Notes: a model not told the origin generated them from the sequence alone. A DNA stretch of 64,000 nt from Bacilli bacterium (GCA_050949315.1 JBMNFL010000001.1:480001-544000), one strand, 5' to 3'. Counted from the stretch's first letter, positions 1 through 64,000 are shown. Program-made: numbers and translations.

Positions 1-57
1 TTATTAAACAAAATCCCTTAAAAGTTAAGATAATATTAGTTGATATTGATTATTTTT

Positions 58-103
58 TAACAACTATTGGTTGTAAATTCTAACAACTATTGGTTGAAAA
101 ACC
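58..103. repeat. Two direct repeats, 23-bp period (TAACAACTATTGGTTG), each containing the dyad CAAC-N5-GTTG
   Basis: taacaactattggttg starts at 58 and 81, just past the rluA stop codon. Confidence 0.75.
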
Positions 104-1018
104 CTATTTGAAGAGCTTTTTAAATTCCAAAGGCAAAGGAACTTCAAAACGCAGCTTTTTTCGATTTAAAGGGTGCGTTAATTCTAAAACACTGGCATGC
201 AGACCTAAACGTTTAAAAGGACTCTGACCAGCACCATATTTCTCATCGCCGACAACTGGATGGCCAAGATGCTGCAGCTGAACACGAATCTGATTCTTGC
301 GACCTGAGGCTAAGCTTAGTTCTAACAAAGAATATGGACCCTTTTCTTTTAAAACACGATAGTGGGTAATCGCCTCGCGACCCTGCTTGCCCTTGCTTAC
401 AAAAACCACATGGGTTGAAGTCTCCGCTAGATAATTTTTTAAGGTCCCTTCTTTGCTTACTAATGTCCCATTGACCACTGCAAAATAAATTCGCTTGCTT
501 ACTAATTCATTCCACTTTTTTTGTAATAAATCGCGCACCTGTAAATTTTTAGCAAACAGCATAATTCCTGAAGTATCACGATCTAAACGATGAAGAATAA
601 AAATTTGATTTTTCGGATTTTCTTTACGAACATAGTTCATTAAAAAGTGATAAGCCGTCTTTTCTTTTTCGCGCTCTGTAGCGATACTAAGCAAGCCACT
701 CGGCTTATTAATAGCGATAAAATCCTCATCTTCATAAAGGATATCAAAAGGCGTTTTTAGTCCACTGTTCCTACCTTTTCGCATACTTTGCTTGCTAATC
801 TGCACCAGTTGCTTAGGAACTAAAAGTTGGTCAAATTGGGTAGTCACAACCCCATCAACTAAGACATGATGATTCTTTAAAAGGTTCTTAACAGTATTGC
901 GCGATTTGTCATTCATTTTCATTAACAAAAACTCTAATAAGGCCTGTTTGTTATTGACCTTAAACTCGGCACTGTAAGTCTTAATTTCGCTTTTTAAAAC
1001 CTTTTCCTTTTGCTTCAT
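104..1018 (-). CDS. RluA/RluD-family pseudouridine synthase
   Basis: S4-like N-terminus, NKPSGL, catalytic HRLDRDTSG, GRKNQIRVQL, GDEKYG. Confidence 0.95.
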   Translation of the reverse strand: MKQKEKVLKSEIKTYSAEFKVNNKQALLEFLLMKMNDKSRNTVKNLLKNHHVLVDGVVTTQFDQLLVPKQLVQISKQSMRKGRNSGLKTPFDILYEDEDFIAINKPSGLLSIATEREKEKTAYHFLMNYVRKENPKNQIFILHRLDRDTSGIMLFAKNLQVRDLLQKKWNELVSKRIYFAVVNGTLVSKEGTLKNYLAETSTHVVFVSKGKQGREAITHYRVLKEKGPYSLLELSLASGRKNQIRVQLQHLGHPVVGDEKYGAGQSPFKRLGLHASVLELTHPLNRKKLRFEVPLPLEFKKLFK

Positions 1019-1107
1019 TTTTTCTTTACCTCGGGCTTTATTGTAGCATATTCTTTCCCTTTCTTAAAATTAAGTGTTATAATTTTTTAGGTAAGGAGTG
1101 AGCAGAA

Positions 1108-1512
1108 ATGCGAATTAGAAAATCAGCGGAAGATTATTTAGAAACAATCCTTATTCTCGAGGCACGATTAGGCAATGTTCATGCTATCGATATCGCTAGT
1201 GAAATGAATTTTTCTAAACCCAGTGTCAGTGTGGCCATGAAAAACCTTAAAGAGGCGGGTTTGATAACGATTGATGAAAATGATCATATTAGCCTAACTG
1301 CTTCTGGGCATAAAATCGCCGACGCGGTCTATGAACGCCATGTCCTTTTAACCGATTTCTTTATCCTATTAGGTGTTGATGAAAAACAAGCCGAGGCCGA
1401 TGCCTGTTTAATTGAACACGACTTAAGTAATAAAAGCTTTCAAGCGATAAAAAAACTCTATAATCAATTGATTAAAAACGAAAAAGTTTTAACAAAACAA
1501 AAGGTTAAGTAA
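1108..1512 (+). CDS. DtxR/MntR-family metal-dependent transcriptional regulator
   Basis: SAEDYLETI, KPSVS HTH, YERH, DACLIEH; RBS aaggag and TGnTATAAT upstream. Confidence 0.92.
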   Translation: MRIRKSAEDYLETILILEARLGNVHAIDIASEMNFSKPSVSVAMKNLKEAGLITIDENDHISLTASGHKIADAVYERHVLLTDFFILLGVDEKQAEADACLIEHDLSNKSFQAIKKLYNQLIKNEKVLTKQKVK

Positions 1513-1514
1513 TT

Positions 1515-2207
1515 ATGGATTTTGTCGGTATCGAAAAACTCTCGCTTGTAGATTATGAAGGCAAACTGACCTGCACCTTATTTATGGCAGGTTGTAATTT
1601 TCGTTGTCCTTTTTGCCATAATGCTAGTTTAGTCTTACAAGACTATTCAATAAACCCTATCCCTTTTGAAGAAATTTTAAGTTATCTAAAAAACGCTAAA
1701 GGTAAACTTGAAGCGGTCTGTATCAGTGGTGGCGAACCAACCTTAATGCGGGATTTAAAAGAAAAGATAAGGCCAATAAAAGACTTAGGCTATCTAATTA
1801 AAATTGATACTAATGGCACTAATCCCGAACTTTTAAAAGAACTATATCAGGAAAAATTACTTGATTATGTGGCTTTAGATGTCAAAAACTGTGAGGAAGC
1901 TTATCCTGAAACCATCGGTCACAACTATCAACCCTTTGCTAATATTCAAAAATCCATCGCTTTTCTTATGAACTCCGGTATTGAGTATGAATTTCGCACT
2001 ACCTTAGTTCAAGAATTTCATAGTAGAAAGAAAATTGACGCTCTAGGAAAGATGATTAAAGGCGCCAAAAAACTCTATCTACAAAAATTCGTTGATACTG
2101 GCTCCACCATTAAAAAAGGTCTTAATCCCATTCCTTTAGAAGAAGCGAAAGAGTACCAAAAGATTTTAGAAAAATACATCCAAAAAGTAGAACTAAGAGG
2201 CTATTAA
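1515..2207 (+). CDS. nrdG: Anaerobic ribonucleoside-triphosphate reductase activating protein (radical SAM)
   Basis: GCNFRCPFCHN, SGGEPT, DTNG, YEFRTT; nrdD 2.6 kb away. Confidence 0.9.
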   Translation: MDFVGIEKLSLVDYEGKLTCTLFMAGCNFRCPFCHNASLVLQDYSINPIPFEEILSYLKNAKGKLEAVCISGGEPTLMRDLKEKIRPIKDLGYLIKIDTNGTNPELLKELYQEKLLDYVALDVKNCEEAYPETIGHNYQPFANIQKSIAFLMNSGIEYEFRTTLVQEFHSRKKIDALGKMIKGAKKLYLQKFVDTGSTIKKGLNPIPLEEAKEYQKILEKYIQKVELRGY

Positions 2208-2244
2208 AAAAGCAAATTAACTATTACTTGGTAATTAAACAAAC

Positions 2245-2274
2245 AAAAAAGTCCCGATTTAATGGGACTATTTT
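2245..2274. terminator. Probable bidirectional intrinsic terminator
   Basis: AGTCCC/GGGACT hairpin flanked by A- and T-runs between convergent genes. Confidence 0.7.
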
Positions 2275-2295
2275 ATTAGATGTTTCTTTCACGTT

Positions 2296-3567
2296 CTACG
2301 GTTTTAAACATGTTACAGGGACCACATAAACTCCATCTTTTCTCCGGTACGCAAAGGGAGCTTTGGCGCACAAAACGAGCATAAAGGCTGGTTCTTTCAT
2401 TTTGTTTGTATCGATCTTTGAAGCCAATTCTTTCAAGTTTTTTGCGCCTTCTTCAATCAAACTATCCCCACCTAATTTTATTTCAATTAAGCCATAAGAT
2501 CCGTCTCTTAAGTGAATTACTGCATCACATTCCAAGTTGTTGTTATCTCTATACTGATAAATACTACCGTCTAGGTAGTCTGCATATATTCTTAAATCAC
2601 GGATACACAAATTTTCAAAAATGAGCCCCATGGTATTTAAGTCGTTTAACAAGTCCTTTGGGCCGAGTTGTAAGGCCGCAGCAGCAATTGAAGGATCAAC
2701 AAAATATCTCACATCTGTTGTTCTAATAGCAACTTTTGACCTTAAATTTGGATTCCAAGCCGGTGAATCCTCAATAACAAAGATTTTAATTAATGCATCT
2801 CTATATGAGTAAAGCGTAGCAGGATCAAATGTGCCAGCATGATTAGCCAATACATCTTGCCTAATAGTCTCCAGGGCGGCTCTGGTTCCGACATTTCTAG
2901 CATAGGATTTTAGAAATCTTTTTGCTTTTTCTTTATCTCTTTTCACAGAATCTACCCTGCTTATGTCATTAGAGACAACGGCATCAAAATAGTCTATGGC
3001 TTGAAAAAGAGCCTGTTTCTCGGCTAACCCTACTGCTTTCGGCCAACCTCCCCTGCAAATTAGAAAGGCTATTTTCTCTAAATCGGCATCGCTTTCAGCA
3101 GATATTTCCTTATTTTCGAATAGGTCCCTGATTGCAACTTTGCCGTTTGAATCCTTAGACTCATACAAACTCATTGGTCTCATATAAAGTCTTGAAATCC
3201 TTCCGGTTCCGGTATGCATAGACTCATCTATTTTTGCAGGAACGGCAGAGCCTGTTAAAATGAATTGGCCAAATTCATCTCTCTGATCAACTTCATATCT
3301 AACCGCATTCCATAAATTTGGAGCTATCTGCCACTCGTCTATTAATCTCGGGGTCTTACCTTCCAGTAGTGTTAGCGGAGAAAGTTCAGCCATAGATTGA
3401 TACTGCTTACTCATTTCAGGTTGATCCATCGATATAAAACTACCTGCAATCTCTTTGGCGCTGGTAGTCTTGCCACACCATTTGGGTCCCTCTAGTAAAA
3501 CAGCACCTTTGGCTTCTAATCTTTCACTTAATAATTTATCTATAATCCTTGGTAAATACGTCTTCAT
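2296..3567 (-). CDS. AAA_14-type ATPase with C-terminal DUF4143 (PD-(D/E)XK-like) domain
   Basis: Walker A GPKWCGKT, Walker B LIDEWQ, LTGS, GGWP, ECDAVI..IEIK; ATG at 3567 after RBS gaggtg. Confidence 0.9.
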   Translation of the reverse strand: MKTYLPRIIDKLLSERLEAKGAVLLEGPKWCGKTTSAKEIAGSFISMDQPEMSKQYQSMAELSPLTLLEGKTPRLIDEWQIAPNLWNAVRYEVDQRDEFGQFILTGSAVPAKIDESMHTGTGRISRLYMRPMSLYESKDSNGKVAIRDLFENKEISAESDADLEKIAFLICRGGWPKAVGLAEKQALFQAIDYFDAVVSNDISRVDSVKRDKEKAKRFLKSYARNVGTRAALETIRQDVLANHAGTFDPATLYSYRDALIKIFVIEDSPAWNPNLRSKVAIRTTDVRYFVDPSIAAAALQLGPKDLLNDLNTMGLIFENLCIRDLRIYADYLDGSIYQYRDNNNLECDAVIHLRDGSYGLIEIKLGGDSLIEEGAKNLKELASKIDTNKMKEPAFMLVLCAKAPFAYRRKDGVYVVPVTCLKP

Positions 3568-3592
3568 AAAGCTCACCTCACTTCTAAGACAA

Positions 3593-3740
3593 AGAAATTA
3601 TAACATGTTTTCAAGTATTCGTGCAACTTTTATTCAAGTATTATTACAACTTTCATTCCAGTGTTTGAGCCTTTTTCATTCCAGTGTTTGAGCATTTTTC
3701 ATTCCAGCGTTTGAGAAAGCACATTCCAATAATTCAGCTT
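3593..3740 (-). repeat. Six-unit, ~23-bp-period direct repeat array overlapping the promoter (TTGCAC-18-TATAAT, extended -10) of the ATPase gene
   Basis: ttc(a/c)a cores at 3610, 3633, 3656, 3679, 3702, 3724; sense-strand unit ctcaaacacTGGAATgaaaaagg. Confidence 0.85.
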
Positions 3741-3923
3741 TAAAAAACGAGGGGAAGGATTGATGTATTACTTAGAATTATCAAAAAATCCAATCAAAAA
3801 AATCTAAAACAACTTTAAGCAACACAACAATTTTCGAATTTCACGCTTTGTAAAAACTTCGAAACCCTATTCGTTACTATGTTTTTCCTTTTTAATATTA
3901 TTATGACATCCCCTTAGGGAATC

Positions 3924-4829
3924 TTATAAGTTATTAAGGTAATTAACTGCCGCCAAAGCGGCACTGGTGCCATCTGCTAACGCCGTTGTTAACTGCCTTG
4001 TTTTTTTATTACGGCAGTCACCGGCGACAAAAAGACCAGCGACTTCAGTTAAACAGGATTCATCGGCTACAACATAGCCATCTTGATTTAAAGTTAATAG
4101 ATTAGTAAAGGGCTCATTAACGGGAACTTGACCAATACAGACAAAAACAGCAGCAACCTTAAATTCCACTAACTCGGAAGTTTTAGTATTACGAAAAACC
4201 GCCTTTTCAAGTTCTTCTTCCCCTACTAATTTATTTAGAAGAATCTCTTTAGTAATGGTGATATTTGGGCTTGCTAAAACCTTTTCAACTAAGACTTCTT
4301 CGGCGAAAAAACGGTCAAACAGTAGACAAAGATGGACCTTTTTACAAATATTTGCTAAGAGTAAAGCCGACTGTAGAGCACTGTTGGCATCACCGATCAA
4401 ACAGACCTCTTGATCCGCATAAAATGGACCATCGCAGACCGCACAATAAGACAGTCCACGCCCTACCCATCTTTCCTCATCTTCAAGACCAATTTTCTTA
4501 TGTTCCGCCCCAGTTGCCACTATCACAGCCTGAGCTTCATAATCATTAAATTTGCACTTAACTTTAAAGATTTCAGCCTTTTCAATTGCTACCACTTCAT
4601 CTAATTCAAACTCAATACCTAATGCTAAAACCTGCTCAAAGAGACGATTGGCTAAGTCAGCACCGCTCAAAGAAGAAAGGGCAGGATAGTTTTCCACCCG
4701 TGGGGAACTTGCTATCTGCCCACCGATAGTCTCCTTTTCTATCAGCAGTACTCTTTTGCCATTTCTTAAGGCATAAATAGCGGCGCCTAGACCAGCTGGG
4801 CCACCGCCAATTATGATAATGTCGTACAT
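3924..4829 (-). CDS. trxB: Thioredoxin reductase-like flavoprotein with atypical NAD(P)H-binding motifs
   Basis: GGGPAG FAD motif, VENYP, redox CAVC, AGDC; GGGNSA replaced by GDANSA and HRRD by LLFD. Confidence 0.85.
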   Translation of the reverse strand: MYDIIIIGGGPAGLGAAIYALRNGKRVLLIEKETIGGQIASSPRVENYPALSSLSGADLANRLFEQVLALGIEFELDEVVAIEKAEIFKVKCKFNDYEAQAVIVATGAEHKKIGLEDEERWVGRGLSYCAVCDGPFYADQEVCLIGDANSALQSALLLANICKKVHLCLLFDRFFAEEVLVEKVLASPNITITKEILLNKLVGEEELEKAVFRNTKTSELVEFKVAAVFVCIGQVPVNEPFTNLLTLNQDGYVVADESCLTEVAGLFVAGDCRNKKTRQLTTALADGTSAALAAVNYLNNL

Positions 4830-4833
4830 TTTA

Positions 4834-7209
4834 TTAATGTTTAACCGTCTCTATATACTGCCTGATAAAACTGGCATTTTCATAACGGTCATACTCTTGT
4901 TTAGCATTAGGAACTAGTAAAGTTGGCGCCTTCATAATCTTATAATTAAGGCTTAATTCTTTGTTTTCTTCAGCATCGATAAGTCTATATTTTATGCCCG
5001 CTTTTTTCAGCATCATCTGGGCCATTTGACAATTGGGACAGGTTTTGGTCGTGAAAAGCAGTAACTGCTCATCATCAGCATGAATGACACTTTCTTCACA
5101 AATCTCTTTATTTACGTGATGGTGTTGACCCAGAATGGAATTTTCGGGGACATAAACCATCCGCTCTTTAAACTCTTCAGTTTTCCCGGCATTCCAGTTT
5201 TGAACAGGACGGTAGTACCCAGTAATCCGACTATAGATCTCCGTCTTCTCACCACAAACCGGACAAACCACTTCTTCCCCTGCTAAGTAGCCATGACGTT
5301 GGCAGACAGAATAAGTCGGCGAGATGGTGTAGTATGGTAATTTATAATTTTCGGCAATGGTTCTAACAAGCTTAGCGGTAGCCTGCCAAGAAGGCAGTTT
5401 TTGACCAAGGAAAGTATGAAAAACCGTTCCCGAGGTATAGAGGGTCTGAAGCTCATCTTGAACGTCTAAGGCCTTAAAAAGGTCGTCAGTAAAATTAACT
5501 GGTAAATGAGAACTGTTGGTATAGTAAGGTACCGTATCATCTTGCGAAGCTGTGATGATATCCGGATAACGCGTCCGATCGTGTTTAGCCAAACGATAGG
5601 CCGTCGATTCCGCCGGCGTGGCTTCAAGATTATAGAGATCGCCATATTGCTCTTGATAATCCGCCAATTTGTTCCGCATGAAATTCAAAACCTCTTTAGT
5701 AAATTCAACCGACTTCTTGTGGGTTAGATCTAAACCAAGCCAATTAGCATTCAAACAGGCCTCATTCATACCTACTAAGCCAATGGTTGAAAAGTGGTTC
5801 TCAAAGGTTCCTAGATATCTTTTGGTATAAGGATAAAGACCGGCTTCTAAGAACTTCGTGATGACCTCGCGTTTAATTTTTAAAGAACGCGCGGCCAAAT
5901 TCATCATCTTTTCTAAGCGAACATAAAAGTCTTCTTTATTGCTGGCAAGATAAGCAATGCGCGGCATATTGATGGTCACCACACCCACCGAGCCTGTACT
6001 CTCACCACTGCCAAAGAAACCGCCGGATTTCTTTCTTAACTCCCGTAAATCCAAACGCAAGCGGCAGCACATCGAACGCACATCACTTGGCTCCATATCA
6101 CTATTAATATAATTACTAAAATAAGGTGTGCCATACTTAGCCGTCATGGTAAACAATAAGCGATTGTTTTCGGTATCCGACCAATCAAAATCTTTGGTTA
6201 TTGAATAGGTTGGAATGGGATATTGGAAACCACGACCATTGGCATCGCCTTCAATCATAATCTCAATAAAGGCCTTGTTGATCATCGCCATTTCCTTAAC
6301 GCAATCCTTATACTTGAAAGGCATTTCCTTGCCCTTAACAATAGCTGGTAATTCGGCTAAATCATCAGGAACAACCCAGTCCAAGGTAATGTTGGTAAAA
6401 GGGGCTTGTGTTCCCCAACGACTTGGAGTATTAACCCCATAGACAAAAGACTGAATGCATTGCTTAGTCTCTTTATAACTTAAATTATCTACCTTGACAA
6501 AGGGTGCCAGATAAGTATCAAAAGAAGAGAAAGCTTGGGCTCCAGCCCATTCATTCTGCATGATGCCTAAAAAGTTAGTCATTTGGTTACAAAGCGTTGA
6601 TAGGTGCGCTGCTGGGGAAGAAGTTATCTTCCCAGGAATGCCGCCTAGTCCTTCGACAATCAATTGTCTGAGCGACCAACCAGCACAGTAACCAGTTAAC
6701 ATTGATAAATCATGAATATGGATATCCGCATTTTTATGGGCGGCTTCTATCTCGTTATCGTAAACTTCAGAAAGCCAGTAGTTAGCGGTAACCGCCCCCG
6801 AGTTAGATAAGATTAAACCACCGACGGAATAGGTAACCGTGGAATTTTCCTTAACCCGCCAATCGTTAATCTTGAGGTAGTTATTAACAGTATCTTTATA
6901 ATCTAAGATTGTCGATTTGACATTTCTTATATTTTCATGTTGCTTCCGATAGAGGATGTAGGCTTTCGCTACATCATCATAAGCCGCTTGAATTAAAACG
7001 ACTTCCACGCTATCTTGGATGTCCTCAACCGCGATGCATTCTTCTTTGATTTTGGGTTCAAAGTTCGCGGTCACTCTTAAGGACAGCAGCTCGATAATGT
7101 CCTCGCTATATTGACGATTGACGGCTTCAAAAGCCTTCTTAATCGCGTTTTCAATTTTGGTGATGTCAAAGGAGACAATGCTCCCATCTCTTTTTAAAAC
7201 TCTAATCAT
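4834..7209 (-). CDS. nrdD: Class III (anaerobic) ribonucleoside-triphosphate reductase with N-terminal ATP cone and fused C-terminal glutaredoxin/NrdH-like domain
   Basis: VLKRDG ATP cone, SMCCRL, EATPAES, CQRH..CPVC, glycyl-radical RITGYY, then TKTCPNC...KAPTL. Confidence 0.95.
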   Translation of the reverse strand: MIRVLKRDGSIVSFDITKIENAIKKAFEAVNRQYSEDIIELLSLRVTANFEPKIKEECIAVEDIQDSVEVVLIQAAYDDVAKAYILYRKQHENIRNVKSTILDYKDTVNNYLKINDWRVKENSTVTYSVGGLILSNSGAVTANYWLSEVYDNEIEAAHKNADIHIHDLSMLTGYCAGWSLRQLIVEGLGGIPGKITSSPAAHLSTLCNQMTNFLGIMQNEWAGAQAFSSFDTYLAPFVKVDNLSYKETKQCIQSFVYGVNTPSRWGTQAPFTNITLDWVVPDDLAELPAIVKGKEMPFKYKDCVKEMAMINKAFIEIMIEGDANGRGFQYPIPTYSITKDFDWSDTENNRLLFTMTAKYGTPYFSNYINSDMEPSDVRSMCCRLRLDLRELRKKSGGFFGSGESTGSVGVVTINMPRIAYLASNKEDFYVRLEKMMNLAARSLKIKREVITKFLEAGLYPYTKRYLGTFENHFSTIGLVGMNEACLNANWLGLDLTHKKSVEFTKEVLNFMRNKLADYQEQYGDLYNLEATPAESTAYRLAKHDRTRYPDIITASQDDTVPYYTNSSHLPVNFTDDLFKALDVQDELQTLYTSGTVFHTFLGQKLPSWQATAKLVRTIAENYKLPYYTISPTYSVCQRHGYLAGEEVVCPVCGEKTEIYSRITGYYRPVQNWNAGKTEEFKERMVYVPENSILGQHHHVNKEICEESVIHADDEQLLLFTTKTCPNCQMAQMMLKKAGIKYRLIDAEENKELSLNYKIMKAPTLLVPNAKQEYDRYENASFIRQYIETVKH

Positions 7210-7529
7210 ATTTTGTCACTCCTCGACTAGGTAATGCCAAGTCTAACAATTGGTTTTTTGCCTGTCAACAACTTTACTTAATTTTTTTAAGAAATTTTTT
7301 TTGTTTTTAAAAAGGGCCCTATTTTAAGTGTAATTTTTAGTAGTTTTTTGGAAGTCCATAAAGAAACCTCCATATTAAAATAGCCGATATTACCGACTGT
7401 TTTTGAATTATTTTTTTATGAAAACCCTTCCAGCCTCTAATACTATGCAAGTCACAGGATTAAAAACATAAAAAGCTGTAATTAAAAACTTTTGGTCTTA
7501 AATATTAGGAAATTCTTAGTAAAAGTAAA

Positions 7530-8297
7530 TCAAGTTCCTTGTTTTTGTTTCCACGCTTTTTGGATGAGATCTAAGACTTTTTCGGCCTCATCAAGGTAAT
7601 CTAAAGAGTAAAAATATTGACCTGAACTCGCGCTTTTATCCTTAAAATCAAAGTAGAGATGCTGGTAACCTTTTTTATCTTTTTTAAGATGAATAAAACG
7701 CAGTTGCTCATACATAATCTCATAGCGCTTAGGACTGCCAACTTTAAAAATATTCTCCCGCACCAAACGCGTTTTGGTAACATAGTATTTTATTTCAAAA
7801 TCCGCATGACTATACTTGCCGATGATTAAATACAAGCCCACGCCTGTTAGGATAAAGGTACCTACTAAAAAGATAATAGTTATCACTTTAAAGCCAAAAA
7901 GAATTAAGCCTATTGCTAAAAGGGCAAGACCTAAAAAGATTAAAAGTCCGGCTAAAAAATTAGTCTGCTTGCGCACTCTTTTAGAAAAGTCCACACAGGG
8001 CTTACCTGACCATAAAATCTCTTCATTAACTTCACTAGCATATTGGCTTTTTGCTATGCTTGGCATAAAGTCGCTAGTTTTACTAGAGTTCTTCTCTTCT
8101 TCTAAACTAGCTAAATAAGAGCTCAAAGGAATATTAAAGAGCTTAAGCAATTTTAAAACCTGCTCATCAGGAATTTTTAAACTACCCTTCTCCCAGGCAC
8201 TAACGGTTTTTCTTTCCTCGCCTAACATGTCCGCTAACTCGCTTTTGCTAAGCCCCATGTTAAGACGCGCTTCTTTAATCTGATCTTTAAAAAGCAT
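7530..8297 (-). CDS. XRE-family HTH protein with two TM helices and a C-terminal soluble (bPH-like) domain
   Basis: IKEARLNMGLSKSELADMLG..VSAWEKG; hydrophobic hairpin; EEILWSGKP and YYVTKTRLV. Confidence 0.75.
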   Translation of the reverse strand: MLFKDQIKEARLNMGLSKSELADMLGEERKTVSAWEKGSLKIPDEQVLKLLKLFNIPLSSYLASLEEEKNSSKTSDFMPSIAKSQYASEVNEEILWSGKPCVDFSKRVRKQTNFLAGLLIFLGLALLAIGLILFGFKVITIIFLVGTFILTGVGLYLIIGKYSHADFEIKYYVTKTRLVRENIFKVGSPKRYEIMYEQLRFIHLKKDKKGYQHLYFDFKDKSASSGQYFYSLDYLDEAEKVLDLIQKAWKQKQGT

Positions 8298-8332
8298 TAC
8301 CTCACCTCAAACTAATAAAAGGAAGTAGCGGT

Positions 8333-8803
8333 CTACTTCCCCTTTTGTTCTTTATCTTCTTTTAACTCTGCGGCTTTCTTTGCCGCTTCTTCTTTCCGCT
8401 GATAATAGTTCTTATAACCTTCCTTTTTGTTATCGCCCTCATCCCATTTGCGCCCTTTTAAAATAAAGACACTAAACATGAAGGCACAGGCTATAACTAG
8501 CATAATTAAAGGTAGGATAATCTTGGCTGGCAAAAGAGCTGTCCAAACAATGGCTAAAACACAAAAGATAAGTAAAACGGCACCGCCAACTATTTTGGCT
8601 TTCTTAACACTCAAACTATTACTCTGATCGGTAGTCGCATCAATGAGAACGGCTACCCCCCAAAAGCCCGTGACAACCGCAACAAAAGTTGCTAACTTAA
8701 ACCAACCAAAAGCCTCGGGTGCTACAGTTGCTAAAATCCAAAGCACCGCGGCAACTAAAAGACCAATAACAGCTACTAATTGAAAAGCAAATCTCCGTTT
8801 CAT
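8333..8803 (-). CDS. Hypothetical 4-TM membrane protein with charged C-terminal tail
   Basis: Four hydrophobic segments; tightly coupled to upstream gene. Confidence 0.75.
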   Translation of the reverse strand: MKRRFAFQLVAVIGLLVAAVLWILATVAPEAFGWFKLATFVAVVTGFWGVAVLIDATTDQSNSLSVKKAKIVGGAVLLIFCVLAIVWTALLPAKIILPLIMLVIACAFMFSVFILKGRKWDEGDNKKEGYKNYYQRKEEAAKKAAELKEDKEQKGK

Positions 8804-8805
8804 AT

Positions 8806-9909
8806 CTATTTACCTCCAAAAAAGATTAAGACGATTAACGCCACAACTACTAAAGCTACTAAAACTACTATACCCACTTTAAGCACTGATAAGGGGGTCT
8901 TACCCGTAACCTTACCATTATGACCATTGACATAAAAGTTATAGAGTTTACTCTTCCAATGACAATGACCGATATAAAGTGGTAAAAGCAAATATTTATA
9001 AGTCATTTTTGAACAGGCGGTTTCCACATTCAAATAATCGACAACATCATAACTATAACGAGCAAGAATCGCCTCTCTTATCTTACGATCAATAATTCTT
9101 TTAGCATAATCCCAAGCCTCTTCTCCCGTTCTTTCAGTAGCCGTTGCTACAAAACCGTGGAGAAATTCTGAAGAGTATTGCTGACTCTTATTGGTATCAA
9201 AAGGTTGCAACTTATCAAGAGTCTGCTGACCGATTTTGGAAGAAGCATGGACTAAGATATCGTCAAAGAAAATATCAATATTACCATGGACTCTAAACCA
9301 ACGCGTCTTAGTAACGGTTGTTGTCTTCCCGTTAACTCTCCTTTGTTCGGTATAATGCTTTCCTAAGCGCCCCTTATAAGAAGAGGCCGTATCGGTATCA
9401 AAAGTAAAGGCTGGGGAATAAACGCCATTTAATCCTTCAGGCTTAACACTTCTTTTAAAAGCGATTGGGGCAAATAATTTCTTTTTGGCCCAGGCGATAA
9501 CTTTTTCAGTAGCGACTTTCACATCGATAAGAAAAGGGACGACACCATTAGGTTTAACACCTGATAGTTCTTCAACTTCTACGACATTAGTCGTGCCACA
9601 AAAAGGACAAATCTTAGCAATTTCATTCCTATTTAAGACTTCGGAAGCCCCACAATTATTACAACGATAAATATGGGTTTCTTTGCCCCACTCATTGTCC
9701 TGCTTCTGAATTAACTTACCAAAGGATTGTTCAACACTAATATTGCCAAAATTGATTTCTTTCTTACTGCCACAATAAGGGCACTTTAAAGCTAAATCAT
9801 TGGGCGAATATTCCATGTTGGCGCCACAGACTGGACACTTAGCAACCTCGGTTGTGTTTTCGGTTTCTTCAAAAACTTCTTGTTTTTGTTCTTCTTGCAC
9901 CTTATTCAC
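8806..9909 (-). CDS. Zinc-ribbon membrane-anchored protein (YdjG-like)
   Basis: CPVCG, CPYCG, CNNCG, CPFCG pairs; VNGHNGKVTGKTP then C-terminal TM. Confidence 0.8.
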   Translation of the reverse strand: MNKVQEEQKQEVFEETENTTEVAKCPVCGANMEYSPNDLALKCPYCGSKKEINFGNISVEQSFGKLIQKQDNEWGKETHIYRCNNCGASEVLNRNEIAKICPFCGTTNVVEVEELSGVKPNGVVPFLIDVKVATEKVIAWAKKKLFAPIAFKRSVKPEGLNGVYSPAFTFDTDTASSYKGRLGKHYTEQRRVNGKTTTVTKTRWFRVHGNIDIFFDDILVHASSKIGQQTLDKLQPFDTNKSQQYSSEFLHGFVATATERTGEEAWDYAKRIIDRKIREAILARYSYDVVDYLNVETACSKMTYKYLLLPLYIGHCHWKSKLYNFYVNGHNGKVTGKTPLSVLKVGIVVLVALVVVALIVLIFFGGK

Positions 9910-11019
9910 CTACTCGGCAATTTTGCTGCCACATTCGGGACAAAACTTCGTCCCCGCCTCTAACTCTTTCTCACATTTTGGACAGGTTAACTTTAAAGAA
10001 GTCCCGCATTCTGGACAAAAGCGGGCGTTTTCACTAACCGCCGCCCCACACTTAGGACAAGACTTACCTGTCGGTTTACCACATTCAGGGCAGAATTTAA
10101 CTCCCACTTTAATCATCTTGCCACAAGAAGGACAAGGCATGGTCGCTTCGGCTGCCTTAGGCGAGGCCATCTCTTGGGTCATACTACCAAAGGCTTTACC
10201 TAGGTTAGCCCCAACACCAAGACCAATTCCAGCTCCCATCATCGTGCCAGCGGCCCCAGGATTCTTAGCCGCTTCCTTCAAAGCTTCGGCCTGAGCAAGT
10301 TGAGTGTAGATATCGATATTCTTTCTCATCATCCCTAGCCGTGTCTGCTCATCAAGCGCCTTTTCAAGTTCTTCAGGCATCGAGAAGTTTTCAAAATTAA
10401 CCTTGGCAAGTTCAATACCAATATCCTTTAAATGCGATGACAAAACTGTTTGAACATAGGTTCCTAATTCAACTAGGTTGGCCGCCATATCTAAAACGGG
10501 AATCTTGGATTCACCAACGGCATCGGAAATGTTGGTAACCACAATTGAACGCAGCCAATCAGTTATATCTTCTGTTTTATAAGTGGAATTGGTGCCCGAT
10601 AATTCTTTCATAAATAGATAGGCATCTTGAACCTTAAAAGTATAAGTACCATAAGCTCTTACTCTAACCGCCCCAAAATCCTTATCTCGGATGATAATCG
10701 GATTGGTCGTCCCCCACTTGTTATTGGTGAACATCTTAGTATTGACAAAATAAACATCCGATTTAAAGGGGCTTTCAAAGCCGTACTTCCATGATAACAA
10801 TTTGGTGATCAAGGGGATGTTATCCGTATCTAAAGTATAGGTTCCGGGTTCAAAAACATCAGCCATTCTGCCCTTATCAGCAAAGATGCAAACTTGGGAA
10901 TCGCGAACGATTACCTTGGAGCCACGACTAATAAAATCTCTTTTAATGTTGTACTCATATTTGTAGACGATGGTATTTGAGGAACTATCCTTCCATTCAA
11001 TTACCTTTAATAATCCCAT
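9910..11019 (-). CDS. SPFH (band 7-like) domain protein with C-terminal double zinc ribbons (YdjI-like)
   Basis: KWGTTNPI, VRAYGTY, MPEELEKALD, glycine-rich linker, repeated CPxCG/FCPECG; ATG 11019 after RBS aggagg. Confidence 0.88.
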   Translation of the reverse strand: MGLLKVIEWKDSSSNTIVYKYEYNIKRDFISRGSKVIVRDSQVCIFADKGRMADVFEPGTYTLDTDNIPLITKLLSWKYGFESPFKSDVYFVNTKMFTNNKWGTTNPIIIRDKDFGAVRVRAYGTYTFKVQDAYLFMKELSGTNSTYKTEDITDWLRSIVVTNISDAVGESKIPVLDMAANLVELGTYVQTVLSSHLKDIGIELAKVNFENFSMPEELEKALDEQTRLGMMRKNIDIYTQLAQAEALKEAAKNPGAAGTMMGAGIGLGVGANLGKAFGSMTQEMASPKAAEATMPCPSCGKMIKVGVKFCPECGKPTGKSCPKCGAAVSENARFCPECGTSLKLTCPKCEKELEAGTKFCPECGSKIAE

Positions 11020-11101
11020 AATTCTTCCTCCTTTTAGCAAGCTAACAATGTTTGTTCTTAAAATAATCACATACAATAAAAGTATACTATGCTTCTTTAA
11101 T

Positions 11102-11127
11102 AAAAAAAAGAACTTTTATAAAGTTCT
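11102..11127 (-). terminator. Possible leftward intrinsic terminator
   Basis: AGAACTTT/AAAGTTCT hairpin followed by a T-run on the minus strand. Confidence 0.5.
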
Positions 11128-11417
11128 CTATTTTTGACATCCCTATCACGGCCTTGAAAAGATTATAAATATTAGAATAAGAGAGCGCTAATATACCAAA
11201 ATTAAATTCCTACTCGCAAAACTCTTAATTTTTTCAAGTTTTTCGAGTAGAGTTTGTTTGAGTGAGAAATATGTTATTAAATATAATATATTTTTCAGTG
11301 TTTATGAAAGCATTCTGTTATTTGGACTAACTTTGATTAGTAAATAAATAAGATACCTAGATATATAGGAATAAAGAATAGATATAATAGATATATTAAA
11401 ATATAAAATGATATAAT

Positions 11418-11515
11418 CTGCAATTTATGGAATATAATCCTTACATTTTTTGGAATAAAACCCTTGCAATTTATGGAATGAAACGCTTGCAATTTATGGA
11501 ATTGAGTTGTATAAT
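11418..11515 (+). repeat. Four-unit, 23-bp-period direct repeat array overlapping the promoter TTGCAA-17-TATAAT
   Basis: TGGAAT cores at 11428, 11451, 11474, 11497; unit ttgcaatttaTGGAATgaaacgc; -35 at 11487, -10 at 11510. Confidence 0.88.
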
Positions 11516-11532
11516 GTGGTCGGGTGATATAA

Positions 11533-12792
11533 ATGGCAACTATTAATTATAGAAAAAGATTAATTGAATCAAGAATTAAAAAGACCATGGGCTTTAGTGG
11601 TGGTGTAGTCATTGAAGGGGCTAAATGGGTTGGTAAATCAACAACAGCAAGTAGATTTGCGAATACGGTGGTGAAACTGCAAGATCCTATCGTAAGAGAA
11701 AAGTATAAAACTTTCGCAACCATTTCCAAAGAAAAAGTTTTAGAAGGAAAAAAACCTATTTTATTTGACGAATGGCAAGATGTTCCAGAAATTTGGGATT
11801 TTATTCGTATTGATATTGATGATTATAATCATAAAGGTGCCTATCTTCTAACTGGTTCAACAAGAAAACAAAACGTAAAAACATATCACACCGGAACAGG
11901 AAGAATAAACTCTGTTTATATGCGACCAATGAGTTTATATGAAAGTGGCGAGTCTAACGGATTGGTCTCTTTAAACGATTTATTTAATCATCAAAACAAC
12001 ATTCCAAGTGTTGCAATATCTAATGTTAGCATAGATGATATAACAAAATTAATTTGTAGAGGAGGCTGGCCAGGAAGTCTAGATTTAGAAGAAGACTTGC
12101 AATTTGAGCTTCCGAAACATCTTTTAAAAAGTATTATCGAGAAAGACTCTGATGAGATTGATGGAATATCAAAAGATAAAGAAAAATTGGAAAAAGTTAT
12201 TAGGAGTTATGCAAGAAACGTTTCTACATTAGCTTCTGATTCAACCATCTACAAAGATCAATCAACAAGAGAAATAGTAAGTGTTAAAACTTTTGATACC
12301 TATATGAACGCTTTAAAAAGATTATTTATTGTTGAAGATGTTTTACCTTGGTCGGTAAATATTAGAAGTTCTAGTAGACTTAGAAAAGGCAGTAAAAGAC
12401 AATTTGTAGATCCTAGTATTGCTGTTGCTGCTCTTGACCTTTCTCCTAAAAAATTGTTAAACGATTTTGAAACTTTTGGCTTTTTATTTGAATCTATTGC
12501 TACCAGAGATATTAGAATTTATGCAGAAGAACTTGAGGGTAAAGTATATTATTATAATGACTCGACCGGACTTGAAGTGGATTTAATTGTTGAATTAAGG
12601 GACGGCTCATGGGGAGGTATTGAAGTTAAGCTAGGGAGTAACGAATTAGATAAAGCCTGTTCTAATTTACAAAAATTAAGCAGTATCTCAAGCGTTAAAC
12701 CTTCTTTTCTTATGATACTAACCAATACTCAAATGGCTTATCAAAGACCAGATGGCGTATATGTTGTACCACTGGGTTGTTTAAAACCCTAA
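11533..12792 (+). CDS. AAA_14-type ATPase with DUF4143 domain (distant paralog of 2296-3567)
   Basis: GAKWVGKS, LFDEWQ, LTGS, GGWP, EVDLIV..IEVK, same C-terminal DGVYVVP.CLKP; AT-rich. Confidence 0.9.
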   Translation: MATINYRKRLIESRIKKTMGFSGGVVIEGAKWVGKSTTASRFANTVVKLQDPIVREKYKTFATISKEKVLEGKKPILFDEWQDVPEIWDFIRIDIDDYNHKGAYLLTGSTRKQNVKTYHTGTGRINSVYMRPMSLYESGESNGLVSLNDLFNHQNNIPSVAISNVSIDDITKLICRGGWPGSLDLEEDLQFELPKHLLKSIIEKDSDEIDGISKDKEKLEKVIRSYARNVSTLASDSTIYKDQSTREIVSVKTFDTYMNALKRLFIVEDVLPWSVNIRSSSRLRKGSKRQFVDPSIAVAALDLSPKKLLNDFETFGFLFESIATRDIRIYAEELEGKVYYYNDSTGLEVDLIVELRDGSWGGIEVKLGSNELDKACSNLQKLSSISSVKPSFLMILTNTQMAYQRPDGVYVVPLGCLKP

Positions 12793-12906
12793 ATTTTAGA
12801 AAGTTTTGCTAATTTTTTCTTTTGTTCCAAACTGTGTTTCATAATAAAAACTCCCTTTTCATTGTGCCAACTTTGGTCCAAATTAAGGGAGCCTTTTTAT
12901 ATTAAG

Positions 12907-12982
12907 TGGTGGAGATGACGAGGCTCGAACTCGCTACCTCCTCGTTGCGAACGAGGCGCTCTCCCAGATGAGCTACACCCCC
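12907..12982 (-). tRNA. tRNA-Ala(CGC)
   Basis: 76-nt cloverleaf GGGGGTG...CATCTCCACCA, G3:U70 Ala identity pair, anticodon loop TT-CGC-AA, encoded CCA. Confidence 0.96.
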
Positions 12983-13031
12983 ACAAAGCGTTTTTATGAT
13001 AGCAAAAAACGCTCTACTTGACAAGTTGAAA

Positions 13032-13784
13032 CTACAAATCTAAAAGTAGGGCTACTGGGCAATGATCACTGCCATATATCTCATCATGAATTAAACTATC
13101 TTTGAGGTAGGGAAGAAGCCCTTTGGAAAGCACAAAATAATCAATCCGCCAACCAATACCCTTGGGGCGGGCAAAAGAACGATAACTCCACCAGCTATAC
13201 TTCACTCGCGTTGGATATAGATGACGGAAGCTATCGATAAAACCCGCTTCTAAAAGCAAGGAAAACTTCTCGCGTTCCTCTATGGTAAAACCTGGATTGC
13301 GCGTATTAATAGAGGGGTTTTTTAAGTCAATCTCTTGGTGAGCGACATTTAAATCCCCACAAATAATAACCTCTTTTTGACTCTTTAATTCAATTAAATA
13401 GGCCCTGAGAACATCTTCAAAGGTCTGCCGATAATCTAACCTTAATAAGCCCTCTTGAGAATTCGGTGAATAAACCGTCACTAAAAAGAATTGGGGGTAT
13501 TCAAGGGTAATCACTCTACCCTCATCTAAATAGTCGCCATTAATGCCATAACTAGCCTTTAGGGGTTTATGTTTAGTAAAAATTGCTGTCCCAGAATAAC
13601 CTTTTCTTTCCGCACTATTCCAATACTGATAGTAACCATCTAAAACTAGGCTGACCTGCTCTTCTTGAGCCTTTATTTCTTGCAAACAAAAGAAGTCGGC
13701 AGCATAATCTTTAAAAAAATCTAAAAAGCCCTTTTTTAAGCATGCTCGAATTCCGTTGACATTCCACGAAACAAATTTGAGCAT
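13032..13784 (-). CDS. xth: Exodeoxyribonuclease III / AP endonuclease
   Basis: SWNVNGIRA, LQEIK, GDLNVAH, YSWWSYR, WRIDY, SDHCP. Confidence 0.96.
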   Translation of the reverse strand: MLKFVSWNVNGIRACLKKGFLDFFKDYAADFFCLQEIKAQEEQVSLVLDGYYQYWNSAERKGYSGTAIFTKHKPLKASYGINGDYLDEGRVITLEYPQFFLVTVYSPNSQEGLLRLDYRQTFEDVLRAYLIELKSQKEVIICGDLNVAHQEIDLKNPSINTRNPGFTIEEREKFSLLLEAGFIDSFRHLYPTRVKYSWWSYRSFARPKGIGWRIDYFVLSKGLLPYLKDSLIHDEIYGSDHCPVALLLDL

Positions 13785-14987
13785 CTAGGCTTTCTCCTTT
13801 TCATCGAGAATCTCGGAGATACGAGAAGTTTGTAATTGACTGAACTTAGTGGTGATTTTACCAACCGTGGTCGACACTTCTCCTGATTCTTTGGAAAGTT
13901 TTTCAATGCTATTAGCAAGCTTTTCCCATCTTTGACCAAAGCGCTCAAAGTCTTGGCTGAGTCTGTTTAGTTGTAGACCGATTTCTTTGGCATACTTACT
14001 GCGCTCATAATCAATGCGCACAATGCGATAAGAGGCAATCAAAGGAATAATGGTCGTTGGTGAAACGATGAGTACACCTTTTTTATGTGCATACTCAATC
14101 AAGTCCCCTAAACGAGAGTGCAGCAAGGCTAAAACACCATCACTTGGTAAAAACATAATGGCAAAATCTGATGTTTGACCCGTGACGATATACTTATCTG
14201 CCATATCATCAATATGCTTTTTAACATCAACTTTTAAAGCTTTTATGGTGGCTTCTTCCTCGGCCGCACTCAACTTTTCTTCAAATAATTTACGATAAGC
14301 ACTAAAGGGGAATTTGGAATCAATACAAATATCCCCATTAGGCATAAAGATAACAGAATCAACGCGCACTTTACCCTCACGTTTAGGATTTTTAAATTCA
14401 TACTGCATCGCATAGAGCTTGGAATTTTCACCAAAGGTGGCGTAGAGAATCTGCTCTAATTGATATTCACCAAAGGCCCCACGCTGTTGATTATTGCTTA
14501 AAATATCTTGGAGGGAAATCATCTCATTCGATAGACCTTCAATCTTTTGTTGAGCCTGTTCCATGACCGCCATGCTTTCCTTAATTTTACCAAAGGTTTC
14601 ATTCGTCGCTTCAAAGCCCTTGCTCAAGCGTTCTTCCACCTTCTCATTAATAGCCCCCATCTTCTTATCAACACTCTCAGTAAGGCTAGTAAATTCCTGC
14701 TGTAAATTCTCTGCTAATTTGCCTTTAAACTCAACTAACTCCTTGTTAACAGCCACCCGAAAATCCCCTAGGGTCTGCCCTACTTGATTGGCGTTTTCTA
14801 CTAACTGTTTATTAAGTTTACTTGCTAAATTAAAGACTTCTTCATTTAATTCTTTACTGAGTTGCTTCTTAAAATCATCGAGACTAATCTCTCTTAAATC
14901 CTGTTTCTTTCTTACCAAAAGGAAGATGAGAATGACAATTATTAAAGCCTGTAAAACTAAACTTATTATTACTAGTGTGTCGGTCAT
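13785..14987 (-). CDS. rmuC: DNA recombination protein RmuC
   Basis: N-terminal TM, coiled coil, RGAFGEYQLE, IDSKFP, FAIMFLPS, SPTT. Confidence 0.93.
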   Translation of the reverse strand: MTDTLVIISLVLQALIIVILIFLLVRKKQDLREISLDDFKKQLSKELNEEVFNLASKLNKQLVENANQVGQTLGDFRVAVNKELVEFKGKLAENLQQEFTSLTESVDKKMGAINEKVEERLSKGFEATNETFGKIKESMAVMEQAQQKIEGLSNEMISLQDILSNNQQRGAFGEYQLEQILYATFGENSKLYAMQYEFKNPKREGKVRVDSVIFMPNGDICIDSKFPFSAYRKLFEEKLSAAEEEATIKALKVDVKKHIDDMADKYIVTGQTSDFAIMFLPSDGVLALLHSRLGDLIEYAHKKGVLIVSPTTIIPLIASYRIVRIDYERSKYAKEIGLQLNRLSQDFERFGQRWEKLANSIEKLSKESGEVSTTVGKITTKFSQLQTSRISEILDEKEKA

Positions 14988-14997
14988 ATAATCCTCC

Positions 14998-17900
14998 CTA
15001 ATCTAAGCTTGCGAATTCACCGCCTAAGCCTGTGAAATAACGATTGAGATTGACGTGGCGTAAGCTTGCTGCATCAATATAAGCCATGGTGTAAAGATCA
15101 GTCTCTGCATAGACTCTTTCAAAGACATCGTTGTAACAGGTATCGAAGTCGGTATATTTTAATGCTACAGCTGGATTAACAAACAAGGGTTCCCAATAGG
15201 TTTTGAAGAACTTGGGTAAGCTACCGTTAGTAACGTTGGAATTATTCAAAGCTCTCAGTGAAGTTCTAAGGGTTCGACCTGTATCCGCTTCAGTAGCGCC
15301 TACATTAGCCGTGAAGTTTTCGAACTGATTAATCGCATTTAGAAGATTAACTAACTGGCAATCATAGTAGTCATTTGCCCCATCATTATAGGCATAAGTT
15401 TGAGCGCGACCTGCTTTATCAACCTTATTGTAAGTAGCCAAAACTTCTGTTTCAACATAACTCTTCCATTCACGGTTATTAATATTGTCAATGTTGGCCT
15501 TAATCGTATCGGCACTAAAGTAAGGGTTCGCACCAAAGACCGATTCAACGGCTTTAGTAACTAATTGTTTAACGTTCATGGTCATCAGCACAGACTCACT
15601 AATAGCCGTGGCGACACTTTCACGTTTATCATCCTTATAGATTGCTTTCATCGCTTCATCAGTAACTTTGAATTCATCGCCAGTATCACCCATAATTACT
15701 CTGAATGCACCAATTATCGCTTTTAGTTCCTTGGTTCCAAAGCGGACGATTGGTTCCACCAGATAAGCATCGTAGATGTCACTATCGTAAGCCGATTTTT
15801 CACCATCAAGGAAGTAAACAATTCGATTGGCATAAGTAGGAGCCACAAGTAAAGCAGTCCCATCCTCATTTTTGAAACCCTTGATTTCTTCGGACATCGT
15901 ATGCCAGACAATTCGTGACTTGAGTAGATAATCTATCTTTTTGTTTTCCTCGCCGGTGGCGCCTGGATATTCTTCATCTAAACTATTAAATAGCGTACTC
16001 AAACTCAGTTTAGCCGTCTTGAAATCACTAACACCAAGCAGTTCTAGGGCAACTAAGAATTTCTTCATTTCATCACCCGTAATAACTTTGATATCTATAG
16101 CGGGCCCTGCTAAGACCTTGCCATCGGCATCACACTTGGTTTGCTGCTCATTATCGTAAGCATCTCTTTCCATCTTCAAGGTGTCGGTAAGTTTTGAAGT
16201 AATCGTCGCTGTTAAAATGCGCGAAGCACTGACTTCATCTTTATTATCAAAAGTATTAGCCATTAGATCATTAACATCTCTAACTTTATTATCGTCACCA
16301 ACGGCACCAATGCCATCAGGTCCAAGACCGATAATCAAACTTTTAAGCTCATCTTTTTTAATAATAGGTACATCATTAGTTTCTGAAGTAGCCGCAAAAA
16401 GTTCAACTTCAACACTTGGCGTCACAATTTGCTCTTGCTGAATTATATATTTAGAGAAAGTAGCCTTTAAAACCCAAGAACCAGTGTTGGTTTCATAACC
16501 AGTAATATAATCCACTGGGCGCTTATCAAAGACATAGTCTCTAACATCATAACCCTCATCACCTGGAACTTTATTGGCGGGAATAATACACATCTTATTG
16601 ATTAGACTCACGCCAATATTTTTGCTTAAGCCCTCTTCGGTAACTAAACCCAAAGAGTTAATGGAGGTCACCATATTGACAAACTCCTCTTTTTTAAGCA
16701 GTCTTACCTCGCCATCTTTTTCTAAAACTCTATTATCGTTGACGATTACCAAGGATTTTTCAGCAGCAGTCAGGTTACTCTCATCGATGACAAATTTACT
16801 AATTGTCGCTCGAATGATTTCAGAACCTGTAATACTCTTAGGTACACTACCTACAATGTAATCAATTCGTCTTGGGGCATTAGGAGCAACGGTACCATCT
16901 TCTTGAACCTCAGTCGCATCTAATAAATCGGTGATTAAATTGATGCTGGTATTCACCTTTGATGGTCCCTCTTCTTGTTCTTCAACAACTCCTAAAACCT
17001 TTAAAGCCTTAACTAAAGCTTTTAATTCGCCCTTTTCTAAAGCGTCCAATACATTTAAGGTTTCCCAAGCCGTATAGATAGTACTATCTTTAACACTTGG
17101 TGGTATGGTGATGCTCTTGCCATCTAAATCAATGATGACATCAGATAAAGTGGCATGGAAAATCATAGACTTTAGAGTAACTTCAAGTTTAGTTGAAGTA
17201 TCGGCGGTCTCAGGATAAGCCACATCATTCATACTATTGATTAAACCAATATAATCTAAATCATTTAAGTTTTCAAAATCGATATCGACCACGCCAATCG
17301 CCTCAAAAAGATTGACAAGTTCTAGTTTAAGAATGGCCTTAATATCGCCTTCCATCACACTTGTCTCTTCAGGTAGTAACAGCTTACTGCCTTCTTTTTT
17401 GGCCATATCGCTTAACTTCTTAGAAATAGTACAGTGATAAACAGCCGAATCTAAAACCGTGTCTGATACTTTCTTAGTTGGATCTATGGGATCTTCAGCA
17501 TTCAAAGTAGCAACTAAGGTGGTAAGATTTAAATTCTCTAATTCATCAAAGTCTAAATCAAGACGTTTGGTGGCTACTACTAAAGCTCTTAACTCCACTT
17601 TGGTAATGACATTTTTATCAGCCTCTAAAGCCTTAACGGTATTAGGCACTGTTACAATAGGTTCATCTTTATTTGTAAAGTCTAAGAGATATTTAGAAAG
17701 GGTACAGTGCATAATCTTAGAAGTTAAAATATCATCCACCACTAATTTAGTGGGATCATCCGCACTTGGTTCATTTAATCTATCATTAATCTCCGCAAGT
17801 TTTAAATCCTTAAGATCATCGGATAAATCCAAATCGGCTAAAGCCTTTACTAGGGCTTTTAATTCATCTTTCTCTAAAGTGACTAGAACATTTACCGTGC

Positions 17901-20900
17901 CCCAAGCCTTATAACTGTCATTATCTTTAACACTGGCTGGTACGGTTATACTATCGCCATCTAAGTCAATGATGACATCAGAGAAGGTGGCATGGAAAAT
18001 CGCTGACCTTAAAGTCACTTCAAGTTTAGTTGAAGTATCGGCGCTATCAGGATAGGCCACATCATTCATACTATTGACTAGCTCAACATAATCTAAATCA
18101 TTCAAGTTTTCAAAATCAATATCAACTACCCCAATCGCCTCTAAAAGATTGACAAGTTCGGGCTTTTGAATCGCTTTGATATCGCCTTCCATTACACTTG
18201 TCTCTTCAGGGAGCAACAACTTACTATCTTCTTTAGTTGCCATATCACTTAATTTCTTGGAAATCGTGCAGTGATAAATCTTGGAAGTTAAAACCGTATC
18301 CGATACTTTTTGAGCAGGATTTATGGGATCCGCGCCATTTAAAGTATTAATCAGCGTTGTAAGATTCAGATTTTCTAATTCATTGAAATTCAAGTTGAGG
18401 CGCTTAGTTGCCACCACTAAAGCTCTTAACTCCTCTTTAGTGATGATGTCTTTGTCAGCCTCTAAAGTCTTGACGGTATTAGGTACCGTTACAACGGCAT
18501 CTTCTTTATCTACAAAGTCTAAGAGATATTTAGAAAGGGTGCAGTGGATGATTTTAGAATTCAAAACATCATCAACGACTAACCTAGTCGTATCATCCGC
18601 ACTTGGTTCATTTAATTTATCATTAATATCATCAAGTTTTAAATTTTCAAGATTATCAGTTAAATCTAAATCGTGAATCGCCTTCATCGTATTTTCAATT
18701 TCAAGTTTAGTGATAACCTTAATTGCTGGTCCTGTTTCATCGGCGTTTTCCTTCATATTGATAACCGAATTAGGTATCTGTAAAACCGAATCTTCATCCT
18801 CACCATACTTAACTAACAACTTTGATAAGGAGCAGTAGAAAATTCTAGAATTCAAGGCCCGATCAAGATTGGTTACCAGCGGCTGCCAATTATCTTTTTC
18901 AGCCGCAGCTAAGTCATTAAATTCTTCTACGGTTATATTATGTCCTTCAGTATAGGTTCCATAGGGAACTACACACTCATAGGCATAGGCCTTATAGACC
19001 TCTTTGAAATAAGCTTTGCTTATCTCATCTAAGGCTTCGTAGGCTTCTTTAGTGATAACTGAGCCAATAACCCCACCGGCTGGATTCACACAGCGGTAAG
19101 AGTCCACTGGATAACGGGCTTGCCAGTAGTCTTTATCATCACTAGGTAAGTCATTATAATCATCAACACTTAAAACCTGACCGAGAGTATACTCGCCATA
19201 AGCTTCCTTACAGACATAATCATCAACTAGATAAGGATTTAATAATTCAGCTAAAACATCAAGCCCAACATTACCCATATCGGAAATATCAATATGCGTT
19301 GATAGGACTTGGAAAGAACGAATTATAGCCCGCATCTCATTATGACCATCGTCACATTTTAACATCTTATATTCATCGGCTGTTCCTTTATCAATATAGT
19401 CAACCGCCTCTTTAGGAACGACGATAAAATCCTCATAACCGCTTTCGTTAGAAAGCTTTAATATCTGTTTAGTAATTGAAGCATTGAGAACAGTTGATGA
19501 GGCCAGTGAATCAATGGTGGCATCACTAACCTTACTTAAAAGATTAACATATTCGGCTGGTTTACTTGGGAAGGCTTTATAACTTACGATATCCATCTCC
19601 GTAATCGCCTGTTTCAAACCATCAACGGCTTGATAAAGTTCACCTTGATAGGCTTCTCTTTGCCAATTATCAGCGGTGATTTTACCAGCTGTAACTGCTG
19701 CTTTATAAGCCGCATTGCTGATGATGTCGCCAACTTCACCAGAGCCATAATTATCTTTATAGACTTGATCTTGTTTTTCACAGACATAGCGATAACTGAG
19801 CCAATCTTCGGCATCCTTATTGGCTAAATTCTTAGGAATAACAATTACATCTTCTAAGTGTGATAAAAAGCCTTTACCCGCCTTGGCATTCAGCAGTAAC
19901 TGCACCGTCGCCTTAGCAAGTAAGGTCGAATTTAAAATTGTTTTAGTTCTTAAATTATTTAAAACTTTGAAATTGATTTGGCCATCGGTGGTCATTAGAT
20001 CCATCGGTGACTCACTACCCTCATTTTTCGCTTCACTAATTAAGCGAATCAGGGTATCAAACTCTTTGGACCAGCCACTTTCTCTAACGGCCTCAAAATC
20101 AAAGAGACTGCGTACATCTTCATCCTTAATGGATTTTAAAACCACTTTAGACATTATTTCTGGGAAAAGACGATCGACAAGTTTCACACCAAATAAAGCT
20201 TTAGTAAACTCTCTAAGCCCTGGTAAACTAATCTTATCGAAAATCTCTAAGCCCTTTACTTCATCGAAACTTTTAATACCGACATCTAAGAAAGCATTGA
20301 CAATATTGCCGAGTTGATTGATCTCTTCACTCCAAACTAGATCATCAATCTCCAGTTCAAGCTCACCGATGTTTTCTTTAACCGGTTCTAATTCTAAGGC
20401 AAATTTAACCACCCCATCTAAGGTGTAACTTAAGAAAGTTAATTCACTTAAACCCTTAAAGAAATTGGTTACACCTTCTTTTTGGAAATTTTCAAATTTC
20501 AGACCAGTTATATCCTTCCAGTCAGCGATACTTTCTAAATCCAAGACCGTTTGGGCTAAGGTTTGGAAATCTTTTTTCCATTCAATCTTTTTCAAACCTT
20601 CAAGGTCAAAATCCTCGGGTAAAACTTCTTTTACCTTCTCGTGATTGAAGAAACTATCCGTGAGAACTGGTAAGACCGACATTAGATATTCAGAATTAGA
20701 CAAACCCTCAATCACTTCACTTAAGGAAACGAAGGTTTCATGATCTACTTCGACATTACTACCATCAACCTTACCGAAGAGTTTCATGGCACTGGCTGCA
20801 ACATCGGTCAAGGCGCCAATTTCCTTACGCAAACTGATGGAATACTTACCATAACTACCCTTCCAGATATTATCATTGACCATGGAATTGATAGAAAAAC

Positions 20901-21720
20901 CTTTACTATCGCCCCCGGCCACCACATAAAAGGGACTCTTCTTATAACTACTGACAAAATTCTTTATTTCTGTCCAAGTCTGTCCATCCACATTGATGGG
21001 AATACCCTGTGAGGTCGTGGTAACTAGCTCATCGGCTAGGTTTTCACTCGTGCTAGGCTCCTCATTGGTAAAGAACTCATCAAGATTAGGCACAACCGAA
21101 AGTGGTCCAGTTAAAAGCACGGTTACTAGTAAAAAGTAACAGATTAAACCTTTAGCTGCCCCAACACCCATACCAAGCAAGCGTCTTTTGCCCCTCTTTT
21201 TGATATGGACATCTCCTTTAACTTCCTCTTCACCATCGCCATCAGATACCGTTACAAGATCTTCTTTTTTACGGCGTTTGGGTTTGATAAACAACCAAAT
21301 AATCCAGGTGACGATAAGATAAAACCAACGAACAACGGTCATCATAAAAACAAAATAGATAACCATACACGCCAAGGATACAATCGCTAAGACGGCATCG
21401 CGCAATTCTGTCGTGGCTGCGCTGCCTAGATTACTCTCTAGCAAACTTCCAACGATATCCCTGATGGTTCCACCTGTCGCCCCCTCTGGCAAAGTGATAT
21501 TAAATTGATCGAGATACTGACTGATGTCCGTATTGATGAGCGTGTTGGTGAAAACACCACCAAAGAGCAAGAGCAAGACAATGAAAACCGCAAAGGTAAT
21601 CAAACGATATATCGACTTTCTAAAACCATTGATTAGTCCAAACAGGGCGAAAATGACCATAAAGGCCGCTAAACCCATATATAGATAGGACATAATCTGA
21701 CTACTCATTCCAACTGGCAT
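14998..21720 (-). CDS. Giant (2240 aa) membrane-anchored repeat protein with CvpA-like N-terminal TM module
   Basis: FGLINGFRKS and RLLGMGVGAAKG resemble CvpA; many S.I.H.T.SK...IP...I.K.EL..L repeats; RBS gaggagg. Confidence 0.85.
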   Translation of the reverse strand: MPVGMSSQIMSYLYMGLAAFMVIFALFGLINGFRKSIYRLITFAVFIVLLLLFGGVFTNTLINTDISQYLDQFNITLPEGATGGTIRDIVGSLLESNLGSAATTELRDAVLAIVSLACMVIYFVFMMTVVRWFYLIVTWIIWLFIKPKRRKKEDLVTVSDGDGEEEVKGDVHIKKRGKRRLLGMGVGAAKGLICYFLLVTVLLTGPLSVVPNLDEFFTNEEPSTSENLADELVTTTSQGIPINVDGQTWTEIKNFVSSYKKSPFYVVAGGDSKGFSINSMVNDNIWKGSYGKYSISLRKEIGALTDVAASAMKLFGKVDGSNVEVDHETFVSLSEVIEGLSNSEYLMSVLPVLTDSFFNHEKVKEVLPEDFDLEGLKKIEWKKDFQTLAQTVLDLESIADWKDITGLKFENFQKEGVTNFFKGLSELTFLSYTLDGVVKFALELEPVKENIGELELEIDDLVWSEEINQLGNIVNAFLDVGIKSFDEVKGLEIFDKISLPGLREFTKALFGVKLVDRLFPEIMSKVVLKSIKDEDVRSLFDFEAVRESGWSKEFDTLIRLISEAKNEGSESPMDLMTTDGQINFKVLNNLRTKTILNSTLLAKATVQLLLNAKAGKGFLSHLEDVIVIPKNLANKDAEDWLSYRYVCEKQDQVYKDNYGSGEVGDIISNAAYKAAVTAGKITADNWQREAYQGELYQAVDGLKQAITEMDIVSYKAFPSKPAEYVNLLSKVSDATIDSLASSTVLNASITKQILKLSNESGYEDFIVVPKEAVDYIDKGTADEYKMLKCDDGHNEMRAIIRSFQVLSTHIDISDMGNVGLDVLAELLNPYLVDDYVCKEAYGEYTLGQVLSVDDYNDLPSDDKDYWQARYPVDSYRCVNPAGGVIGSVITKEAYEALDEISKAYFKEVYKAYAYECVVPYGTYTEGHNITVEEFNDLAAAEKDNWQPLVTNLDRALNSRIFYCSLSKLLVKYGEDEDSVLQIPNSVINMKENADETGPAIKVITKLEIENTMKAIHDLDLTDNLENLKLDDINDKLNEPSADDTTRLVVDDVLNSKIIHCTLSKYLLDFVDKEDAVVTVPNTVKTLEADKDIITKEELRALVVATKRLNLNFNELENLNLTTLINTLNGADPINPAQKVSDTVLTSKIYHCTISKKLSDMATKEDSKLLLPEETSVMEGDIKAIQKPELVNLLEAIGVVDIDFENLNDLDYVELVNSMNDVAYPDSADTSTKLEVTLRSAIFHATFSDVIIDLDGDSITVPASVKDNDSYKAWGTVNVLVTLEKDELKALVKALADLDLSDDLKDLKLAEINDRLNEPSADDPTKLVVDDILTSKIMHCTLSKYLLDFTNKDEPIVTVPNTVKALEADKNVITKVELRALVVATKRLDLDFDELENLNLTTLVATLNAEDPIDPTKKVSDTVLDSAVYHCTISKKLSDMAKKEGSKLLLPEETSVMEGDIKAILKLELVNLFEAIGVVDIDFENLNDLDYIGLINSMNDVAYPETADTSTKLEVTLKSMIFHATLSDVIIDLDGKSITIPPSVKDSTIYTAWETLNVLDALEKGELKALVKALKVLGVVEEQEEGPSKVNTSINLITDLLDATEVQEDGTVAPNAPRRIDYIVGSVPKSITGSEIIRATISKFVIDESNLTAAEKSLVIVNDNRVLEKDGEVRLLKKEEFVNMVTSINSLGLVTEEGLSKNIGVSLINKMCIIPANKVPGDEGYDVRDYVFDKRPVDYITGYETNTGSWVLKATFSKYIIQQEQIVTPSVEVELFAATSETNDVPIIKKDELKSLIIGLGPDGIGAVGDDNKVRDVNDLMANTFDNKDEVSASRILTATITSKLTDTLKMERDAYDNEQQTKCDADGKVLAGPAIDIKVITGDEMKKFLVALELLGVSDFKTAKLSLSTLFNSLDEEYPGATGEENKKIDYLLKSRIVWHTMSEEIKGFKNEDGTALLVAPTYANRIVYFLDGEKSAYDSDIYDAYLVEPIVRFGTKELKAIIGAFRVIMGDTGDEFKVTDEAMKAIYKDDKRESVATAISESVLMTMNVKQLVTKAVESVFGANPYFSADTIKANIDNINNREWKSYVETEVLATYNKVDKAGRAQTYAYNDGANDYYDCQLVNLLNAINQFENFTANVGATEADTGRTLRTSLRALNNSNVTNGSLPKFFKTYWEPLFVNPAVALKYTDFDTCYNDVFERVYAETDLYTMAYIDAASLRHVNLNRYFTGLGGEFASLD
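17005..18675 (-). repeat. Intragenic tandem duplication, period 837 bp (279 aa)
   Basis: acttggttcatttaat at 17764 and 18601; LNEPSADD..HCTLSKYLLDF..VMEGDIKAI..SADTSTKLEVTL-like block occurs twice; boundaries approximate. Confidence 0.88.
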
Positions 21721-21721
21721 C

Positions 21722-22858
21722 TCAACTTACCTCCTCGCGAATTTTTCGCTGATAACAACGACGACGACGAACAATTTCATATTCAAAATCATCCCAAAGA
21801 CTCATAACGGGAAGATTATCAACTAATTGGGGTCCCGTTTCCGCCCACTTGATTCCATCGCGAATCATCTTGCTAGCCACTTCTTCTAAAATCAAAGAAG
21901 GAATTCCTAAACCTTGTAATTCTGGCAAGACGGCGATCCAATACATATCTAAACACTCCTTGGGACGTTTAAAAGCCTTGACAATAGAAACCCAACCAAA
22001 GGGAAATAGATGGCCTTTAGCTTTCCTAGCCGCCTCATAAAGTGAACCAGCCAGCAAGGCAAAAGCGACAATACGCTCCTTAGTGTCGCGAACGATAATT
22101 ACATAATCGCGATTAATAAGACCAATATAATCATCAACATACATCTTAATCTGCTCTTTAGTTAAAGGAACAACACCATGTAATTTAGCAAAAGCCGCAT
22201 TGTAAACTTCAAAGGCCTCATAGACCACATTATTAAATTCTTTGTTACTATCAAAACGAACAATGTGATAGCCAAGTTCTCGCATCCGCTTAGCAATTTT
22301 GGCATGCCGCGGGTGAACAGTCGTAGGGGTTTTAACTAAAAACTCCTGCCACTCAACATCGGTCTCAAAGCCTAGTTTCGCCATATGCTCGGGATAGTAA
22401 GAGTAGTTGTAATTGGTAATATACATCCCTGGTTTATCAAAACCTTCAACAAGCATGCCCTGGCGATCAAAATCGGTAAAGCCAATGGGACCATTAAACT
22501 CTTCCATACCTTTGGCAAGACCCCACTCACCAAGTGTTTCTAATAAGGCTTTCGAAACTTCTAGATCATCAATAAAGTCAAAAGTAGTAAAACGCAGCTG
22601 CTTTCTATCAACCTTTTCATTGTAACGATGGTTGAGAATCCCGCCAATACGCCCAACAACTTTTCCATCTTTATAAGCTAAAAAACACACGGAGTCACAG
22701 TAACTATGACTTTTATTTTGTTCTTTATCGTAAAACTTTTTCTCACCGTTATGTAGGGGTGGAACATATTGCCAAGTGTCTTTATACAAAGCATCGTAAA
22801 ATCTAACAAACTGACGCATTTGTTTAGCCGTGTTAACTTGGACGATGTCAATGCTCAT
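21722..22858 (-). CDS. GNAT-family N-acetyltransferase (two-domain)
   Basis: VVGRIGG, GPIGFTDFDRQGMLVEGF, YNYSYY, AVLPELQGLG. Confidence 0.85.
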   Translation of the reverse strand: MSIDIVQVNTAKQMRQFVRFYDALYKDTWQYVPPLHNGEKKFYDKEQNKSHSYCDSVCFLAYKDGKVVGRIGGILNHRYNEKVDRKQLRFTTFDFIDDLEVSKALLETLGEWGLAKGMEEFNGPIGFTDFDRQGMLVEGFDKPGMYITNYNYSYYPEHMAKLGFETDVEWQEFLVKTPTTVHPRHAKIAKRMRELGYHIVRFDSNKEFNNVVYEAFEVYNAAFAKLHGVVPLTKEQIKMYVDDYIGLINRDYVIIVRDTKERIVAFALLAGSLYEAARKAKGHLFPFGWVSIVKAFKRPKECLDMYWIAVLPELQGLGIPSLILEEVASKMIRDGIKWAETGPQLVDNLPVMSLWDDFEYEIVRRRRCYQRKIREEVS

Positions 22859-23027
22859 GTTTACCACCTAACTTTTTTTTGATTATACCATGTAATTCTC
22901 GCAAAATATACTACTTTGTAATTTTTTTATCGTTCGATAAAAAATCTTACAAAAGGCAAAAAAACGAAAAAGGTAGCAAAAGCAAGGCCTTTACCCTTAT
23001 AATACTAGTAAGAAAGGTGGGATTAAT

Positions 23028-23759
23028 TTGTCAGAAGTTGCTAAGTTAAAAGATGTGATCAAAACAGCTAAAAAAATTGTTTTCTTTGGTGGTGCGGGAG
23101 TTTCAACCTCTTCAGGCATCCCCGATTTTCGTGGCGAAAAAGGACTCTATGCTATAAGATCCGAATATGGTGTTAGCTATGAGACCATGCTTTCTCATAG
23201 TTATTATGTTGACTATCCTGAGACGTTCTTTGATTTTTATAAGAAGAAAATGCTCTTCCCCAATGCCTTGCCAAATAAAGCCCACACTTGCTTAGTTAAG
23301 TTAGAAGAAATGGGCAAAGATGTCAGTGTTGTCACCCAAAATATTGATGGACTTCATCAACTAGCTGGTAGTAAAAAAGTCATTGAACTCCATGGCTCAG
23401 TTTTACGAAATTATTGTGAAAAGTGCCATACATTTTTCGATTTAGACCATATTATAAATTCTAAGGCTGTCCCCCTTTGCAGTAAATGCGGGGGCCGGGT
23501 TAAACCCGATGTGGTTCTTTATGAAGAACCCTTAGATTCTCAGAGTATTCAAGAGGCTGTTGAAGCCATCGCTAAAGCTGATTTAATCATCGTAGGTGGG
23601 ACCTCTTTAAATGTTTACCCAGCGGCCGGTCTTATTCGCTACCGTAAACAAGGCTCCTGTCTTACCATCATCAATTATGAAAGAACCAATTACGATAGTT
23701 ATGCTGATATTGTCATTCACGACGATATAGGTAAAACCTTAGAAGCGGCTATTGAATAA
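23028..23759 (+). CDS. cobB: NAD-dependent protein deacylase (Sir2 family)
   Basis: GGAGVSTSSGIPDFRG, TQNIDGLH, HGS, CxxC..CxxC, KPDVVLY, GGTSL. Confidence 0.95.
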   Translation: MSEVAKLKDVIKTAKKIVFFGGAGVSTSSGIPDFRGEKGLYAIRSEYGVSYETMLSHSYYVDYPETFFDFYKKKMLFPNALPNKAHTCLVKLEEMGKDVSVVTQNIDGLHQLAGSKKVIELHGSVLRNYCEKCHTFFDLDHIINSKAVPLCSKCGGRVKPDVVLYEEPLDSQSIQEAVEAIAKADLIIVGGTSLNVYPAAGLIRYRKQGSCLTIINYERTNYDSYADIVIHDDIGKTLEAAIE

Positions 23760-23788
23760 AAACACAGGTAAGAACCCTGTGTTTTTTT
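23758..23788. terminator. Bidirectional intrinsic terminator
   Basis: AAAAACACAGG/CCTGTGTTTTT between convergent genes. Confidence 0.85.
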
Positions 23789-23791
23789 ATC

Positions 23792-26431
23792 TTAATTTTC
23801 TTTTTTCAAGCGGAGAAAGAATTTAACAATCTCCACTACGACTATCATCATAAAGGCTAGACCAAGGGCTATAAGCTCATGAATAAAATCTAAATTAATC
23901 AAATTAAATAAGTCGGCTAAAAAAGGCACGTAGACAACTAACATCATAATGCCAACCCCCGCAAAGAAGGCTAGCCACAAGGCTTTATTATCAAATAAGC
24001 GCTTAGAAAAAATGCTGCCTGTTCTAGATTTTACATTAAAACAATGGAATAATTGGGCGCTTGATAAGGTGATAAAAGCCATCGTTTGCCCAGCAGCTAA
24101 GGAGGCTTCTGTCGAACCAACACTTAAGTTACAGCCGATAGCAAAGGAAATTAAAGTCAAAATACCAACAAGACTTCCTTGCCAAAGTAAAGTCTGACCA
24201 AAGCCCTTACTAAAGATACCTTCACTCTTAAGTCGGGGTTTTTGTTGCATGATTGTTTCTTCAACTGGCTCCATACCCAAGGCAAAAGCCGGTAAAGTAT
24301 CGGTAATCAAATTGACAAAAAGCAGATGAACCGGTAAAAGAGGAACACCCCAAATTGCCGTATCACCCAAGGCAAAAGCCCCAATGATAGAGGCGATAAA
24401 GATAGTTAAAACCTCACCAATATTACTCGATAAGAGGAAATGAATAACCTTTTTAATATTGGCATAGATACCTCTTCCCTCTTTAACCGCTAGAATAATT
24501 GTCGCAAAATTATCATCGACTAAAATCATAGAAGAAGCGCCCTTAGCCACTTCTGTACCAACCTTACCCATCGCACAGCCAATGTCGGCTTTCTTAAGTG
24601 CGGGCGAGTCGTTAACCCCATCGCCCGTCATCGCCACAATCTCCCCTTGTTTTTGCCAAGCCTCAACAATTTGTACCTTGTGTTCAGGAGCAACCCTAGC
24701 ATAGACACTATACTTGCGGATATTATTAGCAAATTCTTCTGGATCCATGTCAACTAAGTCACTGCCAGAAATGGCCTCTTGTCCTTCTTCAAGGATACCT
24801 AAATCCTTAGCAATCGCACAGGCCGTTGAGATATAATCACCCGTAATCATAATGGGGCGAATTCCTGCTTTTTTTGCGAGCATTATCGCTTCTTTAACCT
24901 CTTCTCTAGGTGGGTCAATCATGCCCACTAAACCTAATAAAGTAAAATCGTTTTCCACCTCTTCTATCGTCGGCTTTTTTATAGCACTATCTAGTTTTTT
25001 ATAGGCCACGGCTAAAACCCGCAAGGCCTTTTTAGACATTTGATCATTGGCGGACTCAATTTTAGCTAAATTTTCCATGTTACAGCAGCGCTTGAAAACC
25101 ACATCAGGAGCCCCTTTAGTAATTGAATAGATTTGTCCATTATACTCCCCAATAACTGTCATCATCTTTCTTTCCGAATCAAAAGGAAATTCATATAGAC
25201 GTTTAAAGGTGGCCTTAGAACCAAAACCATAGTCATCATGGGCTACTAAAATCGCCGTTTCTGTCGGATCACCAACATAGATTTCCTCACCATTTTCATC
25301 TAAGGTTTTAGTCCCATCACTAGCAAAGGCAAAGAAGGCTAAAATCTTTTTATACTCATCGTTAAGTTCAGGGGAAATTTTAACCGAATTATGGCTGATA
25401 TAGGAATAAAGTTCCATAACAGTCATCTTGTTTTGGGTAAGGGTACCCGTTTTATCACTACAGACAATAGAGGTACAACCTAGGGTTTCAACCGCTGGCA
25501 ACTTACGAATAATCGCTTTGTTTTTCACCATCTTTTGGACCCCAATTGCTAAGACCAAGGTCACGATAGCTGCTAGTCCTTCCGGAACGGCAGCCACCGC
25601 CAAAGCAACAGCCGTTTTAAAAGCATCTAAAACAGTAAGGCCAGTGGCCCACTCCATTATAAAAACCACCGCACAGATGGCAATAGAAACAATACCTAAA
25701 GTCTTTCCAACCTTGGCCAATTGATTTTGAAGCGGGGTGTTTTCAACTTTTTGCTTGATAAGTAAGCCGGCAATCTTCCCAACTTCAGTTTCCATACCAC
25801 TGCCAGTAACGATTAACTTTCCTCTTCCATAAGTCACAACTGTAGAAGAGTAAACCATATTTTTACGGTCCCCTAAAGGCAAGTTCTCCGCCTTTAAAAC
25901 CGTGTTTGTTTTTTCAACAGGAACCGATTCTCCTGTTAAAGCACTCTCATCAACTTTTAAATTATGACATTCAATTATCCTAGCATCCGCGGGAACTAAA
26001 TCTCCTGCCTCAACCCAGACAATATCGCCAGGTACCACTAAATTGGCAGCGATGACAACTAAGTCCCCATCGCGCACAACCTTCGCTACAGGAGCACTCA
26101 TCTTCTCTAAGGCCTCCAAAGATTTTTCAGCCTTCGTCTCTTGAACTAATCCTAAGACGGCATTTAAAATCACCACGATTAAAATAATTAAAGAATCGGT
26201 CCATTCATTGATATCCACAATTAAAGAAATGGCGGCGGCCGCTAAAAGAATGAGAATTAAAACATCGGCGAATTGTTGAAAAAAACGAACAATTAAAGGG
26301 GTTTTCTTCTTTTTTGTCAATTCATTAGGTCCGTACTTAACTAAGGCTTCCTTAGCCTTTGTCGTACTTAAACCCTTATCTACATCACTTTGGAAAAGAC
26401 TGACAACTTCTTTAATGCTTTTACTATACAT
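23792..26431 (-). CDS. P2A-type cation-transporting ATPase (Ca2+/Mn2+ exporter, YoaB-like)
   Basis: TGES, AAVPEGL, phosphorylation motif DKTGTLT, KGAP, TGDGVND, NLITD. Confidence 0.93.
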   Translation of the reverse strand: MYSKSIKEVVSLFQSDVDKGLSTTKAKEALVKYGPNELTKKKKTPLIVRFFQQFADVLILILLAAAAISLIVDINEWTDSLIILIVVILNAVLGLVQETKAEKSLEALEKMSAPVAKVVRDGDLVVIAANLVVPGDIVWVEAGDLVPADARIIECHNLKVDESALTGESVPVEKTNTVLKAENLPLGDRKNMVYSSTVVTYGRGKLIVTGSGMETEVGKIAGLLIKQKVENTPLQNQLAKVGKTLGIVSIAICAVVFIMEWATGLTVLDAFKTAVALAVAAVPEGLAAIVTLVLAIGVQKMVKNKAIIRKLPAVETLGCTSIVCSDKTGTLTQNKMTVMELYSYISHNSVKISPELNDEYKKILAFFAFASDGTKTLDENGEEIYVGDPTETAILVAHDDYGFGSKATFKRLYEFPFDSERKMMTVIGEYNGQIYSITKGAPDVVFKRCCNMENLAKIESANDQMSKKALRVLAVAYKKLDSAIKKPTIEEVENDFTLLGLVGMIDPPREEVKEAIMLAKKAGIRPIMITGDYISTACAIAKDLGILEEGQEAISGSDLVDMDPEEFANNIRKYSVYARVAPEHKVQIVEAWQKQGEIVAMTGDGVNDSPALKKADIGCAMGKVGTEVAKGASSMILVDDNFATIILAVKEGRGIYANIKKVIHFLLSSNIGEVLTIFIASIIGAFALGDTAIWGVPLLPVHLLFVNLITDTLPAFALGMEPVEETIMQQKPRLKSEGIFSKGFGQTLLWQGSLVGILTLISFAIGCNLSVGSTEASLAAGQTMAFITLSSAQLFHCFNVKSRTGSIFSKRLFDNKALWLAFFAGVGIMMLVVYVPFLADLFNLINLDFIHELIALGLAFMMIVVVEIVKFFLRLKKEN

Positions 26432-26444
26432 ATGCTCCTCCTAT

Positions 26445-26557
26445 AAAAAAACAAGACCGTCAAAAGAGACGAAGGTCTTGCCGATCAATCATATTGACTA
26501 TAGTATCCGGGAGTTTATCCGTGCTGACGAATACCATATAGTAGCTACTCTCCTTCA
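26445..26557 (-). ncRNA. yybP-ykoY (Mn2+-sensing) riboswitch with overlapping terminator
   Basis: Minus strand GAAGGAGAGTAGC...CGTCAGCACGG...CCGG...GGCAAGACCTTC, then hairpin CAAGACC..GGTCTTG and T-run; directly upstream of the P-type ATPase. Confidence 0.9.
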
Positions 26558-26579
26558 AACACCATTATAATAACATAAA

Positions 26580-27671
26580 TTATTCTAATTTAAAACAAGA
26601 ATTCTTAATCCAACCAAGGATACCCTCTTTTTTGGCTAAAGAGTAACGTGAGCCATAATAAACTAGACCTAGTTTTTCTCCCTCATAAGCTTTTAAGTGA
26701 TTGGTAGTCGCATCAGAACAGTAGGTTTTGCCATTTTCTTGATAAAGATTGCGAGCCAAAACTTTAAATTCATGGCCACTGGTCAAATGGCGTACATTAC
26801 TAAATTCACCTAGATGTTCCAAAACCTCAACCTGAGAATCTCGCCAACTGACACTTATAGGTGAATAAGAATCCTTACTTAAATAAGCCTCCGTTACAAT
26901 GATTTGGGGTAAATTGTCAACATAAGCGGAACTAAAACGCCCATTTTCAATAATTAAGGCATTTAATTGACCACTGCTTTTTAAAACATTCCCGCCGTCA
27001 ATGGAGATTATGCGTTGTTTTTCATTGATGCGGGGATTAAAGGAAATAATTTCTTTGGCATAATTAGAAACTGGCCAATGTCCTACGATTACATATTTAT
27101 CAAAATAAAAACCCCGACCCTCAAAATTATCGCATTTCATCAATTGATAGGGATCATCACAAAAACCCTCTTTATTAGGATTGATGCCCCCATGAACAAA
27201 GAGATAATCTTCACTTTCAATGATGTGCGGTAAATTGGTTAAAAATTCCCATTCCTTGGGAAAATGTTCCTTTAGAATATCGGCAATTTTGTAACAATCG
27301 CTATCAAAGTTTACCTGAAGATTGATCTTGCGACACAATTCCTTAACCAAAGAATTTCTATCATCCAAAAGATACTCAATATAAAGGTCAGGCCTTATGG
27401 TTCTACTCATCATATACCAAACATCATCAGAATTACCCAAAACTACATGAACATTTTTCTTCTTACTTAAATCCATGAAGTAATGCAGGGTTTCTAAAGA
27501 ACTGCCACTACCTCTTTCTAAGAAATCGCCCACTATAAAAAGATAGTCATCCTCGCTGTAATTGATTTTGGCCAGTAATCTTTTAAACAAGGCTAACTCC
27601 GTATGAATATCTGAAACACAGATGATTCTCCTATCAGGTAGAAAATCTATTTTTTGAATACGCGCTTGCAT
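26580..27671 (-). CDS. Calcineurin-like metallophosphoesterase with C-terminal SH3-like extension
   Basis: SDIH, GDFLERG, GNSD, VHGG, VGHWP, SIDGG; ATG 27671 after RBS ggagg. Confidence 0.88.
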   Translation of the reverse strand: MQARIQKIDFLPDRRIICVSDIHTELALFKRLLAKINYSEDDYLFIVGDFLERGSGSSLETLHYFMDLSKKKNVHVVLGNSDDVWYMMSRTIRPDLYIEYLLDDRNSLVKELCRKINLQVNFDSDCYKIADILKEHFPKEWEFLTNLPHIIESEDYLFVHGGINPNKEGFCDDPYQLMKCDNFEGRGFYFDKYVIVGHWPVSNYAKEIISFNPRINEKQRIISIDGGNVLKSSGQLNALIIENGRFSSAYVDNLPQIIVTEAYLSKDSYSPISVSWRDSQVEVLEHLGEFSNVRHLTSGHEFKVLARNLYQENGKTYCSDATTNHLKAYEGEKLGLVYYGSRYSLAKKEGILGWIKNSCFKLE

Positions 27672-27685
27672 CTTTCCTCCCATAA

Positions 27686-27715
27686 TAAAAGCCACACCGG
27701 AAGATGTGGCTTTTA
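27686..27715 (-). terminator. Terminator of the str operon
   Basis: TAAAAGCCACA/TGTGGCTTTTA hairpin just after tuf. Confidence 0.85.
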
Positions 27716-27733
27716 ACCTCAGTCCTTTTTATT

Positions 27734-28921
27734 TTATTTAATAATGGCACTGACGTTGCCAGCACCAACGGTCCTGCCACCTTCACGGATGGAGAATTTG
27801 GTTCCCGGCTCAATGGCGATGGGGTGAATTAATTCAACTTCCATCTCGACATTATCGCCAGGCATAACCATCTCGACACCAGCTGGTAGTTTGATAACAC
27901 CAGTAACATCGGTGGTCCGGAAATAGAATTGGGGACGATAGTTAGCGAAGAAGGGAGTGTGTCTTCCACCTTCATCTTTAGAAAGAACATAGACTTGGGC
28001 CTTAAAGCTGACGTGGGGCTTAACTGAACCTGGTTTTGCGATAACTTGACCACGGACAACTTCCTCACGGTTCACACCACGGAGTAAGACACCAACGTTG
28101 TCGCCAGCCTCCGCATAGTCTAACAATTTACGGAACATTTCAATACCAGTAGCTACTGACTTGCGGGTTTCCTTAATACCGACAATTTCAACATCATCGT
28201 TGAGATTCAAGCGACCACGCTCAACTCTACCCGTAGCCACGGTTCCACGACCAGTGATGGTGAAGACGTCTTCAACTGGTAGTAAGAAGGGCTTATCAAT
28301 TTCTCTAACTGGTAGAGGAATATAAGTGTCAACCGCCTCCATTAATTCATAAATGGGTTTGACATTCTCTTCAGTGGGTTTTTCAAGGGCCAGTAAAGCG
28401 GAACCGCGAATAACTGGGCAATTATCACCATCAAAACCATATTCGTTTAAAAGGTCACGAACTTCCATTTCAACTAAGTCAATTAATTCAGGATCATCGA
28501 CTTGGTCGGTCTTGTTTAAGAAGACGATAATTTTGGGAACACCAACTTGTCTTGAAAGTAGGATGTGTTCTCTAGTTTGGGGCATGGGGCCATCGGTGGA
28601 AGCGACAACTAAAATCGCGCCATCCATCTGGGCGGCACCCGTAATCATATTTTTAATGTAGTCCGCGTGTCCTGGGCAGTCAACGTGGGCATAGTGCCGC
28701 GTTTCCGTATGATATTCGATATGGGCAGTATTGATTGTAATACCCCGAGTCTTCTCTTCGGGAGCGGCGTCAATTTGGGAGTAAGAGCGAACTTCTCCAC
28801 CATATTTCTTAGCCAAGGCCATTGTAATAGCAGCTGTTAAAGTGGTTTTACCATGGTCAACGTGACCGATAGTTCCGATATTAACGTGGGCTAAACTTCT
28901 GTCAAATTTTGCTTTTGCCAT
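27734..28921 (-). CDS. tuf: Elongation factor Tu
   Basis: [30 protein letters not shown]. Confidence 0.99.
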
Positions 28922-28990
28922 AAAAATTACTTTCCTCCTTGTGTAATCTTATTCTATTTTACTTATTTTTTTTGTTAAAATCAATAACAA

Positions 28991-31063
28991 TTAAACAGCA
29001 CCATGCTTTTTAATAATCTCTTCGCTAACCAAACGTGGTGCTTCCTTGTAGCAAGAGAATTGCATTGAATAATTCCCACGACCCTGGGTATTGGATCGCA
29101 GGTCCGTCGCGTAGCCAAACATTTCAGCTAGTGGGACTAAAGATTTGATAATCTGAGCATTACCCCTCTGCTCCATGCCCTCAATGCTGCCACGCCTGGC
29201 GTTGATATCACCCATGACATCACCCATATATTCATTAGGAACCGTCACTTCCACGGCCATGATGGGTTCAAGAATAACAGGTTTACATTTTTTAGCAGCT
29301 TCCCTAAGGGCCAAACTAGCAGCCACCTTATAGGCCATTTCGCTAGAGTCCACATCGTGATAGGAACCATCAAATAAAGTTGCCTTCACATCGATGACAG
29401 GAAAACCTGCACTAATACCCGTAGAAAGAGCATCCTGTAAACCTAAATCAATGGGCTTGATATATTCTTTGGGTATCGCTCCCCCAACAATCTTGTCGAT
29501 AAATTCGTACCCGCGGCCTGGGTTGGGTTCAAACTTAATCCAACAATGACCATATTGTCCACGACCCCCAGATTGCCGAATGTAACGACCCTCACAATCG
29601 CCTTCTTGGGTTATTGTCTCGCGATAAGAGACCTGAGGCGCTCCAACATTGGCATCAACCTTATATTCTCTTCTTAGGCGATCGACAATGATATCGAGGT
29701 GCAACTCACCCATACCTGCGATAATAGTCTGCCCAGTTTCATTATCGGTATAGGCCTTAAAGGTGGGGTCTTCTTCGGCTAACTTGATAAGAGCCGCCGC
29801 TAATTTATCTTGATCGGCTCGTGATCTTGGCTCAATCGCCTGATGAATAACCGGTTCTGGAAAGATCATTGATTCTAAAATGATAGGCTTATCAAGATCA
29901 CAAAGGGTATCACCCGTACTCGTACTCTTAAGGCCAACAGCCGCCGCGATATCGCCAGCATAAACATCACTGATATCCGCCCTATTGTTGGCGTGCATCC
30001 TAACAATACGACCTAATCTTTCTTTAGTTCCTTTAGAGGCATTATAGATATAAGTCCCCGCCGAGGCATGACCTGAATAGACTCTAAAGAAGGCTAATTT
30101 ACCGACAAAGGGATCGGTAACAATCTTAAAAGCCAAAGCGGCAAAGGGGGCCTTATCATCAACCTCACGAATTTCTTCCTCGCCTCTTTCATTGCTACCC
30201 TTAATGGCCTCAACATCACTAGGAGAAGGTAGGTAATCGATAACCGCATCCAGTAAGGGTTGAATGCCCTTATCTTTATAGGCCGAGCCACAGAGGACAG
30301 GGAAGAAGGAGCCAGAAATAACACCTTTACGAATGGCTGATTTGATTTCCTCAATGCTGGGTTCTTCACCCTCTAAAATCTTCATCATTAAATCATCGTC
30401 AAATTCCGCAATTTTTTCTAACAGTTCTAATCTTAGTTCCTCACACCTATTAACTAGATTAGCAGGAACACTTTTTTCAACTAACTTTTCGCCCTTTTCT
30501 CCTTCAAAGTAATAAGCCACACGCCGAATAATATCGACGGCTCCTTCAAAGTCTTGGGCACTGCCGATGGGATATTGGACGGGATGAGCATTAGCCTCTA
30601 AACGGCTATGGATACTTCTTACACTCATCTCAAAATCCGCCCCTACGGCATCCATTTTATTAACAAAAACAATTCTGGGAACTTGGTAAGTTGTACCTTG
30701 GCGCCAAACCGTTTCGGTCTGGGGTTCAACCCCGTTTTTACCATCCAGAATGGTAACCGCCCCATCTAGGACCCTTAATGAACGCTCAACTTCAACCGTA
30801 AAGTCAACATGTCCTGGGGTATCGATAACGTTGATGCAATAACCCTTCCAGTGGGCCGTAGTGGCCGCTGAGGTAATGGTGATGCCTCTTTCTTTTTCTT
30901 GAGCCATCCAGTCCATAACCGCCGTGCCTTCATGGGTCTCACCTAATTTATGGGTGATGCCTGTAAAATAAAGAATTCTCTCCGTACAGGTGGTCTTCCC
31001 CGCATCAATATGCGCCATAATTCCGATATTACGGGTCTTTTCTAAGGGATATTCACGCGCCAT
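28991..31063 (-). CDS. fusA: Elongation factor G
   Basis: [43 protein letters not shown]. Confidence 0.99.
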
Positions 31064-31117
31064 ACACTTTCCTCCTCCCTTCTTCTAATACTTTCTTCAT
31101 ACAATCCTTATCAGTGA

Positions 31118-31588
31118 TTACCAACGGAAGTGGGCAAAGGCCTTATTGGCTTCTGCCATCTTATGGGTATCATCACGTTTCTTAACTGAATTTCCCACTC
31201 CATTGCTAGCATCAATGATTTCATTACAGAGTCTTTCCTCCATCGACTTTTCGTTACGAGTTCTTGAATAACTGACCAACCATCTTAAGCCTAAAGAAAT
31301 TCTTCTTTCAGGCGAAACTTCCACAGGAACTTGATAGTTGGAACCGCCAACCCGACGAGCCTTTAATTCTAATGAAGGCATAATATTGTTGATGGCGACA
31401 TCAAAGACTTCAATTGCCGGTTTATTGGTCTTCTTCTCCACCATATTAAAGGCGGTATAAAGTAAATCCTGAGCCGTACCCTTCTTGCCATCTAACATAA
31501 TCTTATTAATCAAACGTGTAACTAATTTAGAGTTATAAATTGGATCTGGTAAAACATCTCTTCTAGCTACACTACCTTTACGTGGCAT
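31118..31588 (-). CDS. rpsG: 30S ribosomal protein S7
   Basis: [28 protein letters not shown]. Confidence 0.99.
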
Positions 31589-31612
31589 AATACATTTCTC
31601 CTTTCTTGAAAA

Positions 31613-32023
31613 TTATTTAGGCTTTTTAGCCCCATAATGTGAACGCCCTTGTCTACGCGCATCCACCCCCGCACAGTCAAGTGTTCCCCTGACGATGTGA
31701 TAACGCACACCAGGTAAATCCTTGACACGGCCGCCTCTAATCATGACGACACTGTGCTCTTGTAAGTTATGGCCTTCACCACCGATATAAGCGGTAACCT
31801 CATTGCCATTGCTTAAGCGAACACGAGCATACTTACGTAAAGCCGAGTTAGGCTTTTTAGGTGTCATGGTTCCAACCCGTGTACAAACCCCTCTTTTTTG
31901 AGGCGAATTGGTTTTGGTAACCTTCTTTTGTAACGAGTTCCAACCTTTATTTAAAGCCGGAGCTTTGGATTTGAAAGTAACCTTTTTTCGTCCCTGACGA
32001 ACTAACTGATTGATTGTTGGCAT
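31613..32023 (-). CDS. rpsL: 30S ribosomal protein S12
   Basis: [29 protein letters not shown]; ATG 32023 after RBS aaggagg. Confidence 0.99.
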
Positions 32024-32050
32024 ATAGTTCCCTCCTTTCAAAGAATTTAT

Positions 32051-32067
32051 TCACACAATACCAGGCG
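32051..32067 (-). promoter_or_regulatory. Possible conserved rpsL leader motif (CCTGG..TGTGTG)
   Basis: Minus strand cgCCTGGtatTGTGTGa ~30 nt before rpsL; resembles a motif I recall upstream of rpsL in Bacilli (from memory, unverified). Confidence 0.4.
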
Positions 32068-32208
32068 TTTTAAATCCTCTCTTTTTAAAGGTCTTCCCAA
32101 TTGAAGACTTAAACGAATATATCTAAAACGGCCTTTTTTATGTACCGCAACGATATTCTACTTAAGTAGAAATAACTTGTCAACCATTTTTTACTAAATA
32201 ATAGGAAT

Positions 32209-32868
32209 TTAAACTAACTCGTTTAATTTATAATCAAACAAAGAAAATTCCGCCTCATTATCTAAACTTTTTAAGCAGCAGGCCAGTTGATACTCTCTCT
32301 GTAGAGTATATTCTTTAAAGATATAATTAGAGGTGTTTTCTTGATCAAAGACCTTAATAACCCGACCTTGAACATCAATTGAAAAACTATTCAAAGCCTT
32401 CCTTAAACCTAAACCTAACAGCTTTAAATAACTCTCTTTTAAGGTCCAAAGACGATAAAACATCAGTTTAGGATTAGAACTTGTCTTTATAATTTCCTTT
32501 TCCTTATCGGTAAAAAAGCGCTTAGCAAGACCTTCTCTTAAAGGAGCAATATATTCAATATCACAAGCGACTTCACTTAAAGAAATGACTAAAACAACCA
32601 AATCCTTAGAATGGGAAATACCAATATGATATTGAGAATATTTTTTTAAATAAGGCTTACCACTATCTTGATAATCAATAGCAGGACTAGGATTGCGCAC
32701 CCCTAAATCTCTAAGGGCTTTTAATAAGAGTAATCTTTCGGCTAAAAACACCCTCTTCTCTTTAAAACCTACACCCTTAAATTCTTGATTAATAACTAAA
32801 GAAGCTTTTTTAAACAAAGCTTCATCTTTTAAGGGTCTAATATCTGTTAAATAAATTTTAACCGTCAC
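32209..32868 (-). CDS. Sfp-type 4'-phosphopantetheinyl transferase
   Basis: GKPYL, ISHS, ACDIE, WTLKESYLK..GLG. Confidence 0.92.
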   Translation of the reverse strand: MTVKIYLTDIRPLKDEALFKKASLVINQEFKGVGFKEKRVFLAERLLLLKALRDLGVRNPSPAIDYQDSGKPYLKKYSQYHIGISHSKDLVVLVISLSEVACDIEYIAPLREGLAKRFFTDKEKEIIKTSSNPKLMFYRLWTLKESYLKLLGLGLRKALNSFSIDVQGRVIKVFDQENTSNYIFKEYTLQREYQLACCLKSLDNEAEFSLFDYKLNELV

Positions 32869-32887
32869 TTTTCTATCCTTTCATTTG

Positions 32888-33355
32888 CTATGTCGCATCC
32901 TTAATATCCAAAAGCTTTAAACCTCGATAAGAGCAGTGGTATTTAAATACCTTCCCCTCTAAAATCCTATTGATAAACAAAGGAATATTCTTAGCTATCC
33001 CTTGATTATTAGGATTTAGAATCCATGAGGTTTTTTTCCAATCTAAAATCCCTTCACGATACTTAAGTGGGGTTTTTAAATACTCCTTACTAAAGCCATG
33101 ATAACAGGCAATTAAACCTCTGTCATTAGGATCATCTTCATTAGACCAACTAAAAGAACCACAAAAACTTAGAGTTTCAAGCTCTAAGCCTGTTTCTTCT
33201 TTGGTTTCTCTTAGCGCACAGTCTAAGGAAGATTCATTCTTTTTTACTTTGCCACCAAGACCATTCCAGCAACCAAACCAGGAACCCTTTTCACGATTGA
33301 TTAAAAGAAACTCGTCTTGATAACGAATAAAAACTAAGGTATGGGTATAGTTCAT
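32888..33355 (-). CDS. NUDIX hydrolase (MutT-like)
   Basis: Nudix box GGKVKKNESSLDCALRETKEETGL. Confidence 0.9.
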   Translation of the reverse strand: MNYTHTLVFIRYQDEFLLINREKGSWFGCWNGLGGKVKKNESSLDCALRETKEETGLELETLSFCGSFSWSNEDDPNDRGLIACYHGFSKEYLKTPLKYREGILDWKKTSWILNPNNQGIAKNIPLFINRILEGKVFKYHCSYRGLKLLDIKDAT

Positions 33356-33364
33356 AATAACGAT

Positions 33365-33391
33365 AAAGAAGGGAGGGGAGTTCCCCTCCCT
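33365..33391 (-). terminator. Terminator of the ABC/nuclease operon
   Basis: AGGGAGGGGA/TCCCCTCCCT hairpin then TCTTT on the minus strand. Confidence 0.8.
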
Positions 33392-33417
33392 ATTAATACT
33401 TTATAAGGATTTAAAAA

Positions 33418-35925
33418 CTAACGTAATTCGACAGAGGCGATGTAGGCAGCAGCCTCTCCAGCCTTAATTGTTATTGTCCCAGCTTCGGTAGCCGTAACAT
33501 TGTAAATTAAGGTATAAGCATAAACTGTGTATTTTCCACTCTTTTGGCCAGTGTCAACACGATTAGCTTGGATAGTAGTGGCATCATCAACTGTTGTCAA
33601 AGTGGTTTCACCAAATTTAACAACTGGCTGCTTATCATTCGCTGCATAATCAAAGGTACTATATGTTGTTAAAACTACTTGTTCGGGTTTTTCATTTGCA
33701 ATAGTTATGGTACCTAACGCCTTCTTTAATTGAATATATTCTAAGGTTCCAAAGTTTTTAAATGTATAAGAAACATCTTTTGATAGGTTAACTTCGTGAC
33801 CGTAGATGCTATAATCAACCGCTTCTTTAGAATAGTCAGTGACACCAACAAATGAATTAGCAGTTAATTTTAGAAGCGCTACTTCAGTTTGAGCATACGC
33901 TGCACCTTTATCAACAACAGCCTGGATTTGTAAGGTAACACCAGATTTACTTAAACCACGAACATAGGCATAAACATCAACTTCGGTTGCTGTGCCTTTC
34001 TTGGGATCAAGATCGTTGGTTTTGATGGTGTCATTGTAGTAAAGGGTAGCAACCCGAGTAGAAGTTGCGTCATTAGCAGTGGCATAAAGATTAATATATT
34101 TATTCCCCTTACTATCTTCGGTCTCGACCAAATAACCAGTAGCCTTTACTAATTTACCAGTGTACTCAGTTATTTGAGTCGCTAAATCAGTTTCACAAGC
34201 AGTCTTGATGGTTCCAATATTGTCTTTATCAATGGTTTTTTGGACCTTGCCAGTATAATTATGGCCAGTTGAGACAACCTTAACTGCCGTTGTCTTAGAT
34301 TGTGGGAAGTCCTGGTGTTCCGCATACTTGGTGGTAACGATGACTTCATCACCTAAGTTAACTTTGAATTTCTCATAACTGAAGACGGCTCCAGTTCCAT
34401 CATCAATAACAAATGACCCAACTGCCGTGTCACTACCACCCGCTGCCACAACATAACCATGTAAATATTGGACATTCTTATCATCTTTATTGGTTAAGAA
34501 ATTGGCAACAGTTGTATAGGTCAAAGCTGTTTCAAGCGTGATGTCTTTGGTTTTTTGAGCTTCACCTAATTTACTTGTCGCTCTAATTACGATTTGATCG
34601 TAAGAAGAATCAACCTTGATTTTTAGTTTGCCATCAGCAATGGAAACAAGTGTCGCATCAGTAGGTTCAACTACTGCCCAAGTAATCTCTGGTGTATTAA
34701 AGACATCACCAGTTGTTGGGAGCGTGATTTCAACATCTTCTGTGTAGGCAGCGGCAAACTTACCGGCAACCTCACCTAAAGAACCCGCCACTTTGAAAGC
34801 ATCATCATTGGTAAAGCTTTTGACGATGGCTGGGAACTTGGTTGAGCCGTAAACTTGAATATTGTGGCTATAAACGGTGGCGATACCTTCAAGATCAAAG
34901 GCTTGTTGGCTTTCTACCAAAGCTAGGAAGTTAGCCTTAAACTCTTTTCTTTGAGCATCGCTTAGGAAGTAATAACTATCATAGATGTTATATTCTGTTG
35001 TTCCTTCCCCAACTTTGAAATAATAGTTAGAGCCATCAACTCTTGTTGCCTTACAGCCCTTAAGCTCAACATAATTATTTTGATATTCGGCTGTGAAGTT
35101 TTTAGCGCTAGTCCAAGTCGCCCAATCAGTAGAGCCATCTTTGACTTTTACTTCTTGAGTGTCGCCAGTATAAACGTGAACGGTGCAGTTTTTGCCGAAT
35201 TCTTGTTGGCCAGAATAATCACTGCGTTTACCAGTAACGACTACTACATCGCCAACTTTCGCTGTGTTTTTCGCAGGAAGATACGCGTAATAGCCATTAC
35301 CAGCAGCATCTTGGAAATAGAAACTACCTTTACTAGGACCACTTCCTAAGATATCTAACACCACACCTTTGATATTCATGGTGTTTGTCCCTGTTGCACC
35401 TTCCTCATCCCATTCTGCCCTAGTATTTAAGACAAATTTGGGAGTTCTGTAAGCGAAGAAGCCTTTATCGGCGCCGACAATATCAGCTAAGGTCATGCTT
35501 ACGCCTTCATAGGTAAAAGTTGGGGTGAGTTTAAAGGTTGTATCTTCAGTAACCTTTTCATCATAATAGCCAACGTAAATGGTATCGTAATCTGCATCCT
35601 CAGTTACGACATATTTAACTGCGTCTTGAGTCACACCACCTGTGATTTCTAAGTTCCAGGTTATCTGGACATCATGTCCATCATAATTGGTGTGCGTAAC
35701 GACATCGAATGAATCGGTTTTGTCTATAACATCATGTTGGTAATACATTGACCAAACATAGCTACCAGCACCAGAAACGATGTTTTGGTATTCCTGTGTT
35801 CTATCAACACTAGTAGTACTGTCAGGACTGCTAGAACTGCTACTTGTCTTACCGCAGCCAACCAGTGAACCAACCGCTAGTACTAAACCGAGTAGTAATG
35901 TGCCTAATTTAGTTACTTTTTTCAT
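33418..35925 (-). CDS. Large lipoprotein with multiple OB-fold-like (nucleic-acid-binding) domains
   Basis: Lipobox LVGC, Ser/Thr linker; IKGVV..FYFQD..VGDVVVVTG and LHGYVV..FVIDDGTG..LGDEVIV resemble YhcR-type OB folds; no catalytic motif recognised. Confidence 0.75.
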   Translation of the reverse strand: MKKVTKLGTLLLGLVLAVGSLVGCGKTSSSSSSPDSTTSVDRTQEYQNIVSGAGSYVWSMYYQHDVIDKTDSFDVVTHTNYDGHDVQITWNLEITGGVTQDAVKYVVTEDADYDTIYVGYYDEKVTEDTTFKLTPTFTYEGVSMTLADIVGADKGFFAYRTPKFVLNTRAEWDEEGATGTNTMNIKGVVLDILGSGPSKGSFYFQDAAGNGYYAYLPAKNTAKVGDVVVVTGKRSDYSGQQEFGKNCTVHVYTGDTQEVKVKDGSTDWATWTSAKNFTAEYQNNYVELKGCKATRVDGSNYYFKVGEGTTEYNIYDSYYFLSDAQRKEFKANFLALVESQQAFDLEGIATVYSHNIQVYGSTKFPAIVKSFTNDDAFKVAGSLGEVAGKFAAAYTEDVEITLPTTGDVFNTPEITWAVVEPTDATLVSIADGKLKIKVDSSYDQIVIRATSKLGEAQKTKDITLETALTYTTVANFLTNKDDKNVQYLHGYVVAAGGSDTAVGSFVIDDGTGAVFSYEKFKVNLGDEVIVTTKYAEHQDFPQSKTTAVKVVSTGHNYTGKVQKTIDKDNIGTIKTACETDLATQITEYTGKLVKATGYLVETEDSKGNKYINLYATANDATSTRVATLYYNDTIKTNDLDPKKGTATEVDVYAYVRGLSKSGVTLQIQAVVDKGAAYAQTEVALLKLTANSFVGVTDYSKEAVDYSIYGHEVNLSKDVSYTFKNFGTLEYIQLKKALGTITIANEKPEQVVLTTYSTFDYAANDKQPVVKFGETTLTTVDDATTIQANRVDTGQKSGKYTVYAYTLIYNVTATEAGTITIKAGEAAAYIASVELR

Positions 35926-35954
35926 GTTTTAATTCCTTTCTTTAATTCTTTTAA

Positions 35955-37250
35955 TTAATTTTTAACAGTGATATCACTCCGCTTGTAAACGTGGACTTGA
36001 TAATCACCTTTATAATCGTCAACAGTTCCAATAACATCAATAATCTTATTCTCGTAAGCCTCGGCAGTCACAAGGGTTTTTCCATCCTCTTCATAGAGAA
36101 TTGAAGTACGAATTTTGATTTCATTTTCTTCACTATCTTCACAGGTAAAGGTCATGGCCCCAACTGAAGAAGTGCTAGGATCTGTTGTCGTATAAATACT
36201 TTTAACTGCTAAACCTTCAACTTTGACATAAGTGTCACTTATGCTTGCATCATTTGCTTTAAAATAGGGAACATCGATGAGCCAGGGCTCGACTTCGTTA
36301 TCTTCTGAAACCAAGCGCAAACATTTATCATGTTTAGGCGTCATGGCAAAATAAGTTAAACCCGAAGCCTGGTAGCCAAAATTTTCACTATAGGTAATGG
36401 TGGCTGCAAAGCTCAAACGATTACCAATGGCTAGTAAAAAATTACCTGAAAAGTTATAGCCACTATAGACTTGAATACCGTAGTATTTCTCATCTTCTAA
36501 GTCCCAGTCCACAACGGTATAGGTGTTTTCACCGCCGTTAAGAACGATGACACCTTCAAAACGAACATTGGTATCCACATATTCATCAATATGTGTTCTG
36601 ATTTGTTTTAAGGTCACTTCCCTATAATCGCCATAATCAAAGCCTGGATCTTTAACCTCGCCATAATAACGAAGTTTAAGACTAATCGCCTGATTGTGCG
36701 CCTGAGCGAAAATGTCAGCATATTTAGTTGAGGAATAATTTTTAGTCGCCGCATAACCTTCTTGAAGAAGTTCAAGATTTAGCAAGCGATAATCCGAACT
36801 GTCATCACTCTTATACCAAACCCAGAGTAAGATTCGTCTATCGGTAGTTGAATCGCGATTCCACTTATTATCATCAGATTCAATATAGATAGATTTGGCG
36901 TTTTCTAATTTAGATTTATTAAACAGGGCCGCCGCTTTACCCCAGGGTTGAATCGTTCCCGTAGACTCTGGTGTATCAATGGCTAGATAACGCGCCTTAA
37001 CCACTCCATCTTCATTAATATCTGCATGGAAGTGGGTCGTATCACCATCAATACAGGTCTTTAAAGTAACTTCTTTCTTCAAAGAACTGGTGTCATTGAG
37101 ATCGAGTTTCAATTGCCCAGCATAATCTACAGGATCAGCTAGACTTGACGTAGTTACTGGTGTTGTCGTTGAGGTAGAAGAAGAACTACCACAGCTCAAA
37201 AGAGTTGCAGCAAGTAAAATAATTAATAGATATTTTGCAAACTTCTTCAT
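35955..37250 (-). CDS. Thermonuclease (SNase-family) lipoprotein with C-terminal OB folds
   Basis: Lipobox LLSC; IDGDT, RYLAIDTPES, LNLELLQEGYA. Confidence 0.92.
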   Translation of the reverse strand: MKKFAKYLLIILLAATLLSCGSSSSTSTTTPVTTSSLADPVDYAGQLKLDLNDTSSLKKEVTLKTCIDGDTTHFHADINEDGVVKARYLAIDTPESTGTIQPWGKAAALFNKSKLENAKSIYIESDDNKWNRDSTTDRRILLWVWYKSDDSSDYRLLNLELLQEGYAATKNYSSTKYADIFAQAHNQAISLKLRYYGEVKDPGFDYGDYREVTLKQIRTHIDEYVDTNVRFEGVIVLNGGENTYTVVDWDLEDEKYYGIQVYSGYNFSGNFLLAIGNRLSFAATITYSENFGYQASGLTYFAMTPKHDKCLRLVSEDNEVEPWLIDVPYFKANDASISDTYVKVEGLAVKSIYTTTDPSTSSVGAMTFTCEDSEENEIKIRTSILYEEDGKTLVTAEAYENKIIDVIGTVDDYKGDYQVHVYKRSDITVKN

Positions 37251-37262
37251 AAAAACACCTCT

Positions 37263-38630
37263 CTACCCGATAGCATAGTTACAGTTATCTACGGCATCTT
37301 TAAAGGCCTGATCTATTCCTTTTACGCCGCTGAGCACGGCTGCTAACATGGCCCCAACCTCATCACGCGCTACCGCTGAGCCGACAAAGGCTGGTGAAGA
37401 ATAATAATAACTTTCTTGGGCGATGCATTGCTTGGCTGAGAGCGCAGCAATGTTATCACTGCCATCAGCCCGATTTAAAAAGTCTTGATAAACTTCATTA
37501 GCGAAGACGGATTTGAGAACGGGAACATAGCCAGAGGTCATGGAAAACTCCGCCTGGAACTCTACACTGGTAAGTAAATACCTAGTGAAGAGCCAAGAAG
37601 CCAGAACTTCTTGAGGGTTCTTACTTTTTAAGATACAGACCGAAGGTCCTTGTGAGATGACCCGCTTGCGAGTAGCACTAACTTGCGGAATGGCGGTGAT
37701 GCCTGTTTCAAAAGGACGGACGCCATTGATCTTCTCAGGAACCTGATTGGTCGCGCCTGCTGAAGAGCCAATAGACATATAAGACTTAACTTCCCCTCTA
37801 GAGGTAAATAAACTAGAAGTATATTGGCCGTATAGCGATTTAGTGGTAACTAAACCAGCTTCATACCAGCCCTTAATTTTAGTTAAGAAATCACGATTCG
37901 CCTGATTATCAAAGAGAAAATAAGGCGCTTCATCACTGGTATAGGGTGAATCCAATTGTTCACACATGGTAATAAACCAGTTGGAATCGGAATCATAACC
38001 AAGAGGAATGGATTTAGGGTCAATTACCTTAATCGCTTGACAAACACTTTCCATCTCCTCCCAAGTAGTAGGGACATTGAGTTCGTGTTCCGTAAAGAAA
38101 GTCTTATTGTAATAAAGAACTTCAGTAGATTTAGAGAAGGGCAAACAGTACATCTTATCATCACCGAATTGTTTACCTTCATTGTAGTAAGCCTCAATAA
38201 AGTCCGCTTTTTGAGCGGCAGTTAGGCCTAGGCCATATTTAGTATCATCCATCAGCGTATCTAACTTAATAACCGATTTGGCTTTGTTATAAGTCGCGAC
38301 ATGATCGGGATAACAATAGACAAGGTTCGCCTGCTCGCCAATGGAGAGTTCGGTTTTGATTTGGTCACGCACATCATCATACCCGCCAATAGCCAAAGAA
38401 TTTATCGTAATGTTCGGATAAAGTTCTTCAAAGGCCTCAATGTAGACATTTAAAACATTTTGCAAAGGCTGTCCCATGGTATGGTAAAAACGTATGGTAA
38501 CTTTAGAGTTATCATAACCACCTTCCGGAATGACAAAATCCGGCAAGTTTTCGCTCTTCTTACAACCCGACAGGGTCGGAATGAGAAGAAGCACCATCAA
38601 CGAACAAATAAACCAACGTATTTTTTTCAT
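37263..38630 (-). CDS. ABC transporter solute-binding lipoprotein (CUT1-like), paralog 2
   Basis: Lipobox LSGC; FYHTM, YCYPDHVA, LPFSKSTEVLYYNK, GSSAGA. Confidence 0.92.
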   Translation of the reverse strand: MKKIRWFICSLMVLLLIPTLSGCKKSENLPDFVIPEGGYDNSKVTIRFYHTMGQPLQNVLNVYIEAFEELYPNITINSLAIGGYDDVRDQIKTELSIGEQANLVYCYPDHVATYNKAKSVIKLDTLMDDTKYGLGLTAAQKADFIEAYYNEGKQFGDDKMYCLPFSKSTEVLYYNKTFFTEHELNVPTTWEEMESVCQAIKVIDPKSIPLGYDSDSNWFITMCEQLDSPYTSDEAPYFLFDNQANRDFLTKIKGWYEAGLVTTKSLYGQYTSSLFTSRGEVKSYMSIGSSAGATNQVPEKINGVRPFETGITAIPQVSATRKRVISQGPSVCILKSKNPQEVLASWLFTRYLLTSVEFQAEFSMTSGYVPVLKSVFANEVYQDFLNRADGSDNIAALSAKQCIAQESYYYSSPAFVGSAVARDEVGAMLAAVLSGVKGIDQAFKDAVDNCNYAIG

Positions 38631-38648
38631 TTTAATCTCTTTCTTAAT

Positions 38649-40133
38649 TTAGCCAGTAACCTGATATTCACATTCTGTAATAGCATCAGCAAAGACTGTG
38701 TCAATATTTTTCTTGTCACTGACGTCGGCTAACATAGCATCAATAATTCCACCAACTTGATCTCTAGCTTCACTGGAGCCGACAAAGGCTGGTGAAGTAA
38801 AGTAGTTGGCTGCTTGTTCCATACAAACATAGGCTGATAATGACGAAATGTTATCGCCACCATTACGGGCCGCTAATTTTTCCGCAAAAGTTTCATTTTG
38901 CTTAACTGATTTTAAAACAGGTACATAACCAGAAGCCAATGAGAATTCCGCTTGGAACTCAACACTGGTGGTTAAATATTTGAGGAATAACCAAGATGCC
39001 ATAACCTTTTGAGGATCACTATTCCTAAAGATACAGACCGAAGGTCCTTGTGAAATGACCCGTTTGTGTTCGGCATTAGCCTGAGGAATCTCAGCAATAC
39101 CAACATCAAAAGGATAATTGCCACCAACTTTATCTGGTCTTTGGTGAGTAGCACCTGCAGAAGAGCCAATGGACATATAAGATTTTTGCTTGCTAGGGTC
39201 GGTTTCCTTAAAGATTGATGAGGTGTAAGTACCTAAAAGCTTTTGAGTAGTTACATAACCTTTTTTAGACCAGTCTTTAAACTTGTTAACAAAAGCTTTA
39301 GCATCATCATTGTTAAATAAGAAATGATTACCCGTAGCTGAAGTGTAAGGAATTTCTAATTGCTCACACATCGTGATGAACCAGTTGGCTGATGAGTCAT
39401 AGCCAAGAGGAGTACTGTTGGGATCAATTTTCTTAATGGCCTCGCAGACATATTCCAATGAGGTCTTGTCATCATCACCCGTGCTAAACCAGTGATCAGG
39501 AACACTTAAATTGTTGGCCGTAAAGAAGGTCTTATTGTAGTAGAGAACTTCGGTAGATTTGGAGAATGGTAGGGTATACATTCTACCATCAGCAAATTGT
39601 TTACCTTCATTGTAATAAGCCTCAATGAAGTCACCTTTTTGGACTTGATTTAGACCAATAATGCCGTCTTTACCATCCGAAACTTGTGAATTAATCAAAT
39701 TGTCAAGGGAAATAACGGCTTTAGCTTTGTTATACAAGGCGACATGGTCGGGATAACAATAGGCTAAGTTTGGTTGATTGCCAATCGCAATCTCGGTCTT
39801 GATTTGATTTCTGACATCGTCATAACTACCAACAGAGGTGTACTCAACTGTGATGTTGGGATAGATCGCGTTGAATGATGTGATGTACTGATCAAGAACA
39901 GGTGTGAGATTGGTCGTACTCATCGTGTGGTAAAACTTAATCGTTACCGCACTACCGTCATAACCACCTTCTGGAACAACGAAAGCGGTCTGATCAACTT
40001 TCGGTGTAGTACCACCACCAGTGGTAGTGTCACTACTAGTTCCATTGCTTTGCCCATTGCCACAACCCACTAGCATCGCTAGAGAGAGTGCAAGAGCAAA
40101 GCCTAAGAGAATTTTCGACTTTGTTTTGTGCAT
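38649..40133 (-). CDS. ABC transporter solute-binding lipoprotein (CUT1-like), paralog 1
   Basis: Lipobox LVGC; same motifs as the adjacent paralog. Confidence 0.92.
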   Translation of the reverse strand: MHKTKSKILLGFALALSLAMLVGCGNGQSNGTSSDTTTGGGTTPKVDQTAFVVPEGGYDGSAVTIKFYHTMSTTNLTPVLDQYITSFNAIYPNITVEYTSVGSYDDVRNQIKTEIAIGNQPNLAYCYPDHVALYNKAKAVISLDNLINSQVSDGKDGIIGLNQVQKGDFIEAYYNEGKQFADGRMYTLPFSKSTEVLYYNKTFFTANNLSVPDHWFSTGDDDKTSLEYVCEAIKKIDPNSTPLGYDSSANWFITMCEQLEIPYTSATGNHFLFNNDDAKAFVNKFKDWSKKGYVTTQKLLGTYTSSIFKETDPSKQKSYMSIGSSAGATHQRPDKVGGNYPFDVGIAEIPQANAEHKRVISQGPSVCIFRNSDPQKVMASWLFLKYLTTSVEFQAEFSLASGYVPVLKSVKQNETFAEKLAARNGGDNISSLSAYVCMEQAANYFTSPAFVGSSEARDQVGGIIDAMLADVSDKKNIDTVFADAITECEYQVTG

Positions 40134-40190
40134 AGTTTTTCAATCCTTTCTTTAATAATATCTATGAATAAGCTTTGCCAAGCTTTATTC

Positions 40191-41117
40191 CTATCCTTTA
40201 ATACCGGCGCGAGAAACGCCCTTCATAATGTACTTTCTACAGAAGATGAAGACGAGAAATAGTGGTAAAGAAACTAAGGCGACCGCTGCCATCTGAACAG
40301 GATAATCAATATCGCCAGTGGAAGCGGTAAAAGCGTTACGTAAACCGTTAGTTATCAAGCGGTGAGCCTCATCATTAGCAACTAAACGCGGCCAAATATA
40401 GGCGTTCCAAGCTCCCATCATTTTTAAAATCGTAATTGAAATTAACTGCGGCAAGGCTAAAGGAACCATGATCTTCAGCAAATACATAAAATCACTGGTG
40501 CCATCAACCTTAGCAGCTAGATATAACTCATTAGGTATTTGTTTAAAATTCTGCCTCAAAAGGTAAATATAGAAAACACTAACTAAGAAGGGGAAAATCA
40601 AGGCTGCAAAGGTGTTCATCCAACCAAGACTATTGACTGTCGCATAGTTAGTGATAGTAAATAACTCGCCAGGAATCATCATGGTAGCTAGTAGAATGGC
40701 GAAAAGAGCGTCTCTACCTTTAAATTCCAAACGCGCGAAAGCAAAGGCACTTAAAACTGTCACCACTAAAGAAAGCAAGGTAGAACAAACACCGACAAAC
40801 ATGGTGTTGAGGAAAAGTCTACCAAGTTTAGCGGTAGTAAAGGCCTTGGCATAGTTTTCAAAATGAACGACATGAGGCCAGAAAGTTGGCGTGGCCAAAC
40901 GATACTCTTCTAACGATTTCAAAGAGGAGTTAAGCATCCAATAAAAGGGGAAAAGAACGGCAATAGCAACCAAAATCAGAAAAGTATAGTTTAAAATAAG
41001 CGCCATTCTGCGTCCCGCTTTAGCTTTCTTTTTAATCTCCTTGATATCCATATCTTCTTGACTGATTATTTTCTTCTTCTCATTTTCGGAAGTTATAACA
41101 TTTTTTTCTTGTTCCAT
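40191..41117 (-). CDS. ABC transporter permease (MalG/UgpE-like)
   Basis: PFYWM, AFAFARLEF, EAA loop LYLAAKVDGTS, WNAYIWP. Confidence 0.93.
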   Translation of the reverse strand: MEQEKNVITSENEKKKIISQEDMDIKEIKKKAKAGRRMALILNYTFLILVAIAVLFPFYWMLNSSLKSLEEYRLATPTFWPHVVHFENYAKAFTTAKLGRLFLNTMFVGVCSTLLSLVVTVLSAFAFARLEFKGRDALFAILLATMMIPGELFTITNYATVNSLGWMNTFAALIFPFLVSVFYIYLLRQNFKQIPNELYLAAKVDGTSDFMYLLKIMVPLALPQLISITILKMMGAWNAYIWPRLVANDEAHRLITNGLRNAFTASTGDIDYPVQMAAVALVSLPLFLVFIFCRKYIMKGVSRAGIKG

Positions 41118-41128
41118 GCTTTCACCCC

Positions 41129-42058
41129 CTAATAATGAACTTTCTTCTTGCTAACATAAAGATTAATCATTGTTACGAAGAATATTAATACAAACAAGAT
41201 TAAAGCCGCGGCCGAAGCCCGACCGTAGTTAGAATCAGCTAGAGCATCATAAATAAAACCGACCATTGTATTTAATTTTTTTGTTTCACCAGCCGGCCCC
41301 ATTGTCTCGCCATAAATACCGATGATGCTTGAATATTCCTTAAAGCCCCCAATAAAACCAGTGATAACAACATAGGCAATCATGGGTGAAAGCAAGGGTA
41401 CGGTAATGCGTGAGAAAATTCTTTTCCTAGAAGCCCCATCAATTTTAGCGGCTTCATAGTACTGCTTATTAATCCCTTGTAAGCCACCTAACAAAATTAA
41501 AATCTTGAAAGGCAAGGCATTCCAAACGATATAAACTACTAAAACGGTCATATTAGCAGCGTAGCTGCTGCCGGCATTGATCCAGTTGATAGGTCCAATG
41601 CCAAAGACCCCTAAAATATTATTGATAATACCGGCTGTTACAATCGTGTCGACCGAACCAACGATATTAAACATCATGGCAAAGACCATACCAATAGCGA
41701 TGGAGTTTGTAACATAAGGTAAGAAATAAATAGTCTGTAACACTCTTCTTAAGGGCCCGATAGAATTTAAACAAACGGCAATTAACAAGGCCAAAAAGGA
41801 AGAAATAGGAACTGTTATTATACAAAGTAAGCAAGTATTCTTTAGACAAGAAAGAAACCTAGCATATTTTAAAACTTTAACGAAGTTACCAATTCCAAAA
41901 TTATAAGTTTCACCACCGACAACGCCTAAAGAATTGTAACCCTCTAAAAAGGCCATGCGCAAAGTGTTAACGATGGGCCAGAAGGTGAAGACTAATAAGA
42001 GAACTATCGCTGGGGCTAAATAAAGCCAGGCTTTCCATTGTTGACGATTATCAACCAT
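41129..42058 (-). CDS. ABC transporter permease (MalF/UgpA-like)
   Basis: YLAPA, YFLPYV, YYEAAKIDGAS, GRASAAA. Confidence 0.93.
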   Translation of the reverse strand: MVDNRQQWKAWLYLAPAIVLLLVFTFWPIVNTLRMAFLEGYNSLGVVGGETYNFGIGNFVKVLKYARFLSCLKNTCLLCIITVPISSFLALLIAVCLNSIGPLRRVLQTIYFLPYVTNSIAIGMVFAMMFNIVGSVDTIVTAGIINNILGVFGIGPINWINAGSSYAANMTVLVVYIVWNALPFKILILLGGLQGINKQYYEAAKIDGASRKRIFSRITVPLLSPMIAYVVITGFIGGFKEYSSIIGIYGETMGPAGETKKLNTMVGFIYDALADSNYGRASAAALILFVLIFFVTMINLYVSKKKVHY

Positions 42059-42060
42059 AA

Positions 42061-43176
42061 TTATGACTCCCCTCGATTGGAGCTTAGACCTTTATCAGTA
42101 AAGTATATTCTCTCCTCTGTCTCTTTATTGAAGAGAAAAATCTTATTGGCCTTGATAGAAAATTTTACTGTCCCTTCATCCCTAATATCACCAAGAACCG
42201 TGGCATCAACAATGGAACGAATTGTCGTGTTTTCCGACTTTGGATGTTCACTGACAATGGTAGCATCTCTTCCCATAACCTCTAGATTGCGGATTTTACA
42301 GGTAAGTTCACCTTTAGGATTTATGATAAAACCTTCGGGGCGAATACCAATGTGGACCGCCTGATCAGGAAGATTAGCTTCCATAATCTTTTCTTCACCA
42401 ATATAAATGGCTTTGTTTTTAATATTCCCTTCAAAAACATTAATGGGTGGGGTTCCTAAAAACTTAGCAACAAAAAGGTTGATAGGATTGTCATAAACTT
42501 TCTGGGGTTCATCTATCTGCTGAACAAGCCCTTCTTTCATGACAATAATCATATCGGAAATACTCATGGCCTCTTCTTGGTCATGGGTAACAAAGATAGT
42601 GGTTATCCCTGTTTCTCTTTGAATTCTTTTAATCTCTTCACGAGTTTGCAGACGTAAACGAGCATCCAAGTTACTCAAAGGTTCATCTAACAAAAGAACA
42701 TTAGGCATTTTAACAAGGGCTCTAGCGATGGCCACCCTTTGTTGTTGACCGCCTGATAACTCACTGGGTTTGCGATCCAGTAAATCATCAATTTGCACCA
42801 GTTTGGCAACATCAACCGTCCTTTCAAACATCTTATCCTTATCCATCTTCTGATTCTGCAAAGGAAACATGATGTTTTGTTTGACCGTCATATGAGGATA
42901 AAGGGCATAATTTTGGAAAACTAGGCCTATCCCTCTTTTTTCTGGCGCTAAATCTGTGACATCATCATCACCAAAATAGATACGTCCAGCCGAAGGTTTT
43001 TGTAAACCGCTAATCATATAAAGTGTTGTTGACTTGCCACAGCCTGATGGACCTAAAAGACCGACGAGCTTCCCGTCGGGTATTTCAAAGTTGAAATTAT
43101 TAACTGCTATGACTGAGTCCCCATCTTTTTTTCGGCTTGGAAAAACCTTGGTTAAGTATTCTAATACTACTTTCAT
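42061..43176 (-). CDS. ABC transporter ATP-binding protein (MalK/UgpC-like)
   Basis: [39 protein letters not shown]. Confidence 0.95.
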   Translation of the reverse strand: MKVVLEYLTKVFPSRKKDGDSVIAVNNFNFEIPDGKLVGLLGPSGCGKSTTLYMISGLQKPSAGRIYFGDDDVTDLAPEKRGIGLVFQNYALYPHMTVKQNIMFPLQNQKMDKDKMFERTVDVAKLVQIDDLLDRKPSELSGGQQQRVAIARALVKMPNVLLLDEPLSNLDARLRLQTREEIKRIQRETGITTIFVTHDQEEAMSISDMIIVMKEGLVQQIDEPQKVYDNPINLFVAKFLGTPPINVFEGNIKNKAIYIGEEKIMEANLPDQAVHIGIRPEGFIINPKGELTCKIRNLEVMGRDATIVSEHPKSENTTIRSIVDATVLGDIRDEGTVKFSIKANKIFLFNKETEERIYFTDKGLSSNRGES

Positions 43177-43220
43177 CAACAAACCTCCTGAATAGAAATC
43201 TCGGGGAAGATGGGCGTTAG

Positions 43221-43234
43221 ATTAAGCGCTTACA
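43221..43234 (-). promoter_or_regulatory. cre/LacI-family operator-like site in the ABC operon leader
   Basis: TGTAAGCGCTTAAT, 12/14 match to palindrome TGTAAGCGCTTACA, downstream of TATAAT at 43284-43289. Confidence 0.55.
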
Positions 43235-43423
43235 ATATAAACCAGAAAGAGCCTAAATCAAACTACCTCTTCTTGCTCAAGCGATTATATTTTACTATCT
43301 TTACGCAGTAAAAGAAACCCTCTTTTTTACCTTTATTTTTAATAAAGGCTAAAAACAGCTAAACTTATCTATACATTTTTTAATTGGGAAAAATATTTTT
43401 TTACACAAATTTTACCTTTTTTT

Positions 43424-44272
43424 TCAACTTTTTGAATCTTCAGCTAGCCTTTGCTCCAATTCTTCCTTGCTGTTAGCAAAAAATTGGCTATCGCTATCGA
43501 CTACTACGGTGCTGCCAACTATGTCGTGTAAGGCTTGACTATTCTTAGTAAAACCAACACATAGGCACTCAACAGTTGCTAAGACGGCGATAATGATTAC
43601 GCCAAGCAAACCGCCTCTAGGATTGATAAAAGCAAACACAATACAAAAAATAGGAATCATGGTTTCAATAGCAAAACGCCCTATCACCACCCGAGCAAAA
43701 AGCTGCCATGAGCGGATTTTAACTCGATCCGTACCTAAAAGCCCGATATGCATAATAAGTTTGCCTACCGTCTTACCCTTTTTCAGAATCAAAGGTACGG
43801 CAAACTCTAAAATTAATAAGCCAACTAAAGAACTCATCGATAACATAACAATCATCAGATTGTCACAGATACCACTATATTTAATAGCTTCGGCATCAGC
43901 ATAAAAATCTTGCCAAGAAAGATAACAAGCATCATTGCTTAAGGGTTTACCATTTTCATCATATTCAACAACACACGCGATATATTTATCTTCTTCGCCA
44001 CTCGCATCAGGATTCAGTGAATATATTCCATGCTCCAGATACTTTTCTTCAAGCCTGGCATAATTTCCATCATAATCGACAATCTTAGAAATAAGAGTAG
44101 CTAAACCCGTCGCTAAAACCACTAGTAAAATCATATCAATCAAAAAGGCGGCAAAACGTCTTAAGATGCTGGCTTTATTGATATCATAAACACTTGGTCT
44201 ATAGGTGCGATTCATCAAATCGCCACTTTTTTGATAACGTGAGCGAAAAAGACCTTCTTTACCTCTTGCCAT
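43424..44272 (-). CDS. RDD-family membrane protein
   Basis: RRFAAFLID, GKTVGKLI, QALHDIVGSTVVV. Confidence 0.88.
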   Translation of the reverse strand: MARGKEGLFRSRYQKSGDLMNRTYRPSVYDINKASILRRFAAFLIDMILLVVLATGLATLISKIVDYDGNYARLEEKYLEHGIYSLNPDASGEEDKYIACVVEYDENGKPLSNDACYLSWQDFYADAEAIKYSGICDNLMIVMLSMSSLVGLLILEFAVPLILKKGKTVGKLIMHIGLLGTDRVKIRSWQLFARVVIGRFAIETMIPIFCIVFAFINPRGGLLGVIIIAVLATVECLCVGFTKNSQALHDIVGSTVVVDSDSQFFANSKEELEQRLAEDSKS

Positions 44273-46010
44273 TAGAAACTCCCTTCCGCCCACAAATTCT
44301 AAAAAATTCTTTATTGGGACGATTTAAAACTAAATAGCCGCCTTCATTAATAACATTAACGCGGTTAAAAGTCCACTCTTCCCCATTTACTTTGGTAAAA
44401 GAGCCCCCGGCTTCTTGAACGATTAAAACCCCAGGAGCGATATCCCATTCCTTGGTATTATTCCCTGTTTTATAGTTTATATGACCCTTGCCCTCCGCAA
44501 TTAAACCAAATTTATAGGCACTACCATAAGCTTTTTCTTCTTTAATTAAACTAGCAAACTGCTTATAAAACTTATCGACTTCTCTACTACCATGGAAATG
44601 GCTCTTGGTCGCGATAAAGTCACTTGTGGCTTTACTGACCGCGATACGGCTGATTTTACCAGCTTCTTTTTTATAGGCTCCCGCCCCTTTCATCGCGTAG
44701 TAATAAACATCTTTCATCGGAACGGCTATGACACCAACCACAACCTCCTGCTTATGAACAAGGGCGATATTAATCGAAAATTCATCATCGTGAGCAATAA
44801 AATCTTTAGTACCATCAATTGGATCAATAATCCAGACATTTTCCTTATTTAAACGGCTTTTATCATCCGCACTTTCTTCACTTAAAAGACCATAATCTGG
44901 ATAAAACTTCTTTAGCTCTTCACTGATAAATTTATCAACCGCTTTATCAGCCTCAGTTACTGGTGATTCATCTTCTTTTAATTCAATTTGCAAGTTGCTT
45001 TTTAAGTAATAACTTTTAGCTATCTCACTCGCCTTACGAGCGATATCTAAGGCCACACTTACTTCTTTAGAGTAAGGCTTACTAGCAAAGGCCAGCTGTT
45101 CAAACTCCGCTAACATCACATCAACTTCATCCCAGTTTAATAAAGTGGCACCCGCCGCTTTTATGTGTCCACCGCCACCAAATTTATTACAAACAAGATT
45201 GACAGGAAGACCTTTAGAACGGGTTTCCGCCCTAATAGTCCCATTATCATTTTCTGTAAAATGACACCAAATATCGACACCCTTAATGTTAGCCATCGCA
45301 TTAACTGTCCCCGCCCCATGATCTTTTAAACCAAAAGATTCTGCTAACTCTGGACTGATTTTATTATAGGCTACACCATAGGGGCTCAAAGTGAAATTGT
45401 AGCGACAAAATCCATAATATTTCGCATGTCCTAAATCATCTTCATAAATTATTTGGTAAATCCTTGCAACCTCGGCACCTTTTTGTACTAGCCATTTCGC
45501 ACAGTCAAACAGGCGGGGGCTAAATGAATAAAGAAAACGATTGGCATCGGTTGTTAAACCTAAATAAAGGGCATTCGCCCCCATTATATTTATTTCCCAT
45601 TTGGCTTTAATTGCTAGGTAAGTTATCATCTCACAAACTGAAGAAGCTTTGCTATCCACCCACTCAACTTCCCCAAAATGTTCCATTAACTCATGATGAT
45701 CAATTTTCATTACTGCTTTAGCAGTTTTAAAACGCTGATCGTCAACTCGCGCTTGATCCGCGCAGTCTAACACAATGGCTAAAGAAGCCGCCACCGTCTC
45801 ATCGGAACAAGTATCAAGAGGTCCGGCAACCAAAACATAATCATCAACATCTTTACCTAGACAAAAAACCTTTTTATGAGGATAGTTACTTTTAATCAAT
45901 TCGCGCAATCCAACTTGTGAGCCATAGGCATCACCATCTGGACTTTCATGACGAAAAAGCGTGATAATATCGTGCTTTTCAATCTTTTCAATGATGGATT
46001 GTAAATTCAT
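44259..46010 (-). CDS. Fusion of DHH/DHHA1 oligoribonuclease-pAp phosphatase (NrnA) and CysQ-like 3'(2'),5'-bisphosphate nucleotidase
   Basis: HESPDGDAYGS, IDHH, TDA, GGGGH..AAGA; then SPVTEAD, LSEE, WIIDPIDGTKDF, EWDIAPG in one frame. Confidence 0.92.
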   Translation of the reverse strand: MNLQSIIEKIEKHDIITLFRHESPDGDAYGSQVGLRELIKSNYPHKKVFCLGKDVDDYVLVAGPLDTCSDETVAASLAIVLDCADQARVDDQRFKTAKAVMKIDHHELMEHFGEVEWVDSKASSVCEMITYLAIKAKWEINIMGANALYLGLTTDANRFLYSFSPRLFDCAKWLVQKGAEVARIYQIIYEDDLGHAKYYGFCRYNFTLSPYGVAYNKISPELAESFGLKDHGAGTVNAMANIKGVDIWCHFTENDNGTIRAETRSKGLPVNLVCNKFGGGGHIKAAGATLLNWDEVDVMLAEFEQLAFASKPYSKEVSVALDIARKASEIAKSYYLKSNLQIELKEDESPVTEADKAVDKFISEELKKFYPDYGLLSEESADDKSRLNKENVWIIDPIDGTKDFIAHDDEFSINIALVHKQEVVVGVIAVPMKDVYYYAMKGAGAYKKEAGKISRIAVSKATSDFIATKSHFHGSREVDKFYKQFASLIKEEKAYGSAYKFGLIAEGKGHINYKTGNNTKEWDIAPGVLIVQEAGGSFTKVNGEEWTFNRVNVINEGGYLVLNRPNKEFFRICGRKGVSNGKR

Positions 46011-46065
46011 TAAAATCCCTCCCATTGCTTTCTAATTATAACGATTATCCTTAACTTAAACAACT

Positions 46066-46098
46066 AAAAAATCGTTGTGTCTCACCAGCACAACGATT
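46066..46098 (-). terminator. Terminator after tRNA-Lys
   Basis: AATCGTTGTG/CACAACGATT hairpin with T-run on the minus strand. Confidence 0.8.
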
Positions 46099-46108
46099 CG
46101 TAACAATT

Positions 46109-46184
46109 TGGTGGACCCTTGGGGATTCGAACCCCAGACCCACTGATTAAGAGTCAGTTGCTCTGCCAACTGAGCTAAGGGTCC
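46109..46184 (-). tRNA. tRNA-Lys(CTT)
   Basis: 76-nt cloverleaf GGACCCT...AGGGTCCACCA, anticodon arm ACTGA-CTCTTAA-TCAGT. Confidence 0.96.
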
Positions 46185-46235
46185 TTTTTGCACTACCAAA
46201 TGATAGAACAAAAGATGCTAGATTGCAAGATATTT

Positions 46236-47183
46236 CTAATAGTACTCCTCACCATCAATGATGGCTTCCGCCTCGGGTTTTTCAAACTCTTTTGGATCTT
46301 CATAGATAACTAAACGCTCTTCCTTTTTCTCATCAACTACAAAGGTACCAAAGAGCAAATCATGAATAGCCTTTTGTTTTTTGTTGATATATGTGATAAG
46401 TCCAGAAATCAAAATTCCTAGAGGCATGTAAACATCTGTTAAAATTAGAATCAAAAGTGAACTCACATATTCTATGGTCCAAAAACCAATTACGGTTCTA
46501 AAAAGATACATCATCGGTTTAATTGGTTTACCGAAATTATCAATAACTAGAATTCCCACTATTTTCTTACCAAGGGTGCGACCATTTTTGAAAAAGATGG
46601 TAGGAAGAATATAAATCAAGAAAAGGAAGATTACTGAATCAATCAGTTGGGTCAAAACTGAAAATCTTTTTCTAATTCGTTCAAAATCTTTATAGATATC
46701 ATCGTATTCTTTGGAGGCGTAGAGTTTGCCTTTCATCTCGTAACAAGGATCAACCTTCCAATTCCCCGCGTTCTCATTTAAAACGCCAGCAGCTCGATAC
46801 TGTTCATATGTTAAGGTATCACCTTTTTTATAATTCCCATAGGGTATTTCACAGATATAATAGTTATACGCTGGTTCGCACCAAACACCATTTTCATCAA
46901 CTAAATCTGTGCCATAAAGTTCGGGATGAGCTAAAACATAATCAACCAAGTCTCTTTCGTATTGAGTCTCAATCTGATCAATCTTGTAAATTTGTTTGTA
47001 AATATAAGGAGTTGTCACATAGTTATTAAAAACATAAATAAGGCCAGTAAAAAGAATAAAGTCAATCAAAAAGGCCACAATTCTTTTCCAGCGTTTGCAT
47101 AAAACATAACGGTCTTCAATTTCCGGCTCTTTGGGAACTTCTAATATTTCTTCTTGAACTAAGTCTTGCTCAATCTCGCTCAT
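46236..47183 (-). CDS. RDD-family membrane protein with large extracytoplasmic insertion
   Basis: KRIVAFLID, GRTLGKKI, AIHDLLFGTFVV. Confidence 0.88.
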   Translation of the reverse strand: MSEIEQDLVQEEILEVPKEPEIEDRYVLCKRWKRIVAFLIDFILFTGLIYVFNNYVTTPYIYKQIYKIDQIETQYERDLVDYVLAHPELYGTDLVDENGVWCEPAYNYYICEIPYGNYKKGDTLTYEQYRAAGVLNENAGNWKVDPCYEMKGKLYASKEYDDIYKDFERIRKRFSVLTQLIDSVIFLFLIYILPTIFFKNGRTLGKKIVGILVIDNFGKPIKPMMYLFRTVIGFWTIEYVSSLLILILTDVYMPLGILISGLITYINKKQKAIHDLLFGTFVVDEKKEERLVIYEDPKEFEKPEAEAIIDGEEYY

Positions 47184-47247
47184 TTTAATCTCCTATTCAA
47201 ATCAGCCCTTTAATTATAGACAAAAATTCTAAAGCTGACAATCTTTC

Positions 47248-47985
47248 CTAACGGCTCGTAAATTCTAGTTCTAGTAAAGTGCTAAGCTTACCATCAGCTT
47301 TAACCATGGCATAAACTTTATTATCTTTTATTTTAAGACCTAGGCTTACTTTTTCCACCTTGACAATCTCCTCAAAATAATCAACTTGCAGGCTTTTTAA
47401 CCTATGTTCTTTGATAAAGTTTATCCCTAAAGCATCATAAACCCAATTGATGTAAGTCACATTGTTAATGTGACCATTGTAATCATAATCACGATAACGC
47501 GGGATATAATCAACAAAGCTCATCCCCTGCTCTTCTTCTTTACTGAGTTTAGCTGGCATAGGCATAAAATCGGGAACATCTTTGGTATCAGGAAAGCCCA
47601 AACTATGACCATCAACAAAGGAGATCATCCGTTTTTTATAATCAAAAATAGACCAAACAATATTGATTCTTACATATTCCTGCCCATTTTTGTCTTCAAT
47701 AGTCGCATAACGCGGATAAAGAATTTTGTGAACTCTTCCTGGCCAAGTCTTAATAACAACCTCATCTTCATAGCTTGGCAGTTTAGTGATTTCCATTCGC
47801 ATTCTAGCAATTATCCAAGTTAAACCATGGGCTTTTAAATCTAAATTCCCCATTCCATAACTATCCATATGATAGCCCGCATGTTCCTGGGCCAAAAGAA
47901 GTGCGGCGACTGGGGTCATCTCTCCAGTAATATCCGTGTCTTGGAAAGTGACACGAGAACTAGCTTCATAAAGGTCTTTTGTCAT
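47248..47985 (-). CDS. Acyl-ACP thioesterase (double hot-dog)
   Basis: WIIARM, KTWP, DYDYNGHINNVTY. Confidence 0.92.
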   Translation of the reverse strand: MTKDLYEASSRVTFQDTDITGEMTPVAALLLAQEHAGYHMDSYGMGNLDLKAHGLTWIIARMRMEITKLPSYEDEVVIKTWPGRVHKILYPRYATIEDKNGQEYVRINIVWSIFDYKKRMISFVDGHSLGFPDTKDVPDFMPMPAKLSKEEEQGMSFVDYIPRYRDYDYNGHINNVTYINWVYDALGINFIKEHRLKSLQVDYFEEIVKVEKVSLGLKIKDNKVYAMVKADGKLSTLLELEFTSR

Positions 47986-48000
47986 TTCTGCCTCCTAAAT

Positions 48001-50037
48001 TTATTTCAATAACAGATCATCAACAACAGCTTCTATATCTAAAGTTTGGCTGTCAATCTTTGTTACAGCCCTTCTTATTATATCGTAAAGGACCACCGTT
48101 CCCCAAGAATCAATTTTACAATACTGCCGCAAAGAAGCTAAAAGTTTATCATGCAAAGTTAAATCGCCATGGCGATGGACAAGCCTTAACAAGGTCTTAT
48201 AAACATCCAAGGCCTCTTCTCCATTTTGAATGAGTTCTTTTTTATAATCCAAAGTTTCGCTAAGGTCATAGTTTAAACTTTGATACCAATTTTTAATTTG
48301 TTGATCATTAATTAAGGTCGGCTGCGTGACCTTTAAAGAGGTAAAACCATGGAAGTCCTTATGGTACCATAAACCATAGGAAAAGAACTTATATAAATCG
48401 ACTACTCGTTCGCTAAAAGTATCTAAAAACTCGCTATATTCTGGATATTGAGCACTCATTTCTTTTAAGCGTGATTTCTCAAAAACCTCATTATAAACAA
48501 CTACTTGAAAACGCTTATCTTGCCACCTAATACCCGCTTCTTTTAATTGTTCTAATAGGCTTTTGATTAATGCTAAAGAAGGATTATTAAAACCATCTTT
48601 TTTGGGGTTTCCAATGAATTCATAATGGCTTATGCCTCCACCTATTCCCTTTTGAAAATCATGCTTAGCAAGTTCATAATTTTCTTGAACGATGTGCATG
48701 GAATATTGACAACAAATCTGCTGCCAAGGTTTCATATCACGTACTAAAGGAACGGGGTAACTAAAACTTTCAAAATCAAAAAAGATTAAAGGGAATTGTT
48801 GATAGTCTTGCTCCAACAAGCTTTTTAGGGCCTTTATTTCTAAATGGTGGTCTTTAGAGAATTCACCACGTGCATAATCTATTTGCAAGCGGGCGACACT
48901 TCTTTTGTAGGGGGTCTTTGCTTTAACTTTGGGGTATTTATCTTCCAAAAGACCAAATGGTATATCCTTGATCTTTTCAATACCCTCAACATCGATTAAT
49001 TGTTTTAACGAACCCCAATATCCACCAACTGCCCCGTTACAGGTAAGCAAGAAAACGTCTTCCTTGCCTAAAGAAGGAAAGCAAGCCTTAATCAAGGGAC
49101 ATAAACCCTTTCTACGGCAGCGATAAAGGCAGTGAGCCTGGGGAATATCGCTGCGTTTCATTAGAGATTGGAGATGATTAATATAAACTTCAACATCCTT
49201 ATTTTCCGCTGTTACATAAGAGACCTTATCGTAATAATCTTTTAAACTACAAGGACCCCCATCGACCATAATCGTATCAGTAATAGTAAAGAAGTTTTCT
49301 AAGTCGCTATCTTCTAAAGGATAGGCCTCTTCTTTAAGTTTAAAATCCTTGTTTAAATGCACAAAACCCAAAGATTTCAAAGGCAATTTGGCCCTTCGAT
49401 AAACGGCATATTGAAAGGCCAAGTCATAGAGATAATTTTGTCTTATAATTCTGTTTGTATCAGTAGTCATTACCCTGTTAGAACCCTTTACTTCATAGAG
49501 ATTGAAGCTTTCCTTATCCCGAACCAGCACGTCAAAACGGGCACGTAAACCCTCAATACTTATCTGCCCTTCAAAAATAACATCAACTGTTGGATCATTT
49601 AAATATTTTTGGGTGTTGGCCTCTATTTTAGCCTGATTTTCAAGTTCGGGACTATCTAAAGCGCCATCAAAGGTGTCCGCTCTTTTGGGATTTTTGGCCT
49701 TTAAGGCAAAATAACGTCTCGATAATTCTGAGACCTCTTGAAAATCCTCGTTTTCGGCAATAAACTGACCAACTATGTCATCAGTCAAACTTTCTTGATA
49801 GATTTTTAAAGCCTCTTTTAAAGCTTCAGGATATGTGCGAAAATAATCGAAGGGTAACAAGTTCTTCTCGCCTTCTTGTCCCCAATCATCATCCTGTGGC
49901 AAAAAATCTTCGACCTCACGTTTATTTTCAACCAAACTACGCCAAAAAGAAAGAAGGCGTTTTTCTTCTAATTGCAAATAAGCCAGGCGATCGCACTTAC
50001 GGTGTGCATAATCCTTTACAACTTCTTTTATCAGCAT
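48001..50037 (-). CDS. DUF2779-domain protein (PD-(D/E)XK-like nuclease plus RNase H-like domain)
   Basis: RFDVL..YEVK..DLAFQ; FFDFES, PWQQICCQYSMH, YN..FE, SLK, YCKID. Confidence 0.82.
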   Translation of the reverse strand: MLIKEVVKDYAHRKCDRLAYLQLEEKRLLSFWRSLVENKREVEDFLPQDDDWGQEGEKNLLPFDYFRTYPEALKEALKIYQESLTDDIVGQFIAENEDFQEVSELSRRYFALKAKNPKRADTFDGALDSPELENQAKIEANTQKYLNDPTVDVIFEGQISIEGLRARFDVLVRDKESFNLYEVKGSNRVMTTDTNRIIRQNYLYDLAFQYAVYRRAKLPLKSLGFVHLNKDFKLKEEAYPLEDSDLENFFTITDTIMVDGGPCSLKDYYDKVSYVTAENKDVEVYINHLQSLMKRSDIPQAHCLYRCRRKGLCPLIKACFPSLGKEDVFLLTCNGAVGGYWGSLKQLIDVEGIEKIKDIPFGLLEDKYPKVKAKTPYKRSVARLQIDYARGEFSKDHHLEIKALKSLLEQDYQQFPLIFFDFESFSYPVPLVRDMKPWQQICCQYSMHIVQENYELAKHDFQKGIGGGISHYEFIGNPKKDGFNNPSLALIKSLLEQLKEAGIRWQDKRFQVVVYNEVFEKSRLKEMSAQYPEYSEFLDTFSERVVDLYKFFSYGLWYHKDFHGFTSLKVTQPTLINDQQIKNWYQSLNYDLSETLDYKKELIQNGEEALDVYKTLLRLVHRHGDLTLHDKLLASLRQYCKIDSWGTVVLYDIIRRAVTKIDSQTLDIEAVVDDLLLK

Positions 50038-50079
50038 TAAAAGCCCTCCTCTTTTTACAAAAAAAGACCCCAAAGAGGT

Positions 50080-50553
50080 CTAAAATAATTTAATAATATA
50101 AGAAATAATCACAACTAAAACCAAAATCACAAAGGTAATAAATCCCATCATTTTGATGTTAAAGGTTCTTTTTCTTTTGACCATCTGTTTATCGTAATTT
50201 GACTCAAAAGGTAAACGTGCTAACTTAAAAACTCGCTCCAAAAGAAATACACACATTAAATCCTTGGCTGTTCTTTCTGAGTCATAGTTGTCCATGCCCT
50301 CTTCATCGCGGAACAAGCGTTGGATTTTTTTTATACTAATATAAACATAGTTTTCGCCTTCTTGAGTAAGCTGTACTCCATAACGGTAGATAGTGGTTTT
50401 CTCACGATCAGCGGCAACTTCTGCTTTTTTTACTTTGGCAAGACCAGGAACATATTTTTTACTATCGCCACCAAAAGTTATGGCCATTTCTGTGACTATT
50501 TGTTCAAAAAAAGATGGATATTTTTCTAATAAGTCTTCTCGCATAAACATCAA
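50080..50553 (-). CDS. Hypothetical protein with C-terminal TM anchor
   Basis: Intact ORF with RBS gggag, hydrophobic C-terminus. Confidence 0.7.
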   Translation of the reverse strand: MMFMREDLLEKYPSFFEQIVTEMAITFGGDSKKYVPGLAKVKKAEVAADREKTTIYRYGVQLTQEGENYVYISIKKIQRLFRDEEGMDNYDSERTAKDLMCVFLLERVFKLARLPFESNYDKQMVKRKRTFNIKMMGFITFVILVLVVIISYIIKLF

Positions 50554-50602
50554 CTCCCGCCGCTAATTTTAACATATTTAAATAGCTAAAAAAAGTAAAT
50601 AC

Positions 50603-50631
50603 TTGTATTTTTAAAATCCAGTCGCTATAAT
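50603..50631 (+). promoter_or_regulatory. Sigma-A promoter TTGTAT-17-TATAAT
   Basis: -35 at 50603, -10 at 50626, RBS gaggtgg at 50641. Confidence 0.75.
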
Positions 50632-50651
50632 GCAACTGATGAGGTGGTAAA

Positions 50652-50855
50652 ATGGCTAAAACCAACAAAAAGCCCAATATCGATCAAGACGATTCTAAAC
50701 AGCCTAGAAAAATGCGGCCTATAGACATAATACTTTTTGTCATTGTTGTCTTATTAGTTCTTTTATTCCTCTTTATGGATACCTTTGGTGAAAAAGAACC
50801 CAACGCATTTATCCCTTTTATTACCAACGGTTTTCGTGGATTACTTCTTGGCTAG
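50652..50855 (+). CDS. Small single-TM protein (67 aa)
   Basis: Near-consensus promoter and RBS; basic N-terminus then one TM helix. Confidence 0.7.
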   Translation: MAKTNKKPNIDQDDSKQPRKMRPIDIILFVIVVLLVLLFLFMDTFGEKEPNAFIPFITNGFRGLLLG

Positions 50856-51429
50856 CTAAACGAGGACGCCTCCCGCCTTCACTAGCAGGATAACCTACTG
50901 GTGTCACCCCAACAACTTCAACTCCCTGCGGAATAGCGAGGAGTTTTTTTAGTTCCTTGTCACGCCACATCGGCGTACCAAGCCAGCAAGTTCCTAAACC
51001 CTTTTCCGCACATAAAAGCATGAAAATAGTGATCGCGGCCGCCACCGATTGATCAGCCCAGAACAAACGATACTTGTCATACTCTTGCTCCATAGTTTTG
51101 TTGCGATTATCATTACGACAAAAAACGACAAAAGCCGGAACATTGGCCATACCCTTGTACATCTTAAGCATATTCTCTAAAACTTGACCATCATGGTGTT
51201 CAACACGGGCCTTAGACCAATATTCGTGGTGAGCACTGACTACTAAATCTGCGACTTCCTTACGTAATTTTTCATCACTCACCACAATAAAGTCCCAGGG
51301 CTGAGAATTACTACCACTTGGTGCCCTGAAGGCTAAATTAATCATTTCCTTCAATTCTTCTAGATCAATAGGATCCGCCTTATAACGGCGCACACTACAT
51401 CTTTTTAAAATCGCCTCTTTTAGTTCCAT
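50821..51429 (-). CDS. Nitroreductase-family protein
   Basis: RCSVRRY, APSGSNSQPWDF, GLGTCW, VGYP. Confidence 0.93.
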   Translation of the reverse strand: MELKEAILKRCSVRRYKADPIDLEELKEMINLAFRAPSGSNSQPWDFIVVSDEKLRKEVADLVVSAHHEYWSKARVEHHDGQVLENMLKMYKGMANVPAFVVFCRNDNRNKTMEQEYDKYRLFWADQSVAAAITIFMLLCAEKGLGTCWLGTPMWRDKELKKLLAIPQGVEVVGVTPVGYPASEGGRRPRLASQEVIHENRW

Positions 51430-51431
51430 CA

Positions 51432-52859
51432 TTAGACCTCCTCACTAATAATTTCGACTGTATTTCTCGCCTCTTTACGATAAAAGAAGAGCGAGGGTAA
51501 ACTAGTAATCGCTAGTAAAATAAGGAAAACCCCAAAGGCCTTTAGACTCTCCGCACTACCATCAAAGATCAATTGATATAGGCCGCTACCACAAAGAGTA
51601 AAGAAGAGCGATCCTAGTATTGCTAAGGTGGGCAAAACATAACGTTTAAAGGGATTTAATTCCTTAAAATTACGCATAATATAAACATACATCGTGATAT
51701 AAATCGCATAGATGATAGCGCAAATAATCTCATCCATGCTGCCTAAATATTTAAATAAACCAAAGCCATTTAAGGTCGCATACCAAACAAGTAATAACAA
51801 ACACATCATAAAATAACCAAATAAAGAAGATAAAAATGAAGTTTGACACTTGGGATTTAACTTAGCAAATTGCTTAGGAGCAGGACCTAAGCCACGACAA
51901 GACATGGTATACATTCCGCGACAACAAGAAATGGCCACGCCATTAACCGTTCCTAAACACGAAACAATAATAAAAGCGATAAAGATCTTACTACCAAAGG
52001 AGCCCATAAACTTGGTAAAAGCCTCTAATGGTGCATTGGCACCTGCCATAATGGTGGCGCTGTTTCCAAGAAGAGCCGATAAGGATAAATAATAAAGCAA
52101 GTAGAAAATCAAAATGGCAATTGTCCCCCCAACCAAAGCCCGGGGTAGATTTTTCTTGGAGTCTTTTAGTTCGGCATTGATAGCTGTCGCACAAACCCAA
52201 CCTTCATAGGCGAAAGAGGTTTTCTTAACCGCCTCCCCAAACTGCAAGGGATAGGCTGAGCCATCCGCTCTTGTTCCTAATACTGTAAAAGCGTTAGTGA
52301 TGCCAACATCACTTTCTAGAATAAAAGAAGCTAAAAGCCCGATAAAGGCTATAACTAAAATAGGGACCAATTTAATAATGGTGGCCGAAACCTGAAAACG
52401 CGAAGAAAGCCGCGGAGCTAGATAATTTAAAATGGCAAAAAAAGTGATGAGAACAAAAGCAACAATCAAGTTTTGGTAGGAGGCTATACCATAATTTAAA
52501 CCAAGTAAAGAAAATAAATAAGACCCTGCTATCAAAGCGACAATAGAAGCAACAATGGGATAATAAAGTGTTGTCATCACCCAGGCCAAATGATAACCAA
52601 CCCTTTTATTAGAAACACTTTCTACATAATCAACGACACCATTAAATTTACTGACTTTGGTGGCAAAGATGGCAAAGCAAAAAGCTGAGACAATCATGAC
52701 TGCCCCACCGACAAACCAGGCCAGCAAAGAGAATTTCAAATCGCCACCGGCAGTTTCTAAGACGCCTCCTGCTTTGACAAAGACGCCAGAACCAACGACA
52801 ATACCGACAACCATTGCTATACCGGTCCAAAGACCATACTTCTTTTTCAGTTTTTCCAT
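51432..52859 (-). CDS. APC-family amino acid permease
   Basis: GIVVGSGVF, FAYEGW, ELKDSKKNLPRA, ~12 TM. Confidence 0.92.
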   Translation of the reverse strand: MEKLKKKYGLWTGIAMVVGIVVGSGVFVKAGGVLETAGGDLKFSLLAWFVGGAVMIVSAFCFAIFATKVSKFNGVVDYVESVSNKRVGYHLAWVMTTLYYPIVASIVALIAGSYLFSLLGLNYGIASYQNLIVAFVLITFFAILNYLAPRLSSRFQVSATIIKLVPILVIAFIGLLASFILESDVGITNAFTVLGTRADGSAYPLQFGEAVKKTSFAYEGWVCATAINAELKDSKKNLPRALVGGTIAILIFYLLYYLSLSALLGNSATIMAGANAPLEAFTKFMGSFGSKIFIAFIIVSCLGTVNGVAISCCRGMYTMSCRGLGPAPKQFAKLNPKCQTSFLSSLFGYFMMCLLLLVWYATLNGFGLFKYLGSMDEIICAIIYAIYITMYVYIMRNFKELNPFKRYVLPTLAILGSLFFTLCGSGLYQLIFDGSAESLKAFGVFLILLAITSLPSLFFYRKEARNTVEIISEEV

Positions 52860-52941
52860 TCCATAACCCCTATAAGAGAGATTTTACCCTATTTTTAATA
52901 TTTATTAAACCCCAACTTCTTGTATGTGTTAATTTTTATAA

Positions 52942-53835
52942 TCACTCAGCCAATATTTTCAAATACCAATCTAATCTTGCATTAACATAAGTTGCAAATA
53001 AAGTCTCCATCGCTGATAGATTTTGTTTACTCTGATATTCATCAAAGGCCTTGTAATAGGCTGTTCTATCCGTAAATTTAATGTCTATGGGCGGAAAACC
53101 TGCTTTCATTAATTCCAAATTTATCAACAATCTTCCGGTTCTTCCATTACCATCAATAAAGGGATGAATTCTTTCAAACTCAAGATGAAAACGGGCTAAT
53201 TTTGTTATGATATGCTCTTTACTTGCCAAAAAACTTTCTAATAACTGTTGCATTTTATTCTCTATCAAATAAGGCTGAGCGGGTTTATATTGGGCCCCAA
53301 AAATATAAACTGGAACTCGACGGTAAACACCACGATCCTCTTTTTTATCGGCAAGAACAAAATAATGAATTTGTTTAATAATGCTCTCACTCATTGAAAC
53401 ATTATCTTTCACAAGCGTAAGCACAAAATCAAAGGCCTCTTTGTGACCGACTGCCTCTAGATGATCTTTTAGAGGTTTACGAGCAATAGTCAATCCCTTT
53501 AAAACTAAATCAGTTTCCTTTAAAGTTAAAGTGTTACCTTCAATCGCATTTGAATTGTAGGTATACTCAATAATAAACTCTTCGCTTAACCTTTGCACTT
53601 CTCCTTCGGTTAATGGTCTCTTCTTATCAAGTTCGGCTTTTTTACGATCAATTTGTGATAAAAGACTTGCTTTTGACTTATAACGACCATCAGCGGGTTT
53701 TACGGCATCGCTAGGTATTTTCCAAGCTCGCCCTTCTTGATAGGCCCCTAAAATCTTGCCTTCAGAACAAAGGACTCTTATTCGTCTATCAGAAATCCTC
53801 CATTTTTCAGCAGCTTGTTTTACTGTCATAAACAT
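52942..53835 (-). CDS. Fic-domain protein with N-terminal HTH
   Basis: MTVKQAAEKW.ISDRRIR HTH; SNAIEGN inhibitory motif; catalytic HPFIDGNGRTGR. Confidence 0.93.
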   Translation of the reverse strand: MFMTVKQAAEKWRISDRRIRVLCSEGKILGAYQEGRAWKIPSDAVKPADGRYKSKASLLSQIDRKKAELDKKRPLTEGEVQRLSEEFIIEYTYNSNAIEGNTLTLKETDLVLKGLTIARKPLKDHLEAVGHKEAFDFVLTLVKDNVSMSESIIKQIHYFVLADKKEDRGVYRRVPVYIFGAQYKPAQPYLIENKMQQLLESFLASKEHIITKLARFHLEFERIHPFIDGNGRTGRLLINLELMKAGFPPIDIKFTDRTAYYKAFDEYQSKQNLSAMETLFATYVNARLDWYLKILAE

Positions 53836-53860
53836 AACAAAGCCCTCCAATTTTTTATCT

Positions 53861-53927
53861 ATTATAACTATTTATCGGAATAATAGCAAGAGTATCGGAA
53901 TAATATTTTCGCATTTAGCGGAACAAT
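53861..53927 (-). promoter_or_regulatory. fic promoter (TTGCTA-17-TATAAT) overlaid by direct repeats TATCGGAATAATA
   Basis: Exact 13-mers at 53873 and 53893, degenerate copy at 53916. Confidence 0.75.
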
Positions 53928-53951
53928 GATAACAAGATAGCTAATATCTAG

Positions 53952-53981
53952 AAAGAAAAGTCCGACATCGTTATCGGACTT
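53952..53981 (-). terminator. Terminator of the pst/pho operon
   Basis: AAGTCCGA/TCGGACTT hairpin with T-run on the minus strand. Confidence 0.75.
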
Positions 53982-54019
53982 AGTATTTGAGATGTATAGA
54001 TTTAATATAATCTCAATAC

Positions 54020-55690
54020 CTATTTAGAGGTTTTAGTTTTGACAAAATCAATGGTAAATTCACTGCCCTCATTTATTTTAGATTTTACTGAAATATTAAA
54101 GTCATGTCTTTCACATATATGCTTAACAATAGCTAGTCCTAAGCCTGTTCCACCCAAGGCCTTGCTCTTGGCCTTATCAACCCGATAAAATCTTTCAAAG
54201 ATATGCTTTCTATCTTCTTCAGACATGCCTACCCCAGTATCTTTTATGACAAAGGAATTCTTTGTTAATTTGATATCTATTTGTCCATTCAACTTATTAT
54301 ATTTAATGGCATTATCAATTAGATTTCTAATAAGTTCATCGGCATATTTTTTATCAATATTTATATAATTATCTTCTAAATCTAAATTTACTTTAATGGT
54401 TTTTTCTTCAAGTTTGTTTTTATAAATTTCTAACAACTCTAACACTATTGATTTAATATTTAATAATTCAAAATTAACTGGTTCTTTATGTTCAATTTTT
54501 GATAGACTTAACATATCGATTACAATATCGTTCATCCTATTGGCTTCTTTAATACTCTTTTTAGAACACTCAATTATTTCCTCAGGCTCCTGAACAATGC
54601 CCTCAGTTATCATTTGCTGGTAACCAATAATACTAGTCAAGGGTGACTTTAACTCATGAGAGGCATTAGCAAAGAAGTCTTTTTTAGTTTGTTCTAACAT
54701 TATCTGTTCTGTTATATCATCGAAGATGATTATAACCCCATTCTTTAACCAAGTTTTATTGGTGAATTCAATGTTTACTAAATAGACTTGATCATTAATT
54801 TTAATCTGTATTTTATTATCTTCATTTTTACTTAAACAATCATCAATGACATTTTGTAACTTCTTATCTCTTATCGCATACAGATAGTTTTTATTTATCG
54901 TCCCTTTTTCGGTAAGTTTCATTATCCTGATGAAATCGTTATTAAATAGTTGAATTCTCTTATTACTATCAACAACTAATATCGGCTTATTAATCGTGTT
55001 GATAACATCTAAAAGTTTAGATTTCTCATTGGATATTTTCATAATTTTCTCATCTATATTGTCTTTTATAAGTTCAATAATCGCGGGTAGGGCATCAACA
55101 TCAACGCTACCTATCCCCGTTTCCCTATCGGCAATTTTCACTAGCTCGGTAAGTTTTTGATTGACGGGTATTAAATATTTTTTAGTCGTTAAGGAAATCA
55201 AATAAGTTGATAAGGCAACTAAAACCAGCAAGATAATAATACCCGCGGTAATATAGGTATCAATTAACTTATTAATTTCATTAGTAGGAAAGGAGATCCT
55301 AACATAATTGCCATCATCAAAAGCGGCTATATATAACATCTCGCGCTTTAAGCTACTAGAATACCTTATGCATATTTTACCTAAGTTTAAGATTTCTTCT
55401 CTAGTTAGATGTGATTCTTCAATATTGTCCAAAGATGAATCTAAGATTACTTTACCCTCAGTATCGATGATTGTTAAGCGAATATTTTCATCAACTGTTG
55501 TTATTCTTTCTAAGAGTTCTTCTTCATTAGAGCCATCATAAATTGAAGTCGCTAAATTTAAATAGTTCGTAGCTCGATAGTTCACATCATCACTATTTAA
55601 TTTATTTATAATAATGGCTGAAAGAATTAATAGTACACTCAAAGAGATGGAAACTATTAAGATGTTAATTAAAATTAATTTCTTTTTCAT
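54020..55690 (-). CDS. phoR: Phosphate regulon sensor histidine kinase
   Basis: 2 TM, PAS-like region, ASHELKSPL, NLIDNAIKY, DTGVG, GGTGLGL; operon context. Confidence 0.92.
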   Translation of the reverse strand: MKKKLILINILIVSISLSVLLILSAIIINKLNSDDVNYRATNYLNLATSIYDGSNEEELLERITTVDENIRLTIIDTEGKVILDSSLDNIEESHLTREEILNLGKICIRYSSSLKREMLYIAAFDDGNYVRISFPTNEINKLIDTYITAGIIILLVLVALSTYLISLTTKKYLIPVNQKLTELVKIADRETGIGSVDVDALPAIIELIKDNIDEKIMKISNEKSKLLDVINTINKPILVVDSNKRIQLFNNDFIRIMKLTEKGTINKNYLYAIRDKKLQNVIDDCLSKNEDNKIQIKINDQVYLVNIEFTNKTWLKNGVIIIFDDITEQIMLEQTKKDFFANASHELKSPLTSIIGYQQMITEGIVQEPEEIIECSKKSIKEANRMNDIVIDMLSLSKIEHKEPVNFELLNIKSIVLELLEIYKNKLEEKTIKVNLDLEDNYINIDKKYADELIRNLIDNAIKYNKLNGQIDIKLTKNSFVIKDTGVGMSEEDRKHIFERFYRVDKAKSKALGGTGLGLAIVKHICERHDFNISVKSKINEGSEFTIDFVKTKTSK

Positions 55691-56355
55691 TTCTGTATTT
55701 TATATCCTAGTCCGTAGACGGTTTTAATCATTTTGTGCTTGTCACCAAATTTACTTCTTATTGACTTGATATGCATATCAAGGGTGCGGCTTTCAACTAT
55801 TTGATCACTTTCCCAAATAGTTTGGAATAATTCTTCACGCGTCGCCACATCCCCATCTTTTTCCAAAAGCAAGGTCAAGATATCAAACTCTTTATTGGTC
55901 AATTCTACATCTTTGTTATCAACTAGACAGGTTCTAGAATTAACATCAAGGATAACCCCATTGACATCAAAGACTTTTTTCCTTTTAAAGCGCCTAGTTT
56001 TAGCCGCCACTCTACTCATCAATTCTAATAGATCAAAGGGCTTTTCAATATAGTCATCCGCCCCCAAATCAAAACCATCCACTTTATCCATAATCATATG
56101 ATTGGCGGAGATGATGATAATCTCAATATCATCATTAGAACTATCACTTCTTATTTTTTTAAGAATCTCTTGACCACTCATATCTGGTAACATCATATCT
56201 AATAAAATAATATGGGGTTTTTCCTCGTTAAAGGCTTTAAAAAAAGTTCGGGCATTATAATAGGTTTTAACAACATATCCCTGTTTTGATAAGGTTTTGT
56301 TAATAATTAACGCAATATCTTTATCATCTTCAATAGAATATATTAAAAAATCCAT
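55687..56355 (-). CDS. phoP: OmpR-family response regulator (PhoP/PhoB)
   Basis: EDD, LLDMMLP, GADDYIEKPF, RTLDMHI, TVYGLGY. Confidence 0.9.
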   Translation of the reverse strand: MDFLIYSIEDDKDIALIINKTLSKQGYVVKTYYNARTFFKAFNEEKPHIILLDMMLPDMSGQEILKKIRSDSSNDDIEIIIISANHMIMDKVDGFDLGADDYIEKPFDLLELMSRVAAKTRRFKRKKVFDVNGVILDVNSRTCLVDNKDVELTNKEFDILTLLLEKDGDVATREELFQTIWESDQIVESRTLDMHIKSIRSKFGDKHKMIKTVYGLGYKIQK

Positions 56356-56366
56356 ATTAACCCTCC

Positions 56367-56996
56367 TTAAAAGATTTTTTTGTCTTTATGGTAGCCCTTA
56401 ACAATATATATCACCCACTCCGCGATATTGACAGAATGATCGGCTATTCTCTCCAAATATTTTACCACTAATGTGTTATAAATGGCAAAAGAAATATCTT
56501 TCTCTTCTAAATTGATATACTCGTTGATTATCTTATCATATTCACTATCAACATAGTCATCTCTATTTATGACTTCTTGAGCAAGCACAAGATCCTTGTT
56601 GATATAGGCCCTTACGACATCCTCAAACATTTTTAAGACATAAACCGATAATTGATCAAGACTATGGATGGGTTTATCCGTATTCTTGGCTTTTAAGGCC
56701 AAAGAATGAATATCCTCGGCATGATCAGCGATTCTTTCAATATCCGCTATTAATTTTAAAACACCGGTGACTTCTTTTAAATCTCTGGCATAAGGTCTTT
56801 CTTTTAGTAAAATATGCAGGCAAAGGCTTTCAATTGCCCTTTCATATTGATCGACTAAATCATCATTGATATTTACCTCTTCAGCCTCAATTTTGCCAAA
56901 GTAAAAATCTATAGCCGCTTTTATGTTTTCTATAGTCGTATCGCACATCGTAAACAACATCTGATTTAGTTGTTCTAACAATCTCTGTAATTTCAT
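56367..56996 (-). CDS. phoU: Phosphate signalling protein PhoU
   Basis: PYARDLK, IERIADH and LERIADHSVNIAE. Confidence 0.95.
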   Translation of the reverse strand: MKLQRLLEQLNQMLFTMCDTTIENIKAAIDFYFGKIEAEEVNINDDLVDQYERAIESLCLHILLKERPYARDLKEVTGVLKLIADIERIADHAEDIHSLALKAKNTDKPIHSLDQLSVYVLKMFEDVVRAYINKDLVLAQEVINRDDYVDSEYDKIINEYINLEEKDISFAIYNTLVVKYLERIADHSVNIAEWVIYIVKGYHKDKKIF

Positions 56997-57008
56997 ATAA
57001 TTACTCTC

Positions 57009-57770
57009 CTATCCAAATCTACCGGTAATATAATCTTCGGTCTTTTCATTCTGTGGGTTAGCAAACAATTCACTAGTTTCTCCCATTTCTATTACCTCTC
57101 CTAGCAGGAAGAAGGCGGTATAATCGGAGATTCTTGCGGCTTGCTGCATGTTATGGGTAACGATAATTATCGTATAGTCTTGTTTTAATTCATCAATAAG
57201 CTCTTCAATTTTAGAAGTGGCGATGGGATCAAGCGCACTAGTTGGCTCATCCATCAGGATAACTTCCGGTTGGATGGCAATGGCTCTAGCAATACACAGC
57301 CTTTGTTGCTGACCACCTGATAAACCTAAGGCATTGTCCTTTAATCTATCCTTAACCTCATCATATAGGGAGGCTTTCTTAAGGGAAGTGGTAACAATTT
57401 CTTTTAAAGTGGCCTTATCCTTTATCCCATTACATCTTGGTCCATAAGCGACATTATCAAAAATTGACATAGGGAAGGGATTAGGACTTTGAAACACCAT
57501 GCCTACCTTGGTCCTTAACTCTACTGGATTCATCTCATTGATGTTGATATTTTTATAGAAGATATCGCCATCAATACGACAATTATCATACAGGTCATTC
57601 ATCCTATTTAAACATCTTAGCAGTGTTGATTTACCACAACCTGATGGTCCAATAAAAGCCGTAACCCTACTGTGTTTTATTTCCATATTTATATCTTTTA
57701 ATACATGATTGTCACCATAATGTAAATTTAGGTTCTTAATGATGAAATCATATTCTTGATTGTTTTCCAT
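57009..57770 (-). CDS. pstB: Phosphate ABC transporter ATPase
   Basis: [39 protein letters not shown]. Confidence 0.97.
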
Positions 57771-57771
57771 T

Positions 57772-59004
57772 TTAGCCTCCATTATTTTTCAATTGTCGCT
57801 TACTTATTAATTTTACAGACGTTGACATAACAAAAACCACTATTAATATTATAATCGAAATCGCCGCCGCTTGTCCAAAATTAGGACTCTCACCACTGGT
57901 TATATTCCAGATATGCAAAGATAGCGAGGTCGATTGACCAAATAAGCTTACCTCATCACTGATATTTGAACCCATAACAAAAAGTAAGGCGGCGGATTCA
58001 CCGATGATCCTACCAATCGATAATAAGGTGGCTTGTAAGATGCCTGGGAAAGCATTAGGTAGTATCACCTTAAATACTGTTTGGGTTTTAGAAGCTCCTA
58101 GTGACAAAGAGGCCATTTGATAGGACAGTGGTATAACAAGGAGGGATTCCGCTGTTGTCTTAGTTATAACTGGCAATAAGACAATGGACATCGTTAAGGC
58201 CCCAGCAAGAATAGTATAGCCACTAGAAGCTCCTAGCTTAGTAACAAAAGGAATAAAGATTATGGCGCCGACAAAGCCAAAGATAATGGATGGTACACCT
58301 GATGTCATATCAATCATGCTGACAATAGCCCTTTTAAATTTACTTTCTTTGGCATACAAGACAATGTATATGGCCGCTCCTATTCCAATGGGTAGAGCGA
58401 TTATCAAGGTGGTAATTATCAGAATAATAGTGGTAAGAAGCGAACCTCTTATCCCCCCGCCTTGGCTTTCAATTTGCAAGGAATCAATTTTTGTAAGGCG
58501 ATCTAAAGCCTCTATGTAATCTTCTAAATCATCACCATTTGAGGCCATAACAAAGACCCCAAATTCATCTTCACCCATCATTAAATTCAAACTGCTGCCA
58601 ACTTCAATATCTACAACACTATCTTTTAAGTCCGTATTATCGATACAGATTGAATTTTTAAAAGGTGAGTTTTCGTCAAGATATTCTATAACGATGATTC
58701 TTTCCCCTGAATTGTCTTTGCCATCTTCAATAGCAACACCGAAATTAGAGGAAAAATACTCATATTTATCATCGGGATTTTCAAATTTTCTATCACTTTC
58801 AATTCGCACGGTAGTTAACTCTATCTTATAGTCGGATACCAACATCTTAAACGATAAGTTTGGTAAACCGCCAATAAAAATAAAGGCCAAAATCGCCGCT
58901 AAAACAAGCACGCCAAAAAAGGCGGAAATATAAGTCAATACATTTCTGATTCTGTCTACTAATTTTCTTTTTTTCAAGAATTTCTCTCTATCTACATTCA
59001 TCAT
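57772..59004 (-). CDS. pstA: Phosphate ABC transporter permease PstA with ~130-aa extracytoplasmic insertion
   Basis: [31 protein letters not shown]. Confidence 0.93.
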
Positions 59005-59906
59005 TTTGTTTCTAACTTTCTTTTAATTGCATTTAAAGTAACACTAGTTAATAAAATTATAAACATTAAGACGACTCCAACACTAAATCTAATATCATAA
59101 TCAAGACCTGAGGATTCATGTAGACCTAACATCATCGTCGATGTTAAAGTTCTTGTTATATCAAACAGGTTTAAATTTGGTCCAGTAATAGCATTGCCAC
59201 AGACCATTGATACGGCAGTGGCTTCACCCAAGGCGCGACCAACCCCGAGTATTATAGCGGCAAAGATACCGGATTTCGCCCCATTTATGACGATCTTAAA
59301 ATCGGTCTGAGCCTTAGTGGCTCCTAAAGCTAGCGAAGCATGTATTTGATCTTGCCTAACCGCTTCCATAGAGGTAATTGAGATCATCGTAATTGTCGGT
59401 ATCATCATAATAATTAAAACTATCACGGTTGATAGACCCGAGGTCCCACCAGCCGTTTGAATATTAAATAAATTACCAATATTTTTTACTACAAAATTTA
59501 TAACCGCCATACCAAACAAACCATATATGATAGAGGGGATTGAGGCTAGTAACTCAATGACACTTTTTATGGAAGCACTCAACCTTTTAGGGGCAATCCT
59601 TACGATAAACAAGGCCGTTAAGATAGAAATGGGCGAAGATACTAAGGTAGCTATTAAAGTTAAATAAAGGGTATTAATCAGCATCCCTAATATCCCATAA
59701 TTCCCCGCGGTCCAAGTAAAGCCGGTTATAAACTTCAAAAGGGAAGCGTTCCCGCTTCCCTGATAATCATTGATAAACGGACTAATTCCTTTTATAAAGA
59801 TAAACAAAACAATTATTACTATCGCTGAGGCTGCAACAAGCCCAATTACCATGAATATAAATTGTACTACTTTGTCTATCTTTAATTTTAATTCGGTTTT
59901 TTTCAA
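59001..59906 (-). CDS. pstC: Phosphate ABC transporter permease PstC
   Basis: ELLASIPSIIYG, ALGAT, GRALGEATAV. Confidence 0.95.
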   Translation of the reverse strand: MKKTELKLKIDKVVQFIFMVIGLVAASAIVIIVLFIFIKGISPFINDYQGSGNASLLKFITGFTWTAGNYGILGMLINTLYLTLIATLVSSPISILTALFIVRIAPKRLSASIKSVIELLASIPSIIYGLFGMAVINFVVKNIGNLFNIQTAGGTSGLSTVIVLIIMMIPTITMISITSMEAVRQDQIHASLALGATKAQTDFKIVINGAKSGIFAAIILGVGRALGEATAVSMVCGNAITGPNLNLFDITRTLTSTMMLGLHESSGLDYDIRFSVGVVLMFIILLTSVTLNAIKRKLETK

Positions 59907-59939
59907 TTGCTGTAGGCCAAAAAATAGGCTTGGGCCTAT

Positions 59940-60908
59940 TTATTTGACATCACTCCATTTAATATTTTCTGTTGAATAAACTGTTTTCGCATTTGCCTTA
60001 GTGATTCCTTTAATCGGGTTAGCTTTGTTAACAATAATGGCAATACCATCAATACAAATGGTGCCATAGGTGTTTTTAGCAGCAGGTTCTTCTCCAGGAC
60101 TTGCTTCTGTACCTAACTTGATGTCTCTAGATAAGAAGCCAATATGTAATTTGTTTTGAGAATCCTTTTCTGAGCCTTGCGTTCTCTTATAAGCATCACC
60201 AGAACCGGTATGGTTATGGTTAGCAGTAAAGCTTGAACAAACATTGGCAAAGGCCTCGGTTAATTTAGTTGCAATACCTTGAACTGATGTTGATCCACCT
60301 AAGAAAATAGTGGTCTTAGTTGTATTCTGGCAAGCAGCTTTGACATCAGCATTATCGGCTTCCTCAACAATGACACTCCATTTTTTAGCAGCATCAAGTT
60401 TTTCGCTAGAAACAATGCCATCCTTAGATTTGACAATTGCTAAACCTTCCTTAGAATTCATGTACAATAAGAAGCCTTTAACCAAAACTTTTTCAGTATC
60501 ACTCATATCATCATCGGCTCTACGGATGTAGTTAAAGTTTCTCGTTAGTTTATAATCTCCACTTAAAACATTTGCTTCTGTTGGTTTAACGCCATCAAAC
60601 TCTAAAGCCTTTACTTTAGTAGTTACGGAGGCTAACGATACGTAACCAATACCATATTCATCGCCTGCAATACTTTCTAACATTGCTCCATTGGAAGCTA
60701 CAATAACCGCACCGGGGATTTTTGTGTTATCTTTTTGGGCTTCTTTATAACCAATTTTTTCAAAGAACCCCTCTCTTGTACCTGATGTGGTGTCACGACT
60801 ATACTTTTTCACGGCAGAATCCTTTTTGAAACCGCCACAGGCTGTTAGTGTAAATACTAATGCAAATACTGTAGTAATAGCCATCATTAATTTAGAACGT
60901 TTTTTCAT
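59940..60908 (-). CDS. pstS: Phosphate-binding lipoprotein (permuted domain order)
   Basis: Lipobox LTAC; SRDTTSGTR, IGYVS, GSTSV, GSG, DGIAIIVN. Confidence 0.92.
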   Translation of the reverse strand: MKKRSKLMMAITTVFALVFTLTACGGFKKDSAVKKYSRDTTSGTREGFFEKIGYKEAQKDNTKIPGAVIVASNGAMLESIAGDEYGIGYVSLASVTTKVKALEFDGVKPTEANVLSGDYKLTRNFNYIRRADDDMSDTEKVLVKGFLLYMNSKEGLAIVKSKDGIVSSEKLDAAKKWSVIVEEADNADVKAACQNTTKTTIFLGGSTSVQGIATKLTEAFANVCSSFTANHNHTGSGDAYKRTQGSEKDSQNKLHIGFLSRDIKLGTEASPGEEPAAKNTYGTICIDGIAIIVNKANPIKGITKANAKTVYSTENIKWSDVK

Positions 60909-60944
60909 GTTATATCTCTTTCCTTTCCTTTCTTAGACACCCAC

Positions 60945-61009
60945 ATTATATATTCATTGTAAATTTTAAAAAATCATATCAAAGTAAAGAATTGTAAAGA
61001 GGTTGTAAA
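60945..61009 (-). promoter_or_regulatory. pstS promoter with Pho-box repeats
   Basis: Minus-strand TTTACA at 61009 and 60998 (11-bp spacing), TTTACT at 60988, TTTACA at 60963; TATAAT at 60950. Confidence 0.8.
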
Positions 61010-61011
61010 GG

Positions 61012-61045
61012 AAAAGCCTGATACTTTGTATCAGACCTGCTTTTT
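61012..61045. terminator. Possible terminator downstream of the paralog array
   Basis: CTGATAC/GTATCAG hairpin with flanking AAAAGC/GCTTTT. Confidence 0.55.
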
Positions 61046-61091
61046 CTAAATATTAGGACTCTCTTTACTATAAATAAAATGATTTTATTTA

Positions 61092-61838
61092 CTATTCATC
61101 CACTACAACTGTTCTTTTCTCATCTATCTTTTTAATGAGTTTTAGAAAGAAATATCCAATAATTAAAAAGAATGTTAAACCAATAATATAAACAAGAGCC
61201 GATAAATATGGATTAGGAATGACAATGCGAGTGTAAATATTATGTCTCCCATTAAATGCTAGCCCGAAAAATGATGTGCCAAATATGATGTTAAGCGCCA
61301 TCATAACCGCAACTGTCACATATATAATCATTGAAGCTTTAACACAGTTCCTTACCGTTAATTCTATTTTTTTAGTCAGTAATAAATAAATACTTAACAA
61401 CACCATCGTAAAATGATTAATCCAATTAAATGAATAAAGTAAATAGTAACGTGAAAATGGTTCAATTAAATAAATAATAGATTCCATAATTCCGGCAACT
61501 ATCATTCCAAAGGAAAGCATAGACATTAATAAATAAAAGTGCTTTTTAATAATTTTTGGCAAGAAAAGTACAATAAAGACCATAAAAAACATAAAAGAGC
61601 TGATATTTGCCGTAGGAAGTGCATATTTAAAATGCCGCCAAATAGGATTATCAGGTTTATGTTTTATATCTATGTCATAAGCTTCTATCGAAAGCACTAT
61701 TTGAAGTATAAATATTAATAATGTCAAAAAAACGGTGGTACTCTTATATGGTAATTTATCTTTAAACCTAAAGATTATGTACCCACCTACTAGAAGATAT
61801 AATAAGGCTGCAATTAAATTAAATGTTCCCCAAATCAT
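61092..61838 (-). CDS. 7-TM membrane protein, tandem paralog A (YwaF-like, uncertain)
   Basis: LPTANIS motif, conserved His in TM5, FFGLAFNG.H; RBS agagg. Confidence 0.85.
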   Translation of the reverse strand: MIWGTFNLIAALLYLLVGGYIIFRFKDKLPYKSTTVFLTLLIFILQIVLSIEAYDIDIKHKPDNPIWRHFKYALPTANISSFMFFMVFIVLFLPKIIKKHFYLLMSMLSFGMIVAGIMESIIYLIEPFSRYYLLYSFNWINHFTMVLLSIYLLLTKKIELTVRNCVKASMIIYVTVAVMMALNIIFGTSFFGLAFNGRHNIYTRIVIPNPYLSALVYIIGLTFFLIIGYFFLKLIKKIDEKRTVVVDE

Positions 61839-61899
61839 TTATTATTCCTCTCTGTTATATTTGATTATACAATAACTTTCCTTGTTTTTATAACCTTTT

Positions 61900-62646
61900 T
61901 CATGTTGTTTGCTCTTCATCAACCACAACTGCTCTTTTCTCATCTATTCTTTTAATGAGTTTTAAAAAGAAATATCCAGTGACCAAAAAGAACGTTAAAC
62001 CGATAATATAAACAAAAGCTGATAAATAGGGATCAGTAATAAAAATTTGATTGTAAAAATTATGCTCCCCGTTAAAGGCTAGCCCGAAAAATGCTGTGCC
62101 AAATATTATGTTAAGCACTATCATAATTGCAACTATCGCATATATAATTATTGAGGCTTTAAGACAGTTCCTTACCGTTAATTCTATTCTTTTAGTTAGC
62201 AATAGATAAATACCAAATAATGCCATTGTAAGATGAGTAACCCATTCAATTAAAATAAATTGATGATAGTAGTTAAAAAACGCCCACCTAACAGGGCTGC
62301 CAATTCCGGCTACTATCATTGCAAAAGAAAGCAAGGCCATCAATAAATAAAAGTGTTTTTGAATGGTTTTTGGTAAGAACAACACAACAAAGACCATAGA
62401 AAACATAAATGGGCTGATATTTGCCGTAGGAAGCACAGCCATTAAATTCTCCCAAGTGGGATCAATACAGCTTATATCCATGCTATAAGTTCTTATTAAA
62501 GTCGCTACTTGAGGTATAAATATTAATAATGTCATGAGAATAGTGGTAACCTTATATGGTAATTTATCTTTAAACCTAAAAATTATATACCCACCTGCTA
62601 GAAGATATAATATAGCCGCAACTAAATTCAATATTTTCCAAAACAT
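61900..62646 (-). CDS. 7-TM membrane protein, tandem paralog B
   Basis: Same architecture; RBS ggagg. Confidence 0.85.
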   Translation of the reverse strand: MFWKILNLVAAILYLLAGGYIIFRFKDKLPYKVTTILMTLLIFIPQVATLIRTYSMDISCIDPTWENLMAVLPTANISPFMFSMVFVVLFLPKTIQKHFYLLMALLSFAMIVAGIGSPVRWAFFNYYHQFILIEWVTHLTMALFGIYLLLTKRIELTVRNCLKASIIIYAIVAIMIVLNIIFGTAFFGLAFNGEHNFYNQIFITDPYLSAFVYIIGLTFFLVTGYFFLKLIKRIDEKRAVVVDEEQTT

Positions 62647-62674
62647 TTATTACCCTCCGTTTTTTAAGTCTTTT

Positions 62675-63415
62675 TCATGTTGTTTGCTTTTCATCCATCA
62701 CAACTGTTCTTTTCTCATCTATTCTTTTAATAAATTTTAAAAACCAATAACCAATAATTAAAAAGCATGTTAAACCGATAACATAAACAAGAGCCGATAA
62801 ATAGGGATTAGAAATGACAATTAGAGTGTAAATATTATGTTTTCCATTAAAGGCTAGCCCGAAAAATGCTGTGCCAAGTATAATATTAAGGATCATCATA
62901 ATTGCAACTGTCACATATATAATCATTGAAGCTTTAACACAGTTCTTTACTGTTACTTCTATTTTTTTAGTCAACAACAAATAAATGCCAAAAAATGCCA
63001 TTGTAAGATGGGTAATCCACTCAATTGAAATAAATGAATAGTAGTAATGGTAAAAAAACGCATAATAAACAGGGCTTCCGATTCCGGCAACTACCATTAC
63101 AAAGGAAAACAAGGCCATTAATAAATAAAAGTGTTTTTGAATAATTTTTGGTAAGAACAACACAACAAACACCATAAAAAACATAAATGGGCTAATATTC
63201 GCGGTAGGAAGCGTGTATTTAAAATGCCAACCGGTAACACCATCATAATTGCAATAATAATTTATCAATGAAAATACATAAGGTATAAATATTAATAATG
63301 TCATGAGAATAGTGGTAACCTTATATGGTAATTTATCTTTAAACCTAAAAATTATATACCCACCTGCTAGAAGATATAATATAGCCGCAACTAAATTCAA
63401 TATTTTCCAAAGCAT
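62675..63415 (-). CDS. 7-TM membrane protein, tandem paralog C
   Basis: Same architecture; RBS ggagg. Confidence 0.85.
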   Translation of the reverse strand: MLWKILNLVAAILYLLAGGYIIFRFKDKLPYKVTTILMTLLIFIPYVFSLINYYCNYDGVTGWHFKYTLPTANISPFMFFMVFVVLFLPKIIQKHFYLLMALFSFVMVVAGIGSPVYYAFFYHYYYSFISIEWITHLTMAFFGIYLLLTKKIEVTVKNCVKASMIIYVTVAIMMILNIILGTAFFGLAFNGKHNIYTLIVISNPYLSALVYVIGLTCFLIIGYWFLKFIKRIDEKRTVVMDEKQTT

Positions 63416-63443
63416 TTACTACCCTCCGTTTTTTAAGCCTTTT

Positions 63444-64000
63444 TCATGTTGTTTGCTCTTCATCCACTACAACTGTTCTTTTCTCATCTATTCTTTTAAT
63501 AAATTTTAAAAACCAATAACCAATAATTAAAAAGCAGGTTAAACCGATAACATAAACAAGAGCCGATAAATAGGGATTAGGAATGATAATATGTCGATAA
63601 ATATGATGCTCCCCATTAAAGGCTAGCCCGAAAAATGATGTACCAAATATAATATTAAGGATCATCATAATTGCAACTGTCGCATATATAATCATTGAAG
63701 CTTTAATACAGTTTCTTACCGTTAATTCTATTCTTTTAGTTAGCAATAGATAAATGCCAAAAAACGCCATTGTAAAATGATTAATCCAATTAATTGAACA
63801 AAATAAATAATAATAATTTGGTTTAGATGAATAAATAATACATTCTATAATTCCGGCAACTATCATTCCAAAGGAAAGCATAGACATTAATAAATAAAAA
63901 TGCTTTTTGATGGCTTTGGGCAAGAAGAGGACAATAAAGACCATTATAAACATAAATGGACTGATATTTGCCGTAGGAAGCATGTTCTTTAAATTCCACC
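63444..64000 (-). CDS. 7-TM membrane protein, tandem paralog D (5' end outside the window)
   Basis: Frame stays open to the window edge (..WNLKNMLPTAN). Confidence 0.85.
   Translation of the reverse strand, partial: WNLKNMLPTANISPFMFIMVFIVLFLPKAIKKHFYLLMSMLSFGMIVAGIIECIIYSSKPNYYYLFCSINWINHFTMAFFGIYLLLTKRIELTVRNCIKASMIIYATVAIMMILNIIFGTSFFGLAFNGEHHIYRHIIIPNPYLSALVYVIGLTCFLIIGYWFLKFIKRIDEKRTVVVDEEQTT

Follow-up and report, generated by a model that had tools for sequence, protein, structure and literature searches.

A fixed 23-bp repeat array upstream of AAA_14/DUF4143 ATPase-nuclease genes in bacteria and archaea suggests a self-regulating one-gene module

Two ATPase-nuclease genes in the window—the whole 64-kb stretch of DNA analyzed here—each lie behind an array of 23-nt direct repeats that ends at the promoter, and this layout recurs at related genes across many bacteria and archaea, suggesting self-control through binding of the repeats by the encoded protein. 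The anatomy of the loci, the family-wide association, a fixed period with diverging unit sequence, apparent covariation of the units with the winged-helix region, and DNA blocks shared between relatives are observed; from them we infer DNA binding and its cooperativity, a repressing rather than an activating effect, and the role of the nuclease. The reading that we favor, and consider moderately probable, is that each gene is a horizontally mobile one-gene module, autoregulated through head-to-tail binding of the units by the protein's own winged helix (Table 1).

Table 1. Features of the two loci (window coordinates in nucleotides; protein region in residues)
Feature	Position	Strand	Basis
Gene 1, AAA_14 + DUF4143 ATPase-nuclease, 423 aa	2296..3567	minus	ORF list, Pfam, PADLOC
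Gene 1 array, six in-phase 23-nt rows	3601..3738	minus	TRF, rows in register, direct-repeat family D1
Degenerate distal gene 1 unit	row 3738-3716	minus	register
Three near-identical gene 1 units, CTCAAAC(G/A)CTGGAATGAAA (CTCAAACrCTGGAATGAAA)	rows 3715-3647	minus	register
Two degenerate promoter-proximal gene 1 units, ATACTTGAA (..ATACTTGAAw..)	rows 3646-3601	minus	register
Putative gene 1 promoter, TTGCAC (3626-3621) - 18 nt - TGtTATAAT (-10 3602-3597)	3597..3626	minus	read by eye
Gene 2, AAA_14 + DUF4143 ATPase-nuclease, 419 aa	11533..12792	plus	Pfam, PADLOC
Gene 2 array, four in-phase 23-nt units, core TTGCAATTTATGGAAT, 3' part variable	11418..11509	plus	TRF, register
Gene 2 promoter, TTGCAA - 17 nt - TATAAT	11487..11515	plus	promoter scan, 10/12 matches
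Predicted winged helix of gene 2 protein	residues ~212-290		AlphaFold2, Foldseek
Terminator-like hairpin, both strands, between radical-SAM gene and gene 1 3' end	2250..2269		terminator scan
Low-GC stretch covering gene 2 with its array plus a 450-bp AT-rich leader	11080..12900		composition profile
Conserved ~90-nt element upstream of gene 1 array (..GGATGTCATAATAAT..AGTAAC..GGGTTTC..)	3818..3911	minus	blastn 74-82% identity, alignments

The two proteins are 41% identical (176/426, E 2e-118) and share one architecture, N-terminal PF13173 and C-terminal PF13635 (Pfam; COG1373). Both genes exceed the Pfam gathering cut-offs of 27 and 28.1 for these families: AAA_14 scores 53.2 bits (E 3.8e-14) and DUF4143 101.9 bits (E 3.9e-29) in gene 1, with 51.5 and 109.5 bits in gene 2. 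Gene 1 starts at an ATG at 3567 with GAGGTGA in front; its longest ORF extends to a GTG at 3576. By our reading of the alignment, the gene 2 protein carries Walker A at G29–K35, Walker B at D79–E80, and a PD-(D/E)xK-type motif formed by D350 and an E-x-K near 363–365. G29, G34, and K35 are invariant across the 127-sequence alignment, and conservation is 90% or higher at D79, E80, E320, D343, E348, and D350; so named, an intact P-loop (Walker A GxxxxGK[ST], Walker B hhhhDE) and a PD-(D/E)xK-type motif are present in the family alignment. Genes of this AAA_14 + DUF4143 ATPase-nuclease type are very common.

Both genes are solitary in the window, as the original prediction stated, among housekeeping-type neighbors (by Pfam name NrdD, Pyr_redox_2, radical SAM, SPFH/zinc ribbon, Exo_endo_phos, and RmuC, plus a tRNA). 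The deviant codon usage ascribed to both is confined to gene 2, whose GC3 of 0.205 is the lowest among the 35 window ORFs of at least 250 aa (mean 0.347, sd 0.045), whereas gene 1, at 0.333, is ordinary for the window. GC content is 0.28–0.33 in the stretch around gene 2 versus 0.38–0.42 in its flanks, and a tRNA-Ala gene (12907–12982, minus) marks the end of that stretch.

Each paralog carries the 23-bp array in the predicted orientation, and TRF delimits both. At gene 1 it reports 3651–3715 (2.8 copies, 95% matches) and 3610–3662 (2.3 copies, 83%); written in 23-nt register, three to four rows are strong and the remainder degenerate. At gene 2 it reports 11419–11502 (period 23, 3.7 copies), and direct-repeat family D1 has spacings of 23, 23, and 23. 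No other repeat of period 20–26 occurs among the 31 TRF rows of the 64-kb window. The word CAANNNNTGGAAT is found seven times in the window against 1.09 expected (0/100 shuffles reach seven), six times in the two arrays and once inside gene 2 at 12001–12013(−).

The units lie on the gene's strand, and the final unit abuts the −10 box in both arrays; with the rows in register at both genes, the arrays are thus alike in orientation and in geometry relative to the −10 box. The last unit of gene 2 opens with the −35 TTGCAA (11487) and is directly followed by TATAAT (11510–11515), and the putative −35 of gene 1 likewise falls within the last array row. The consensus scan, which demands 4/6 in the −35, did not call a gene 1 promoter, so TTGCAC-18-TGtTATAAT is a putative assignment. 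The strong gene 1 units sit ~45 bp upstream of this putative −35, with degenerate units filling the gap. The geometry originally described is confirmed; at gene 1 the array extends further than first stated, with degenerate units bridging to the promoter.

The same period recurs upstream of relatives. We surveyed the 200 nt before the start codon in 39 regions (37 loci and the two window genes) and found a best period of 23 in 37/39 and of 24 in 1/39, counts that are not independent events because the loci were retrieved using words from gene 2 and are phylogenetically akin. Scores reached at least 30 in 32 of the 39 regions, compared with a 99th percentile of 29 in control windows (1356 elsewhere in the loci, 638 within the window). 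Among the former, period-23 scores of at least 30 appeared only at the array of a second paralog in L040 (two overlapping windows) and in L019 (one weak low-complexity window); among the latter, four windows scored at least 30, all on the two arrays. In the loci controls, period 23 was best less often than each of the eight commonest listed periods, the least frequent of which accounted for 52/1356. Period 23 was also best in 3/6 plasmid homologs and 4/4 contigs from a phage collection, or 7/10 further records.

The sample spans Methanomassiliicoccales archaea, Saccharibacteria, Bifidobacterium, Bacteroides, and Chlorobiota. In the archaeal loci L027, L033, and L039 an AT-rich TATA-like box adjoins the final unit; the array design is common to two transcription machineries. 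No array precedes the gene in L041 (32% identity) or in the Thermus pTT27 homolog, an Agrobacterium homolog shows a weak period-22 signal only, and a Treponema homolog has a palindrome with 18-bp arms in place of an array. The ~90-nt element ahead of the gene 1 array recurs upstream of arrays in L004, L010, L013, and L014 despite differing upstream genes; its pattern ATGTCATAATWAT is found once in the window and in 5/53 loci, where four of the hits precede arrays, and the element has no Rfam match.

Array and gene also travel together. Close relatives share one DNA block only—array, promoter, and gene—which starts in the array, stops 0–24 nt past the stop codon, and is 80–91% identical in nucleotides between MAGs labeled as different orders or phyla, labels that may be wrong. 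The left edges of the blocks vary, and no further gene is conserved beside the module in the relatives compared. With no other conserved neighbor and blocks of module size, the cognate factor must travel inside the module. The proposal that gene and array behave as a self-contained one-gene module is supported by these blocks and by arrays in 38/39 regions.

Unit sequence diverges while the period stays fixed. For protein pairs below 50% identity, unit similarity is 0.44–0.48, against 0.47 for shuffled units: The 23-bp period is constant and the sequence drifts to chance level. Within one array, by contrast, units reach up to 100% matches (L027, L033, L039, L042). The core CAA-N4-TGGAAT, originally proposed as shared, is exact in only 5/42 array consensuses but lies within two mismatches in 18/42 (2.5 expected); it is a drifting ancestral consensus, a feature of a clade and no family constant. 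In the five members of clade A, a 15-nt core, TGCAAwwTAtGGAAT, is conserved while the last 7 nt of the unit vary, which argues for a selected binding site over plain slippage; the proximal unit begins 23 nt before the −10 in 5/5 members.

Protein identity and unit similarity covary (Mantel r = 0.57; 0/2000 permutations as high), although shared ancestry can inflate tests of this type. In partial Mantel tests, signal is left only for residues 212–290 (r 0.21; 2/2000), with −0.003 for the ATPase part and −0.015 for the nuclease part. Unit similarity thus appears to follow the predicted winged-helix region rather than the ATPase or nuclease regions.

The full AlphaFold2 model of the gene 2 protein (pLDDT 95.7) has as nearest Foldseek matches the archaeal AAA+ ATPases 2qen (E 2e-7) and 2fna (E 6e-7); Orc1/Cdc6 is also matched, including the DNA complexes 2qby and 2v1u (with 1w5t, E 4e-5 to 1e-4, TM 0.27–0.32). 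Residues 205–300 folded alone (pLDDT 77) give listed hits that are nearly all winged-helix DNA binders—SSV1 F-93, RTP, Fur/PerR, SmtB/CzrA, and MarR—at E 0.05–0.25, none at or below 0.001. Pfam contains no HTH family match in this region, and the Atlas leads for it score only 0.80–0.82. Predicted fold and covariation together suggest that the protein may bind its array.

The closest solved folds belong to the archaeal ATPase family PF01637 (PABY2304 for 2qen, SSO1545 for 2fna), aligned over ~375 columns at ~14% identity and lacking the DUF4143 nuclease part; a neighboring paralog has a weak PF01637 match. To our knowledge, PF01637 ATPases have no known function and no known cognate repeats. 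Orc1/Cdc6 (origin recognition boxes) and DnaA (DnaA boxes) pair an AAA+ ATPase bearing a winged-helix/HTH reader with repeats beside its own gene, an arrangement that the present family may share, and DnaA autoregulates via DnaA boxes at the dnaA promoter. The present family differs in its additional C-terminal nuclease domain, in having many paralogs per genome, each with a private unit, and in arrays that run strictly head-to-tail in 23-bp steps into a promoter. Pfam and NCBIfam place the window proteins in no initiator family, Cdc6 and Orc included, two gene copies lie within 10 kb among housekeeping genes, and nothing resembling a replication origin is evident.

The initiator-like folds bear on whether the array represses. 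The protein could bind the units as an activating or loading platform, its AAA+ oligomer assembling as DnaA, Orc1, and enhancer-binding proteins do and either switching the promoter on in positive feedback or being stored and then launched for a nuclease job. Most units lie upstream of the −35, the usual activator position, and the three best gene 1 units are centered well upstream of the promoter, so repression is not the sole reading. A Thermus AAA_14+DUF4143 gene is listed, in the part of the source available, as 6.6-fold up in the presence of plasmid DNA (PMC4406477), so expression of a family member is inducible. Against this, the proximal unit covers the −35 and spacer at the fixed clade-A distance to the −10, a position typical of occlusion, and the −10 boxes are near-consensus (perfect TATAAT near the array end in 21/45 regions, a count without a shuffled control), so an activator should be unnecessary. 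We regard a platform as unlikely, though deserving some weight.

The shared blocks, the compositional outlier gene 2 adjoining a tRNA gene, the tandem paralog clusters (L003, L013, L040), and the conserved nuclease motif would also fit an array that is a site of mobility, where the nuclease-ATPase recognizes units to move the gene by homing-like or transposition-like spread, or of addiction, where the array keeps the nuclease inactive and module loss kills the cell, with DNA as antitoxin. Neither window gene has a unit copy or inverted repeat at its other end, however; no target-site duplication was seen, Pfam detects neither a recombinase nor a transposase domain, the blocks differ in their left edges, and horizontal transfer of a small gene requires no dedicated mechanism. 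We give this reading little credence.

Tandem repeats can be homogenized by slippage without selection, and binding by the encoded protein is itself inferred; the repeats might then be host-factor sites or neutral products of slippage in AT-rich promoters. We think this very improbable: The period is identical in bacteria and archaea although their unit sequences are unrelated, the core is kept while the linker varies, similarity follows the winged-helix region only, control windows are nearly empty, and the array travels with the gene between hosts.

Between three and nine direct repeats at a ~22–23 bp step directly upstream of a reader gene are the classic layout of iteron/rep and parC/parR systems. 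Such arrays have a step of about two helical turns, overlap the promoter, and combine autoregulation with incompatibility-like specificity; iteron plasmids (Rep, ~22 bp iterons), parR/parC, and omega-type arrays are similar to our loci in this placement, and tandem direct repeats of ~17–23 bp upstream of the gene are present here as a resemblance of layout only. The least probable reading, which we give almost no weight, takes the arrays, given the resemblance of the protein fold to Orc1/Cdc6, for replication-origin iterons or for the centromere-like site of some integrated element, with an initiator or partition-type protein: Two copies sit in one chromosomal window among housekeeping genes, with tandem paralogs elsewhere; the one-gene product fuses ATPase and nuclease to its DNA reader, a C-terminal nuclease being out of place in such systems; and no Rep (WH1-WH2) or Par family match (Pfam, NCBIfam) and no related PDB protein by sequence search were found.

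The family is already listed as phage-defense candidate PDC-S01, and both window proteins match PADLOC model PDLC04790 over their full length (gene 1, residues 1–421, E 1.1e-58; gene 2, residues 5–417, E 4.2e-61). Like them, PDC-S01 as described in the part of the source available consists of one gene, whose product joins an ATPase to a PD-(D/E)xK-type domain (PMC12988326). That candidate is defined by protein HMMs alone, with the array absent from its definition, and the window genes lie outside any evident defense island, judged from the Pfam names of neighbors. One PDC-S01 gene assayed in E. coli B against T4, T5, and T7 is absent from the four candidates reported as protective in the available portion of that preprint (bioRxiv 10.1101/2024.09.26.614923). 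The module is a candidate defense system only, and any anti-phage or selfish activity is hypothetical, as is cross-regulation between the two paralogs. We found no published description of these 23-bp arrays, and the PDC-S01 literature, as far as its text was available, contains no cis repeat array.

Under the favored self-regulating reading, the module would consist of 3–6 operator units stacked head-to-tail at 23 bp, a promoter with its −35 and spacer inside the last of them, and one gene encoding an AAA+ ATPase/winged-helix/PD-(D/E)xK nuclease protein. The protein's own winged-helix domain would read a ~15-bp core per unit, and the fixed 23-bp step would bring neighboring protomers into contact for cooperative head-to-tail assembly, probably nucleotide-dependent as is typical of AAA+ proteins. 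A filled promoter-proximal unit would block bacterial RNA polymerase or archaeal TBP/TFB; the gene would therefore repress itself, and a nuclease that might be dangerous would be kept at a low set level. With a private unit sequence for each lineage and for each paralog in a genome, the modules would be insulated from one another.

The 23-bp periodicity noted for the two AAA_14+DUF4143 genes is present at both. Their proteins are 41% identical over the full length and match the PADLOC model of the phage-defence candidate PDC-S01 end to end; no NCBIfam model matches either, and a PDB sequence search found no solved homolog. TRF over all 64 kb returned period-23 arrays at 3610–3662, 3651–3715, and 11419–11502, and no further array with a period of 20–26. 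The motif CAANNNNTGGAAT occurs seven times against 1.09 expected, a count reached in 0 of 100 shuffles, with six of the seven occurrences inside the two arrays.

The gene 1 array consists of one degenerate distal row, three near-identical central rows (CTCAAAC(G/A)CTGGAATGAAA), and two degenerate proximal rows (..ATACTTGAA..), and leads directly into TATAAT at 3602–3597; a putative promoter, TTGCAC-18-TGtTATAAT, was read there by eye and was not called by the promoter scan. That scan did call the gene 2 promoter, TTGCAA-17-TATAAT, whose −35 element coincides with the beginning of the last unit. Being located 5′ of the −10 element, the arrays are absent from the mRNA of that promoter, and an Rfam search of window positions 1–14000 (E up to 1) yielded nothing beyond the tRNA and one chance match to a miRNA; an RNA element was accordingly rejected. 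An AT-rich direct repeat of period 30 (TAGATATAT..) immediately precedes the gene 2 array, within a leader of 450 bp and ~0.28 GC; it may represent decayed units or a separate element.

Features of the window and of homologous loci (L0xx; coordinates within each locus)
Feature	Position	Strand	Description
Gene 1	2296–3567	−	Pfam AAA_14 + DUF4143
Gene 2	11533–12792	+	Pfam AAA_14 + DUF4143
Gene 1 array	3738–3601	−	Six in-phase 23-nt rows
Gene 2 array	11418–11509	+	Four rows, then TATAAT 11510–11515
Period-30 repeat	11358–11417		AT-rich direct repeat
~90-nt element, window	3818–3911	−	
~90-nt element, other loci	L004 1279–1360; L010 643–737; L013 1277–1360, ~3320–3400; L014 1279–1360		
Period-32 direct repeats	L003 2843–2927; L006 and L008 ~2735–2830		
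Promoter-overlapping palindromes	L013 3430–3480; L049 ~1440–1480		L013, second paralog; L049, Treponema plasmid homolog
55-nt downstream stretch	12831–12883		84% identical to L015 2853–2907, inverted
tRNA-Ala(CGC)	12907–12982	−	115 nt downstream of gene 2
NrdD gene	4834–7209	−	Anaerobic ribonucleotide reductase; C-terminal glutaredoxin/thioredoxin-like extension, residues ~698–780
Large ORF	14998–21720	−	2240 aa; without a Pfam match (E ≤ 1e-5)

The period recurs across distant relatives. A scan of genome contigs with gene 2 as query recovered 43 loci at 32–87% identity, spanning Methanomassiliicoccales archaea, Saccharibacteria, Bifidobacterium, Coriobacteriia, Bacteroidales, and many Bacillota/Tenericutes MAGs. 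For 37 loci and the two window genes, we scored each period from 10 to 40 over the 200 nt that precede the coding start, excluding L020, L021, L025, L026, L029, and L040 (less than 200 nt upstream or no start codon). Period 23 came out best in 37 of these 39 regions and period 24 in one (L027); L041, which is without an array, scored best at 14. Scores reached at least 30 in 32 of the 39 regions, against a 99th percentile of 29 in control windows (1,356 from the loci and 638 from the window). Among the loci controls, each of the eight commonest periods listed came out best more often than period 23; the rarest of these eight led in 52 of the 1,356 windows. Period-23 loci controls scoring at least 30 comprised two overlapping windows at L040:1400–1571, where a second, tandem paralog has an array built on a different unit of its own, and a weak signal from low-complexity sequence in L019. 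A TRF run on the loci agrees with the period scoring.

A tblastn search of plasmids with gene 1 gave 242 records, six of which were examined: homologs from Bacteroides (57% identity), Prosthecochloris (30%), and Sulfitobacter (26%) were best at period 23, that from Agrobacterium (25%) gave a weak period-22 signal, the region upstream of the Thermus HB8 pTT27 homolog (L047) held no period-23 array, and the Treponema homolog carries a palindrome with 18-bp arms instead of an array. Period 23 was also best in four of four unverified metagenomic contigs from a phage collection.

Array layout was conserved and unit sequence was not. In-phase counts over 45 regions, with a minimum of three by construction and L041 included, gave three units in 25 regions, four in 12, five in 5, and nine in 1. 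In 21 of 45 regions the distance from the array end to a perfect TATAAT is no more than about one unit (a count without a shuffled control), and in archaeal loci an AT-rich TATA-like stretch adjoins the last unit. Units match one another by up to 100% within an array and are lineage-specific between arrays; below 50% protein identity, unit similarity was 0.44–0.48, vs. 0.47 for shuffled units. The proposed shared core, CAA-N4-TGGAAT, held in relaxed form, recurring with at most two mismatches in 18 of 42 consensuses (2.5 expected); an exact match was found in only 5 of 42, and the core is best read as an ancestral consensus that has drifted. Within the gene 2 clade, all 18 units fall into register when anchored at the −10 element and stepped by 23 nt, each combining a conserved 15-nt core, TGCAAwwTAtGGAAT, with a variable 7-nt tail, and the proximal unit supplies the −35 element in five of five members.

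Other upstream elements accompany more distant members. The period-32 direct repeats belong to genes of another AAA_14+DUF4143 subfamily that adjoin the family genes in L003, L006, and L008; the adjoining gene in L013 has a palindrome, and palindromes overlap the promoters both there and in the Treponema plasmid homolog. A private upstream element seems to be the general principle, with the 23-bp step specific to the subfamily of the window genes. Tandem clusters of diverged family paralogs are frequent (three genes each in L003 and L013, two in L040, and also L018 and L026), and each clustered paralog has its own array wherever the upstream region is readable. The L039 gene is split into two ORFs; in L026 the N-terminus is broken and a single recognisable unit is left. 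A conserved element of ~90 nt (..GGATGTCATAATAAT..AGTAAC..GGGTTTCAGAGC..) lies upstream of several arrays whose upstream neighbours differ, and one gene associated with it comes from another subfamily. It has no Rfam match, and inspection of alignments A1 and A3 by eye revealed no convincing hairpin or small ORF; a role within the module as a leader, second promoter, or end is conceivable.

To the array corresponds a large protein family with a candidate DNA-binding region. Among 1.84 billion representatives searched, homologs form 6,567 clusters at 50% identity (E 1e-3 or better), 698 of them at E 1e-30 or better. G29, G34, and K35 are invariant in a 127-sequence alignment, and D79, E80, E320, D343, E348, and D350 reach at least 90% conservation. 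The AlphaFold2 model (pLDDT 95.7, pTM 0.94) is nearest to the archaeal AAA+ ATPases 2qen and 2fna and to Orc1/Cdc6, including DNA complexes, as well as to clamp-loader and NB-ARC ATPases and the CARF-nucleases Cdn1 and Card1. When residues 205–300 were folded alone (pLDDT 77), nearly all listed matches were winged-helix DNA binders, at E values of only 0.05–0.25; Protein Atlas scores of 0.80–0.82 for HTH_5, HTH_IclR, and DUF234 are leads only, and Pfam assigned the isolated middle part to DUF4143 only. The similarity of units follows protein identity (Mantel r 0.57, reached by 0 of 2,000 permutations). With the other two regions controlled, the predicted winged-helix region alone remained correlated (partial r 0.21, 2 of 2,000), vs. 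−0.003 for the ATPase and −0.015 for the nuclease region. We treat this apparent covariation as supportive rather than decisive, because shared ancestry can inflate Mantel-type tests.

Gene and array appear to travel as one block. In 17 close relatives, common DNA (72–98% identity) extends from the last array units to 0–24 nt past the stop codon, as in L002/L004 (1413–2755, 91%) and L004/L013 (1279–2778, 90%), and the flanks are unrelated except in paralogs and the L006/L008 pair. Array-plus-gene blocks of ~1.35–1.5 kb at 80–91% nucleotide identity occur in MAGs labelled as different orders and phyla, labels that are possibly unreliable. Transposon-like ends were rejected, with neither terminal inverted repeats nor a second copy of the units flanking either window gene.

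Deviant codon usage, noted by eye for both genes, applies to gene 2, whose GC3 of 0.205 is the minimum among the 35 ORFs that reach 250 aa (mean 0.347, SD 0.045), and not to gene 1 (0.333). Gene 2 lies in a low-GC stretch adjoining tRNA-Ala(CGC), a possible integration landmark at its edge. The inverted 55-nt match between gene 2 and this tRNA corresponds to sequence downstream of the L015 homolog and contains a promoter-like TTGGCA-18-TATTAT and a mini-ORF beginning MKHS. Neighbours are of housekeeping type: NrdD, Pyr_redox_2, radical-SAM activase-like, SPFH/zinc-ribbon, tRNA-Ala, Exo_endo_phos, and RmuC. The NrdD gene is followed by that for the thioredoxin-reductase-like Pyr_redox_2 protein.

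Published sources rank PDC-S01 fourth in abundance among prokaryotic defence candidates, describing it as very abundant and unvalidated (PMC12988326); place the single member assayed in E. coli outside the protective candidates (bioRxiv 10.1101/2024.09.26.614923); and report the Thermus thermophilus AAA_14+DUF4143 gene TT_P0211 as 6.6-fold up with plasmid DNA present (PMC4406477). Searches of openly accessible literature on DUF4143, PDC-S01, COG1373/PF13635/PF13173, and 23-bp repeats turned up no account of such arrays. The arrangement is a proposed self-reading repeat array belonging to a major uncharacterised family.

The module contains no other conserved gene, crosses the bacterial–archaeal divide, and has a private unit in each lineage and paralog; a reader of the units should therefore come from within the module, and the modelled winged helix would be its sole candidate. 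That the 23-bp step is retained while unit sequences turn over completely suggests that protomers bound at adjacent units touch one another. In bacteria the last unit covers the −35 element and spacer, and in archaea it ends just before the TATA-like box; the protein would bind its own units cooperatively and repress its own gene. We favour such cooperative self-repression as the probable function, on account of the module-encoded reader, the fixed step, and the position of the last unit. Less probably, the stack acts as an activation site or loading platform, or as a mobility or addiction site. Iterons are a further, improbable alternative; in layout the module is akin to iteron/Rep, parC/ParR, and DnaA or Orc1 systems, but Pfam and NCBIfam show no Rep, Par, or initiator family in its proteins. 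Non-cognate or neutral repeats are likewise improbable, set against the covariation of units with protein.

Beyond cooperative self-repression, a more speculative and rather improbable reading takes the stack as the cognate "home" DNA of an AAA+ nuclease parked as a filament in 23-bp register, a one-gene conflict system defined by its protein–DNA pair. The nuclease would then be released or activated once the array interaction is disturbed, whether by invading DNA or titration, by module loss (addiction), or while the nuclease drives the copying of its module into a new genome. Such a system would account for the array-plus-gene blocks of 80–91% nucleotide identity in differently labelled MAGs and for the private unit sequence of every paralog.

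The conserved, lineage-specific 23-bp array is the first predicted ligand of the AAA_14+DUF4143 family, and it opens direct tests of binding, of autoregulation, and of dependence on unit spacing. A heterologous test may fail if the cloned gene lacks its native array and promoter, or if both are included and keep it repressed. The many protein–operator pairs offer a natural set for deriving a winged-helix recognition code, and mutually insulated pairs are potential orthogonal regulators. In view of horizontal transfer in module-sized blocks, one may ask whether these genes serve defence at all or are selfish elements.
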